From Mustelus asterias (taxonomy: Eukaryota): a stretch of DNA of 64,000 nucleotides. Positions 1 through 64,000 of the stretch are shown here, piece after piece (positions within the stretch are counted from its first letter, which is position 1; each line of letters begins with the position of its first letter). Location of the stretch: contig NC_135808.1 in NCBI RefSeq assembly GCF_964213995.1, positions 50,716,001 through 50,780,000 of the forward strand. Direction: 5' to 3'. A program made the position numbers and the translations under genes. The notes beneath the pieces are model-generated. The model saw nothing but the letters and a program-made list of their open reading frames with translations. It did no database searches and was not told where the DNA came from.

Positions 1-2873
1 CAGAGATGGGCATTGCTGCTGGCACTAAACATCTAAACCTTCCAGCTTAGGCCAGGAACACAGCTCTCAAATGCAGATGCATTGAGCCGCCTGCCACTAC
101 CCCAGACCATACCGTCACCGCCTGTTCCACAGGAGATAGTATTGGCTCTGCATTATTTGGACACCCTGCCTGTCTCAGCAGCCCACACTCAGACGTGGAC
201 AGATAGGGAGCCGGTGTTAGCAAAGGGCAAGAAAATGGTACTGACCGGGTGGCACTTGGACAAGGCAGAGCAAATGAAGCTGTATTTACATTGCAGGGAC
301 CAGATACCCTGCGAAGATGGGGTGCTATTGTCGGGGGGTCTGTGTCAGCGTACCACCCCCTTGTGCAATGGCCACTGCTCCAAGAGTTACATGATACCCA
401 AACTGGCCAGAGCAGAATGAAAGTGTTGGCCAGAAGTTATGTCTGGTGGCCTGGCATTGACAGAGACATTGAACAAACGGTTGGGCAGTGTGAGAGTTGT
501 CTGACTCAGCAAGCGTTACCTCCACCAGCGAACATGCTCCCTTGGGATGTCCGGCCCGTCTGTGGAAAAGGTTTCATGTAGATTTGGCTGGACATTTTTG
601 GGGGCAGATGTTCCTGATGTCAGTCGATGCCCATTCCAAGTGGCTGGACGATCAGCTCATGAGACCCATCACAGCTCCATTTACCATCGATAAACTGAGG
701 CAGATCTTTGTGATCCATGGTGAAGACGGGAATGGGTTCATGAACTTTGTAACACTTAAGCATTGAGACCCGAACTCTGTAATACTTAGAGATTTGTGAG
801 ACTCACTGTGGAGCTCATTGTTTTTGTGTCTGTAGAACTTGTTTTCGTCACCCAGATAAGGGAAGCAGCTGCTGTGTACAAGTTCATGATTTTTCCCAGC
901 TAATTGTATGTCAGGAATGTGGCTAACCCAGCTGGTATAAGCTAAGCTAGACTCCATTTTATGTTCAGTTATATTATGTATCTTTGTTTTACACGGTGGA
1001 GCTGACATGTATGCCTTCTGTGACCGTATAATCATAGATTCATATATATTCATTATATACTATTCATCCTCACCGATATAAAGTGTTATATAGGCCCCTG
1101 TACATCAGTTAACTTGTTTGTGCAAACTTATAATCTAAACAACCCACAGGAGTCAAAGAACAAAGAACAAAGAACAATACAGCACAGGAAACAGGCCCTT
1201 CGGCCCTCCAAGCCTGTGCCGCTCCTTGGTCCAACTAGACCAATCGTTTGTATCCCTCCATTCCCAGGCTGCTCATGTGACTATCCAGGTAAGTCTTAAA
1301 CGATGTCAGCGTGCCTGCCTCCACCACCCTACTTGGCAGCGCATTCCAGGCCCCCACCACCCTCTGTGTAAAAATAACTGTGTAATATAACTGAACATAA
1401 AATGTCCACATAGAGACGACAAAACAGACAGCCTTGAGATGGCCATGATTACGCGGACTATGTGAAGGATGGAATCGCTGAGGCAGCAATAATCATGGGA
1501 AGATGCGGACGTGACCAGGGACGAAAATATATGTATAAATATTTGATCTTAACTCATATTCGGTGTGAAGTCTGGAGACCGCGTTAGGGATCGGACTTCT
1601 CCCACAATTGTGAAAATAAACCACTGCACTTTGACTCACGACTAGTCTCAAAGGTATTATTTACCTCCAACAATGGTCTTCCTGAAGTGTTGCTATCAGA
1701 CAGCGGAGCAGCATTCACGCTGATGAATTTCAGACTTTGGTCAAGTTTAATGACATTTGTCCTGTCAGGTCAGCCCCCGACCATCCTGCCTCGAATGGGT
1801 TGGCGGAGCGAGCCATGCTGACGTTCAAGGCTTCATGTGAAGCAGGTTCAAATGGCCGTTCCATTGTGATTGGGCAGTTATTTGCTGTCATACAACACTA
1901 CACCTCACGCCATCACTGGGGTCATGCCGAGGTCACACCTGCAGAGTTGTTAATGGGTCGGTGCCTGTGTACCTGTTTAGATTTAGTGTCTCCAAATTTG
2001 TCGGGGGGTGGGGGTGGAGGCTCGGCAAGCCTCTCAGAAAGAATATTGTGACTCTCAGAAAGGGGACGGATTGTTTAATGATGGCGACCTTGTGTTGAGA
2101 GGGAATTTGGGTGGCGGACCCACCTGGGTACCAGGGAGAGTTGTGGAGAAGACGGGACCAGTCTCATATTTGGGGGAGACACAGGGCCGAAGAGTTAAGG
2201 AGCATGTTGGCTACCTACGCAAGAGAGTAGAGCCAGTTCCAGGAGCTGAGCAAGTGGGCCCTGTATCCAGTTTGTGTGTAGCAGCCTCTGAACAAGACAG
2301 CTCCATGTCCATGGTGAGGCCAAGGCAGCCTCTGGCTTGGGTGGGTGAGTCAGAGGAAGGGGCTGTCCAGGGCCTAGCTCCAGAGGTGGTTAGCACGTCC
2401 ACCCCATCAGTGGATCCTGTGTCGATGGCTGCTGAAGAGCCCCTGACAGAGTTGCAGCGTTCCGCAAGGTTCCGGAAATCTCTGGACCAGCTGACATTAT
2501 GAACTGTCTTTCCCTGGTGTCCCTTCTGTAATATTGATGTTTCTCTGCCTATGTGTTAACTGTTTACCTTTTTGTTTTATCATAGGGAGTCCAAGATGTT
2601 ACTGGGGAAGGAGTGTGTGAGCCTGGCCCCTTTAAGGGGCAATCCTTCACGGGCCACATGACCAGGCTGGAGCCAATGGAGTGTGAGGATGTGATATTGG
2701 GCCAATCGGGAGTGAGGGTGATCATTCCTGGGGCTGGAGGCTTCAGTTGGAGTCAGGATGTTGTTGGGAGTAGACCTGTATCGTTGTGCTGTTAAACCCT
2801 TCATTGTAAATAGTTCTCATCAATAAAGCCTTTAGTTAGTTATTTCCAAATCGAGTCTCCTCCAGTTATTACA
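1..2873 (+). mobile_element. Decayed Gypsy LTR retrotransposon 3' part (integrase, PPT, 3' LTR 2614-2873)
   Basis: Frameshifted integrase motifs: LQELHDTQTG, MKVLARSYVWWPGIDRDIE..CESC, HPASNGLAERA, WVPGRVVEKTGPVSY. Purine tract 2604-2613; LTR TG...TTATTACA with AATAAA at 2822. Confidence 0.9.
721..1672 (+). mobile_element. Solo LTR (ERV-like) inserted in the Gypsy integrase; contains a CR1 3' fragment (about 1154-1375, -)
   Basis: TGAAG...CAACA termini, 4-bp TSD ATGG (717-720 and 1673-1676), AATAAA near the end. Removing it restores FVIHGLPEVLLSDSG. Confidence 0.85.
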
Positions 2874-3795
2874 ATGAGCATCTGCACCACTTTGGATAGC
2901 AACAGTCTCTGATAACAGCAAATACACAGACTAACTATTAAACTGTAACAGTTTCACCAGCTGCTGTCACCCTCCCTACTTCCCTCCATTTATTCTGCAT
3001 TCTCACCATCTCCCCTCGATTTCTTGCTGAATCCTCCAGTTTCCTAGTCTTTCCTGTGGCCAGGTTCACCTGCCCCCTTCCCCTTGGGATTGTTCGATTG
3101 CTTTGTTCCATCAACTTTCTGGTTGTGGTCAGGGTTCTCTCCACCGCTCCCCGAGACATTCGGTCTGGGGCAGCGTCGATGTTTAACCTCCTGTCCCACC
3201 TTGGACTGAATACATAACCAGTGAGGGTCCGACCCACACGATGAGAGTTTGTCACCGTAAAGGAGTCAGGGATCTGTAGCAGAAAGTGTGATTAATGTCA
3301 GTCTCTAATCCTGCGGATAGGAATCTCATCCTGTCCATGGAAGCCTTTCACTGAAAGGTTAAATCTCTGTTAACTGATCCTGTACTGTCTAAACTGTCAA
3401 TTCTCTGTCACTGCTAATTTGTGTTGGATTGTTTTTAATCTTTCAATCAATTGTATTTTGTCATTTCTGTTGCTGTGGCGATAGCCTCTTGGTCAGGTTG
3501 TTGTTGTAAATGAGAATTGGTTCTCAACTGACTCACCTGGTTAAATAAAGATTCAGTAAAATAGATGTCTAAGATAAAAGCAAAATACTGCGTCTGCTGA
3601 AATCTGACACAAATCCCGGGCGTTCCGGTTCCCGCTGAACCATTACCTTATCCCTCACTCCGGCATCTCCTGGGTCGTCGCTCGCCCTCAAGACTCTAGA
3701 CTTGAAACGTTGACTCTGCTCTCTCTCCACAGATGCTGTCAGACCTGCTGAGATTTTCCAGCATTTTCTGTGTTTGTGTGTGAAATAAATGACTC

Positions 3796-4122
3796 GGGAG
3801 ACACAATGGCTCAGTGGTTAGCACTGCTGCCTCACAGCGCCAGGGACCTGGGTTCAATTCCAGCCTGGTGTGACTGTGTGGAGTTTGCACATTCTCCCGG
3901 TGTCTGTGTGGGTTTCCTCCGGGTGCTCCAGTTTCCTCCAACACTCCAAAGGTTAGATTGATTGGCCAAGCTAAATTGACCATGAGTGTCCCAAGATGTG
4001 TAGGTTAGAGGGATTAGCAGGGTGAATAAATGGGGTGATGGGGATAGGGGCTGGGGAGGATTGTTGTCGGTGCAGATTAGCTGGGTCGATTGGCCTCCTT
4101 CTGCACTGTCGGGGTTCTATGA
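3796..4122 (+). mobile_element. tRNA-derived SINE (HE1-like)
   Basis: A box TGGCTCAGTGG, B box GGTTCAATTCC, core gggtttcctccgggtgctcc, CR1-like tail. Mirrored at about 61660-61991. Confidence 0.9.
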
Positions 4123-5858
4123 GGTAGAAAGCAATCTCCTGTGAGAATGCAGCAGTGTGTAGGGGAGGTTTGGACTGTCTTGAAAGTCTTCAAGAAGTTT
4201 CTATCCCTCTGCCCCTGATATGTTCCGTCATTATCTTCCTGTGATAAACTGATCAGAAATGTGATTGTGTTTCTCCCAGCTCCTGTCACGGGCTGTGTAA
4301 CTACTAATTCCTGTCAGTTTTCCTGTACATTGATAATATGGAATTTCTCCACAGTCTGATGTGTGTGTGGAGGCACCGTACTAAATCTTATATCTTCAAT
4401 ATCTGTCCTAACATTATCTATCAATTCCTGAGACAACATGTCCCATCCCCTCCCTTCAGACTGTGAGTCAGTCATATTAATGAGTTGGAAGCCCTCTGGT
4501 CTACTGTCCCCCTGAAGTTGTATGTCTGTCATTGGATTCACTTCCTGCTCTGTCACTCACACTCCTCGTGACTCTTTTCTTACCCAGGGGGCACAAGTTT
4601 GGTCACTTTTCTGTAGCCCCATCAGCCAATAAGGTCAGAACGAGGCTGGTCAAATTGTCGCTCACCTCCAGGCTCCCGATTGGAACATCCTGGTACTTGC
4701 CATCATTGGAGGGTAAATCCCGGGCATTCCGGTGCCCCCTTAACCATGACCTTATCCCTCACTCTGGCATGTCCTGGGGGAGTCGCTCCCCCTCATTTCA
4801 TTCTGCTCCTCCTGCTGCTGTGTGAGCTCAGACCTCAATTCCTGAAGCTGTCTACACAACTCTACAATGTAGCTTCTTCTCCTCTCTTTCAATGGCCCAG
4901 TATCTTCACTTCCAGTGAGGTTCCCAGCTCTACCTGTCATCATGGTGTTAATCCTGTGTTCCTACTTTGTGTAGCTGATTAATACACTCACTAATACACC
5001 CACCCATCCTTTGTCCAGCTCTCCCTTTACCTGAACCCAACTTGTGGTCAGTTGTTGGGAAAAATTATTTTTCCAGACCCTTCAATTGTCTCAAACACAG
5101 ATTCCTTCTCATTTCTTGTTTTTTATTCCTTCTGGCCACGATTCTCTTCAAGTCAGTTTCTCTATTGCCTCGATCGTTTAAAAAACTGTTTTCTTACTCT
5201 TTCGGCCATATTAACCATTTCATGTCAAAGGAGGTGTGGGGGGCGGGGAGGTCTCTCACTCTGGATCTTTGCTTATCTCCCCCTGTCTGGTTCCAATGTC
5301 ACAGCTGATGGCCAGATTATTAAATTCAGGTCTCTTCAGTAGTTTGTATGTTGTGTCCTTTTTCCCGCACTCCATCTCTGACCCTGAATCATTTGCTCAG
5401 AACCTTTTACACAGACAATAGTCAGCAACTGATCTGGTTCAGTTTGTCTGGAGGGACTTTCCAGTCCAATAAAGTGTTTTCATGTAAGGAGCGGTGAGAG
5501 TTCCTTTCAGAGTCTCACTGAGGTTCAGAACCGGACTCTGGACGGAACAGGAATGAGCGACTGGGACAAGTTTTGTGTTAAAACAACCATTTTATTGAAT
5601 AATGATAAAAAGAATATATAAGAAAGATAATGTGTATGAAAAGGAAGAAAGATAACTTTATTGAAAGGAGAAAGCACTCTGTATATATCTGAAGAATAGA
5701 AGACAGTCGGATGTTTGTTTAAACACAAACGATAACCCCAATTTGCGCTGATCCATGACAGCTCCCCCAGAATTGGTACACGTTACCCTCCCCTGGGTAC
5801 ACACATGCCCAAGTTGCTGAGTAACCTCAATGGGTGAACACTACAGTCAGTCACTTAA

Positions 5859-6165
5859 GGGGCGATACGGTGGCACAGTGATTAGCACTGATGCCTCACA
5901 GGGCCAGGGAACCGGGTTCGATTCTCATCTTGGGTCACAGTCTGTGCTGAGTCTGCATGTTCTCCCCGTGTCTGTGTGGGTTTCCTCCGGGTGCTCCGGT
6001 TTCCTCCCACTGTCTGCAAGATGTGCTGGTTAGGAGTATTGGCCATGCTAAATTCTCCCTCAGTGTACCCAAACAGGCGTCAGAGTGTGGCAACGAGGTG
6101 ATTTTCACAGTAACTTCATTGCAGCGTTAATGTAAGACTAATTGTTGCATTAATAGATAAAATTT
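5859..6165 (+). mobile_element. tRNA-derived SINE
   Basis: A/B boxes and conserved core. Mirrored at about 59585-59892. Confidence 0.88.
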
Positions 6166-6530
6166 TGTTTAAACGTTTCTGTTTCTAACCCTTCCTCCTG
6201 TTGTCCCTGGGTGACTATTCCACCTTGGCTGCAGCACTCAGTCTCTGAAACAATGTCTCTTTAACCTGGATTTCTGGCTCCATTCCAGTCTTGTGAAGAC
6301 TGTGACACTGTCTGTCCCAAAACAAATCTCAGTTCTTCCCACAGGGACCTCAATGTGAAGCAGACTTTGTAATATTCAGCTTGTTGACGGAGCTCTTGAT
6401 GATGTCTTCACATCTGTCATCAATCAGCTGTTATGTCCATCAATTAAACGTCATCTTCTGATGCTTCAGGTGAGCACTCCAGATAAGATTCCTCAGCGAC
6501 TTGGTCTGTAGACCAAGGCTCACAGAATGC

Positions 6531-6648
6531 ATCAGGTGATGAAGGAGCAGCGCTCCAAAAGCTCGTGCTACCAAATAAACCTGTTGGACATTAATCTGGT
6601 GTTGTGAGACTACTTACTGTGCCTACCCCAGTCCAACACCGGCAACAC
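6531..6648 (+). mobile_element. Short Penelope-like terminal fragment with hammerhead-core remnant
   Basis: TGATGAAGGAGCAGCGCTCC(G/A)AAAGCT...AATAAACCTGTTGGAC, flanked by direct repeat CACAGAATGC (6521-6530, 6649-6658). Mirrored at about 59100-59220. Confidence 0.7.
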
Positions 6649-7019
6649 CACAGAATGCGGTAGAACAGTACCTGTAATAAACAAGAAACAACTTATTTTA
6701 ATATTCTAGCTTGAGAAAGTGGAGAAACAAAAGATTGAGTCTGAACAACAGCTGTGTGGCCAGTCCAGAGAGAAAACACAATCTGGAAAAACAGCTCACC
6801 CCTGATTCTTCTTCTGAATGAATCAGAGCACAATCACAGCTGGGTTAAGATCAGTGTGGATCAGGTGAGAAAATACAAACTGAGTTCAAATATTAAAAAT
6901 CAAAGCAGGGCAGAAATAAAATGTAAAATACAAAATTGTAAAAGTTAGTGGCAGCAGCAGGCCTCAGGCCGAGACTCAGAATATTTTTGAATTAGAAATC
7001 AGGCCGATTTGACTTTTTT

Positions 7020-7875
7020 TCATTCATTCATGGGACATGGCATTGCTGGCTGGCCAGCAGTTATTGCCCATCCCTAGTTGCCCTTGAGAAGGTGGTGCTG
7101 AGCTGCTTTCTTGAATCACTGCAGCCCACGGGCTGTGGGTTGACCCACAATGCCACTAGGGAGGGAATTCCAGGATTTTAACCCAGCAACTGTGAAGGAA
7201 CGGTGGTATATTTCCAAGTCAGGACAGTGAGTGGCTTGGAGATTAACTTGCAGGTGGCGGTGTTCCCATGTATCTGCTGCCCTTGTCCTTCTAGATGGAA
7301 GTGGTCGTGGGCTTGGAAGGTGCTGTCTAAGGATTTTTGGTGAATTACTGCAGTGCATCTTGTAGATAGTACACACTGCTGCTACTGAGCGTCGGTGCTG
7401 AAGGGATTGAATGTTTGTAGATGTGGTGCCAATCAAGTGGGCTGCTTTGTCCGGGATTGTCAAGCTTCTTGAGTGTTGTTGGAGCTGCACCCATCCAGGC
7501 AAGTGGGGAGTATTCCATCACACTCCTGACTTGTAGATGGTGAATAGGCTTTGGGGAGTCAGGAGATGAGTTACTCACCGCAGTATTCCTTGCCTCTGAC
7601 CTTCTCCTGTAGCCACTGTGTTTCTGTGGTGAGTCCAGTTGAGTTTCTGGTCAATGGTGACCCCAAGGATGTTGACAGTGGGGGATTCAGTGATGGTAAC
7701 ACCATTGAATGTCAAAGGGCATTAGAGTGTCTCTTATTGGTGATGGTCATTGCCTGGCATTTGTGTGGCGTGAATGTTACTTGCCACTTGTCAGCCCTTA
7801 TGATGGAGGGAAGTTCATTGATGAAGCAGCTGAAGATTGTTGGGCCGAGGACACGACTCTGAGGAAGTCCAGACA
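7020..7875 (-). mobile_element. LINE 3' fragment (RT C-terminus)
   Basis: VLGPTIFSCFINELPSII, QVRSVMEYSPLAWMGAA, SWNSLP; frameshifted. Mirrored at about 57760-58735. Confidence 0.88.
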
Positions 7876-10800
7876 TTAACATGTTTTGTGTCTTTATCAC
7901 CTTCCCCTTTGTTAAGAATTGGGGAAAATGAAAATAAACAAATGACATTGGGAAAAAAGAAAATAAAACAGGGAGATGTCTGAAGAGATGTTGAGATGTG
8001 AATTGGCATCTCAGTGAGAAAAGCAAGTGTTTACTGAGGTAACGGAGGAAAGCAATGGGGTTTAGAAAAGATAACTTCAAAGTGGAGGGATAAGGAAATC
8101 GACATGGAAATGCCCAAAGCAGATTCCACAGGGTGGGTAACATCAAAGGGAAAGAATGATATATCCATAGCACAGTGACTGGGGAAAAGGGGAGACAGAC
8201 ACAGACACAGCTAACATCAGCACACACTCAGCTGCAGAAACAGTCTCCTGAAAAGAAGCAGCAGGTTTCACCTTCACTGAAACTGAAGACAGTTTTCCCG
8301 AACGCTGACACATAACCTGTGTGTGGTAATTATTCACTGGATTTAGCTCACAGAGTGACATAATATTGGATGTTGTTTTGGAACAAAGGGACATCTCAGT
8401 GTTCAGGAAACGTAGGTGATTGAAAACAAAGGGGTAGCTTCATGTAATTCCCGGGGGAAGAGTCTGGTCTTTGTGGTGTGGAGGATTTGGGGGAGATCAG
8501 ATTGGGTCAAAGCTGAGGCCAATGTTGTCGAGAGTCTGGTTGAGCAGCAGACAGTGCTCAGGGGGAGGGATGGAGTTTGTATCGGGAGCTGAAGACCAAT
8601 GGCTTTGATCTTCCCAATGTGTTTCCCAGTGAGCCTGGCTCCTCAGTCCTGACTGCTCTGAGCTGCTGTTCTTTTCACTGATTGGACAGTTATTGTTAGA
8701 GATTCAGACCACAGCACAAATCCCCAGTGTCAAAAATAACTGCAAAGACTGTCAGATCGGAAGATTGAAACGTAACCAACAGAGGAAGTGAAAGAAGGAG
8801 CTCAGAGCAGCTGGATGTTTGTTATTGAGACGGGAGAAAATGGTGAACCGTGTCCACTACCTCCAATCTCCCAGCACAGAAGGCACAGTGGGATACAGTC
8901 AGGAGGGAGTTATCCTGGGAATCCTCAACAACATTCCAGACTCCATGTAGTCTCTCGGTACCATGTCAAACACGGACAAGGAAACCTCCTCTGGTTACCA
9001 CATACCATCCCCCCCTCAGCTGATGAATCAGTTCTCCTCCATGTTGAACAGCACTTGGATGAAGCACTGAGGGTGGCAAGGACACTCTGGAAAGGGACTT
9101 CAATGTCCAAATGTTACTCGGTAGCACCACCACACACCGAACTGGCCGGGTCCTAAAGGACATAGCTGCTAGACTGGGACTGCGGCAGGTGGTGAGGGAA
9201 CCAACAAGAGGGAGAAACATACTCGACCTCATCCTCACCAACCTGCCTGCCGCAGGTGCATCTGTCCATGACAGTATCGGTAGGAGTGACCACCGCACAG
9301 TCCTTGTGGAGATAAAATCCCATCTTCACATTGAGGGTACCCTCCATCGTGTTGTGTGGCACTGCCACCGTGCTAAATGGGATCGATTTCAAACAGATCT
9401 AGCAACTCAAAACTGGGCATCCATGAGGCACTGTGGGCCATCGGCAGCAGCAGAATTGTACTCAACCACAATCTGTAACCTCATGGCCCGGCATATCCCC
9501 CACTCTACCATTACCACCCAGCCAGGGGATCAACCCTGGTTCAATGAAGAGTGCAGGAGGACATGGCAGGAGCAACAGCAGATATACTGAAAAATGAGGT
9601 GTTAACCTGGTGAAGCTACAACACAGGACTGTGTGTCAAACAGCAGAAGCAGCAAGTGATAGACAGAGCTAAACCATCCCACAACCAATGGATCAGATCT
9701 AAGCTCTGCAGTCCTGCCACATCCAGCCGTGAATGGTGGTGGACAATTAAACAACTCACTGGAGGAGGAGGCAACACAAATATCCCCATCCTCAATGAGG
9801 GAGGAGGCAATCACATCAGTGCAAAATATATGGCTGATACATTTACAACTGGATACTGGAACGTATCTGCGTCCTGACAATAATCCAGCAATAGTCCTGA
9901 AGACTTGTGATCCAGAACTTGCCACGCCCCTCGCCAAGTTGTTCCAGTACAGCTACAACACTGGCATTTATCCGGCAATGTGGACAATTGCCCAGATATG
10001 TCCTGTGTACCAAAAAACAGGACAAATCTATTCTGGCCTCTTACCGCCCCATCAATCTACTCTCAATCATCAGTGAAGTGATTTAATTTGTTGACAGTGC
10101 TATCGAGCCGCACTTACTCAGCAATAACCTGCTCACTCAGTTTGGGTTCTGCCAAACTGGGTCACTCAGCTCATTACACCCTTGGTTCAAACATGGACAA
10201 AAGAGCTGAATTCCAGAGGCAAGGTGAGAGCGACAGTCCTTGACATCAAAGCTGCATTTGAGCGAGTGTGGCTAGTTGGAGTCATCCCCAGCACAAAGGA
10301 AGATGGTTGTGGTTATAGGATTTCAATCAGAGATTGCCGTGGGACATCACTGCAGGAGTTCCTCCTAAGCCCAATCATCTTCAGCTGCTTCGTCAATGAC
10401 CTTCCCTCCATCATAAGGTCAGAAGTGGGAATGTTCACCAATGATTGCACAATGTTCAGCACCCCTCACCATTCACATCTTCTCCAGTACTGAAGAGGTC
10501 TATGTCCAAATGCAGCAAGACTTGGACAATATCCAGGTTTGGGCTGACAACTGGCAAGTAACAATAAGACCACGGAAGTGCCAAGCAATGACCATCTCCA
10601 ACTAGAGAGAATTTTAACATCTCCCCTTGACATTCAATGGTATTACCTCACTAAATCTCCCACTTTAAACATTTTGTGGTTACGATTGACTAGAAACTTA
10701 ACTGGGCTAGCCATATAAATACTGTGATACAACAATAGGTCAGTGGTTAGGAATACTGTGAAGAGTAACTCACCTCCTGACTTCCCAGAGCCTGTCCACC

Positions 10801-10964
10801 ATCTACAATGCACAAGTCAGTTATGTGATGGAATACTCTCCACTTGCCTGGAACTCTCCAAGAACTCTCAAGAAGCTTGACATCATCCAGAACAAAGGAG
10901 CTCTGCTTGATTGGCACCCCTTCCACAAACATTCCACCACCTTAGAAAATCATAGAAACCCTAT

Positions 10965-11290
10965 GGGGCGGCACGGTAGCACAGTGGTTAGCACTGCTGC
11001 TTCACAGCTCCAGGGTCCCGGGTTCGATTCCCGGCTCGGGTCACTGTCTGTGTGGAGTTTGCACATTCTCCTCGTGTCTGCGTGGGTTTCCTCCGGGTGC
11101 TCCGGTTTCCTCCCACAATCCAAAGATGTGCGGGTTAGGTTGATTGGCCAGGTTAAAAATTGCCCCTTAGAGTCCTGGGATGTGTAGATTAGCGGGTAAA
11201 TATGTGGGGGTAGAGCCTGGGTGGGATTGTGGTCGGTGCAGACTCGATGGGCCGAATGGCCTCCTTCTGCACTGTAGGGTTTCTATGATG
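10965..11290 (+). mobile_element. Young tRNA-derived SINE
   Basis: Full head GGGGCGGCACGGTAGCACAGTGG through the tail TTTCTATGATG. Confidence 0.92.
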
Positions 11291-11292
11291 AT

Positions 11293-11623
11293 TCTACAGT
11301 ACAGAAAGAGGCCATTCGGCCCATCAAGTCTGCACCGACCACAATCCCACCCAGGCCATACCCCTATATCCCTACATATTTTACCCACTAATCCCTCTAA
11401 CCTACGCATCTCAGGACACTAAGGGGCAATTTTTAGCATGGCCAATCAACCTAACCTGCACATCTTTGGACTGTGGGAGGAAACCGGAGCACCTGGAGGA
11501 AACCCACGCAGACACGAGGAGAATGTGCAAACTCCACACAGACAGTGACCCAAGCCGGGAATCGAACCCAGGTCCCTGGAGCTGTGAAGCAGCAGTGCTA
11601 ACCACTGTGCTACCGCACTGCCC
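11293..11623 (-). mobile_element. tRNA-derived SINE, tail-to-tail with the previous copy
   Basis: Reverse complement of the same family. Confidence 0.92.
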
Positions 11624-12757
11624 CTTCAAACAGTGGCAGCCGTGTGTACCATCTACAAGATGCCCTGCATGAATTCACCAAGTTTCCTGAGGCAGCACCT
11701 TCTAAACCACTGACCAGTTCATCTGGAAAGGCAAAAGCAGCAGATCCCTGGGAACACCACCACCTGGAGATTCCCCTCCAAGTCACTCAACATCCTGATT
11801 TGGAAATATATCACCGTTCCTTCGCTGTTGCTGGGTAAAAATCCAGCTAACCAGCATTTCTTTGGGCTGTGGAAGGAAACCGGAGCACCCGGAGGAAACC
11901 CACGCAAATACGGGGAGAAACGTGCAAACTCCACCCAGACAGTGACCCAAGCCGGAAATCGAACACAGGTCCCTGGCGCTGTGAGGCAGCAGTGCTAACC
12001 TCTCTAACAGCACTGAGGGTGTACCTACACCACATGGTCTACAGCGGTTCAAGAAGGCAGCTCACCACCACTTCCTCAAGGACAATTAAGAAATGGTAAT
12101 AAATGCTGGCATCGCCAGTGACACACACACCCCATAAACGAATAAACTTTTAAAAATTCCTACATTACTCGATGCCCCATTGTGTGTGTTGAAGTCTGGA
12201 TCCTGTCAGCAGGATATTTGACTGCAGGAACCTTCACCACTGGGTCCAATTCCGGCCCCACCTGAAATTCACACAGAATCTGAATTTATATAGCACCTTA
12301 TTGTACAACACAGCCCAAGATTTTTCTTAGAGCAGCAGTAAGAGGAATGGGGGAGGGGCTGGGGGAACTTTAGGAAGAGAGATCGAGGCTTGAGTGAAAG
12401 AATGGAGTTTGATGGGGAGAGAGACATGGAAAGGGGGAGGGATTAAGGGTGGGAGGTCAGAGAGCAGGGCCTGGGCGTCTGAAGGCTCTGCTGTCAGTGG
12501 TGGGATGAAGGAAGCAGCGCTGGGCCGGGGAGCAGAGCCAGCAGATGGAAGGTGAAGGAGGGAATGTGAGTTTGCAGCAGGACGCCCAGGTAGGGAGGAG
12601 TGAGGTCATGGAGGGAATTGCAGGGCAGTGAGGTCAAGGGTGACAGGTCAATGAGGTCAGGAGGATTGTTGGAACGACACTTGGTGTGACACCAATGTTT
12701 ACTGGTCCCTATTGGAGGGTCTTTATTTATTTATTTTATAGATTAAAGTTTAGTGTT

Positions 12758-13062
12758 GGGCAGCACAATGGCACAGTGGTTAGCACTGCTGCCTCACAGC
12801 GCCAGAGACCCGAGTTCGACTCCTGGCTTGGGTCACTGTCTGTGCAGAATCTGCACGCTCTCCCTGTGTCTGCATGGGTTTCTTCCGGGTGCTCTGGTTT
12901 CTTCCCATAGCCCAAAGAAATGCTGGTTAGCTGGATTGGCCATGCTAAATTCTACCTCTGTGTACCCAAACAGGTGCTGCAGTGTGGTGATGAGGGGATT
13001 TTCACAGTAACTTCATTGCAGTGTTAATGCAAGCCTACTTGTAACTAATAAAGAAACAAACT
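12758..13062 (+). mobile_element. tRNA-derived SINE
   Basis: A/B boxes, core, AATAAA tail. Confidence 0.85.
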
Positions 13063-13069
13063 TTAAAAA

Positions 13070-13880
13070 CATCAAATGTTACAGCACAAGATACAAGCTC
13101 ATGATGTGTGGGGAACATATTAGTACTGATAGAGGATTGGTTAGCTAACATAAACCAGAGAGAGGAGATAAATGATTGTTTTGGGGTTGGGAAGCTGTAA
13201 TTAGTGGAATTCTGGAACAATCAGTGCTGGGACCACAACTATTCACAATCCATATCAATGATTTGGATGAAGGGAGTGAATGGAGCTGATGTCCCAATGA
13301 CACTAAGATAGGTGGGAAAGTAAGTTATCAAGAGGAGGTAGAGAATCTGCAAAGGGATAGGGACAGGGGAAGTGAATGGCGAAACATCTGGAGTATATCC
13401 TGGGGAAATGTGAAGGTGTCCACTTTGGCAGGAAGAATAGAACAGCAGTAAACTATTGAAATGGAGAGAGATTGCACAACTCGGTGCTACAGAGGGATCT
13501 GGCTGTCCTGGGACATGAATCACAACAAGTTAGTCTGCAGCTACAGCAAGTGATTAGGAAGACAAATGGAATGTTGGTGTTTATTACAAGGAGAATGGAA
13601 TATAAAAATAGGGAAGTTTTACTGCAGCTGTACAGGGTCTCGGTGAGACCACATCTGGAATACTGTGTACAGTTTAGGTCTCCTTATTTGGAAAAGGATA
13701 TCATTGTGTGAGAAGCAGTTCAGAGAAGATTCACCCGACACATTCATGGGGTGAGGGGTTACCTTCTGAAGAAAAGTTGGACAGGCTGGGCCTGAACCCA
13801 TTGGAGTTTAGAAGAATGAGAGGTGATCTTATTGAAACATATCAGATTGTGAGGGGACTGACAGAGTGGATACCAGGAGG
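13070..13880 (+). mobile_element. Old CR1 LINE RT fragment
   Basis: VLGPQLFTI, LLQLYRVSVRPHLEYCVQF, LEFRRMRGDLIETY. Confidence 0.88.
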
Positions 13881-13889
13881 GTGGTGCCT

Positions 13890-14207
13890 CAGACAGAGTG
13901 ACAAGAGGGAGAGAAAGTGAGAGAGAAACAGAGACAGAAAGAGAGGGAGAGAGAGAGAGAGAGCAGACATGGAGCATGGAAAAGAGAGAAAGACAGGGAG
14001 ACAGACAGAGGGAGAGAGTGAGGGGCAAACATTGAGGGATAGAGATGGAGAGAACGAGCAGACTGAGACTGAGGGACAAATATCGAGAGACAGAGAGACA
14101 TAGTGACTGAGAGAGACAGAAACTGAGTCAGTGAGAGGGCAGAGACTGAGGGGCAGATATCAAGAGAGTGAGGGAGACAGAGACTGAGAGAGGGAGAGAG
14201 AAGAAGA
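13890..14207. repeat. GA-rich low-complexity tract upstream of the V promoter
   Basis: Degenerate (GA)n/(GAGACA)n. A similar tract precedes the J RSS at 15350-15485. Confidence 0.9.
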
Positions 14208-14301
14208 GGAAGTGAAAGGTGCTGACGTGGTTTCTCTGGGTCAGACCATTTACAAACTGAGGAACAGGCAGTGAGACTCTGACAGGCTGCAGCTTTATAA
14301 A
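14205..14301 (+). promoter_or_regulatory. V promoter: Ets-IRF composite site, CRE-like site, degenerate octamer, TATA
   Basis: GGAAGTGAAA 14208-14217, TGACGTGG 14223-14230, ATTTACAA 14248-14255 (6/8 octamer), TATAAA 14296-14301. Confidence 0.7.
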
Positions 14302-14361
14302 GCAGAGCCCAGTGAAGGGAGAGTTTATCAGTAACCAGGCACAGGGACACGACCACACACC

Positions 14362-14410
14362 ATGATTTCAGCCATCCAGCTGCTCTGGCCTCTGGCATTC
14401 TGCATCGCAG
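14362..14410 (+). CDS. Ig light chain (kappa/NS4-type) leader exon
   Basis: ATG at 14362 encodes MISAIQLLWPLAFCIA+G, then a phase-1 donor GTACAA at 14411. Hydrophobic signal peptide 60 bp downstream of TATAAA. Confidence 0.95.
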
Positions 14411-14596
14411 GTACAAATCTCTCTCCTTCCACCTTGAATATTTTCCTGCTCTCCATTTCAATCCAATTCTCCTGACTTGTGATTGAAGGGAAAATGCTGA
14501 AAGGAGAGGAACAGTCAGTGTCTCCAACAATATCTCATTGTACAGCGTCTTTCTGTGACAGTTCTTACTTCACTCTGTTTCTCTATTACCCCTCAG

Positions 14597-14894
14597 GTAT
14601 CAATGGAGACATCATCATGACCCAGTCTCCCCCGGTGCTGTCAGTGAGCCTGGGCCAGACCGCCACCATCACCTGTACGGCCAGTCAAGGCATTAGCAAT
14701 GATTGTGACTGGTTTCAACAGCGAGAGGGACAGAAACCGGCTCTGCTGATCTATAATGCAGCAACTCGATTCACAGGAATATCCGACCGATTCAGTGGGA
14801 GTCAATCTGGGACAAGATTCACCCTGACAATCAGCAATGTACAGAATGAGGATGTCGCTGATTATTACTGTCAGCAAAGTTACAGCTCCTCCTA
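14597..14894 (+). CDS. Ig kappa-type V gene segment, germline unrearranged, open frame
   Basis: Acceptor CCCTCAG ends at 14596. Encodes (G)[26 protein letters not shown]...[10 protein letters not shown]...[15 protein letters not shown], with Cys23, Trp35 and Cys88. Closely resembles the shark NS4 kappa framework. Confidence 0.97.
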
Positions 14895-14922
14895 CACAGT
14901 GATACAGAGCCTTACAAAAACC
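14895..14922 (+). other. V recombination signal sequence, 12-bp spacer
   Basis: CACAGTG + atacagagcctt (12 nt) + ACAAAAACC, both motifs perfect consensus. A 12-RSS on V is the kappa-like configuration. Confidence 0.98.
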
Positions 14923-14927
14923 CCCCC

Positions 14928-15165
14928 ACACACAGCACCACCTCCTGTACTGACACATCCCACAGTTTTATATAATATATAATAATGGACACACAGTCCC
15001 ACCTCCTGTACTGACACATCCCACAGTTTTATATAATATATAATAATGGACACACAGCACCACCTCCTGTACTGACACATCCCACAGTTTTATATAATAT
15101 ATAATAATGGACACACAGTCCCACCTCCTGTACTGACACATCCCACAGTTTTATATAATATACAA
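14928..15165. repeat. 61-bp tandem repeat (about 4 copies) between the V and J RSSs
   Basis: cctcctgtactgacacatcccacagttttatataat recurs at 14941, 15002, 15063 and 15124, with alternating cagcacca/cagtccca variants. Confidence 0.95.
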
Positions 15166-15497
15166 TAAAGACAAGAAAGGAAACTGGACAAATTATTTGC
15201 ACTGTCCACTACACACTCCAGTCCCTGTGGTGTCCACCGCTCGCTGAAGGCCTCGAGTTTCCCTCTTACTCTCCATGTCCACATATGAAGAGCAGCTGAA
15301 AGATTTATCATCTCAAATTAGAATTCTCAACTCTCCCGACAAAACACTGAGACATTGAGAGAAACAGAGAGAGAGAGACAGAGAGAGAGAAACAGAGAGA
15401 GAGAAAGAGTGAGAGAGAAACAGAGAGAGAGAAAGAGTGAGAGAGAAAGAGTGAGAGAGAAGAGATGAGTGAGTGAGTGAGTGAGGCAAAGAGCAGA

Positions 15498-15536
15498 GGC
15501 TTTTGTACAGCTCCTGCACTGGAAGCTGTCAGTGTG
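15498..15536 (-). other. J recombination signal sequence, 23-bp spacer
   Basis: GGCTTTTGT + 23 nt + CAGTGTG. One mismatch each in nonamer and heptamer; the essential CAC/GTG is intact. Confidence 0.93.
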
Positions 15537-15571
15537 CCTTACGTTCGGTAAAGGAACCAAACTCAGACTGA
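15537..15571 (+). CDS. Ig kappa-type J gene segment
   Basis: C CTT ACG TTC GGT AAA GGA ACC AAA CTC AGA CTG A = LTFGKGTKLRL (FGxG motif). Perfect donor GTAAGT at 15572. A flush V-J join is in frame. Confidence 0.96.
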
Positions 15572-16399
15572 GTAAGTAAAGCCCAATCCTCCGTTATTAA
15601 CCCTCTCAATGCTGAAACTTTCTCAAACACAAATGCTGAATAGTTGAAGGTGTTGGTGAGGAAGCTGCAGTCAATGAAATGGTTGATTGAAGAACATTGT
15701 GTGGAACAGGGAGCCCAGCTGTATTTCTTTCCTTCCATTCCCCCCTTTAAGCAGCAAGATATAAGTAAGCAGCTTTTACCCACCGTGTGGAGGAGATCTG
15801 GACGTTTGCAGACTGTGCTCACATTCCTGCAGCATGGAGTGAAATCACTCTCTAGACTCCTGTCAGTCTCAGTGTGACACACACAGGCAGAGTTTGATGT
15901 GAAGTCGGACTCCCTGTCACACTCTCTGATATAACTGATCACAGCACCAGCACAGTGAGACACCGAGGTGCCACCTCCCCCAGCTTTCACTCTGCCCTCT
16001 CCACTCCCTGCTTATCTCTTGCTAAAGTTCTGATGACAAACAGCTACAGCAGGGCCCACAATCCAGTGGCTTCAGTGTTCCAGGCTTTTGGGGAGACTCT
16101 CAGTTACTTTCACTCTGGGACGAGTTCAGTCCAATATTTATCCCGGATCCAACATCACTGAAAAGGCTGATTGTTCTCATTGCTGTGTGTGGGATCTTGC
16201 TGTGTACATGTTGTGACCAGTCCTCAGACAAGGTCCCTCATTTGTTAACTTCCTGAACGGAATCCCAATTTTGTTTTGCTCCTGGGTGAGGAGTAATCAG
16301 CTGGAACCCTGCACTCGATTGGTCACAACAGGGTTCATTTAAAATGGATCCCTTCACCCGTGGAAACCTTACACAGTCCACGTAGTCCTTTATTAGCCT

Positions 16400-19300
16400 T
16401 TGAATCTCTGCAGTGCAGAAGGAGGCTATTCAGTCCATCGAATCTTTACCAACTCTCTGAAAGAGCTTCTTACCCAGGCTCCCCACCCTATCCCTGTAAC
16501 CCTGCACATTTACCATTGCTAATCCGCCTAAAGAACACACTAGGGATAATTTAGCATGGCCAATCCATCTAACCTGCAGATCTTTGGACTGTGGGAGGAA
16601 ACTGGACCATCCGGAGGAATGTCTCAACTCACATTCTGTCACACCCGCACCAGTACACACAGCTCAGGTGTGCAGTTGGATTTTTAACATTTCCCTGTTG
16701 TTTCCTGAAAGGTAACAAACAAACATGTCTTTCACCCCAGAGTCAGTTTACTTTGAACTCAGACCATTTCCACATTCTGAGGTATAACTCAACAGGAGAT
16801 GGGTTTTGAATGTCTGCTGAGATGTGACAATCAGTCTCCATTGTTTCCGTAACAAAAGGAGATTAAAGTTTAGTGTTAGGCATTTTTTCTCTCTCCATTT
16901 CTATTTCCTGTTTGATGAAATCCCTGACATCTTTCAGGTGTGACATCCCATCTTCTCTCAGGGCAATCAGTCAAATATAACCCACATCGGAATTTTCCAG
17001 AAGCTGGTCACTTTACATTCTCGGCCATCTTGGCTCAGTCATCGTCTCATAGAAATTTACTGCACAGAAAGAGGCCCTTCAGCCCATCCTGTCTCTGCCG
17101 GCCATTAAGCACCCAACTATTCTAATCCCATTTTCCAGCACTTGGTCCGTTGCCTTGTATGGTTCGGAATTTCAAATGCTCATCTAAATACTTCTTAAAT
17201 GTTATGAGGGTTCCTGTGTCTCCCACCCTTTCAGGCAGTGAGTTCCAGATTCCCAACACCCTCTGAGTGAAAAAGTTTTTCCTCCAATCCCTCAAAATCT
17301 TCTGCCTCTGAGATTAAATCTATGCTCCCTGGTTTTTGAACCTGCTGCTAAAAGGGGAAAAGTTTCTTCGTATCTGCTCTATGTCTTCATAATTCTGACC
17401 TGCTGCGGTTATACAGGGCCTTGGTGAGGCCGCACTGGGAATATTGTGCGCAGTTTTGGTCTCCCTATCTCAGGAAGGATATTTTTGCTTTCGAGGGAGT
17501 GCAGAGATGGTATCCCAGACTGATTCCTGTTAGAATGGGACTGATGTATGAGGAGACATTGAGTTGGTTAAGACTTATATTCACTGGAGTTCAGAGGCAA
17601 CTCATGGAGACCTATAAAATTCTAACAGGTGAGGGGGATTAGTGAGGTAAATACATGGGGTTATGGGGTAAGAGTTGATGCAGACTCGATGGGCCGAATG
17701 GACTCCGCCTGCACTTTAGGGATTCTATTGTCCATGTCTGTGCCGGCCACCAAGCACCTATCTATTCCAATCCCATTTTCCAGCATTTGGTCCGTTGCCT
17801 TGTTTGCTTTGGAATTTCAAGCGCTCATCGAAATGTTTCTTAAATGTTGTGAGGGTTCCCACCTCCACCACCCTTTCAGGCAGTGAGTTCCAGATTCCCA
17901 GCACCCTTTGGGTGAAAAGATTTCCCTCAAGTCCCTCAAAATCTGCTGCCTCTGTGATTAAGGGGAAAAGTTTCCTCATATCTACCCTATCTCTGTCCCT
18001 CGTAATTCTGTCTTTCTGCAGTTATACAGGGCCTTGGTGAGGCCACACTGGGAATAATGTGTACAGTTTTACTCTCCTTATCTGAGGAAGGATGTTTTTG
18101 CGACAGAGGGAGTGCAGCAAAGGTTTACTGGAATGATTTCTGCGATAGTGGGATTGATGTAGGGGGAGAGATTGTGTTGGTTAAGATTATATATTTTTTA
18201 AAGTTTATTTATCAGTCACAAATAGGCTGACATTTACACTGCAATGAAGTCACTGTGAAAATCCCCATGTGGCCACACTCCGGCGCCTGTTCGGGTATAC
18301 TGAGGGAGACTTTAGCTTGGCCAATTCACCTAACCTGCACACCTTTTGGACTGTGGGAGGAAACCGGAGCACCTGGAGGAAACCCACACAGACATGGGGA
18401 GAATGTGCAAACTCCACACAGACAGTGACCCAAGCCGGGAATCGAACCTAGCCCCCTGGCACTGTGAGGCAGCAGTGCTAACCACTGTGCCACCGTGCTG
18501 CCCCCACTGCAGTTCAGAAGAATGAGGGGAGAATCGTATAAAAATCTATAAAATTCCAACAGGACTACACAGGGTAGATACAGGAAGCATGTTCCCAGTG
18601 CTGGGAGCGTCCAGTTTGAGGGGTCATAGTCTGAGAATATGGGGTAAACCTTTTAGGACTGAGGTGAGGAGAAATTCCTTCACCCAGAGAGGCGTAAACC
18701 TGTGGAATTCACTACCACAGAAAGCAGTTGAGGCCAAAATATTGTACGTTTTCAAGAAGGAGTTAGATTTAGCTCTTGGGGTGAATAGGATCAAAGGATT
18801 TGAGGGGGAAGACAGGATCTGGCTCCTGATTGGATGATCAGAAATGATCATGATGAATAGTGGAGCAGGCTCAAAGGGCCGAATGGCCTCCTCCTGTTCC
18901 TATTTTCTGTGATTCTATGCAGACCAGCATTTATCACCCATCCCTAATTGCCCTGGTGAAGTTGGTGCTGAGGTGGTGGAATAAGTTCTACTCCAATGAG
19001 TATCGGCCCAACCTGCTCAAGCTTTCTTCATAAGACAATCCATTACTCAGTGGAATCAGCCTCGTGAACCATCTCTGAACTCTTTCCAATGCTACTATAT
19101 CCTTTCTTAAGTATGGAGACCAAAAGTGTCCACAATATTCCAGGTGTGATTTTCTCAAGGTGCTGTACAGCTGCAGCAAAACATCCCTACTTTTATGCTC
19201 ATCCTCATTGCAATGAAGAGCAACATTCCATTTGTCTTCCTAATTTATTGCTGTTCCTGGATGGAAAGACATCCAGATCACTCGATAGAATCTCTCCAGT

Positions 19301-19530
19301 TTACTAGTATTCTGCTCAATCCTCCTGCCAAAGTGGACAACCTCACATTTTCCCACATTATACTCCATCAGTCAATGTTTTCCCACTCACTGAATCTATC
19401 TCTACCCTTTTCAGATGCTGCATCCTCCTCACAACTTGTATTTCTACTTTTCATTTTATCATCAGCACGTTTAGTGACATTCCTCTCATTCCCTTCATCC
19501 AGCTCATTAATATAGATTGTAAAGTTAAAC
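16400..19530. mobile_element. Patchwork of CR1 fragments (both strands) and SINEs (16400-16618, 18200-18505) in the J-C intron
   Basis: Repeated VRPHxEYCxQFWSPYLRKD and FTQRVxxxWNSLP motifs; SINE cores. Confidence 0.85.
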
Positions 19531-19539
19531 CCCAAACAA

Positions 19540-20383
19540 CAACTACCTTCCTTTGTGCTGGGTATAACTCCAACCAGCGGAGAGTTTTCCCCTGATTCCC
19601 ATGGGCTCCAGTTTTGCGAGGGCTCCTTGATGCCACACTCGGTCAAATGCTGCCTTGATGTCAAGGGCAGTCACTCTCACCTCACCTCTGGAGTTCAGCT
19701 CCTTTGTCCATGTTTGAACCAAGGCTGTAATGAGGTCAGGAGCTGAGTGATCCTGGCGGAATACTAACTGAGTGTCAGTGAGCAGGTTATTGCTGAGTAA
19801 GTGCTGCTTGGTAATCGCTCTGGATATGTTCAGATCACATTGCTGATGATCGAGAGTAGACTGATGGGGCGGTTATTGTGCGGATTGGATTTGTCCTGGT
19901 TTTTGTGCACAGTTCATAACCGGGTAATTTATCACAATGTTGGGTTGATGCCAGTGTTGTAGATGTACTGGAACAGCTTGGCTAGGGACGCGGGAAGTTC
20001 TGGAGCACAAGTCTTCAGGACCTCCAGAGGAGGTCGAGATGGATCATCCACGCGGCACTTCTGGCTGAAGATTGCTGCAAATGCTTCAGCCTTATCTTTT
20101 GCACTGATGTTCTGGGTTCCTCCGTCATTGAGGATGGGGATATTTGTGGAGCTCCTCCTCCAGTGAGTTGTTTAATTGTCCACCACCATTCACGGCTGGA
20201 TGTGGCAGGACTGCAGAGCTTTGATCTGATCCATTGTTTGTGGGATGGTTTAGCTCTGTCTATCACTTGCTGCTTCTGCTGTTTGACACACAGTCCTGTG
20301 TTGTAGCTTCACCAGGTTAACACCTCATTTTTCAGTATGTCTGCTGTTGCTCCTGCCATGTCCTCCTGCACTCTTCATTGAAC
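19540..20383 (-). mobile_element. LINE fragment, same family as 8985-12150
   Basis: IRSKLCSPATSSREWWWTIKQLTGGG on the minus strand. Confidence 0.88.
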
Positions 20384-21649
20384 TGAAAGCAGCAGAGAAT
20401 CCACAGAAACAGACTGATGTTTGTCTGATTTGTCTGTGTGTTTATTAGATGTGACTGAGCAGATAGCAAGAGTTTCAGCAGCAACAAAGACATTTCTCTA
20501 GTTCACCTCCCACTTTCCGCATCCACTTCCAAAATCCTCATGGGGAAAGGGCTCAGCACCTGTCAGCGACTGGTTAAATGTCCCCCCTCTAGACTACAGG
20601 CCTCCCATAATCTGCTCTCCATCTCTCTCCTGAAGACACTCTCTCTGGCTGGGGAACAGCTCCACCCTCCCCAAGTGGCCTCCTTCCTCATTTTTCAGTA
20701 TGTCTGCTGTTGCTCCTGGCATGTCCTCCTGCACTCTTCATTCAACTGAAAGCAGCAGAGAATCCACAGAAACAGACTGATACCTCAAATCCCACATCAT
20801 CCAGGCTGAGATCCAGTGCAGTATCGAAGGAGTGCTGCACTGTCAGAGGTGCCGTCTTTCAGATGAGACAAACTGATATCTGTCCTCTCAGGGGGTGTGA
20901 AAGATCCCATGGTACCATTGGAAGAAGGGCAGGGGAGTTCACCCCGATGTACTGGTCAATATTTATCTCTCAATCAACATCACTACAAATCTGCTTATCT
21001 GTTCATTCTCACTCTGCTCCCTGGGATCTTGCTGTGCACAATGAGCTGTAAAACACTTTGGGACATTCTGAGGTGATGACAGGTGCTATAGAAATGTAAT
21101 TCTGTCTTTGAGGTTGGAGATTCCTGATCCTAACCCTCACTCATTATTCACACACGCGCACCCTCCAGAGTTCATGGGGTCATTCGGAGCAGTGACCCTG
21201 TCTGACCCCTGGACACAGACTAATTCTTACCTCACCCTTGACCTCAGCCAAGTGCTGGGGGTAAGGTTTGAAATGAAATCTGGAAGCTTCTACACTGACA
21301 GCCAATCAGAATCCTGTGTGAACTGTGTTGATCCAAGTCTGCTGCAATGTTCTGGGATAAAGTTCTCCTGATCTGTGTGTGATCTGAGGTTTGTTGATGC
21401 TCAACCTGTTTCTCCCAGACAGACTGAACAATAGTTCCAGCTTCCTGACTGGTTAACAGTCTCTTAAAGGGACACTGTGTCTTTAAATACTCTCACTATT
21501 AACCATTTCAGTGCTGAATTTGTTGTAACTTTCTTTATATATGTTTCAGCAACATTGCAAGATGATTCAACCAGTTTCAAATCAAACCTTTAACCCCAGA
21601 CACTGAACTAATTTGAAATCGAACGTGTCAGTTTCCCGTGAATCCCATC

Positions 21650-22470
21650 AGCCTGTAATTTTAAACAGCATTATCCGTCCTCCAGTCCTCCCACACCACA
21701 CCTGTAGCCAGAGAGGATTGGAAAATAATGGTCAGAGTCTCTGCTTTTTCTTCCCGTGCTTCCCTTCGCATCCTGGGATACATTTCACCCGGGCCTGGGA
21801 AATTCTCCACTTTCAAAGATGATAAGCACATTAATATCTCCTCCCACACTATCATTATCCCATTGATTATTTCACAATCTCTCCCCTCCTGAACGACAAT
21901 GTTAGCTTTATCCCTCTCATTTGTGATATCTGATGTAAATTATTCATGACGAACCATCACCGTGTCTTCTCCCTCCACACACAAGTTATCTTTTTGCTCT
22001 CCAATCAGCCCTATTCATTCCTTAGTTATCCTCCTTGCAATGTCCCACGCTATTGCTTTGTGTGAACATATTTGTTCTGAACTCCATCTCCAGCTCGAAT
22101 ATCCTCCCACTGCTCTGACACTGATTTACCTTCAAGTCGCTGTTTCCACTCCATTTTGGCAAATCCCAGTTTTGTGAAATCGGCCTTTTCCCAATTTAAA
22201 ACCTTTACTCTTGATCGATCTTTCCCCTTTTCCCTAACTACTCTAAATCTAACTGTATTATGATCACTATTACCCAAATGCTCTCCCACTGATACACCTT
22301 CCACATGCTGAGATTCATTCTATAAAACTGCCCAAAACTGCCCCTTCGCTTGTTGGGATTGTTCCGTGCTGGTTAAAAAATTTCCCCCGGAATGGATTTT
22401 CAGAATTCTGCAACATCGAAACACTGACACTGATTTGATCCCAGTCAATATTCGGGAAGTTGAAAGCCTG
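21650..22470 (-). mobile_element. Decayed CR1 fragment ending just before the C acceptor
   Basis: FNFPNIDW, VGEHLGNSDHN, PGPGEMYPRM, VWEDWR motifs. Confidence 0.8.
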
Positions 22471-22509
22471 AAAATGGCAGTGATTAAAATTCCTTCTCTT
22501 CTCTTTCAG

Positions 22510-22838
22510 CCCGTGAGAATTCACAACCCACGCTGACCCTGCTGCCCCCCTCCCCGGAGGAGGTCAAGACCAAGGGCACTGCCACCCTGGTGTGCCTTGC
22601 CAATCACTTCTATCCCGATGAGGTGGAGGTGAAGTGGAAGAAGGATGGTGCAGCCATTTCCAACGGGATTCAGACCAGCAACTACCTGCGAGCTTCAGAC
22701 AACACCTACAGCGTCAGCAGCCTGCTGACCCTCTCTGGCTCCGACTGGGAGTCCAACGCCCGCTTCTCCTGTGCCCTCACCCACGTGAGCCTCTCCTCTC
22801 CCCTCAGCAAGAGCGTCAGTAGATCAGAATGTGCCTAG
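22510..22838 (+). CDS. Ig kappa-type constant exon
   Basis: Polypyrimidine acceptor ...ctctttcAG ends at 22509, phase-compatible with J. Encodes (T)RENSQPTLTLLPPSPEEVKTKGTATLVCLANHFYP...WKKDG...YSVSSLL...FSCALTH...SECA*, a C1-set domain with the penultimate interchain Cys. Confidence 0.97.
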
Positions 22839-23322
22839 AGTGTTAGAGACAGTCCACAGAGGAGACGCAACTTGGAATAGAACAGGGGTGAGCTGGGAGG
22901 GCAAAGGTCATTATCAGCATTGAATTACAACTCTCTTCCTCCTCGGGACTGGGTCTGAGACACTTCTGAGGATCAGGGGTTAAAGCACGTTATTGGTATA
23001 GTGTAGAGGGAGCTTTACTTTGTATTTAACCCTGTGGTGTACCTGGCTTGGGACTGTTTGATAGGGACTGTGTAGAGGGAGTTTTACTCTGTTCCTGTCC
23101 TAGGACTGTTTGATGGGGACAGTGCAGACTCGTGATAACAAGTATAACCTCTGGAAGATGCTGAAGAGTGTCAGCTGTACAATAATAATGTGACCCTGTG
23201 AAGTGTCTGCTTCAGTAAACCAGACCTCCTTCCTGCTCACCCTGCAGTTACAATTGAAGCTTTAGTCACTGTTTAAAGGGACAGGATTCTCATGTTATTG
23301 AGAAAATCTCCACAAGTGTTTT

Positions 23323-23411
23323 AATAAACCTCCATTCTCCCTGTGAATTTCTCCAGCTTCCTCTGGCTGGGCTGTTTTTTCTGTCAATGTCAATGTGTAA
23401 AAGGTAATAAA
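23323..23411 (+). terminator. Candidate polyadenylation signals of the light-chain transcript
   Basis: AATAAA at 23323-23328 and 23406-23411, each followed by T/GT-rich sequence, about 0.5 kb after the C stop. Confidence 0.6.
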
Positions 23412-25900
23412 CATTAAGAATATTCAGTTTCTGTCTGGTGAGTGCTTTGGAAATGTCCCACCTCCCCATCAGCTGATTGGCTGCATTTCACCAAGTGATT
23501 GTCCTGATTGGCTGCTTGGCCTGTCAATCAATGACACATCTGCAGAAGATTGGATTCAAAGCCAATGATCATTCATTTGAAAATGATCAGTTTGATCTGG
23601 AATCTCTTGAGTGACAAGATTGAAAACAGAAAAGAAACTGAAAGTTGCTGGGATTAAACCATCACAATCACAATTCTCCACCCCATATTCACCACCTCCC
23701 CCTTGACCTTAACCATCTCACGTGGTCTCACTGCTCCCATAGTTTCAATCAGAGATCAGACCATCTCTGATCACTTCCTTGTATCACTCCCCAGCCACAT
23801 CCTCCTTCCACACCCCCAACCCTACCCCCTTCTGTATCCATCCCTCCAAAAACCTATCCCCAATTCACTTACAACCGCACTTTCCAATTCCCATCTATCT
23901 TAAATTTCATTTTACCAGAAGCCAGTTGATTCTCAGACCAGCTCTGTGGGGAGGCAACCCCTTTGTTTCCCCTCACCCAACTCTTCCAGCTGTGTCCATT
24001 CACTTACAACCGCACTTTCCAAATCCCAACTATCGAGTCTCTGGTCCTCCGATCATCACAACATTTCTGCAGCGACTGATTGGCTCCCCCTCACCCCCAC
24101 CTTTGATATCCTAATCCCCAATAAAACCATGATTCCCTCTCCCCCCGGCCGTTCCCCCTGCTCCGGCCTCATCTCCACTCACTTCATCCCAGGGACACAG
24201 ACTTGAAAGGATCTGGTGGACAACTGGTTTATCCATCCACTGGCTGATCTGGCTGGAGCACTTCAAACACTTCCGGCTCCTACTCTCATCTGCTAAAACT
24301 GTTGACTATTCCAGGATCATCCTGGAATGAGAAGATAAGCTGCGGCTTCTTTACCCAACTGCAGACCAACTTCTTAAACCCCTCTCCCCTGTCCCCTCCC
24401 CCCTCACCTCCAGCAACAAGTGTGAGGATCTCACCGAGGTCTTTGTGACTAAGATTGAGACAATCCAATCAGCTGCCTCTGCCACGTCCCTTCCTTCCTC
24501 TAACCATCTGGACAAACATCCTCTAATTCTACCTCCCCCCTGCCCCCCCGCCCCCCACCACCCCCCCCCCCCCCCACCTCCCCCGCCCGAGCCCTGAACT
24601 CACATCTTTCTCTAGTTTCTCTCCGATCCCCCACTCGTGGCTTCTCTGAGCTCATCTTGTCCATGAGAGCTACCTCCTGTTCTCAGTCCATCTGCTGCTG
24701 AAAGCCTCATCCATGCCTTTGTTCCTCTAGACATGACTATCCCAATACACTCCTGGCCGCTCCCCCACATTCCACCCTCCGCACACATCAGCTCATCCCA
24801 AACTCTGCTGTCCCAGTCTGAACTCACACCAAGTCCCGTTCCCCTATCACCCCCTGTGCTCACTGGCCTACACTGGCTCCTGATCAAGCAATGTCTTGAT
24901 TTTAAACTTCTCATCCTTGTTTTCAAACCCCTCCATGTCCTCACTCCCTCCCTCTCTCTGGAATCTCCTCTAGCCCTACAACCCTTCGAGATATCTGTGT
25001 TCCTCTAATCCTGGCCTCTTGTACATTCCTGATCATAATGGGCCCTATTTTACCATTGCGTCGCGCCCGTTTTTGGGTGGGAAAACGTGGTAAAGTCGGG
25101 TGTGAGGCCATTAACGCGATCCACGCCCGCGCCCGCGCAGATGGCTACTTTACCGAAACCCGGGAATGGTGGCAATCCGCTTCGCACCCAAAATGGGCGC
25201 AACGGTGATTTAAATGTATTTGCATGTATTTTAATTGAATTAATGAACTGCCCGCCCACCTTTATCAGCATTTCCCCCTTTACCGCCACGTTCGCCGATC
25301 CGGAATCGCGCCGAAACGGACATGCTGAATAAAAGTCTGAATCGGGCGCTCCAGCTGCTGAAGAGCGAGTTCAGAGCTTCCAGCGGCTCCCTGACTCAGA
25401 TCGGTGGTGGGGGGGAGGAGGGAGGCAGGTCAGAACATTCTCTGGTTGGGGGGGTGGGGGGAGGGGAGTGAGGCCAGATCGTTGTCTGGTTGGCGGGGGG
25501 CGGGGGGGGAGGGGCGGGGAGGGGCAGGAGGAGGAGATGGGTCAGATGTATCTCTGGTGGGGAGTGGGGGGTGGGGGGAGGGAGGACCGATCGTTGTCTG
25601 GTGGGGAGGGAGGAGGAGGCGGGTCAGATGTATCTCTGGTGGGGAGATGGGGAGGGGGGGGCCCGATCGTTGTCTGGTGGTGGGGAGGGCGGGGAGGGCT
25701 GATCGTTGTCTGGTGGGGAGGGAGGAGGAGGCGAGTCAGATGTTCCTCTGGGTGGGGGGGGAGTGAGGCCCGATCGTTCTCTAACGTGGGGGGGAGGAGG
25801 GAGGCGGGTAAGGTGTATCTCTGGTGAAGTGGGGGGGGAGGCCCGATCGCTCACTGGTTGGGGGGGGGTGGGGGGGCAGATGGGCAGTTGGGGGGGGGGT

Positions 25901-27238
25901 GGGGCGGCACGGTAGCACAGTGGTTAGCACTGCCCCAGGGATCTGTTCTGGGACCCTTGCTGTTTGTCATTTTCATAAATGACCTGGATGAGGAAGTGGA
26001 GGGATGGGTTGGTAAGTTTGCTGACGACACCAAGGTAGGTGGTGTTGTGGATAGTTTGGAGGGATGTCAGAAGTTGCAGCGAGACATAGATAGAATGCAA
26101 GACTGGGCGGAGAAGTGGCAGATGGACTTCAACCCGGATAAGTGTGTGGTGATCCATTTTGGCAGATCCAATGGGATGAAGCAGCAGTATAATATGAAGG
26201 GTACCATTCTTAGCAGTGTAGAGGATCAGAAGGACCTTGGGGTCCGGGTCCATAGGACTCTTAAATCGGCCTCGCAGGTGGAGGATGCGGTCAAGAAGGC
26301 GTACGGCGTACTGGCCTTCATTAATCGAGGGATTGAGTTTAGGAGTCGGGAGATAATGCTGCAGCTTTATAGGACCCTGGTTAGACCCCACTTGGAGTAC
26401 TGCGCGCAGTTCTGGTCACCTCATTACAGGAAAGATGTTGAAGCCATTGAAAGGGTGCAGAGGAGATTTACAAGGATGTTGCCTGGATTGGGGGGCATGC
26501 CTTATGAGGATAGGTTGAGGGAGCTTGGTCTCTTCTCCCTGGAGAGACGAAGGATGAGAGGTGACCTGATAGAGGTTTACAAGATGTTGAGAGGTCTGGA
26601 TAGGGTAGACTCTCAGAGGCTATTTCCAAGGGCTGAAATGGTTGCTACGAGAGGACACAGGTTTAAGGTGCTGGGGGGTAGGTACAGAGGAGATGTCAGG
26701 GGTAAGTTTTTCACTCAGAGGGTGGTGGGTGAGTGGAATCGGCTGACGTCGGTGGTGGTGGAGGCAAACTCGTTGGGGTCTTTTAAGAGACTTCTGGATG
26801 AGTACATGGGATTTAATGGGATTGAGGGCTATAGATAGGCCTAAAGGTGGGGATGTGATCGGCGCAACTTGTGGGCCGAAGGGCCTGTTTGTGCTGTGGC
26901 TTTCTATGTTCTATGTTCTATGTTCTATGCTGCTTCACAGCTCCAGGGTCCCGGGTTCGATTCCCGGCTCAGGTCACTGTCTGTGTGGAGTTTGCACATT
27001 CTCCTCATGTCTGCGTGGGTTTCCTCCGGGTGCTCCGGTTTCCTCCCACAGTCCAAAGATGTGCAGGTTAGGTTGATTGGCCAGGTTAAAAATTGCCCCT
27101 TAGAGTCCTGTGATGCGTAGGTTAGTGGGATTAGCGGGTAAATATGTAGGGTTAGGGCCTGGGTGGGATTGTGGTCGGTGCAGACTCGATGGGCCGAATG
27201 GCCTCCTTCTGCACTGTCGGGTTTCTATGATTTCTATG
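25901..27238 (+). mobile_element. SINE interrupted by a CR1 insertion
   Basis: SINE head to ...agcactgc at 25933; resumes tgctgcttcacagctcc at 26928; TGC duplicated. Confidence 0.88.
25934..26927 (+). mobile_element. 5'-truncated young CR1 LINE with open RT C-terminal frame
   Basis: PQGSVLGPLLF, KFADDTK, about 300 codons without stops; (TTCTATG)n tail. Confidence 0.95.
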
Positions 27239-28244
27239 GATCCCTGGTGGGGGGGGGGGGGGGAGGGGGGCAGGGGAGTCCGCGGCCACTCTGCGGGCAA
27301 TCGGTGGGGGGGGTGAGCGGGCAGGAGTCGCGATCGGTCTGGGTAGTGGGGGGGAAGTTGGTAAGAGGGACAGTGATGTCTGTGGGGGCCATCGCTCCCG
27401 CTTTTCGCTCCTGAGCCACTTTCTCCGCTTTCTGCGGTCCGGGAGCGATCTGACTTGGGCACACTTTTTCACATTTGTTTCCAACTACGCATGCGCAGTT
27501 CAGAGCTCCGATCGTTTCGGGCGCGCTAAGCCCCGCCCACACCGCGAATGGGACCCGCGGTTTTATTTTTCAAGCTGGGTGCGTATGGGGGCGCCTGAAA
27601 GCAGATTTCTCAGTCGGATCTGAATTGCGCCCAGATTCAGCACTTGGAATGAAAATGGTAAAATCAAGCCCAATGTCTCCACCATTGGTGGCCAAGCCTT
27701 CAGCTGCCTGGGTTCCAAGCTCTGGAATTCCCTCCATAACCCCCTCCACCTCTCCAACTCACTTTGATCCTTTCAAACTCTCATTGTCCACCTCTTTATC
27801 TCATCTTTGGTTGGTCTGAGCTCCTGACCCAGAACTTCCAATCTCCGGATGGTCGTATCCCGGATCTATGTGGGGAATTCCCCGAATTCCCCTATGTCTG
27901 GAACCCTCTGAATCTCGGACTGAAATCTGGAGAATTCAGATGTTTCTGACTTCCTGCCCAGAATAGTTACCCAGGAAAAGTTAGAACGATTCAGAGCAGT
28001 TCCAACACCGGGGTCAGTATAAAATTGAAACATGTCCCCTGCCTCCAAAGGGCACCTGTCTGACCCCCTCACCTTCCTGAATACCCACCTGACCGATTGG
28101 CAGCACCAAAACACCAACCACCCCGTGACCTGACCAGCCCTTCACAATATTCCCCAATCTCAAACTCACTCAAAGCCGCAACGCATCCGAACCCTCACCC
28201 ACCCCCGTGCCATCTTACCCCCCCTTACCCCCTAAAGCATTTGC

Positions 28245-28575
28245 CTCATCAATCACAGGAGGCATCACACACACACACACACACACAATTCCTAGCTCAT
28301 CGATCGTAGGAGGCATCACAAACACACACAACTCCCAGCTCATCAACAACAGGTAGCATCACACNNNNNNNNNNNNNNNNNNNNNNNNNNNNNNNNNNNN
28401 NNNNNNNNNNNNNNNNNNNNNNNNNNNNNNNNNNNNNNNNNNNNNNNNNNNNNNNNNNNNNNNNNNNNNNNNNNNNNNNNNNNNNNNNNNNNNNNNNNNN
28501 NNNNNNNNNNNNNNATAATTCCCAGCTCATCAACCATGGGAGGCATCACACACACACCACACACACAACTGCCAA
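28245..28575. repeat. About 40-bp CA-containing tandem repeat spanning an assembly gap (N 28365-28514)
   Basis: cccagctcatcaa...ggaggcatcacacac units occur on both sides of the gap in the same orientation. Confidence 0.85.
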
Positions 28576-28849
28576 TATAATACAACGTGCTTCACAAGAA
28601 CAATCTGAGACCAAGCCCCATGGGGAGATGAAAGGGATTAATTTATATTTCTCTTCATTTTTAGAGAGAGTACAAGCACTGGCAGAGCGAACAGTAAGGA
28701 GTTAAATGATAACTTACCCACATGTGAGCACAGTAAGAGAATTAAAACAACTATGATTTTAAGACATAGAAGTTGATATTCTAAATGTATTTCAAGTATT
28801 TTACTGTGATTGTACACTTTGGCCAATGCAAGGTACTGAAAGGCATGGT

Positions 28850-30528
28850 AGTGACCAAAATGGTTGACGAAGGAAGGGCCGTGGATGTTGTCTATATGGA
28901 CTTTAGTAAAGCGTTTGACAAAGTCCCTCATGGTAGGCTAGTGAAAAAGGTTGGATCCCATGGGATAAAGGGGGAGGTGGCTAGATGGGTGGAGAACTGG
29001 CTTGGTCATAGAAGACAGAGGGTGGTAGTGGAAGGGTCTTTTTCCGGCTGGAGGCCTGTGACTAGTGGTGTGCCGCAGGGCTCTGTATTGGGACCTCTGC
29101 TGTTTGTGATTTATATAAATGATCTGGAAGAAGGAGTAACTGGGGTGATCAGTAAGTTTGCGGACGACACAAAACTGGCAGGACTTGCAGACAGTGAGGA
29201 ACATTGTCAGAGGCTACAGAAGGATATCGATAGGCTGGAAATTTGGGCAAGGAAATGGCAGATGGAGTTCAAACCTGATAAATGCGAAGTGATGCATTTT
29301 GGTGGGAATAATGTAGGGAGGAGCTACACGATAAATGGAAGAACCATAAAGGGTGTAGAGACGCAGAGGGACCTGGGTGTGCAAGTCCACAGATCTTTGA
29401 AGGTGACGTCACAGGTGGAGAAGGTGGTGAAGAAGGCATATGGCATGCTTGCCTTTATAGGACGGGGCATAGAGTATAAAAGTTGGGGTCTGATGTTGCA
29501 GATGTATAGAACGTTGGTTCGGCCGCATTTGGAATACTGCGTCCAGTTCTGGTCGCCACACTACCAGAAGGGCGTGGAGGCTTTGGAGAGAGTACAGAGG
29601 AGGTTTACCAGGATGTTGCCTGGTATGGAGGGGCTTGGTTATGAGGAGAGATTGGGGAAACTGGGGTTGTTCTCCTTGGAAAGACGGAGGATGAGGGGAG
29701 ACTTAATAGAGGTGTATAAAATTATGAAAGGCATGGATAGGGTGAACGGTGGGAAGCTTTTCCCCGGGTCGGTGGTGACGTTCACGAGGGGTCATAGGTT
29801 CAAGGTGAAGTGGGGGAGGTTTAACACAGATATCAGAAGGACATATTTTACACAGAGGGTCGTGGGGGCCTGGAATGTGTTGCCGGGCAAGGTGGTGGAG
29901 GCGGACACACTGGGAACGTTTAAGACTTATCTAGACAGCTATATGAACGGAGTGGGAATGGAGGGATACAAAAGAGTGGTCTAGTTTGGACCAGGGAGCG
30001 GCGCGGGCTAATTGTTCCTTGTTTCTCGTTTCAAGGCTTCATTCTATGATCATCTTGCTGGTGCCAGTACAGAGCGAGACTGCGGATAGTTGGGAACCTG
30101 TCTCGGGGGCAGGGAATTCATATGGTGTTCGTGGAAGTGGAAATGACTAGGGTTGGGAAGCATTTTCCGATCAGGGCCATTGTGATCTCCTGGACTCGTT
30201 TCGATCGCCTCAGGGAGTCGGAGAGGAATTTCCCAGATTTTTTTTTCCCCATATTGGCCCTGGGGTTTTTCACTCTGGGTTTTCGCCTCTCCCTGGAGAT
30301 CACATGGTCTGGAATGGGGGGGTGGGGGTGAGTTAATAGGTTGTAATGAACAAAGCATCGTAGCTGTGAGGGACAGCTCGGTGGATAGGATATTGGTATG
30401 TAGATAGGCTGGAAAATTGGGCGGGGATCCTGGATTCAGGATTCAATCCTGGACCGGGGAGCGGCGCGGGCTTGGAGGGCCGAAGGGCCTGTTCCTGTGC
30501 TGTATTGTTCTTTGTTCTTTGTTCTTTG
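28850..30528 (+). mobile_element. 5'-truncated young CR1 LINE with long 3' UTR
   Basis: YMDFSKAFDKVPH, PQGSVLGP, FADD, open to 29984; (TTCTTTG)n tail. Confidence 0.95.
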
Positions 30529-30656
30529 TTTGTGGGAAAGGTAAAATGTTTCGAGCCAAAGGCCTGGAACCCATTAGTTTGCAAACTCATATCTGGGAGA
30601 TCCCGATGAGGGAACACATTGTGCAACATAATGTTTCAATCAATTCACCGCCCAGA

Positions 30657-30980
30657 CATAGAAACCCTACAGTGGAGAAAGAGGCCATTCGGCCCATCAA
30701 GTCTGCACCAACCACAATCCCACCCAGGCCCTACCCCCATATCCACCCACTAATCCCTCTAACCGACCTAGGGGTCTAAGGGGCAATTTTAGCATGGCCA
30801 ATCAACCTAACCCACACATCTTTGGACTGTGGGAGGAAATCGGAGCACCCGGAGGAAACCCACGCAGACACGAGGAGAATGTGCAAACTCCACACAGGCA
30901 GCGACCCAAGCCGGGAATCGCACCCAGGTCCCTGGAGCTGTGAAGCAGCAGTGCTACCCACTGTGCTACCGTGCCGCCCA
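30657..30980 (-). mobile_element. tRNA-derived SINE
   Basis: Full-length reverse copy. Confidence 0.9.
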
Positions 30981-31311
30981 ATACATACATAGAATAGACA
31001 TGACCCTGGATGCAGCAACACATGTTTATTCAGCTTGGCAGTGAGCTGGTAGGAACCTCCACTTTGACCCTTACGGTAGCATCTACCGCATCCAGGCAAC
31101 AGGGAAATAGCTTTAGTCAAGAAGTGAGTAATGTCCGGTTGTAATGGATGAATGAGAAACCATCATGCTGGAAAGTACTAAGTGGTTGGCTGAGGCATTT
31201 GGCAATAATTTATGTTAACATATGGACATTAAATGAAATTAATTTTAAACGAATGTAAGGCGGAGAATCAGATTAAGAAAATGTATAACAGTTCTGTTTT
31301 TACTGATAACG

Positions 31312-31608
31312 TCAAAACTGGCCTGAGAGGTCCCGATATTGTGTATCTGGAGCTGATAAAGGGATAGGGAATAAAGGAATTCCTCCCTTTCCTCCGTGCG
31401 TGGGAATGTGTGAACAGACCCAGCACTTGCTCAAATTCGATTGTGATGCATAGAGATAAGACATATACACAAAGGTGTTCATACAATAGACAGAGTCATC
31501 GTCACAGAGATGTTCACTGTGTCCCATCCCCAAATTCTCATAATTCCATCTATATTTTCCCACTATAGCTAACAGGGCCAGGGTCGTGAGAAGTAGCATA
31601 AAAAGCAT
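31312..31608 (-). pseudogene. env: ERV env N-terminus (signal peptide + gamma-type SU start), truncated
   Basis: MLFMLLLTTLALLAIVG signal; NTFVYMSYLYASQSNLSKCWVCSHIP contains CxxC. No TM immunosuppressive domain seen. Confidence 0.75.
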
Positions 31609-31769
31609 CTTATCACTTACTGATAACCCGCGTGACCGTTATACAACAGTCCAAAGGCTACCGCCCGCACGAAACACCGCGCACCCGTTCAGCTTGCTTG
31701 GAGGTTGGTCATTGTCTGTACATTCCTGCAATGGGAGGATATCACATAATTTCCCAATTAGTTTCAGCA

Positions 31770-32190
31770 TATTCTTTCAACTGAGTTTAATGACCTTTCC
31801 CCCTTATGTCTATGCAGGCACAGGTATCTTCACTAATTATAACTTCATACGGCCCATCCCATTTTAGTACAAATCCTGATTTGTCAGGTAGTGTTTTCAC
31901 TCGGACGTCCCGCTGTTGGGATGTCAGGGAGCATTTCAAGCTCTCTCTCTGCGTCTCTTATCTCCTAATTGTCTTTTACCAATTTACGCATCCCTTTTAG
32001 TTGTGTGCTTAGTTCCAAAACATATCTCCTGATTTTATCTTTTAGTGGACCTACATCGGTCCCACCTGTTATAATGCTTTCTAGTAATTGCATCGCCTGT
32101 CCTGTCATTAGCTCATAAGGGGTTAACCCGGTTGTTCGGTTTGTGGAAACCCTTAATCTCATTAGTATGGTGGTCAATACCTTTGGCCAC
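31770..32190 (-). pseudogene. Second, diverged integrase C-terminal fragment
   Basis: WPKVLTTILMRLRVSTNRTTGLTPYELMTG...KWDGPYEVIISEDTCACID, paralogous to 34396-35240. Confidence 0.85.
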
Positions 32191-34395
32191 AAAAGCCAGT
32201 GCATTATACATTTAACTACATACCCCCCTTGCATAGAAAGCTTAGTGTACTTAAACTCATATACCATACAGCTCCGATCTTTGTATGATGTATCTTACAT
32301 TATATCTAATATGATCATTTGTTTGAGCAGAAATGATCCCTCTACAGGCAGATTGTCTCATAAGGTAAACAACAGTGTTCCGTGGTCACTGAGCCAGACA
32401 CAGCTCTTTAAAAACACAGATAACCGAATGAGCTATCTGTTGTGTTCAGTCGAATGCTGCAAGATTTTTGAGTCTGGTTGTAAGGCCAGTCACCAACTCT
32501 TTCTCTCTCTCTCTCTCTCAAGTCATCCGGTTTCACTTCCTGTCGTCTTAATGTTAATTGTGCAAGTTATTACAAATTATGGCAAAGAATGGTTAAATGT
32601 TTGGAATAAATAGCCTTTTCTTCCACAGAATTATGTTGTATCAATACACAATATATATCAACATATAAAATTGGTTAAGGCTCTCTAGGATTTGATTCTC
32701 TCGGGTATATCCAAACCCTCTTAATTTAAGTCATTTTTATTTTTAAGCTGCTCCAGATCGGAATCCCTGCATTTTAGAACAATAACAAGCACAATACATA
32801 TAATAATAACAATTGTTACTTGATTAGAAATGTTTTGGTTTGATTCCTAGCTGGCTACGTTTTAAGCTTTGCAGTGTTTTTACATCTGGAAAACCTTGAA
32901 CAATAGATGGCACACGCAATTCCAACGGCAGTATCTAATTTTACAGAAGTATCATCAATGTGAGATGGTTTAAATGATGTAATTTGTTGCATGTTATCGG
33001 AACATCACAAATTTCATATTATTATCATTTTATTTAAAAATAACTAACTGGTAACACAAGTTCCAACAATTCATGGTGTTTAAAAATACTCAAGGACAAC
33101 ATCTTTATTTGTATTAACAACTGAGGTTAATCTCCTGCTGTAACTTGGGGTAATCAGAACTACGATTCATTTCACTGATTTGATACACTTTAAACTGACT
33201 CAGAGACAGTATATTCATCTTATTCTTTTGTTCCTGCTTTTCTTTGTTTTCACAAAATTACCTTTCTTTTAACTTCTCAACTACACTCTTATAATTTCAA
33301 CTTCAAGACAAGGAAAGAGCACATGGTCCTTCCAAGGTTTAACTCCTTTCTCAACATTAAAACATTCAAGCGAACACCAACAAAACATTCACGCAATCAC
33401 GTTGTTAAACACACAGATACACATGGAAGCTTCCAACCTTTATTCAGACTTAACATCTTAAACTGGGATGAAAATAAAACATTGAAGAAAACTGAACGTT
33501 GACTAACAGTCGCTTTTATTCTGCTGTTTTCCAAACTGTAATTCAACTCAAAACAGAAGTAAATTCAAGAAATCTCATCACTTTAATTTCGAACAATTTG
33601 TAACAAACACTTTCCCAGCATTTTCTTATCTCAATTATATGGATTTGTCAATTTGGTATTATAGGCGGGCACTCCCTTTTAGCCTGTCTGGCGTTTAATA
33701 CAGTTTCATGGTTGATCCGTGTAACACATTTTAATTAGAATGCATTATGGCCGTATAATGATTCCCAGCATTACACACACACACTCCCATTCTACCTTCT
33801 GTAACTCCCTTCTCTGTTAAGTTTTGACTCTATATCTTAAGATTACTCCAAGTCTTATAACATGAATTTCCTGTGGCGGAAAGGATGGATTAGTTCTCTG
33901 CTCGTTTCAGCAGAGAGACGGAGGGGTAAGTTCACTGAGCTGAACATAAACAAGTGATTAATCATCACTTCAAATACGCAGGAATAATTCTTTCCATTTA
34001 TCTTTTCATTGTCAATTCTATCAAGAGTACATTTTATGACAAAAGCCTGATCCAAACAATCCATTTATTTTTGTCACTTTTTAAATATCTCTACTTATTA
34101 AGACATTTGCACTTTCTCACAGACTCTCCGGTTTAAGCTCAAGCTGAGCGCATAATTAATTATTTCTCTTAAATGGTTAACTCTCCTTACAACTCTTCAG
34201 CTGTAATGTAATGCACGCCTGTAAAATTTCAACTGGGGAGAATAGTTTATTAAACATTGATCTGCGGTACCCTCTTCCACCACATGTGGCTCTCGATCGC
34301 ACACTTTCACCCCTCTCTCTCTCTCTCTTTCCCTTGTCAAGAGAGAGAGAGAGAGAAACTCTCAGCCTGCTGGTGTTTAACCCTTTACTCCCCTC

Positions 34396-37300
34396 TTAAC
34401 TGTTTTGTTGTCCATTACATGTTTTCCGATTGGTGCCAGTGTATTCTTTCAACTGGGTCCAGTGTTTCCAGACGCCTCTGCCTTGCATATCTACACAGGC
34501 ACAGGTGTCTCCACTAATGATAACCTCATAGGGGCTTTTCCCTTCGGGGGCGAATCCAGGTTTTTCGGGTAAGGTTTTTACCGTAACCTTGCTGCCCGCC
34601 GGGGGTATCTCCGGGGTCTGTTCTAGTTCATTGTACTCATCGACCGCTATTTGTTTGTCCCATACTTTTTTCCGCATATCTTTTAATTGGGAGCTTAATT
34701 ATCATAGAATCATAGAAACCCTACAGTGCAGAAGGAGGCCATTCGGCCCATCCAGTCTGCACCGACCACAATCCCACCCAGGCCCTACCCCCACATATTT
34801 TACCCGCTAATCCCTCTAACCTACGCATCCCAAAACTCTAAGGGGCAATTTTTAAAAAATCTGGCCAATCAACCTAACTCGCACATCTTTGGACTGTGGG
34901 AGGAAACCGGAGCACCCTGAGGAAACCCACACAGATACGAGGAGAATGTGCAAACTCCACACAGACAGTGACCCGAGCCGGGAATCGAACCCGGGACCCT
35001 GAAGCTGTGAAGCAGCAGTGCTAACCACTGTGCTACCAGGCCGCCCTAATTCTAATACATATTGTCTAATCTTGTCCCGTAATGGGCCTCCATCTGTCCC
35101 CCCGGTAATGATGGACTCGGGCAGTTGCATAGCCCTTCCGGTCATTAGCTCATATGGTGTCAGCCCAGTGGTCCGATTTGTGGTGGCTCTGAGTTCCATT
35201 AATATGGCGGGTAATACTTCTGTCCATCTCTTTCCTGATTCCTGCATGGCCTTTGCCTAGGAGATCGTAAGTGTCCTATTCATACGTTCCACCATCCCCG
35301 AGCTTTGAGGGTGGTAGGGTATGTGAAATTTCTGTCTTATCCCCATCAGTTGACATGTGGTTTTTACAACCTTCCCCGTAAAGTGCGTGCCTTGATCGGA
35401 GTCTATTTGCAAAGGCACCCCCCATCTTGGGATAACTTCCTCAGCTAGTATTCTGGCCACTGTAGTGGCAGTACAATTTTTCATCGGGAATGCTTCTACC
35501 CATCTGGTGAATTGGTCAATAATTACCAAGCAGCAGGTTCTCCCGTGTGACTGCGGGAGAGGTCCTGGAAAGTCAACTTGCAGGTGTTCCCAGGGACCCT
35601 TAGGGCGAGGCTGGTGCCCCATCTTGATTTTTACGGGTCTTCCAGGGTTATACCGTGCACAGGTTATGCACCGGTGACAATATCGGGCAATGTCCCGTCC
35701 CATTCCTTTCCACCACCATTCCTTCCCCACACTGGTCACCGTGGCATCCCTCCCCACATGTGACAGCCCATGATGTAACCGCATCAGAGTATGCTGGATA
35801 CATTCTGGGGCTCGGACTTTATCATTTAATCTCCATCCCCCCCTCCTCCATCAGGTGTAGCTCCTTTTGAGTTTTCCCCCTCAGACGTTCTTCTTCAGGG
35901 GTATCAGCATGGAGCTGTGAGATGTCTATCGGGGTTTCGATTTTACTCGAGGCAGCTGGCAAGGCCGGCACTTCCCCTGTTTCCAAGGCAGCTCGTGCCG
36001 CTCTGTCGGCTGCCTGGTTTCCCTTAAACATATACCACTCAGGACTTTGCTTATCTGGTTCCTTGTGGTGTGCTTTTACCTTCAATACTGCGGCTTCCGA
36101 TGGGAGCTCGCTGGCTCCCAATAAGGTTGTTATTATCTGGCCATGTTTAATTGGAGTGCCTCCCATTGTGATAAATCCCCTTCTCCCCCAAACTGTCATA
36201 TAGTCATGTATAACTCCAAACGCATATCTACTGTCGGTGTGAATGTTGACCCTTTTCCCCACAGCCTCTGTAAAAGCCTGAGTCAAGGCTACCAGTTCCG
36301 CTACTTGCGCTGACATGCCTCCCTCTATTCTTCCTGCTAGAACAATTTGTAAATCCACATTCACTGTCGCCCATCCTGTTCATGGTGACCCATCTACATA
36401 TTTCCATGATCCATCCACAAATAGGACCATATCTGGTGCCTCCAGGGACACATCTTTTATTCTACCTTCGTCTACCTCCTCATCTACGTCCCCACAGGTG
36501 TGTGGGTCCCCTTCACCCAACATTCCTTCTGCGGGGTTCGTTCCCATGTCTCGTACAATGGTGATGGACTTAGTGGGTGGGAGAAGCACTGCCTCCCACT
36601 TTGCCCTTCTCACATTTGAGACAGACCGCAATTTTCCTGTGTTCAGCATTTCCACTAAGGTATGTTTGGTGTGCAAAACAATATTCCCCGTCATTATGAT
36701 GGGCTCACTGACCCTTACTGCCCATGCCGCTCAATCCAGTGCGGCTATACATCTGGGCAACCCGGCTACTGCGGGGCCCTCCGCTGTGGAATAATAACCC
36801 ACTGGCCGCTGCTTGTCCCCATGGACCTGTGTAACTACTGCCGAATAAAACCCCCCCTCATTATTACAATAGATGTGAAAATCTTTATTAGCGTTGGGCA
36901 GTCCAAGTCCCGGAGCTGTCATTAGTTCTGCTTTTAGTTTACGAGATGCCTCTTCCTGTTCTGATCCCCACTCTATAACCTCAAGAGCGGGTTTCCCCCC
37001 CTTTTATTAGCCGTGGAGGGAGTGCAGAGAAGGTTCACCCAGGTTGATACCAGAGATGAGGGGTGTTGATTATGAGGAGAGACTGAGCAGATTGGGTTTG
37101 TATTCGTTGGAATTTAGAAGGCTGAGGGGGGACCTTATAGAGACCTATAAGGTAATGAAGGGTCTGGATAGGGTAGAGGTGGAGAGATTCTTTCCACTTA
37201 GAAAGGAAACTAGAACTAGATGGCACAGCCTCAAAATAAAAGGGGGTCAGTTTAGGACAGAGTTGAGGAGGAACTTCTTCTCTCAGAGGGTGGTGAATCT

Positions 37301-38790
37301 CTGGAATTCTCTGCCCACTGAAGTGGTGGAGGCTACCTCATTGAATATGTTTAAATCACGGATAGATGGATTCCTGATCGGTAAGGGAATTAGGGGTTAT
37401 AGGGATCAGGCGGGTAAATGGAACTGATCCACTTCAGATCAGCCATGATCTTATTGAATGGCGGGGCAGGCTCGAGGGGCTAGATGGCCTACTCCTGCTC
37501 CTATTTCTTATGTTCATATGTTTTTTGTACTGGTTCGGCGAGCCTGGCAAATTCCAGTATAAAGTTGCGACTGTAATTAAACAGTCCCAAAACCTTCCTG
37601 ACCCCTCGGACAGTTACTGGTCTTGGCATTTGCTGAATGGACATTTTCCTGTCCAATGGCATTTCTTTGGTCCCCTGGGATATCAGGTGTCCCAAATATA
37701 ACACCTGCTCTTTCCCTATTTGGGCTTTCCTGGGGCTCGCCTTTAGTCCCTGTTCTTCTAAGTGTTTCAAGACTGAGTATAGCACCGTCTGATGTTCTGC
37801 TCTAGTTTCGGAGGCTATTAAGATATCATCTACATACTGCAGAATTGTGCTCCCTTTTGGGACTTCCACCTGTTCTAATATCTTACTCATTACCCGGTGA
37901 AATATAGCCGGGCTGTTATGGAAGCCGTGCGGGAGCCTAGTCCATGTGCACTGCTTATCGCCCACGGTAAATGCAAATTTATCTTGCGAATTAGGGTCCA
38001 GGGGAATGGACGACAAACCGTTGGCGATATCCAATCCCGTGAAGATTCCATGGGATGGTGACAACCCGTTTAAAATGGTGGAGGGGCGAGGCCACGATGG
38101 GGTGTAGCTTGGGGGTCACTTTATTTGAAGCTGTATAATCAATGGTTAATCTATAGCTCCCGTCCGGTTCAGACACCGGGCCAGGTGGGGGAGTTGGTGG
38201 TACGAGTGGTTTCCCGTAGGATCCCTCTCTTTACCAATCCCGTCGCAATTTCCTCGATGCCTTTGGGCTTAATCGGGTTTTGCCGATGTGGTTTATGTTC
38301 TGGCCCTACCACTATTATAGGGTCAATTTTGACGAATCCAGTATCTAGTTTCGTTTCCGCCCACACACCGGGGACGGAGGCGCAGATGGCGCCAAATCCA
38401 GTACCGTCTAACTGCCAGTCGCGTCCCGTTGCAGATGCTGCATGGATGGTCCCTAAATGGTTTACATATGTTCCTACCCTGTCTTTTCTCCCATCGGGGC
38501 GGGGCCAAATCAATTCACCTTTCCCACAATCTATTCAGACTTTGTATTCCTTCATTAGGTCATTTCCCATAATAGTTCCTTCATTATTTCTACATACGTA
38601 AAATCGCATAGATATATACAGGTTATTAATTTCTACTAGGTGGTTTCACTTAAGTAGGCAGGGGTCTTCTGTCCGTTAACACCCCTTATATAGATCATTT
38701 TATTGGTGGTGGGCAAGGGTAGATCAGTGATAGATATGGAGGCTCCCGTGTCCACCAGCATTTCACATTGCCTTCCCCCGACTAGTGCAG
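34396..38790 (-). pseudogene. pol: ERV pro-pol (disrupted)
   Basis: MLVDTGAS; LDIANG, WTRLPHGFHNSP, LQYVDDILIA; tether PVGYYS; RNase H LFVDGS, SAQVAEL, TDSRYAFG; IN HHGLSH..CITC, IDSDQGTHF, SSGMVERMN. Confidence 0.92.
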
Positions 38791-38842
38791 ACACGTAGAT
38801 TCTACCCTCTTTTGTGCCCAGGCTTGTGGAGGCTGCCTCCCG

Positions 38843-40140
38843 TCAATTCCCTCCCTCGTCAATGAGGGGAGGGCGAAGCAGTTGACTCGGTCTGCCGTGC
38901 TTGCTCCAACAGGTGGCCTCAGTGTGGCCAACCTTATTACAAAACAGGCAGGTAGGGGCTTTTCCACTGCCCCCCTTTGGAGCTCTACAGCCTCTGGCAA
39001 AGTGACCCGGTTTCCCACAATTATAGCACGCACCCTTGGGTTTAGCCCCCCCACTGTTTGCACTAACTGTTTCCTGTTTTATTCGTGGGTATGGTTTCTC
39101 ATCTGGTCCATCTCTAATTCCAGATGCCCATTCTACTAATTCATCATAAGCCTGGGTATTGAGAACTCCCATTTTAAGGATTTTCTGGTGAGCTGGCGAT
39201 AGCCCATCTTTAAATGCTTGGAAAAAGGTTCTATCTGTTCGGGTATTCCCGAATGTTCTTGGTATACTCTAAAGAGTCGCTCCCCAAATTCGGAGGCTCC
39301 TTCACCCCTTTGTTGTTTAATATTGGTAAGTCTGGACCAATTGGTTGGTGCATTACCCAAGACTCGTTGGACTTCCGCCTTAAACCGAGTAAATGACTCA
39401 ATCATTGCCTCGATCTCGGCGGTTGTCTCTGTCGAGTACGTCCACCTTCCGCCTCGGTAATCCAACCGAGCTTTGTCGGCGACATTAGCCTGGACCCCAC
39501 CGTCACCCATTCATCTCCACTTATCCCGCGGGCAAACAGCCCGTACCAACTGGTGTATATCCCGCAAATGTAATTGGTGTCCAACCCAAAGGGTGTCCAG
39601 TTCTGCCCAAAATCTGCTATTGTTACTCCGGGGCTGGGGCCTTCCCAGGGGTGCCAAAATCTGTTGTCTTTCACCTGGGGTAAAGGGTTTATATCGGGCA
39701 GTGGGATGCTGTAACGTCCCGGCCCGAGTTATGGGAGCGAGATCATGGACCTCTTCCTCATCAGGGTTTCCCACTGGTGCCGTGGGTTGTACGGCCGGCC
39801 CATAGGGAGGCAAGAATCCCCCGGCAGGGTCCTCTAAAAGTTGGTTCCGCTTCTCTAATTTGCTATTGCGTGTTTCCAACGTTTTAATTTTTGCTTTGTC
39901 GTCAGCCCATTTCTTACTCGAGACTGAGACCTGTCCAATTAATCCAGCCAATTGGTGAACTAAGAGAACCCCAATTTTCTTAGTTCTGTCTTTCTTTTCT
40001 TTTTCCAACCATTTTCGTTATTGGTCTAGTGGGTGGTCTAAATCCGATCCCCCTTTTATCATCTGTTTAATGAGTTTGTCCCTCTTAATTATATGTTCAG
40101 GTATCAGGGACCCCGGGCCCCACTGTCCTTGTCCCGCCAT
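38843..40140 (-). pseudogene. gag: ERV gag (disrupted)
   Basis: Starts MAGQGQWGPG; PPY/PTAP late-domain-like motifs; MHR-like IKQQRGEGASEFGERL; two CCHC knuckles CYNCGKPGHFARGC and CLFCNKVGHTEATC. Confidence 0.85.
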
Positions 40141-40632
40141 ATCATTGATAAGGTCATACTCACCACCTTGGAGTCTTCTAATCTCCTTTCTCGCTCTCTC
40201 CCTCCCAGGTTTCTCTTATCTGAGTTCGGTGATACCTGTCAGGGGTGATCAGATCCCTCCGTACCACCACTTACACAATATTTTTATTCAGCTGGCTTTC
40301 ACATGAAGGCTTTTCCTTCCACTCCGGGACCACTCAGACAGTCTCTATCGATCACTCATCACTCACGTCTGAACATCACACCTCAGGCAACCCTGACACC
40401 CATTTCAAATCCGAACATCAGCGTGGGAGATTCCTCCTCTTAACAGTCAGTTTACGGCAGGGTGTCAGAGCCAATTGCCTCCTTGTCCGTATGTGCTCAG
40501 TTCAGACGTCTTTCATCAGTTCAGACACTCTCTCATCACAGATGGTCACCCAATGTATTTTGACCCACTTCATCAAGTTCAGTAACTATTCCGGTCTCCC
40601 ATTCGTGGCCATTCGACTGGTCCCGTAAACAA

Positions 40633-40650
40633 TCCCGGGTTTCGGCACCA
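40633..40650 (-). promoter_or_regulatory. Primer binding site, tRNA-Phe
   Basis: Minus strand TGGTGCCGAAACCCGGGA, complementary to the vertebrate tRNA-Phe 3' end UCCCGGGUUUCGGCACCA. Confidence 0.92.
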
Positions 40651-40652
40651 TT

Positions 40653-41257
40653 CGTCGCAGGTAAAGATACCTCTGAGTCTATTCGTAGGTCAAAATACTT
40701 TGGTTTATTTGCACAATTGTGGGAGACCGTCCGATGCCTAACATGGCCTCAGATGTCTCAGCAAATACAGGCTAAACACATACATTTATACCCCACCTTG
40801 CACGTACGCAGTTTCCCAGGCTCACAGGTTCCCAGGCGGTTGCACATCTTCCTGTGTGAACCTTGCTGCCTTGGTGTTTTCTTCACGGTCATCCCAAGGC
40901 CGTGAGTGTTGTTGTTCTCTGTGAGCACAGGTGGGGTATCTTACTAACGTACAAAGTTACAGTCTTCGCACAAACAAGTTAATTGGCATACAACAATTTA
41001 TATACGTTTGTAGGTACTTGTATAATGTAATCGGTACAGGTTATGATGAATATATATGAAGGTATCATAATACGTCACAAAAGGCAGAGATATAGGCGTC
41101 CATTGTTACACAGCAATACATAATTAAAGAATACAAAATGGCGGATTAGCCACATTCTTGAACTGAAATACATACAACAGCTGTGCTCTTATCTGTTCTG
41201 GAAACATGAGCATGGAAACCCTAACGTAAACATGAGTTCTACAGTATTTCTCACACA
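40653..41257 (-). mobile_element. ERV 5' LTR (outer boundary approximate)
   Basis: Abuts the PBS. Minus-strand TATAAA near 40790 and AATAAA near 40706; TG start at 41255 or 41257. Confidence 0.7.
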
Positions 41258-41319
41258 AGCTCTAAATATCACAGAGGTCACTGTGACACTTCGAGTATTG
41301 AAGTTCATTAACCCATTCC

Positions 41320-41950
41320 TGACTTCATCATTGACCAGATACTGAACTGGGTGAGCCATAGAAAAACCGTGGTTACAAGAACAGGTCAGAGACTAGGAAT
41401 CCTGCAGTGAGACGCTCACCTCCTGACCCCCAAGGCCTGTCCACCATCTACAAGACACAAGTGTGATGGAATACTCTCCACTTGCCTGGATGAATGCAGC
41501 TCCAACAACATTCAAGAAGCTAGACACCATCAGGACAAAGCAGCCTGCTTGATTGTTACCCCTTCCACAAACCCTCCACCACCAATGAACAGTGACAGCC
41601 GTGTGTACCATCTACAAAATACGCTGCAGGAACTCACCAAGTCTCCTTCAACAGCACCTTCCAAACACACAAGCACTACCACCTAGAAGGACAAGGGCAG
41701 CAGACACCTGGGACACCATCACCTGGAGATTCCCCACCAACTCATTCACCATCCTGACTTGGAAATATATCGCCCTTTCTTCACTGTCACTGGGTCAAAA
41801 TCCTCAAACTCCCTCCCTAACAGCATTGTGGATGTACCAACACCTCATGGACTGCAGCAGTTCAAGAAGGCAGCTCACGGGCAAATAGGGATGGGTAATA
41901 AATGTTGGCCAAGCCAGCGATCCCCACATCCTGTAAAAATGAATTAAAAA
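41320..41950 (+). mobile_element. LINE 3' fragment
   Basis: VMEYSPLAWMNAAP, AVCTIYKIRCRNSP; same family as 7020-7875. Confidence 0.85.
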
Positions 41951-41954
41951 GGGA

Positions 41955-44900
41955 AGGTCCGGAAATCAGAGCTTTGCGCACTTGAAATGGGAGACAGCGT
42001 GACTGAGGCAGCCAGAGTGGGATTGAAACTTGGCCTTTTGAAACAGTGCGGTAATTCAGTGCAGAGTGGGAGGAGATGCTGTTTTCCCTTTTTGTTTTGT
42101 TTTCTTTCTTCTTGCTCCGTAACTGTTATTCTGCAGGGAGAAATCCAGAGAGTATCCTGGGAAAGTAAGTGATATGAAGACCAACCTCATGTGAGAAGTG
42201 AAGGTCAGAGTTTAATAAATTTTCTTCAATAATTTAATTGGTGAGAGAAATGTCGGTCAAATGCTGGCACTTGGGAGATGTGGGAGATCCGTGAGGCTTC
42301 CAGCGTCTCGGAAGACTACATCTGCTGGAAGTGCACCCAATTGCAGCTCCTCACAGACCACATGGATAGGTTGGAGCAGCAGTTGGATGCACTTCGGAGC
42401 ATGAAGATGGTGGAAAGCATCATAGGCAGGAGTTTTAGTGATGTGGTGACACCCAAGGTGCAGGCAGATAGATGGGTGACCGCTAGAAGGGGCAGGCATT
42501 CAGTGCAGGAATTCCCTGTGGTCGATCCCCTCTCTAACAAGTCTACCATTTTGGATATTGTTGGGGGGATGGCCTATCAGGGATAACAGCAGCAGCAGCC
42601 AGAGCAGTGGCACCATGGCTGGCTCTGTTGCTAAGCAGGGAGGGATAAAGAGCACTCGAGCAATAGTTATCGGGGACGCTATAGTTAGGGGTACGGATAG
42701 GCAATTCTGTGGACGTAAAAGAGACTCCAGGATGGTATGTTGCCTCCCTGGTGCCAGGGTCAGGATATCTTTGAACGGGAGAGAGCATTCTGAAGGGAGA
42801 GGCTGAACAACCAGAGGTTGTGGTACGTATTGGTACTAACGACATAGGTAGAAAGAGTGATGCGGTCCTGCAGCAGCAGTTTAGGGAGTTAGGTAGAAAG
42901 TTAAAAAGCAGGGTCCCTAGGGTTGTAATCTCAGGATCACTCCCTGTGCCATGTGCCAGTGAAGCTAGAAATAGGAAGATAGTACAGCTCAACACGTAGA
43001 ACATAGAACATAGAACATTACAGCGCAGTACAGGCCCTTCGGCCCTCGATGTTGCGCCGACCAAGGAAACCAATCTAAAGCCCATCTGACCTACACTATT
43101 CCAATATCATCCATATGTTTATCCAATGACCATTTAAATGCCCTTAATGTTGGCAAGTCCACTACTGCTGCAGGCAGGGCATTCCATGCCCTTACTACTC
43201 TCTGAGTAAAGAACCTACCTCTGACATCTGTCCTATATCTATCACCCCTCAATTTAAAGCTATGTCCCCTCGTGCTAGCTATCACCATCCGAGGAAAAAG
43301 GCTCTTACCATCCACCCTATCTAATCCTCTGATCATCTTGTATGCCTCTATTAAGTCAACTCTTAACCTTCTTCTCTCTAACGAGAACAACCTCAAGTCC
43401 CTCAGCCTTTCCTCATAAGACCTTCCCACCATACCAGGCAACATCCTGGTAAATCTCCTCTGCACCCTTTCCAATGCTTCCACATCCTTCCTATAATGCG
43501 GTGACCAGAACTGTACGCAATACTCCAAGTGCGGCCGCACCAGAGTTTTGTACAGCTGCAACATGACCTCCTGGCTCTGAAACTCAATCCCTCTACCAAT
43601 AAAAGCTAACACTCCGTACGCCTTCTTAACAACGCTATCAACCTGGGTGCCAACTTTCAGGGACCTATGCACATGGACACCCAGATCTCTCTGTTCATCC
43701 ACACTACCAAGTATCTTACCATTAGCCCAGTACTCTGTAATCCTGTTACTCCTTTCAAAGTGAATCACCTCACACTTTTCTGCATTGAACTCCATTTGCC
43801 ACCTCTCAGCCCAGCACTGCAGCTTATCGATGTCCCTCTGTAACCTGCAACAACCTTCCGCACTGTCCACAACTCCACCAACTTTAGTGTCATCCACAAA
43901 TTTACTAACCCATCCTTCTACGCCCTCATCCAGGTCATTTATAAAAATGACAAAAAGCAGTGGTCCCAAAACAGATCCTTGCAGTACACCACGAGAAACT
44001 GAGCTCCAGGATGAACATTTTCCATCAACCACCACCCTCTGTCTTCTTACAGCTAGCCAATTCCTGATCCAAACTGCTAAATCACCCTCAATCCCATGCC
44101 TCCGTATCTTCTGCAATAGCTTAGCGTGGGGAACCTTATCAAATGCTTTACTGAAATCCATATACACCACATCAACTGCGTTACCCTCATCCACCTCTTT
44201 GGTCACCTTCTCAAAGGACTCAATAAGGTTTGTGAGGCACGACCTACCCTTCACAAAACCGTGCTGACTATCCCTAATCAAATTATTCCTTTCTAGATGA
44301 TTATAAATCCTATCTCTTATAATCCTTTCCAATACTTTGCCCACAACAGAAGTAAGGCTTACTGGTCTATAATTACCGGGGTTGTCTCTACTTCCCTTCT
44401 TGAACAAGGGGACAACATTTGCTATCCTCCAGTCTTCTGGCACTATTCCTGTAGACAATGACGACATAAAGATCAAAGCCAAAGGCTCTGCAATCTCTTC
44501 CCTAGTCTCCCAGAGAATCCTGGGATAAATCCCATCCGGCGCAGGGGACCTATCTATTTTCACACTTTCCAGAATTGCTAACACCTCCTCCTTATTAACC
44601 TCAATCCCGTCTAGTCCAACAGCCTGTATCTCAGTATTCTCCTCGACAACATTGTCTTTTTCCTGCGTGAATACTGATGAAAAATATTCATTTAGCGCCT
44701 CTCCTATCTCTTCAGGCTCCACGCAGCTGAACAGCTGGTGCAGGAGGGAGAGTGTCAGATATCTGGACCATTGGGATCTCTTCCAGGACAGGTGGGACCA
44801 GTTCAAGAAGGACGGGTTGCGTCTAAACTGGAGGGGTGTAAATATTCTGGCCAGTAGGTTTGCGAGTGCCACGCGGGAGGGGGGGTGGGTGGGGGGTGGG

Positions 44901-45439
44901 CGGGGGGAGGGGGTACTAAAGCAAAGGTGAATTGACCGAAGGGGAATGAGAGAGTCGGGCCAGTAAGACTCAGTGAAAGAGGGGGCAGGGTGGGGTTGCT
45001 GATCAAAGAGGGTCTGGTGAACTGAAGAGCATTTGTTTCATTGCGAGAAGTGTTACGGGTAAGGCAGATGAACTTAGAGCTTGGATTGGAGAACCGTGGT
45101 TTGTTCTCATTGGAACGATAGAGGTTGAGGGCGACCTGATAGACGTCTACAAGATTATGAGGGGCATGGACAGAATGATTAGTCAGAAGCTTTTTCCCAG
45201 GGTGGAGGAGTCAATTACTAGAGGGCATAGGTTTAAGGTGCGAGGGGCAAGGTTTAAAGGAGATGTTCGAGGCAACTTTTTTAAACAGAGGGTGGTGGGT
45301 GCCTGGAACTCGCTACTGGGGGATGGAGTGGAAGCAGATACGATAGTGACTTTTAAGGGTCTTGACAAATACAAGAATAGAATGGGAATAGAGGGATATG
45401 GTCCCAAGAAGGGTAGGGGGTTTTAGTTCAGTCGGGCAG
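41955..45439 (+). mobile_element. CR1 with ORF1 (zinc finger + SGNH esterase), ORF2 start joined to a 3' fragment; split by an antisense CR1
   Basis: YICWKCTQLQLL, VIGDAIVRG, VCCLPGARV, IGTNDIG, DGLRLN. LKSICFIARSVTGKADELRAWI then jumps near 45088 to the ORF2 C-terminus. Confidence 0.85.
42997..44723 (-). mobile_element. 5'-truncated young CR1 LINE with complete open RT domain
   Basis: About 540 open codons: NYRPVSLTS, QHGFVKGRSC, DFSKAFD, KFVDD. (TTCTATG)n tail; CACG at both junctions. Confidence 0.95.
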
Positions 45440-45441
45440 TG

Positions 45442-47803
45442 TGGTGAACCATTGTTGGTTACCACCAGGAGTGCTGAGCCATGGTCTGGCCAGTACTATG
45501 AGTCTGTAGATATGTTACTGTTGGGGTTAGGGTTGGGCTGTTCTACCTGTTAATATCGTCCTATGGTACACCCCAGTTGACTCCGCCTCCTGGGAGAGGT
45601 ATAAAGGTCACTGCTCTGCCTGGTGACCCTTTAGTCTGGGATTGTATACTGCATATAGTAGCTCCGTTATTGTTGGTAATAAAAGCCTTTATTTCCCGGG
45701 TACATCCTGCCTCCCGTGTGATTTATCGCGCATCAATTTTATTGCCAACAAGTAAAATTTTTTTTCTTTAAAAAACAAAAGAAAACCATGGAGCAAATGC
45801 TGAAACCCGAGCAGCTTACGTTGGACCCACGTGCGGTGGGAGCATCGAACACTTTCGACCACTGGTTGAAGTGTTTCCAAGATTACCTCGACGCCTCCAC
45901 AGTGGTCAACAACGACGCCGACAGACTCCGGGTCCTCCACGCGAGGGTAAGCGACACTGTATACCTCGCGATCCGTGCAGCCACCGACTACAAAGGGGCC
46001 CTCGAGCTTCTCAAAAAGTGATACAACAAACCGCCGAATGAGATCCATGCTCGACACCTTCTAGCCACTCGACGGCGGCAGCCCGGCGAAACGACGGAAC
46101 AGTACGTGTGTGAACTTCAGCAGCTAGCCAGAGCCTGCAACTGCAAGTCAGTGTCGGCAGCCCAGTACATGAGCGACTTAGTTCGAGATGCGTTCGTGGC
46201 GGGAATCGGCTCGTCGTACATCCGCCTTCGGCTGTTGGAGCAAGGTAACCTCGATCTCACTAAAACCATAGAGTTAGCTGACGCTCTAGAAACGGCCTCC
46301 AAAAGTCTGGAGATGTACCCCGACGACCACGTGGGGACATTGTGGCAGGGGCAGTCACAGACCCCACTTCATTCAGTGGGACCGAAAAACTGCGCGATTG
46401 CGTTTCCAGCCTCGGACCTGACGACGGCAGCAGCTCCAGGTGGCCCGCGGTGTTACTTCTGTGGGGGGGTGAAACACCCTCGGCAGCGATGTCCAGCTAA
46501 AGCGGTGTTGTGCTCTGCTTGCGGCAAGAAGGGACATTATTCCAAAGTATGCCGGACCAAACCTCCATCCAAAAACAGCAGTGCGGCGTGTGACTCCCCG
46601 GAGCCGGCCTCCTTGTCGTCTGCGTCTTCAAGGTCTTCTACCACGTGCGATTCCAGGACGTCGCCATTCCGAACGACGGAGTCGCAAGACACGTGCGACC
46701 TGCAGGGGCCGCAGGTTTTGGCGCCATCGTCCACGTGCGACCTATGGGGGCAGCCATTTTGGTCGGCACCGACCGCGAATGACCAGCAGGGGTCGTCATC
46801 AACCATCTCAGCTGCCTGCAGTTGCACCCACGAACCAACGGTGGTGTTGATCATCCTGGACCAGGCCAAGCCTCACAGACTCGACAAGTCCATGATGGAC
46901 ATACAGGTAAACAAACGCCAGATTTATTGTTTGTTTAACAGCGGGAGCACGGAGAGCTTCATTCACCCTGACACCGTGAAGCGGTGTGGTTTCCAGATTC
47001 GGACTGTCAAGCAGACAATTTCGATGGCGTCAAGGTCCCGATCTGTCACCGTGCTAGGGAGCTGCGTTGTTAATCTGACGGTGCAGGGCACGATTTACGA
47101 GAACTTCAGGCTCCTTGTGTTACCGCACCTTTGCGCGCCGATACTCCTAGGACTAGATTTTATGGTCCACCTGAAGAGTGTAACCCTGCAGTATGATGGG
47201 CCACTCCCCCCGCTTTCAGTGGAAGACCCGCAGCCTCTAAATTGCCCAACGCGTTCCACATGTAGTCTCTCAACGATCAGGATTACCACACCCTCCCTAT
47301 TCCAGAATCTCGTGCCAGGCTGCAAGCCCATCGCAACAAAGAGCAGGCATTACAGCGCTGAGGATCGGATCTTCATTCGATCTGAAGTTCAGCGGCTCCT
47401 CAAGGAAGGGATCATCCAACCTAGCGCTAGTCCTTGGAGAGCGCAAGTCGTGGTGGTTAAGAATGGGAACAAACCCCGGATGGTCATAGACTATAGTCAG
47501 ACCATTAACAGATACACCATTGTTGGTTACCACCAGGAGTGCTGAGCCATGGTCTGGCCAGTACTATGAGTCTGTAGATATGTTACTGTTGGGGTTAGGG
47601 TTGGGCTGTTCTACCTGTTAATATAGTCCTATGGTACACCCCAGTTGGCTCCGCCTCCTGGGAGAGGTATAAAGGTCACTGCTCTGCCTGGTGACCCTTT
47701 AGTCTGGGATTGTATATTGTATATAGTAGCTCTGTTATTGTTGGCAATAAAAGCCTTTATTTCCCGGGTACATCCTGCCTCCCGTGTGATTTATCGCGCA
47801 TCA
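45442..47803 (+). mobile_element. Young Gypsy LTR retrotransposon, internally deleted (LTR 45442-45735, gag-pro-RT start, LTR 47516-47803)
   Basis: LTRs differ at about 6 of 288 positions. gag ATG at 45788 with one stop at 46019; CYFCGGVKH/CSACGKKGHYSKVC; LFNSGS protease; RT breaks at MVIDYSQTINRYT. Confidence 0.93.
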
Positions 47804-48364
47804 CCCAGGATATACTCCAAATGTTTAACCACTCACTTCCCCTGTCTCTATCTGTTTGCAGACTCTCTACCTCCTCTTTAGAACTTACTTTCCCACCTAT
47901 CTTAGTGTCAAAGAACAAAGAACAAAGAAAATTACAGCACAGGAACAGGCCCTTCGACCCTCTAAGCCTGCACTGACCATGCTGCTGTCATTGGGACATC
48001 AGCTCCATTCACTCCCTTCATCCAAGTCATTGATATGGATTGTGAATAGTTGTGGTCCCAGCACTGATTGTTCCAGAACTCCACTAATTACAGCTTCCCA
48101 ACCCCAAAACAATCATTTGTCCCCTCTCTCTAGTTTCTGTGAACGAACCAATCCTCTACAATGCTAATATGTTACCCACACATCATGAGCTTGTATCTTG
48201 TGTGGTAAGATTTGATGTGGCAATTTATAAAATACCTTTTGGAATTCCCTAAATATCACATCTACAAGTTCCCTTCATCCACTTTGTGACTTCCTCAAAA
48301 GTGGACAATCACACATTTATAACATAAAGAAACTGCTCCACATCGACCATGGTGTCCATGTCCT

Positions 48365-48597
48365 ACTGGACCCTCCAATAGGGACCAGTAAACATGGGCC
48401 TCCTTCCCACTGGAGCCTCCAATAGGGACCAGTAAACATGGGCCTCCTTCCCACTGGAGCCTCCAATAGGGAGCAGTAAACATGGGCCTCCTTCCCACTG
48501 GAGCCTCCAATAGGGACCAGTAAACATGGGCCTCCTTCCCACTGGAGCCTCCAATAGGGAGCAGTAAACATGGGCCTCCTTCCCACTGTAGCCTCCA
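48365..48597. repeat. 44-bp minisatellite, about 5 copies
   Basis: cctccaata recurs at 48372, 48416, 48460, 48504 and 48548. Confidence 0.95.
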
Positions 48598-48894
48598 GTA
48601 GCTGAGCTTCAAACTCCACATCCTATCCATCACGTAGGCCTCTTATTTCCATCTCCACAACGTTGTCCGTCTTTACACAACATCAGCCCTATGAGCACAG
48701 ATACCCTAATCCCTAACTCTATTATTCCGATATCCTCTCCCGGCTCCCTTCATCCGCACGCCATAAACCCCAACTTGTCCCAAATGCAGTGGGTCCGGTC
48801 CCTGTCTCACGCCAAGTGTCCTTCCAATACTACCCCTGACCTCATTGACCTATCACCCCTGCCCTCACTGATATATTACCCTTGGCCTCAGTGA

Positions 48895-49330
48895 CATAGG
48901 AATATAGAATCTTGAAGCAAGAGTCGGCCATTCGGCCCTTCTCCACCATTCATTTTGATCATGGCTGATCATCGAATTTAATATCCTGATCCGCCCTCTT
49001 CCTCTCATATCCCTTGATCCCTTTAGCCCCAAGAGCTATATCTAATTTCTTCTTGAAATCAGACAACGTTTTGGCCTCAACCACATTCTGTCAAAGTGAA
49101 TTCCACACATTCTCCACCCTCTTTGAGAAGAAATTTCTCCTCATCTCAGTTCTAAAAGGTTTACCCTTTATCTTCAAACTGTGACCCATAGTTCTGGACT
49201 CCCCACCAATGGGAACATTCTTTCTGATTCTACCCTGTCTAACACTAATAGAATTTTATAACTTTCTATGAGATCCCCTCTCATTCTTCTGAACTTCAGT
49301 GAATATAATCCTAATGAACTTAGTCTCTCC
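48895..49330 (-). mobile_element. CR1 3' fragment
   Basis: ggccattcggccc tail hairpin and C-terminal ORF2 motifs on the minus strand. Confidence 0.75.
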
Positions 49331-49829
49331 TGTTACCCCTGACCTCACTGCCCTCCAATTCTCTCCATGGCCTCACTCCTCCCTCCCTCTGCGTTCCTGC
49401 TGCAGACTCACATTCCCTCCCTCACCTTCCATCTTCTGACTCTGCTCTCCTGCCCATCGCTGCTTCCTTCATCCCACCATTGACAGCAGAGCCTTCAGAC
49501 ATCCAGGCCCTGCTCTCTGACCTCCCACCTCTAATCCCTCCCCCTCTCCAAGCCTCTCTCCCCATCAAACTCCATCCTTTCACCCAAGTCTTCAATCTCT
49601 CTTCCTAACGTTCCTCCACCCCCACCCCCTCCCACCCCTATTCCTTACTGCCGCTCTGTGACACATCTTGGGCTGTGTTGTACACGAAGGTGCTATATAA
49701 ATTCAGGTTCTGTGTGGATTTCGGTTGGGGTGAGAATTGGACACTGGTGAAGGCTCCTGCAGTCAAATATCCTGCCGACAGGTTCCAGAGTTCAACACAC
49801 AGAATGGGACATTGTGTAACGTAGAACTT

Positions 49830-52250
49830 TTTAATAATTTATTCATTTACGGGAAGTTGGTGTCACTGGCTACACCAGCATTTATTGCCCATCCTTAATT
49901 ACCCTGAGGAGATGGTGGTGAGCTGCCTTCTTGAACAGCTGCAGTCCATGAGGCGTAGGCACAACCACAGTGCTGTTAGGGAGGCAGTTCCAGGATTTTG
50001 ACCCAGCGACAGTGAAGGAATGGCACTATATTTCCAAGTCAGGATGGTGAGGGACTTGGAGGGGAATCTCCGGGTGGTTGTGTTCCCAGTGATCTGCATC
50101 TTTCCAGTTAGTAGTGGTTGTGGGTTTGGAAGGTGCTGCCTCAGGAACCTTGGTGAGTTCATGCAGGGCATCTTGTAGATGGTACACACGGCTGCCACTG
50201 TTCAATAGTGCTGGAGGAATTGAATGTTAGTGGAAGGGGAATCAATCAAGCGAGGCTGCTTTGTCCTGAATGATGTTGAGCTTCTTGAGTGTTGTTGGAG
50301 CTGCACTCATCCTGGGAAGTCGAGAGTATTCCATCACACTCCTGACTTGTGCTCTGTAGATGGTGGGGAGGCTTTGGGGAGCCATGAGGTGAGTTACTCT
50401 CCACAGAATTCCTAACCACTGACCTGCTCTTGTAACCACAGTATTTATATGGCTTTTCCTGTTCAGTTTTTGGTCAATCATAACAACCAGGATGTTGATA
50501 GTGGGGGATTCAGCGATGGTAATGACAATTAATGTCAAGGGGAGATGTTAAAATTCTCTCTTGTTGGAGATGGTCCTTGCCTGGCACTTGCGAGGTGTGA
50601 TTGTTACTTTCCACTTGTCACCCCAAGCCTGGATATTGTCCAGATCTTGCTGCATTTGGACATAGACTGCTTCAGTATCTGAGGAGTTGTGAATGGTGCT
50701 GAACATTGTGCAGTCATCAGTGAACATCCCCACTTCTGACCTTATGATGGAGGGATGGTCATTGATGAAGCAGCTGAAGATGGTTGGGCCGAGGACACTA
50801 CCCTGAGGAACTCCTGCAGTGATGTCCTGGGGCAATCTCAGATTGAAATCCTAGAACCACAACCATCTACCTTTGTGCTGGGTGTGACTCCAACCAGTGG
50901 AGTTTTCCCCTGATTTCCATGGGTTCCAGTTTTACGAGGGCTCCTTGATGCCACTCTCGGTCAGATGCTGCCTTGATGTCAAGGGCAGTCACTCTCACCT
51001 CACCTCTGGGGTTCAGCTCTTTTGTCCATGTCTGAACCAAGGCTGTAATGAGGTCAGGAGCTGAGTGACCCTGGTGGAACCCAGACTGAGTGTCAGTGAG
51101 CAGGTTATTGCTGATTACAGCTGTTAGAATGTGTCATCGACAGTTCTATCAATCTCTTTGCTGATGATGCAGAGTAGACTGATGGGGCGGGAATTGGCCA
51201 GAATAGATTTGTCCTGTTTTTTGGTATACAGATCATACCTGTACAATTTTCCACATTTCCGGATAGATGCCAGTGTTGTAGCTGTACTGGAACAGCTTGG
51301 CTGGGGACGAGGGAGGTTCTGGAGCACAAATCTTCAGGACTATTGCTGGATTATTATCGGGACCCAGAGTCTTTGCAGTATCAGCCTTATCTTTTCCACT
51401 AATGTGCTGGGTTCCGCCATCATTGAGGATGGGGATATTTGTGGAGCCTCCTCCTCCAGTGAGTTGTTTAATTGTCCACCACCATTCACGGCTGAATGTG
51501 GCAGGACTGCAGAGCTTAGATCTGATCCATTGGTTATGGGATGGTTTAGCTCTGCCTATCACTTGCTGCTTCTGCTGTTTGACACACAGTCCTGTGTTGT
51601 AGCTTCACCAGGTTAACACCTCATTTTTCAGTACATCTGCTGTTGCTCCTGCCATGCCCTCCTGCGCTCTTCATTGAACCAGGGTTGATCCCCAGGCTGG
51701 GTGGTAATGGTAGAGTGGGGGATATGCCGGGCCATGAGGTTACAGATTGTGGTTGAGTACAATTCTGCTGCTGCTGATGGCCCACAGTGCCTCATGGATG
51801 CCCAGTTTTGAGTTGCTAGATCTGTTTGAAATCGATCCCATTTAGCACGGTGGCAGTGCCACACAACACGATGGAGGGTATCCTCAATGTGAAGATGGGA
51901 TTTTATCTCCACAAGGACTGTGCGGTGGTCACTCCTACCGATACTGTCATGGACAGATGCATCTGCGGCAGGCAGGTTGGTGAGGATGAGGTCGAGTATG
52001 TTTCTCCCTCTTGTTGGTTCCCTCACCACCTGCCGCAGTCCCAGTCTAGCAGCTATGTCCTTTAGGACCCGGCCAGCTCGGTGTGTGGTGGTGCTACCGA
52101 GTAACTCTTGGTGATGGACATTGAAGTCCCCACCCAGAGTACACTCTGTGTCCTTGCCACCCTCAGTGCTTCATCCAAGTGCTGTTCAACATGGAGGAGA
52201 ACTGATTCATCAGCTGAGGGGGTTATGGTATTTAGTTTCCTTGTCCATGT
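49830..52250 (-). mobile_element. Decayed APE-RT LINE, counterpart of 8985-12150 without the SINEs
   Basis: VREPTRGRNILDLILTN, GVPQGSVLGPTIFSCFIND, MFTDDC. Confidence 0.9.
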
Positions 52251-53134
52251 TTGACATGTACTGAGAGACTACATGGAGTCTGGAATGTTGTTGAGGATTC
52301 CCAGGATAACTCCCTCCTGACTGTATCCCACTGTGCCTTCTGTGCTGGGAGATTGGAGGTAGTGGACACAGTTCACCATTTTCTCCCGTCTCAGTAACAA
52401 ACATCCAGCTGCTCTGAGCTCCTTCTTTCACTTCCTCTGTTGGTTACGTTTCAATCTTCCGATCTGACAGTCTTTGCAGTTATTTTTGACACTGGGGATT
52501 TGTGCTGTGGTCTGAATCTCTAACAATAACTGTCCAATCAGTGAAAAGAACAGCAGCTCAGAGCAGTCAGGACTGAGGAGCCAGGCTCACTGGGAAACAC
52601 ATTGGGAAGATCAAAGCCATTGGTCTTCAGCTCCCGATACAAACTCCATCCCTCCCCCTGAGCACTGTCTGCTGCTCAACCAGATTCTCGACAACATTGG
52701 CCTCATCTTTGACCCCGATCTGACCCCCCATATCCTCCACATCACAAAGACCAGCCTCTTCCCCCGGGAATCGGAATGAGCTGCCTACACAGGAGAGTTT
52801 TCACAAACAGGGAGAGAAGAGGCAAAGACTTGGGGATAGGAGAGACAGATGGAGGAAGCTCAGTTTGAACATTTTCAATTGGCTCCCCCGCAGCCTCAAC
52901 AGCTTTTTTTCAGGGAGAAAGTTCCAGATTTCCACCAGTCTCCAAGTGACGAAGTGTTTCCTGATCTCACCCCTGAAGGGCTGGGCTGGAATTTGAAGAT
53001 TCAGTGACCTTGTTCATTCCAATAACATTGGCTCAATTTCCCATCATGCCTTCATCTCTACATTTGTCCATTCTCTAGCTAATAATGAATGTTTTAACTT
53101 CAATCTCAGTCAAATCATTTCATTCACCCCACTT

Positions 53135-55148
53135 CAGGTGTAGTGAGAGACACAGTGCAGTAAAACAGTATTGACCGTTGCCTAGTGACAGGTGTAGTGA
53201 GAGACACGGTGCAGTAAAACAGTATTGACCGTTTCCTAGTGACAGGTGTAGTGAGAGACACAGTGCAGTAAAACAGTATTGACCGTTTCCTAGTGACAGG
53301 TGTAGTGAGAGACACAGTGCAGTAAAACAGTATTGACCGTTGCCTAGTGACAGGTGTAGTGAGAGACATGGTGCAGTAAAACAGTATTGACCGTTTCCTA
53401 GTGACAGGTGTAGTGAGAGACACGGTGCAGTAAAACAGTATTGACCGTTTCCTAGTGACAGGTGTAGTGAGTGACACAGTGCAGTAAAACAGTATTGACC
53501 GTTTCCTAGTGACAGGTGTAGTGAAAGACACAGTGAAGTAAAACAGTATTGACCGTTTCCTAGTGACAGGTGTAGTGAGTGACACAGTGCAGTAAAACAG
53601 TATTGACCGTTTCCTAGTGACAGGTGTAGTGAGAGACACAGTGCAGTAAAACAGTATTGACCGTTTCCTAGTGACAGGTGTAGTGAGAGACACGGCGCAG
53701 TAAAACAGTATTGACCGTTTCCTAGTGACAGTTGTAGTGAGTGACACAGTGTAGTAAAACAGTATTGACCGTTTCCTAGTGACAGGTGTAGTGAGTGACA
53801 CAGTGCAGTAAAACAGTATTGACCGTTTCCTAGTGACAGATGTCGTGAGTGACACAGTGCAGTAAAACAGTATTGACCGTTTCCTAGTGACAGGTGTAGT
53901 GAGAGACACAGTGCAGTAAAACGGTATTGACCGTTTCCTAGTGACAGGTGTAGTGAGTGACACAGCGCAGTAAAACGGTATTGACCGTTTCCTAGTGACA
54001 GGTGTAGTGAGAGACACGGTGCAGTAAAATGGTATTGACCGTTTCCTAGTGACAGGTGTAGTGAGTGACACGGTGCAGTAAAACAGTATTGACCGTTTCC
54101 TAGTGACAGGTGTAGTGAGTGACACAGTGCAGTAAAACAGTATTGACCGTTTCCTAGTGACAGGTGTAGTGAGAGACACGGCGCAGTAAAACAGTATTGA
54201 CCGTTTCCTAGTGACAGTTGTAGTGAGTGACACAGTGTAGTAAAACAGTATTGACCGTTTCCTAGTGACAGGTGTAGTGAGTGACACAGTGCAGTAAAAC
54301 AGTATTGACCGTTTCCTAGTGACAGATGTCGTGAGTGACACAGTGCAGTAAAACAGTATTGACCGTTTCCTAGTGACAGGTGTAGTGAGAGACACAGTGC
54401 AGTAAAACGGTATTGACCGTTTCCTAGTGACAGGTGTAGTGAGTGACACAGCGCAGTAAAACGGTATTGACCGTTTCCTAGTGACAGGTGTAGTGAGAGA
54501 CACGGTGCAGTAAAATGGTATTGACCGTTTCCTAGTGACAGGTGTAGTGAGAGACACAGTGCAGTAAAACAGTATTGACCGTTTCCTAGTGACAGGTGTA
54601 GTGAGTGACACGGTGCAGTAAAACAGTATTGACCGTTTCCTAGTGACAGGTGTAGTGAGTGACACAGTGCAGTAAAACAGTATTGACCGTTTCCTAGTGA
54701 CAGGTGTAGTGAGTGACACGGTGCAGTAAAACAGTATTGACCGTTTCCTAGTGACAGGTGTAGTGAGTGACACGGTGCAGTAAAACAGTATTGACCGTTT
54801 CCTAGTGACAGGTGTAGTGAGAGACACAGTGCAGTAAAACAGTATTGACCGTTTCCTAGTGACAGGTGTAGTGAGTGACACGGTGCAGTAAAACAGTATT
54901 GACCGTTTCCTAGTGACAGGTGTAGTGAGAGACACAGTGCAGTAAAACAGTATTGACCGTTTCCTCGTGACAGGTGTAGTGAGAGACACAGTGCAGTAAA
55001 ACATTATTGACTGTTTCCTAGTGACAGGTGTAGTGAGTGACACAGTGCAGTAAAACAGTATTGACCGTTTCCTAGTGACAGGTGTAGTGAGAGACATAGT
55101 GCAGTAAAATGGTATTAACCGTTTCCTGGTGTCAAGTGTAGTGAGTGA
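53135..55148. repeat. 54-bp minisatellite, about 37 units
   Basis: Unit caggtgtagtgag(a/t)gacac(a/g)gtgcagtaaaacagtattgaccgtttcctagtga, strict 54-bp period. Confidence 0.98.
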
Positions 55149-56188
55149 GAGGGAAAAATTTAGATTGGGGACTCAAAATGTCACTCACTGAATTGTTTCA
55201 AACAATTAAAAAGGTGAAAATGAATTCATTTGCTGCAAATCGCTAAAGCTTTCATCCAGGAGAGAGAGAGAGAGATCGTGAGAGACAGAGAGAGAGAGAG
55301 AGAGGGAGCGAGAGCATGAGAGAGGGCAAGTGAGTGACAGACCGAGAGGGTTCCCCTCGGGGCGTTCTTGAGCAGTGACAGGCAGGGACTGAGGAAATGG
55401 GAGCTTCGGCTGTTTAGATTGTTCCTGTCGGTGGAAGTCTCCAAGATTCCTCCCACCCCCTCCACTACTACTTGCAGCTTTGTTTTGAGTCTGAAAGTTT
55501 AATGTTGTTCATATAATTGTTATCAGAATGGAAATATACATATCTTTCTATTTGTGTGTGTTTGTGTACAATGAAGAATTTGTGTGTGTGAGCTTTCATG
55601 TGTTTCCTTCCCTAATTTCTCATTTGTGTGTGAAGTTTCAGCAATTTGAAGCTTCACAATGTGGATAATGAGTTGGATTCAAGGACAATATAATGACACA
55701 AAGCAAAGTTTGAAGTGAAAAGGTTTGAGTTGAGATTTCTGTCCAGAAAGCAGAGTTTGATTGTTCTCTAAAGATACACCAGCTTTTCCCTGTGTTGAAA
55801 ATGAAGCAGCTTTGCAGGAGCCTCTTGCAGACGAACACAGAGTGAACTCTTTGCAACAACAGCTTAAACTTTCAGATTGCTGAATCCATTCCCCTGAGCA
55901 GAATGCACCTTGTGTCTTTATTTCCAGAGAACCACAAATGGAACAAGATTGCCAGCAGCATTAAGACTCTGAGAATTGATCTGAAGATTTTTATTCCCAC
56001 AGCATGGTCATGGTTTAGAACCAGGTGGCACAGTGGGACCTGGGTTTGATTCCCGGTTTGGGTCACTGTCTGTGTGGAGTTTGCACATTGGTTTAGAACC
56101 TTTACTTTATGTTGAAAGAAAATGATTTAACCCCTTCAGGGCCAATGGTATCTTTTGCTTGGGGACAAGAGGTCTGATATGGACACGC

Positions 56189-56535
56189 TGATCAAGGGTC
56201 TTATATAGCTGCATCATTATCCCCGGACTCCTAAACTCAGTCCCTCGATTGATGAAGGTCAGCACACCATATGCCTTCTTAACCACCTCCTCTACCTGCG
56301 AGGCCGATTTAAGAGTCCTATGGACCCGGACCCCAAGGTCCTTCTGATCCTCTACACTGCTAAGAGTCTTACCCTTGATATTATACTCCTTCATCCCATT
56401 TGACCTGCCAAAATGGACCACTACACATTTATCCGGGTTGAAGTCCATCTGCCACTTCTTCGCCCAGTCTTGCATCCTATCTATGTCACGCTGCAGCTTC
56501 TGACATCCCTCCAAACTATCCACAACACCACCAAC
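56189..56535 (-). mobile_element. CR1 RT fragment (same subfamily as 25934-26927), next to a partial SINE at about 56025-56090
   Basis: VGGVVDSLEGCQKLQRDIDRMQDW. Confidence 0.88.
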
Positions 56536-59500
56536 ATGTGTTGGTAAACATGTGGGATTTTCAATCTGGATACAAAGCCACACACACCAGGAAAAGGGAG
56601 TTTCAGTTTTGAAAGTGGAAATTATAATTCTTAGAAAGTTTAAAGATTTGAGCTTTGGGTCCTGATCAAGTTCTCAACAGGAAATGTTTATTTTAAAAGG
56701 TTTGACAACAATTGACACAAATCCAAATGCTGAAAGCTTCTGTGCTGAAGGAAGAGTTTAAAATGTGTTTGTCTCTTCCCAAAATATAAACCCGAAAGCT
56801 TGAAGTTTGTCAGAAATGTAACTTGTATCAGAGTTAAAGCAGGCAGCTCAACAACAAAACTATTCGGATCTGGAATCATTTTAAAATGTAAACATCACCA
56901 GCAACAATCTCCAGAGTTAGTTTCCAGAGAGTAGAATGTTGTTTGAGGTGTTAAGAACCGCGCTGATGTTAAATGTGAGAGGATCTCAAAGCTCAGAATG
57001 GGAACATGGAACATTGGTTCTAAGTGGTGTCGATTTTCACTCTGGTATCCTGTGAGGAAAAGTGTGTGAACCAGGGAGAAATAGTCCAGTCTTTGTGTGA
57101 ACAATTAATACAGAATATTCATCCAGGTAAAAGGCAAAGAAACAACGAGCTCTATAATACACGACAATATATTTAACTACACTGAGGGCTAGACACACAC
57201 ACTATTACATGAAGCTACCCCTTTGTTCTCAATCACCTACATTTCCTGAACACTGAGATGTCCCTTTGTTCCAAAACAACATCCAATATTATGTAACTCT
57301 GTGAGCTAAATCCAGTGAATAATTACCACACACAGGTTATGTGTCAGCGTTCGGGAAAACTGTCTTCAGTTTCAGTGAAGGTGAAACCTGCTGCTTCTTT
57401 TCAGGAGACAGTTTCTGCAGCTGAGTGTGTGCTGATGTTAGCTGTGTCTGTGTCTGTCTCCCCTTTTCCCCAGTCATTGTGCTATGGATATATCATTCTT
57501 TCCCTTTGATGTTACCCACCCTGTGGAATCGGCTTTGGGCATTTCCGTGTCGATTTCCTTATCCCTCCACTTTGAAGTTATCTTTTCTAAACCCCATTGC
57601 TTTCCTCAGGTACCTCAGTAAACACTTGCTTTTCTCACTGAGATGCCAATTCACATCTCTTCAGACATCTCCCTGTTTTATCCCAATGTCATTTGTTTAT
57701 TTTCATTTTCCCCAATTCTTAACAGAGGGGAAGGTGATAAAGACACAAAACATGTTAATGTCTGGACTTCCTCAGAGTCGTGTCCTCGGCCCAACAATCT
57801 TCAGCTGCTTCATCAATGAACTTCCCTCCATCATAAGGTCAGAAGTGGGGATGTTCGCTGATGACTGCACAATGTTCAGCATCATTCATGACTCCTCAGA
57901 TACTGAAGCAGTCCATGTTCAAATGCAGTAAGACCTGGACAATATCCAGGCTTGGGCTGACAAGTGGCAAGTAACATTCACGCCACACAAATGCCAGGCA
58001 ATGACCATCACCAATAAGAGACACTCTAATGCCCTTTGACATTCAATGGTGTTACCATCACTGAATCCCCCACTGTCAACATCCTTGGGGTCACCATTGA
58101 CCAGAAACTCAATTGAACTCACCAGATAAACACAGTGGCTACAAGAGCAGGTCAGAGGCAAGGAATACTGCGGTGAGTAACTCATCTCCTGACTCCCCAA
58201 AGCCTATTCACCATCTACAAGTCAGGAGTGTGATGGAATACTCCCCACTTGCCTGGATGGGTGCAGCTCCAACAACAATCAAGAAGCTTGGCAATCCCGT
58301 CAAAAAAAAGCCCACTTGATTGGCACCACATCTACAAACATTCAATCCCTCCAGCACCGACGCTCAGTAGCAGCAGTGTGTACTATCTACAAGATGCACT
58401 GCAGCAATTCACCAAAAATCCTGAGACAGCACCTTCCAAATCGACGACCACTTCCATCTAGAAGGACAAGGGCAGCAGATACATGGGAACACACCACCTG
58501 CAAGTTCATCTCCAAGCCACTCACTGACCTGACTTGGAAATATATCGCCGTTCCTTCACAGTTGCTGGGTTAAAATCCTGGAATTCCCTCCCTAGTGGCA
58601 TTGTGGGTCAACCCACAGCCCGTGGGCTGCAGTGATTCAAGAAGGCAGCTCAGCACCACCTTCTCAAGGGCAACTAGGGATGGGCAATAACTGCTGGCCA
58701 GCCAGCAATGCCATGTCCCATGAATGAATGAAAAAAAGTCAAATCGTCCTGATTTCTATTTTAAAAATATTCTGAGTCGAGGCCTGAGGCCTGCTGCTGC
58801 CACTAACTTTTACAGTTTTGTATTTTACATTTTATTTCTGCCCTGCTCTGATTTTTAATATTTGAACTCATTTTGTATTTTCTCACCTGATCCACACTGA
58901 TCTTAACCCAGCTGTGATTGTGCTCTGATTCATTCAGAAGAAGAATCAGGGGTGAGCTGTTTTTCCAGATTGTGTTTTCTCTCTGGACTGGCCACACAAC
59001 TGCTGTTCAGACTCAATCTTTTGTTTCTCCACTTTCTCAAGCTAGAATATTAAAATAAGTTGTTTCTTGTTTATTACAGGTACTGTTCTACCGCATTCTG
59101 TGGTGTTGCCGGCGTTGGAATGGGGTAGGCACAGTAAGTAGTCTCACAACACCAGGTTAAAGTCCACCAGGTTTATTTGGTAGCACGAGCTTTCGGAGCG
59201 CTGCTCCTTCATCACCTGATGCATTCTGTGAGCCTTGGTCTACAGACCAAGTCGCTGAGGAATCTTATCTGGTCTGCTCACCTGAAGCATTAGAAGATGA
59301 AGTTTAATTGATGGACATAACAGCTGATTGATGACAGATGTGAAGACATCATCAAGAGCTCCGTCAACAAGCTGAATATTACAAAGTCTGCTTCACATTG
59401 AGGTCCCTGTGGGAAGAACTGAGATTTGTTTTGGGACAGACAGTGTCACAGTCTTCACAAGACTGGAATGGAGCCAGAAATCCAGGTTAAAGAGACATTG

Positions 59501-62500
59501 TTTCAGAGACTGAGTGCTGCAGCCAAGGTGGAATAGTCACCCAGGGACAACAGGAGGAAGGGTTAGAAACAGAAACGTTTAAACAAAAGTTTATTTATTA
59601 ATGCAACAATTAGTCTTACATTAACGCTGCAATGAAGTTACTGTGAAAATCACCTCGTCGCCACACTCTGACGCCTGTTTGGGTACACTGAGGGAGAATT
59701 TAGCATGGCCAATACTCCTAACCAGCACATCTTGCAGACAGTGGGAGGAAACCGGAGCACCCGGAGGAAACCCACACAGACACGGGGAGAACATGCAGAC
59801 TCAGCACAGACTGTGACCCAAGATGAGAATCGAACCCGGTTCCCTGGCCCTGTGAGGCATCAGTGCTAATCACTGTGCCACCGTATCACCCCTTAAGTGA
59901 CTGACTGTAGTGTTCACCCATTGAGGTTACTCAGCAACTTGGGCATGTGTGTACCCAGGGGAGGGTAACGTGTACCAATTCTGGGGGAGCTGTCATGGAA
60001 CAGAGCAAATTGGGGTTATCGTTTGTGTTTAAACAAACATCCGACTGTCTTCTATTCTTCAGATATATATAGAGTGCTTTCTCCTTTCAATAAAGTTATC
60101 TTTCTTCCTTTTCATACACATTATCTTTCTTATATATTCTTTTTATCATTATTCAATAAAATGGTTGTTTTAACACAATACTTGTCCCAGTCGCTCATTC
60201 CTGTTCCGTCCAGAGTCCGGTTCTGAACCTCAGTGAGACTCTGAAAGGAACTCTCACCGCTCCTTACATGAAAACACTTTATTGGACTGGAAAGTCCCTC
60301 CAGACAAACTGAACCAGATAAGTTGCTGACTATTGTCTGTGTAAAAGGTTCTGAGCAAATGATTCAGGGTCAGAGATGGAGTTCGGGAAAAAGGACACAA
60401 CATACAAACTACTGAAGAGACCTGAATTTAATAATCTGGCCATCAGCTCTGACATTGGAACTAGATAGGGGGAGATAAGCAAAGATCCAGAGTGAGAGAC
60501 CTCCCCACCCCCCACACCTCCTTTGACATGAAATGGTTAATATGGCCGAAAGAGTAAGAAAACAGTTTTTTAAACGATCGAGGCAATAGAGAAACTGACT
60601 TGAAGAGAATCGTGGCCAGAAGGAATAAAAAACAAAAAATGAGAAGGAATCTGTGTTTGAGACAATTGAAGGGTCTGGAAAAATAATTTTTCCCAACAAC
60701 TGACCACAAGTTGGGTTCAGGTAAAGGGAGAGCTGGACAAAGGATGGGTGGGTGTATTAGTGAGTGTATTAATCAGCGACACAAAGTAGGAACACAGGAT
60801 TAACACCATGATGACAGGCAGAGCTGGGAGCCTCACTGGAAGTGAAGATACTGGGCCATTGAAAGAGAGGAGAAGAAGCTACATTGTAGAGTTGTGTAGA
60901 CAGCTTCAGGAATTGAGGTCTGAGCTCCCACAGCAGCAGGAGGAGTGGAATGAAATGAGGGGGAGCGACTCCCCCAGGACATGCCAGAGTGAGGGATAAG
61001 GTAGTGGTTAAGGGAGCACTGGAATGCCCGGGATTTACCCTCCAATGATGGCAAGGACCAGGATGTTCCAATCGGGAGCCTGGAGGTGAGCGACAATTTG
61101 ACCAGCCTCGTCCTTACCTTATTGGCTGATGGGGCTACAGAAAAGTGACCACACTTGTGCCCCCTGGGTAAGAAAAGAGTCAGGAGGAGTGTGAGTGACA
61201 GAGCAGGAAGTGAATTCAATGTCAGACATACAACTTCAGGGGGAAAGTAGACCAGAGGGGTTCCAACTCATTAATATGACTGACTCACAGTCTGAAGGGA
61301 GGGGATGGGACATGTTGTCTCAGGAATTGATAGATAATGTTAGGACAGATATTGAAGATATAAGATTTAGTACGGTGCCTCCACACACATATCAGACTGT
61401 GGAGAAATTCCATATTATCAATGTACAGGAAAACTGACAGGAATTAGTAGTTACACAGCCCGTGACAGGAGCTGGGAGAAACACAATCACATTTCTGATC
61501 AGTTTATCACAGGAAGATAATGACGGAACATATCAGGGACAGAGGGACAGAAACCTCTTGAAGTTTCTGTCTTCAAGTCAGAAAGACTTGAAGACTTTCA
61601 AGACCGTCCAAACCTCCCCTACACACTGCTGCATTCTCACAGGAGATTGCTTTCTACCTCATAGAACCCCGACAGTGCAGGAGGCCAATCGACCCAGCTA
61701 ATCTGCACCGACAACAATCCTCCCCAGCCCCTATCCCCATAACCCCATTTATTCACCCTGCTAATCCCTCTAACCTACACATCTTGGGACACTCATGGTC
61801 AATTTATCTTGGCCAATCAATCTAACCTGCACATCTTTGGAGTGTTGGAGGATACTGGAGCACCCGGAGGAAACCCACACAGACACCGGGAGAATGTGCA
61901 AACTCCACACAGTCACACCAGGCCGGAATTGAACCCAGGTCCCTGGCGCTGTGAGGCAGCAGTGCTAACCACTGAGCCATTGTGCCTCCCGAGTCATTTA
62001 TTTCACACACAAACACAGAAAATGCTGGAAAATCTCAGCAGGTCTGACAGCATCTGTGGAGAGAGAGCAGGGCCAACGTTTCAAGCCTAGAGTCTTGAGG
62101 GCGAGCGACTACCCAGGAGATGCCAGAGTGAGGGATAAGGTAATGGTTCAGCGGGAACCGGAACGCCCGGGATTTGTTTCAGATTTCAGCAGACGCAGTA
62201 TTTTGCTTTTATCTTAGACATCTATTTTATTGAATCTTTATTTAACCAGGTGAGTCAGTTGAGAACCAATTCTCATTTACAACAACAACCTGACCAAGAG
62301 GCTATCGCCACAGCAACAGAAATGACAAAATACAATTGATTGAAAGATTAAAAACAATCCAACCCAAATTAGCAGTGACAGAGAATTGACAGTTTAGTCA
62401 GTACAAGGATCAGTTAACAGAGATTTAACCTTTCAGTGAAAGGTTTCCATGGACAGGATGAGATTCTTATCCGCAGGATTAGAGACTGACATTAATCACA

Positions 62501-62914
62501 CTTTCTGCTACAGATCCCTGACTCCATTACGGTGACAAACTCTCATCGTGTGGGTCCGACCCTCACTGGTTATGTATTCAGTCCAAGGTGGGACAGGATG
62601 TTAAACATCGACGCTGCCCCAGACCGAATGTCTCGGGGAGCAGTGGAAAGAACCCTGACCACAACCAGAAAGTTGATGGAACAAAGCAATCGAACAATCC
62701 CAAGGGGAAGGGGGCAGGTGAACCTGGCCACAGGAAAGACTAGGAAACTGGAGGATTCAGCAAGAAATCGAGGGGAGATGGTGAGAATGCAGAATAAATG
62801 GAGGGAAGTAGGGAGGGTGACAGCAGCTGGTGAAACTGTTACAGTTTAATAGTTAGTCTGTGTATTTGCTGTTATCAGAGAGCTGTTGTTATCCAAAGTG
62901 GTGCAGATGCTCAT

Positions 62915-64000
62915 TGTAATAACTGGAGGAGACTCGATTTGGAAATAACTAACTAAAGGCTTTATTGATGAGAACTATTTACAATGAAGGGTTTAACAGC
63001 ACAACGATACAGGTCTACTCCCAACAACATCCTGACTCCAACTGAAGCCTCCAGCCCCAGGAATGATCACCCTCACTCCCGATTGGCCCAATATCACATC
63101 CTCACACTCCATTGGCTCCAGCCTGGTCATGTGGCCCGTGAAGGATTGCCCCTGAAAGGGGCCAGGCTCACACACTCCTTCCCCCGTAACATCTTGGACT
63201 CTCTATGATAAAACACAAAGTAAAACAGTTAACACATAGGCAGAGAAACAACAATATTACAGAAGGGACACCAGGGAAAGACAGTTCATAATGTCAGCTG
63301 GTCCAGAGATTTCCAGAACCTTGCGGAACGCTGCAACTCTGTCAGGGGCTCTTCAGCAGCCATCGACACGGGATCCACTGATGGGGTGGGCGTGCTAACC
63401 ACCTCTGGAGCTAGGCCCTGGACGGCCCTTTCCTCTGACTCACCCACCCAAGCCAGAGGCTGCCTTGGCCTCACCATGGACATGGAGCTGTCTTGTTCAG
63501 AGGCTGGTACACACAAACTGGATACAGGGCCCACTTGCTCAGCTCCTGGAACTGGCTCTACTCTCTTGCGTAGGTGGCCAACATGCTCCTTAACTCAACG
63601 GCCCTGTGTCTCCCCCAAATATGAGACTGGTCCCGTCTTCTCCACAACTCTCCCTGGTGCCCAGGTGGGTCCGCCACCCAAATTCCCTCTCAACATGAGA
63701 TCGCCATCATTAAACAATCTGTCCCCTTTCTGAGAGTCACAATATTCTTTCTGAGAGGCTTGCCGAGCCTCCACCCCCCCCGACAAATTTGGAGACACTA
63801 AATCTAAACAGGTACACAGGCACCGACCCATTAACAACTCTGCAGGTGTGACCTCGGCATGACCCCAGTGATGGCGTGAGGTGTAGTGTTGTATGACAGC
63901 AAATAACTGCCCAATCGCAATGGTCACAGTCTATGAGCCTTCTTCACATGGAGCGGTGAACGTCAGCATGGCTCGCTCCACCAACCCATTCGAGGCAGGA
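62915..64000 (-). mobile_element. Inverted copy of the Gypsy integrase/3' LTR
   Basis: Reverse complement of about 1785-2873; LTR at 62915-63174. Confidence 0.92.

Follow-up and report, generated by a model that had tools for sequence, protein, structure and literature searches.

To our knowledge, self-priming of reverse transcription has been shown experimentally solely for Tf1 of fission yeast. The primer of that element consists of the first 11 bases of its RNA, freed by an RNase H cut between bases 11 and 12 (excerpts of PMC7175516 and PMC5341516), and Tj1 of S. japonicus is likewise described as a self-primed Ty3/Gypsy element (excerpts of PMC4600332). Self-priming has been predicted for Tf1/sushi, Tcn1, and the plant TAR Copia elements on the criterion of at least 10 bp of complementarity starting 0–5 nt past the LTR (excerpts of PMC6317226), and in the literature searched, such predictions concern mainly chromoviruses and one plant Copia lineage. 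The fungal GalEa elements have no tRNA primer-binding site (PBS) and carry a conserved pairing, the Conserved Hairpin Site, at the PBS position (excerpts of PMC5445492); these elements belong to the Copia superfamily and have both arms of the pairing downstream of the LTR, whereas in the group described here one arm lies in the LTR. Here we analyse a Gypsy element in a 64,000-nt stretch of the Mustelus asterias genome (contig NC_135808.1, positions 50,716,001–50,780,000; hereafter the window, to which all coordinates refer unless stated otherwise). As in Tf1 and Tf2 of S. pombe and in Tj1, there is no tRNA site, the PBS is complementary to a segment of the LTR, and a cut would free the primer. 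It is probable, in our judgment, that the shark group is self-primed in a Tf1-like manner with an internal arm (i.e., that the element RNA is cut at the 3' end of the arm and the arm then serves as primer).

The element, on the plus strand, is a damaged member of a Gypsy group that lacks a chromodomain. Its 5' LTR (45440–45735, 296 nt, TG...CA), with ends set from 20 family copies, is followed by a broken open reading frame (45788–47517) for gag with two CCHC knuckles, protease, and the start of RT; gag is interrupted by an in-frame stop, the protease motif is altered, and RT is truncated. A second LTR (47516–47803), which lacks its first 8 nt, has no polypurine tract (PPT) upstream, and differs from the 5' LTR at 6 positions over 288 nt, abuts the truncated RT directly via a 2-nt microhomology and carries a copy of the arm at 47738–47752. 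The outer flanks of the window's two LTRs show no matching target duplication, and this, together with the missing 8 nt and the microhomology joint, suggests that the downstream LTR may come from a different insertion; its doubtful origin does not affect the pairing result described below. Family copies are near 4.7 kb long, with a purine tract two bases upstream of the 3' LTR and a coding order of Gag with two CCHC knuckles, PR, RT, RNase H, and integrase, and the 5-bp target duplication is exact in 15 of the 18 scorable among the 20 compared. The intact ones have the usual LTR hallmarks (TG...CA, PPT, 5-bp duplications), and the family copies thus combine all the features of a Ty3/Gypsy LTR retrotransposon (LTRs, PPT, target duplication, and PR-RT-RH-IN), the window copy having suffered deletion.

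Predicted self-primed members of Gypsy (Tf1/sushi and Tcn1) are chromoviruses, and the shark group, unlike the Tf1/sushi chromoviruses, has no chromodomain: no Pfam chromo match at E 0.1 was found in any of the four Pol-containing proteins scanned, and the GPY/F motif was found in none of 81 full-length relatives, 78 of which have the double zinc knuckle. Among the Pol relatives, those with a name are from rays, catsharks, and a sea anemone, and the rest are mostly metagenome proteins (54–80% identity); IMG/VR contained no relative. In its compact single-ORF build and double-knuckle Gag the group may resemble Cigr-1, which makes a Cigr-1/Mag assignment a tentative lead; Cigr-1 is filed under Mag in a supplement row (PMC6238403). 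As to the surroundings, the 5' LTR sits in the tail of a LINE-like repeat (43091–45439, with LINE-like fragments that include a 648-codon minus-strand frame), and this tail is not resumed past the second LTR. Inverted similar repeats (77–86%) at 41327–41878 and 49918–50481 lie ∼8 kb apart on either side of the element region, and tandem arrays with 44-nt and 54-nt units occur at 48317–48645 and 53135–55172, the 54-nt-unit array holding two open minus-strand frames, each of more than 600 codons.

The first 8 nt past the 5' LTR contain no TGG. Between the LTR end at 45735 and the helix lies a single unpaired A. The leader at 45737–45751 is the exact reverse complement of 47738–47752 in the downstream LTR, each 15-mer being single in the window, and it pairs with one G-U (a difference at 45677) to the copy in R of the 5' LTR, the arm (45670–45684), in which AATAAA occupies 45678–45683. 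The original prediction had named this pairing, the missing TGG-type PBS, a TATAAA at 45600, and a TTAGT at 45631, and all were found as claimed. RNA folding, which it had proposed as a check, places the helix in both the minimum free energy and the centroid structures (z = −3.9 for 45625–45795 and −2.8 for 45633–45810), and a 15-bp helix was reached in none of 200 LTR shuffles. Among the 30 best family copies, 27 pair perfectly with their own 5' LTR, two carry a G-U, and one a mismatch. The folds further predict a T-run/A-run leader hairpin (45762–45785), the length of which varies among copies, and a pairing of 45661–45667, just 5' of the arm, with the gag start (45788–45794). Helices between the arm-flanking segment and the gag start average 7.1 bp over 35 distinct pairs, against 5.0 bp (maximum 5.5) after shuffling, and covary weakly (67 of 1000 permutations equally good, p ∼0.07). 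Three insertions appeared to differ between their 5' and 3' arms (T/G), but the genome-wide counts of 8 T and 2628 G show this to be an effect of query bias.

The pairing is conserved well beyond this copy. A pattern fixed only in AATAAAAGCC and the LTR–leader junction, so that an overlap with AATAAA is built in, matches 10,825 LTR–leader junctions genome-wide and none in the reversed control. The leader from LTR+2 to +16 covaries with a 13–15 nt arm ending AATAAAA: in the sample used (the first 30 junctions in genome order), helix positions 8–14 are Watson-Crick in 202 of 210 cells, compared with a mean of 101 and a maximum of 130 in 5000 permutations, and the 21 distinct types give 139 Watson-Crick pairs out of 147, against 68 when permuted. 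Position 15 is paired in 26 of the 30 junctions and position 16 in four. Relatedness of the sequences inflates these permutation tests; the counterweight is that all four pair types are represented at positions 8 and 9. One family group of 90 junctions, 60 of them hand-picked family-B loci, has five arm types and is fully matched in 85.

Distant relatives, in which the original prediction had proposed to test for covariation, keep the pairing as well. Of 79 loci from metagenomes, upstream DNA sufficed in 47 and showed a repeat in 21; 14 were tabulated, leaving out near-duplicates (L119, L141, and L144), a neighbouring element (L147), a partial LTR (L176), and non-LTR repeats (L177 and L187); the LTR ends of L111, L116, and L143 were placed by eye. 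All 14, which represent ∼10 families and share 46–64% RT–RNase H identity with the shark family (11 measured), have a helix of 11–19 bp. Over the 22 elements tabulated in all, leaders pair with their own arms over a mean of 13.7 bp and with the arms of others over 6.8 bp, the helix starts at LTR+2 in 19 (12 of the 14 distant ones included), leaders begin ATTT or TATT in 21, and complementarity to an LTR segment reaches at least 11 bp in 20, so that the shark group shares with Tf1/sushi, the Tcn1 clade, and TAR the property (10 bp or more) from which their self-priming was predicted. The arm of distant relatives usually terminates TAAA(A) ahead of (A/G)CC. Read by eye, a small hairpin, (A/G)CC...GG(T/C), lies 3' of the arm in L111, L112, L113, L116, L118, and L143, and could be a cleavage determinant. 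Two families (L419, L421, and similar matches) were seen to have the leader TTTTATTA(G/A)CAAG followed by a T-run, and their helix may be shorter, at about 12 bp; the leader of L430 mismatches its arm at position 9.

A tRNA primer fits these data poorly. None of the eight leaders tested contains TGG, and among 50 distinct host tRNA sequences, which span only ∼9 isotype classes, the best match to a leader is 6–9 bp; a tRNA 3' end cannot match, and the original prediction had called for comparison with tRNA 3' ends and halves. Both refuting outcomes that it had named, a tRNA or tRNA fragment matching the site and loss of the pairing in intact copies, failed to appear in these samples. The leader changes family by family with its arm, so no fixed tRNA could follow it, and the LTR–leader covariation likewise argues against half-tRNA priming. 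At L190–L219 (G000:C16:97.2–98.6 Mb), genes for tRNA-Lys(TTT) and tRNA-Thr form a large tandem cluster whose unit measures close to 1.8 kb.

It is conceivable that the helix mainly hides the 5' poly(A) signal or regulates translation and that an unspecified host RNA acts as primer, but we regard this as highly improbable. HIV-1 offers a parallel, with a poly(A) hairpin that covers the 5' AATAAA and a U5–AUG duplex that pairs an upstream segment with the gag start; however, HIV-1 has a separate tRNA PBS, whereas the covering strand in the shark element is the PBS itself. A regulatory role would account for a second helix over the gag start, for the overlap of the arm with AATAAA in all sampled shark junctions (an overlap imposed by the pattern), and for AATAAA or ATTAAA in five of the 11 distant elements with a called hexamer, but the other six have GTTAAA or TTTAAA, and L112 has a separate, free AATAAA 27 nt downstream, outside the helix. 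Moreover, a primer must bind directly past the LTR end, where the sequence changes with the arm, and such a role predicts neither the LTR+2 register nor the minus-strand ends at the arm boundary described below. Counted one by one (AATAAA 2, ATTAAA 3, GTTAAA 5, TTTAAA 1, uncalled 3), the hexamers of the distant relatives vary, so the register is better conserved than the poly(A) signal. The original prediction had allowed for self-priming, poly(A)-signal hiding, or both; the first is strengthened by minus strands that end at the arm boundary, and the second, weakened by the varying hexamer and by L112, is a possible side benefit rather than the conserved core.

Further evidence comes from aberrant insertions. 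One of the 30 sampled junctions, L261 (1262–1801), is a palindrome: a whole LTR, the A, and the primer site are followed by R and U3 in inverted orientation as far as the U3 end, and a target duplication flanks the whole on either side. A directed palindrome pattern gave 195 matches; fold-backs made up 17 of the first 30 loci and, as judged by eye, 68 of the 100 matches listed first, the others being ordinary leaders. By extrapolation, palindromic LTR insertions number ∼130 genome-wide (∼1% of junctions). Among 51 fold-back loci examined, 34 of which were hand-picked from match lists, 35 are full palindromes with two U3 ends, an exact 5-bp direct duplication, and a turn exactly at the arm:leader helix; such palindromes occur in many families, the window's included (further examples are L442 and L451). 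Some fold-backs continue into inverted PPT and integrase sequence, and one of this kind, L468 (G000:C4:140231500-140240500, 430–1581), was seen to end at a cryptic attachment-like site in inverted integrase with a matching 5-bp duplication. Because direct duplications flank two U3 ends, integrase appears to have acted on a cDNA in which a plus strand ending in a copy of the primer site had annealed to the arm. In Tf1, about half of the cDNA ends 3' in a PBS copy that has stayed single-stranded (excerpts of PMC11042837). The palindromes, with their turning point at 45737–45751 in window terms, show that the 15-mer behaves as a primer site; the primer itself is not named by them.

A second class of aberrant insertions bears on the primer. 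Patterns of inverted U5 followed by direct U5 and the primer site (gaps of 15–169 nt or 40–70 nt, depending on end type) gave 28 distinct loci. In 18 of these the inverted strand copies the full U5 through GCC, stops at most 1–4 nt into the arm, and then turns; the 5-bp duplication is exact in 10 of the 18 (scored by script). The clean ends come from several families with differing U5, among them the window's (L501 and L503), often with just 1–2 nt of homology at the turn. The remaining 10 loci are ambiguous (L489, L493, and L506), longer (L494, L514, and L510), turned inside U5 (L504, L505, and L508), or unrelated (L509); the boundaries of L489, L493, and one strand of L494 were read by eye. 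The inverted strand is minus-strand strong-stop DNA, so the point where it ends corresponds to the 5' terminus of the RNA template. Projected onto the window, the template of a short strong-stop DNA would be 45685–45735 (the rest of R plus U5), a match to the inverted left-hand segment of these insertions, and the putative cut would fall at the arm/GCC boundary, 45681–45685. In all 18, GGC is followed by one or more T, which would fit either a cut one base within the A-run or the addition of untemplated bases. Since AG(G/C)CT-like sequence is frequent at the fold-back target, microhomology may contribute to the clustering of the ends. No copies truncated at the cut were found, but none were found at a control site either, and this count is hence uninformative, as is the finding of no polyadenylated LTR copies of family A. 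In a single case, L363, an allele swap confined to the PBS fits primer copying. In L360 and L362, both single insertions, the two LTRs differ in the subfamily type of their U3 (in L360 of the arm as well), through either intermolecular second transfer or gene conversion; a reading of the hybrid LTR of L360 as a recombination breakpoint at the cut was rejected because a subfamily with such an LTR exists (L362).

An end at GCC could mark a start site rather than a cut. If the RNA started at (A)GCC after AATAAA, the arm would be confined to the 3' region, and the primer would have to come from a trimmed 3' copy, in the same or a second RNA. This would explain the minus-strand ends without a 5' cut, suits those aberrant insertions in which inverted PPT and integrase sequence continues past the primer site, and has a candidate promoter in a TATATA found 26–30 nt upstream of AATAAA in eight of the 30 junctions. 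We nonetheless think it quite unlikely: TATATA is missing from 22 of the 30, whereas upstream TATA and initiator motifs are nearly universal; 3' trimming to the arm would take away the R that strand transfer requires; and most palindromes end exactly at the U3 end, which implies plus-strand DNA as the template. The upstream motifs are a TATA-like hexamer 75–80 nt (29 of 30 junctions) and a YYAGTY 45–49 nt (28 of 30) upstream of AATAAA. In the window, the predicted promoter (45583–45636) consists of a GC box (45583–45588), TATAAA (45600–45605), and an initiator (45631–45636), from which we infer a start at 45633; the constant spacing of the motifs puts the arm 35–39 nt after the predicted start (i.e., it would sit about 37 nt inside the RNA), close to the ∼40 nt originally proposed. 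Contigs from four runs yielded no transcript starts or ends, and neither a primer fragment nor a poly(A) site was seen. Given a promoter upstream and a template end at GCC, a cut at the arm's 3' end is the best reading of the ends.

In the classical Tf1 geometry, the arm's 5' end would itself be the 5' end of the RNA, from the start or after trimming, and the plain 15-mer would act as primer. This geometry is attractive in that the helix stops sharply at position 15, the junction of L506 lies exactly at the arm's 5' end, and a longer primer has left no footprint: none of the 28 loci has a minus-strand end at the initiator, a search for inverted copies stopping at the initiator gave one match, which continues to the U3 end, and the predicted 37-nt extension is thus unrepresented among the products. 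The presence of TATA and initiator upstream of AATAAA in those 29 and 28 of 30 junctions nevertheless makes this geometry unlikely, as does the retained complementarity of the segment 5' of the arm to the gag start, at the permutation p of ∼0.07 given above.

Self-priming with an internal arm, the reading that we favour, would proceed as follows. Transcription would begin at the initiator ∼37 nt ahead of the arm, as the conserved motifs indicate; arm and leader, which covary, would pair in the RNA, as the predicted structure has it, and close a loop of ∼50 nt; and the RNA would be cut in the A-run before GCC, at the site indicated by the fossil cDNA ends. The enzyme would probably be the element's own RNase H, by analogy with Tf1, the mechanism of which also calls for a U5-IR-like structure; the group has an RNase H domain, with predicted activity. 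The freed 3'-OH would prime a minus strand of ∼52 nt, which would move to the 3' end via a short overlap, predicted at ∼20 nt. The primer would then be copied into plus-strand DNA, the end of which would sometimes anneal to the arm, a probable route to the palindromic products that integrase inserts. The helix would also cover the 5' AATAAA. Compared with Tf1, then, the primer segment is 13–15 nt in sharks and 11–19 nt in relatives, and the arm, predicted to lie ∼37 nt inside the RNA and not at its 5' end, overlaps the poly(A) hexamer.

The literature searched, which took in few subscription journals and did not extend to Repbase, holds no account of priming in this clade or of palindromic insertions, and novelty in print is not assured; Repbase may annotate self-primed animal Gypsy families. 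The feature is real and conserved; the mechanism is a variant of one already known, and the genomic evidence for its cut site is unusually direct. What is new here is that aberrant integrated cDNAs with 5-bp duplications record the priming mechanism. On a wider proposal our judgment is evenly balanced: that an animal-wide, non-chromoviral Gypsy lineage self-primes independently of Tf1 by means of an excised internal, capped primer of ∼52 nt ending in its own poly(A) signal, that a single helix supplies this primer, covers the gag start, and keeps polyadenylation silent at the 5' end, and that more than 100 integrated abortive cDNAs map the cut within a few bases. The group is abundant in the genome of a vertebrate, and relatives of it occur in rays, a sea anemone, and marine metagenomes; this abundance and spread suggest that tRNA-free priming may be common in animals. 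The exact bases for 5' end mapping are now named, and aberrant insertions provide a general genomic assay: in high-copy families they reveal where strong-stop DNA ends and hence where the primer is cut. For the elements themselves, priming without a tRNA would evade control by tRNA fragments.

Follow-up and report, generated by a model that had tools for sequence, protein, structure and literature searches.

Loss of an immunoglobulin kappa minicluster, resolved to the base at a truncated LTR element, in Mustelus asterias

Shark antibody miniclusters are regarded as the ancestral layout, and multigene families evolve by birth and death, in which members duplicate, exchange segments with their paralogs in mosaic fashion and are lost. 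To our knowledge, few losses of single shark clusters could so far be followed at base resolution. In Arabidopsis and rice, recombination between the LTRs of different elements has reportedly removed host DNA. For the shark Ig kappa genes (nurse shark NS4, horn shark type III), the available text of three papers describes V-J-C miniclusters, the number of copies and the occurrence of pseudogenes (PMC2193156, PMC5192425, PMC12227049). A deletion between same-direction LTRs has a precedent in wheat locus 5B2, as given in the accessible part of PMC7156093, and inversional rearrangement between zebrafish IgL clusters is described in that of PMC3014032. A literature search, covering main texts and mostly journals open without subscription, found no description of the array or of the deletion presented here.

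We analyzed a window of 64,000 nucleotides from Mustelus asterias (C8:50716001-50780000, where C8 is contig NC_135808.1; positions without prefix are those of the window). In comparison with the known shark kappa miniclusters, ~75 kb head-to-head pairs in tandem and an inverted block are resolved here. For the nurse shark, one of these papers reports about 10% joined genes as well as stop-codon pseudogenes, whereas neither was found here and the losses are deletions. As in zebrafish IgL, according to the accessible part of PMC3014032, the clusters are closely linked and lie in opposite orientations; unlike there, V and J within each shark cluster have the same direction and the deletion breakpoints are not at the recombination signal sequences (RSS). 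The accessible part of PMC7156093 shows a closer likeness to wheat locus 5B2, where the breakpoints lie in LTRs of the same direction and the host DNA between them has disappeared, but the remnant differs, being here a 5' LTR-gag-protease-RT stub followed by an LTR minus 8 bases. In the available accounts, inter-element LTR recombination leaves either a solo LTR or a complete chimeric element, which is not the form observed here, and the state before deletion was read from an orthologous allele, whereas ours is deduced from paralogs. The array fits the birth-and-death model without categorical difference, the particular detail being that the independent losses, 4 of 4, all concern the same position within the pair. 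We regard the case as a real cluster loss, resolved to the base, most likely by a well-known process of which it is a new example.

The kappa array and the intact cluster of the window

A genome search placed all C exons and leader-bearing loci on C8, from 50.17 to 51.09 Mb. The array covers ~940 kb on one scaffold, with 22 C exons, 21 leaders and 18 V exons, mostly in alternating orientation. Within the 964 kb compared around the window, the array unit is ~75 kb long and consists of two head-to-head clusters, B (minus) and A (plus), which have a ~15 kb core in common and differ outside it. Eight units follow each other in tandem, then the orientation flips inside the window's own cluster. The inverted block is ~140 kb long and reaches C8:50871643. 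Its right end (C8:50871643-50892828) shows no reciprocal junction, so that a simple inversion with a later deletion is indistinguishable from an inverted duplication. An undetected loss at this right end could break the pattern of losses restricted to A positions that is described below.

The window's left side carries an intact cluster on the plus strand, at the A position of unit 8. Sequence comparison places its upstream region at 1784..13404. It is followed by the kappa leader exon (14363..14411, with the ATG at 14363), an open V exon (14598..14922, Pfam V-set E=1e-16) whose coding part ends at 14894 and which is completed by an RSS with a 12-bp spacer (14895-14922), a J segment (15498..15571) with a 23-bp-spacer RSS (15498-15536), and an open C-kappa exon (22510..22838) that is 79-91% identical to proteins of sharks bearing a kappa or kappa-like label. 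It has the make-up of a minicluster, with one L-V, one J and one C exon that point the same way and whose reading frames are open; its V and J are unjoined and carry the 12-bp and the 23-bp RSS, respectively. Its assignment to kappa, as against lambda or sigma, is putative and follows database labels: the best C-domain matches (83-91%) are nearly all labelled kappa-like, and lambda-like labels occur in one nurse shark protein and three weaker matches. Paralog painting showed A-type sequence up to ~14,820 and B-type sequence from ~16,500, and we infer that the ~140 kb inverted block has its left edge in this switch zone (14820..16500), which has A-type sequence upstream of it and B-type sequence downstream. 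RAG was rejected as the cause of the inversion, the window's V and J being unjoined with both RSS intact; the one signal joint on record (C8:50402777) sits in a cluster outside the inverted block.

The inverted arm and the missing cluster

A preliminary description, made from the window alone, had reported ~11.6 kb of the region upstream of V mirrored on the minus strand, with homology ending about 1 kb short of the leader. Self-comparison found this mirror (1784-13404 against 64000-47804), and its measured end lies 959 bp before the ATG at 14363. The extent did not hold: the mirror runs past the window and spans at least 58 kb (C8:50671589-50729404 against 50828950-50763804). In global alignment, the arms are 97.8% identical at 1784-8448 (6491 of 6638 aligned columns) and 97.6% at 8447-9696; identity falls to 86% at 9697-10946, and from 10946 to 13404 it is patchy, with 78-94% in well-aligned bins and large indels. 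Because kilobases match at 97%, a chance origin of the mirror is far out of reach.

The right arm (47804..64000, minus strand) corresponds to the upstream region left over from a deleted A-position cluster; it starts ~0.9-1.1 kb before the lost leader and extends outward. Its head-to-head partner is an intact cluster at C8:50791487, beyond the window. It also holds a 4.4 kb block (52772-57203) that is absent from the left arm and has related blocks in other A-position copies; inside this block lies a 54 bp tandem repeat in 37 copies (53135..55145). The preliminary description took the arm for the remnant of a sister of the window's own gene. A recent sister is contradicted, since at 49300-51500 the arm is 2.3-2.7% from five other A clusters (A2, A4, A5, A6 and A7), whereas its distance to the left arm of the window is 13%. 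This kinship to the other A clusters explains the two identity layers of the mirror, and the minus-strand orientation would result from the proposed inversion, or inverted copying, of the ~140 kb block. Over its last 530 bp, the arm differs by 5.4-5.7% from the four paralogs closest to it, whose distances from one another are 0-1.9%, and among the best 40 genome matches scored no other exceeded 95%. Judged from these alignments, the right arm is a distinct paralog and no duplicate of any assembled copy.

The coding part of this second cluster is missing, as first noticed. Promoter, L, L-V intron, V, J and the J-C start were all absent from 28515-64000 by blastn (word 7), and tblastn over the same range gave best matches of E=0.23 for V and E=0.22 for C. 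It was not displaced either: in a genome search, every V and C match belonged to the other C8 clusters. When the locus was aligned with other kappa clusters, both flanks were collinear with 7 of 7 cluster-bearing A-position paralogs. From 22000 to 45439, the window follows the spacer of intact units collinearly, the tail-to-tail spacer itself (24000..45439, minus strand, including an N block at 28365-28514) lying in inverted orientation. This collinearity stops 5.4-6.0 kb past the A-cluster C exon and picks up again at 47804, 0.9-1.1 kb before the leader. Measured against 7 A units, the deleted span is 13,746-18,146 bp, and it took promoter, L, V, J, C and 5-6 kb downstream. These comparisons support the other half of the early reading, namely that a convergent kappa cluster once stood here and has since lost its coding part. 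What is left of it would be inert as an antibody gene.

Several candidate causes were rejected. The N block is neither a mis-join nor a hiding place of the cluster, given the collinearity of its flanks, and an endogenous-retrovirus-like stretch in the spacer is common to intact units. RAG cutting does not account for the deletion, whose breakpoints are away from RSS heptamers, 0.9-1.1 kb ahead of L on one side and 5.4-6.0 kb beyond C on the other.

The ends of a truncated LTR element mark the deletion limits

The gap between the two flanks is filled end to end by a truncated element of 2,364 bp (45440-47803, plus strand), of a family that we take to be Gypsy-type. A complete 5' LTR of 296 bp (45440..45735, TG..CA) is followed by gag, protease (Pfam aspartyl protease) and the start of RT, cut inside RT (45736..47517), and then by an LTR minus its first 8 bases (47516..47803). 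The first base of the 5' LTR is the left breakpoint, inside a LINE 3' tail, and the last base of the second LTR is the right breakpoint. At the left breakpoint, 8 of 8 paralogous sites run on as an unbroken LINE tail where the window changes to LTR base 1; at the right one, 21 of 21 paralogous sites are empty and the homology break coincides with the exact LTR end (47803|47804), which the preliminary description had overlooked. Both outer joints of the element are thus exact LTR termini, and its ends mark the limits of the deletion. The internal RT-to-LTR joint (47515-47517) is non-homologous, with 2 bp of microhomology.

The family is abundant, with 7331 first-look candidates, of which the best 40 were scored, all at 95% or more; over query 1-2078, the element is 95-97% identical to 39 other genomic copies. 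Intact copies measure 4.66-4.71 kb and have TG..CA LTRs, the gag-protease-RT order and a 5 bp target duplication, which is perfect in all 14 copies with both LTRs (16 fetched) and also around a solo LTR of the same family at C8:50990814. The flanks of the window's element mismatch at 2 of 5 bases, and their source sites are 14-18 kb apart. Mismatched target duplications with flanks from distant sites are what an inter-LTR deletion would leave.

The public sequencing runs that were compared, the best 4 of 18 (X15-X18; 3 samples from 1 study), consist of short contigs with word shares of 0.42-0.49. Since other copies in the assembly alone give a word share of 0.62, these runs may lack this haplotype. 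One contig (X15, depth 20.7) matches 47779-47930 without difference across the right joint, with 25 bases on the LTR side, under the 31-base bar. Among the 32 of 376 public records listed for the internal RT-to-LTR joint, none had a contig across it, and none of the 32 listed in another comparison had one across the left joint. Nothing is inferred from this, because records are lost in filtering and rare variants are missing from contigs.

Origin and pattern of the loss

We consider it probable that two retrotransposon copies flanked the cluster and that their collapse into one deleted the gene. The array would have grown by duplication of the ~75 kb head-to-head pair, and a ~140 kb block would have been inverted, or copied inverted, via exchange in the V-J region common to opposite-facing clusters. 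One element would have entered a site 5-6 kb past C and a second, in the same direction, ~0.9 kb before the leader; recombination between both would then have removed promoter, L, V, J and C. As the RT-to-LTR joint is non-homologous, a plain LTR-LTR crossover requires a second deletion; alternatively, the last step may have been a single microhomology-joined deletion from the RT of the first element to the LTR of the second. An intermediate, with a copy of the element family at either breakpoint site, occurs in none of the paralogs within the 964 kb.

The divergence of the element bears on the number of insertions. Its LTRs differ from each other at 6 of 288 sites, and LTR divergence in the family averages 5.6 within and 6.2 between elements, with a star-like genealogy. 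Because such a value is typical both within and between elements, the derivation of the two LTRs from two insertions is not demonstrable in this way. Private changes number 27 in 2067 sites of the 5' LTR and body against 0 in 288 of the 3' LTR (roughly p=0.07, an estimate allowing for a lower LTR rate). This asymmetry leans weakly to two element ages; an LTR with zero private changes also occurs in 5 of 28 cases among intact family copies.

A single retrotransposon cDNA may instead have integrated its two ends 14-18 kb apart, deleting the cluster, with the RT-to-LTR deletion following later. One insertion would suffice in place of two, both outer ends are base-precise, the LTR divergence is typical of a single element, and aberrant retroviral integrations with host deletions are on record in the available text of PMC5041404. 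However, in that same text the aberrant end is often truncated and the events occurred under drug or mutant integrase, integration was normal in 14 of 14 intact copies checked, and the private-change asymmetry slightly favours two ages. We regard integration at two sites as rather unlikely.

An assembly artefact, in which the assembler jumped between elements flanking an intact cluster, with a collapse inside the element, or joined a misplaced haplotig at the N block, appears improbable. The setting invites the suspicion, as the tandem copies in the array are 97-98% identical, the body of the element is itself highly repeated, the only N block within the 964 kb falls in the window, and, given a 99.9% identical triple repeat at C8:50877467-50890562, some of the local structure may be of very recent date or wrongly assembled. 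Against this, the right arm has no twin (5.4-5.7% from its four closest paralogs in the proximal part; best other genome-wide match 95%, among 40 scored), and the near-identical arm joined at the gap that a haplotig would present was not found. Every V and C match lies on C8, with zero on small contigs. The N block is 17 kb away from the deletion, the sequence on both sides of it runs parallel to that of 9 of 9 B paralogs (anchors spaced by 399 versus 343-768 bp), and the orientation switch occurs ~12 kb before it. Moreover, an overlap assembler would not invent a non-homologous RT-to-LTR joint. Least probable by a little is a cluster deleted first by end joining or RAG cutting, with the element captured at or inserted into the scar later: a neighbouring unit did lose L-V-J-C through a clean 12.3 kb deletion without LTR and the perfect signal joint at C8:50402777 suggests past RAG action on the array, but a later insertion of the ordinary kind would have produced a 5 bp duplication and would have missed the exact scar, and both breakpoints are far from RSS (~0.9 kb before the leader, 5-6 kb past C).

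The collapse of two flanking elements, which we prefer, concerns one loss among several. In the adjoining unit, the same cluster disappeared through an independent, unrelated deletion of 12.3 kb at C8:50828950. Three A clusters lack V alone with an identical junction, which, being shared, represents one event that was then copied, and at one further A position only C is left. Overall, B positions are complete in 12 of 12 cases and A positions are damaged or gone in 6 of 12, via 4 independent deletions, while all 18 V exons are open, none is germline-joined and no stop-codon pseudogene was found. All four independent losses fall on A (two-sided chance 1 in 8, not significant), so that a one-sided loss is at most suggestive. 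If the inverted block arose by simple inversion with a later deletion, a B cluster was lost too and the A-only pattern is weakened.

The surprise is modest, as the mechanism is well known from other genomes; the interest lies in a loss that can be read base by base and for which an agent is probable, and in the independent loss in the adjoining unit, while the one-sidedness is worth follow-up. The two junctions are PCR-testable and would allow one to ask whether kappa gene number varies between individuals. More speculatively, the kappa locus could be an asymmetric two-gene unit in which B is protected and A is repeatedly deleted, with retrotransposon ends acting as scissors here. If this doubtful view were true, it would imply a position-dependent constraint, for example a shared control element or selection on the geometry of the pair, and there may be presence/absence polymorphism of antibody genes between sharks.

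The window's hybrid cluster and the edges of the inverted block

The intact kappa light-chain cluster of the window is a hybrid, A-type upstream and B-type downstream, and the hybrid zone (window 14820-16500) marks the inferred left edge of the ~140 kb inverted block. Its variable (V) exon carries an extra cysteine in an unusual CDR1/FR2 stretch (window 14689-14715), which it has in common with the A1 paralog located at C8:50206355 (C8 denotes coordinates on NC_135808.1), 525 kb from the window's V. In addition, the upstream regions of the window's cluster and of A1 were only 0-1.4% apart over 9500-14500. Taken together, the common V stretch and this low upstream divergence suggest long-range copying between the two clusters. 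On the right, the inverted block is bounded by a nest of LTR elements (C8:50871644-50892828), in which a 4.4 kb unit is present three times with 99.9% identity and the LTR end of one element meets the collinear flank exactly.

Lost, reduced and rearranged clusters

As in the window, the A cluster of the next unit is absent (C8:50828950). This deletion of 12.3 kb is clean, with an overlap of ~1 bp and no LTR at its joint, and its breakpoints differ from those of the window deletion. Three further A clusters (C8:50282259, 50507936 and 50582666) lack V and possess the leader (L), joining (J) and constant (C) segments. Since the junction, from the L-V intron into a 61 bp repeat, is identical in all three, they represent a single deletion spread by unit duplication and not three separate errors. 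At C8:50977574, an A-position cluster is reduced to its C exon, with an open frame; no promoter, L, V or J was found in the 41 kb preceding this exon. Within the V-J spacer of cluster B4, we observed a perfect 23-RSS/12-RSS signal joint (C8:50402777-50402778), and the reciprocal joined VJ gene was not found among the 18 V exons examined.

Repeats and retroelements across the array

A fragmented endogenous-retrovirus-like stretch lies on the minus strand of the window (~30500-41000), with gag-, pol- and env-like frames called by eye. This stretch is also present in the intact units and therefore predates the unit duplications. Upstream of the last cluster of the array, the 54 bp repeat of the window's right arm is expanded over ~28 kb (C8:51043148-51070945). 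Finally, the J-C intron of one B-position cluster harbours a solo LTR (C8:50990814-50991110) that belongs to the family of the window's Gypsy-type element and has a perfect 5 bp duplication, which shows that LTR-LTR recombination has occurred within the array.
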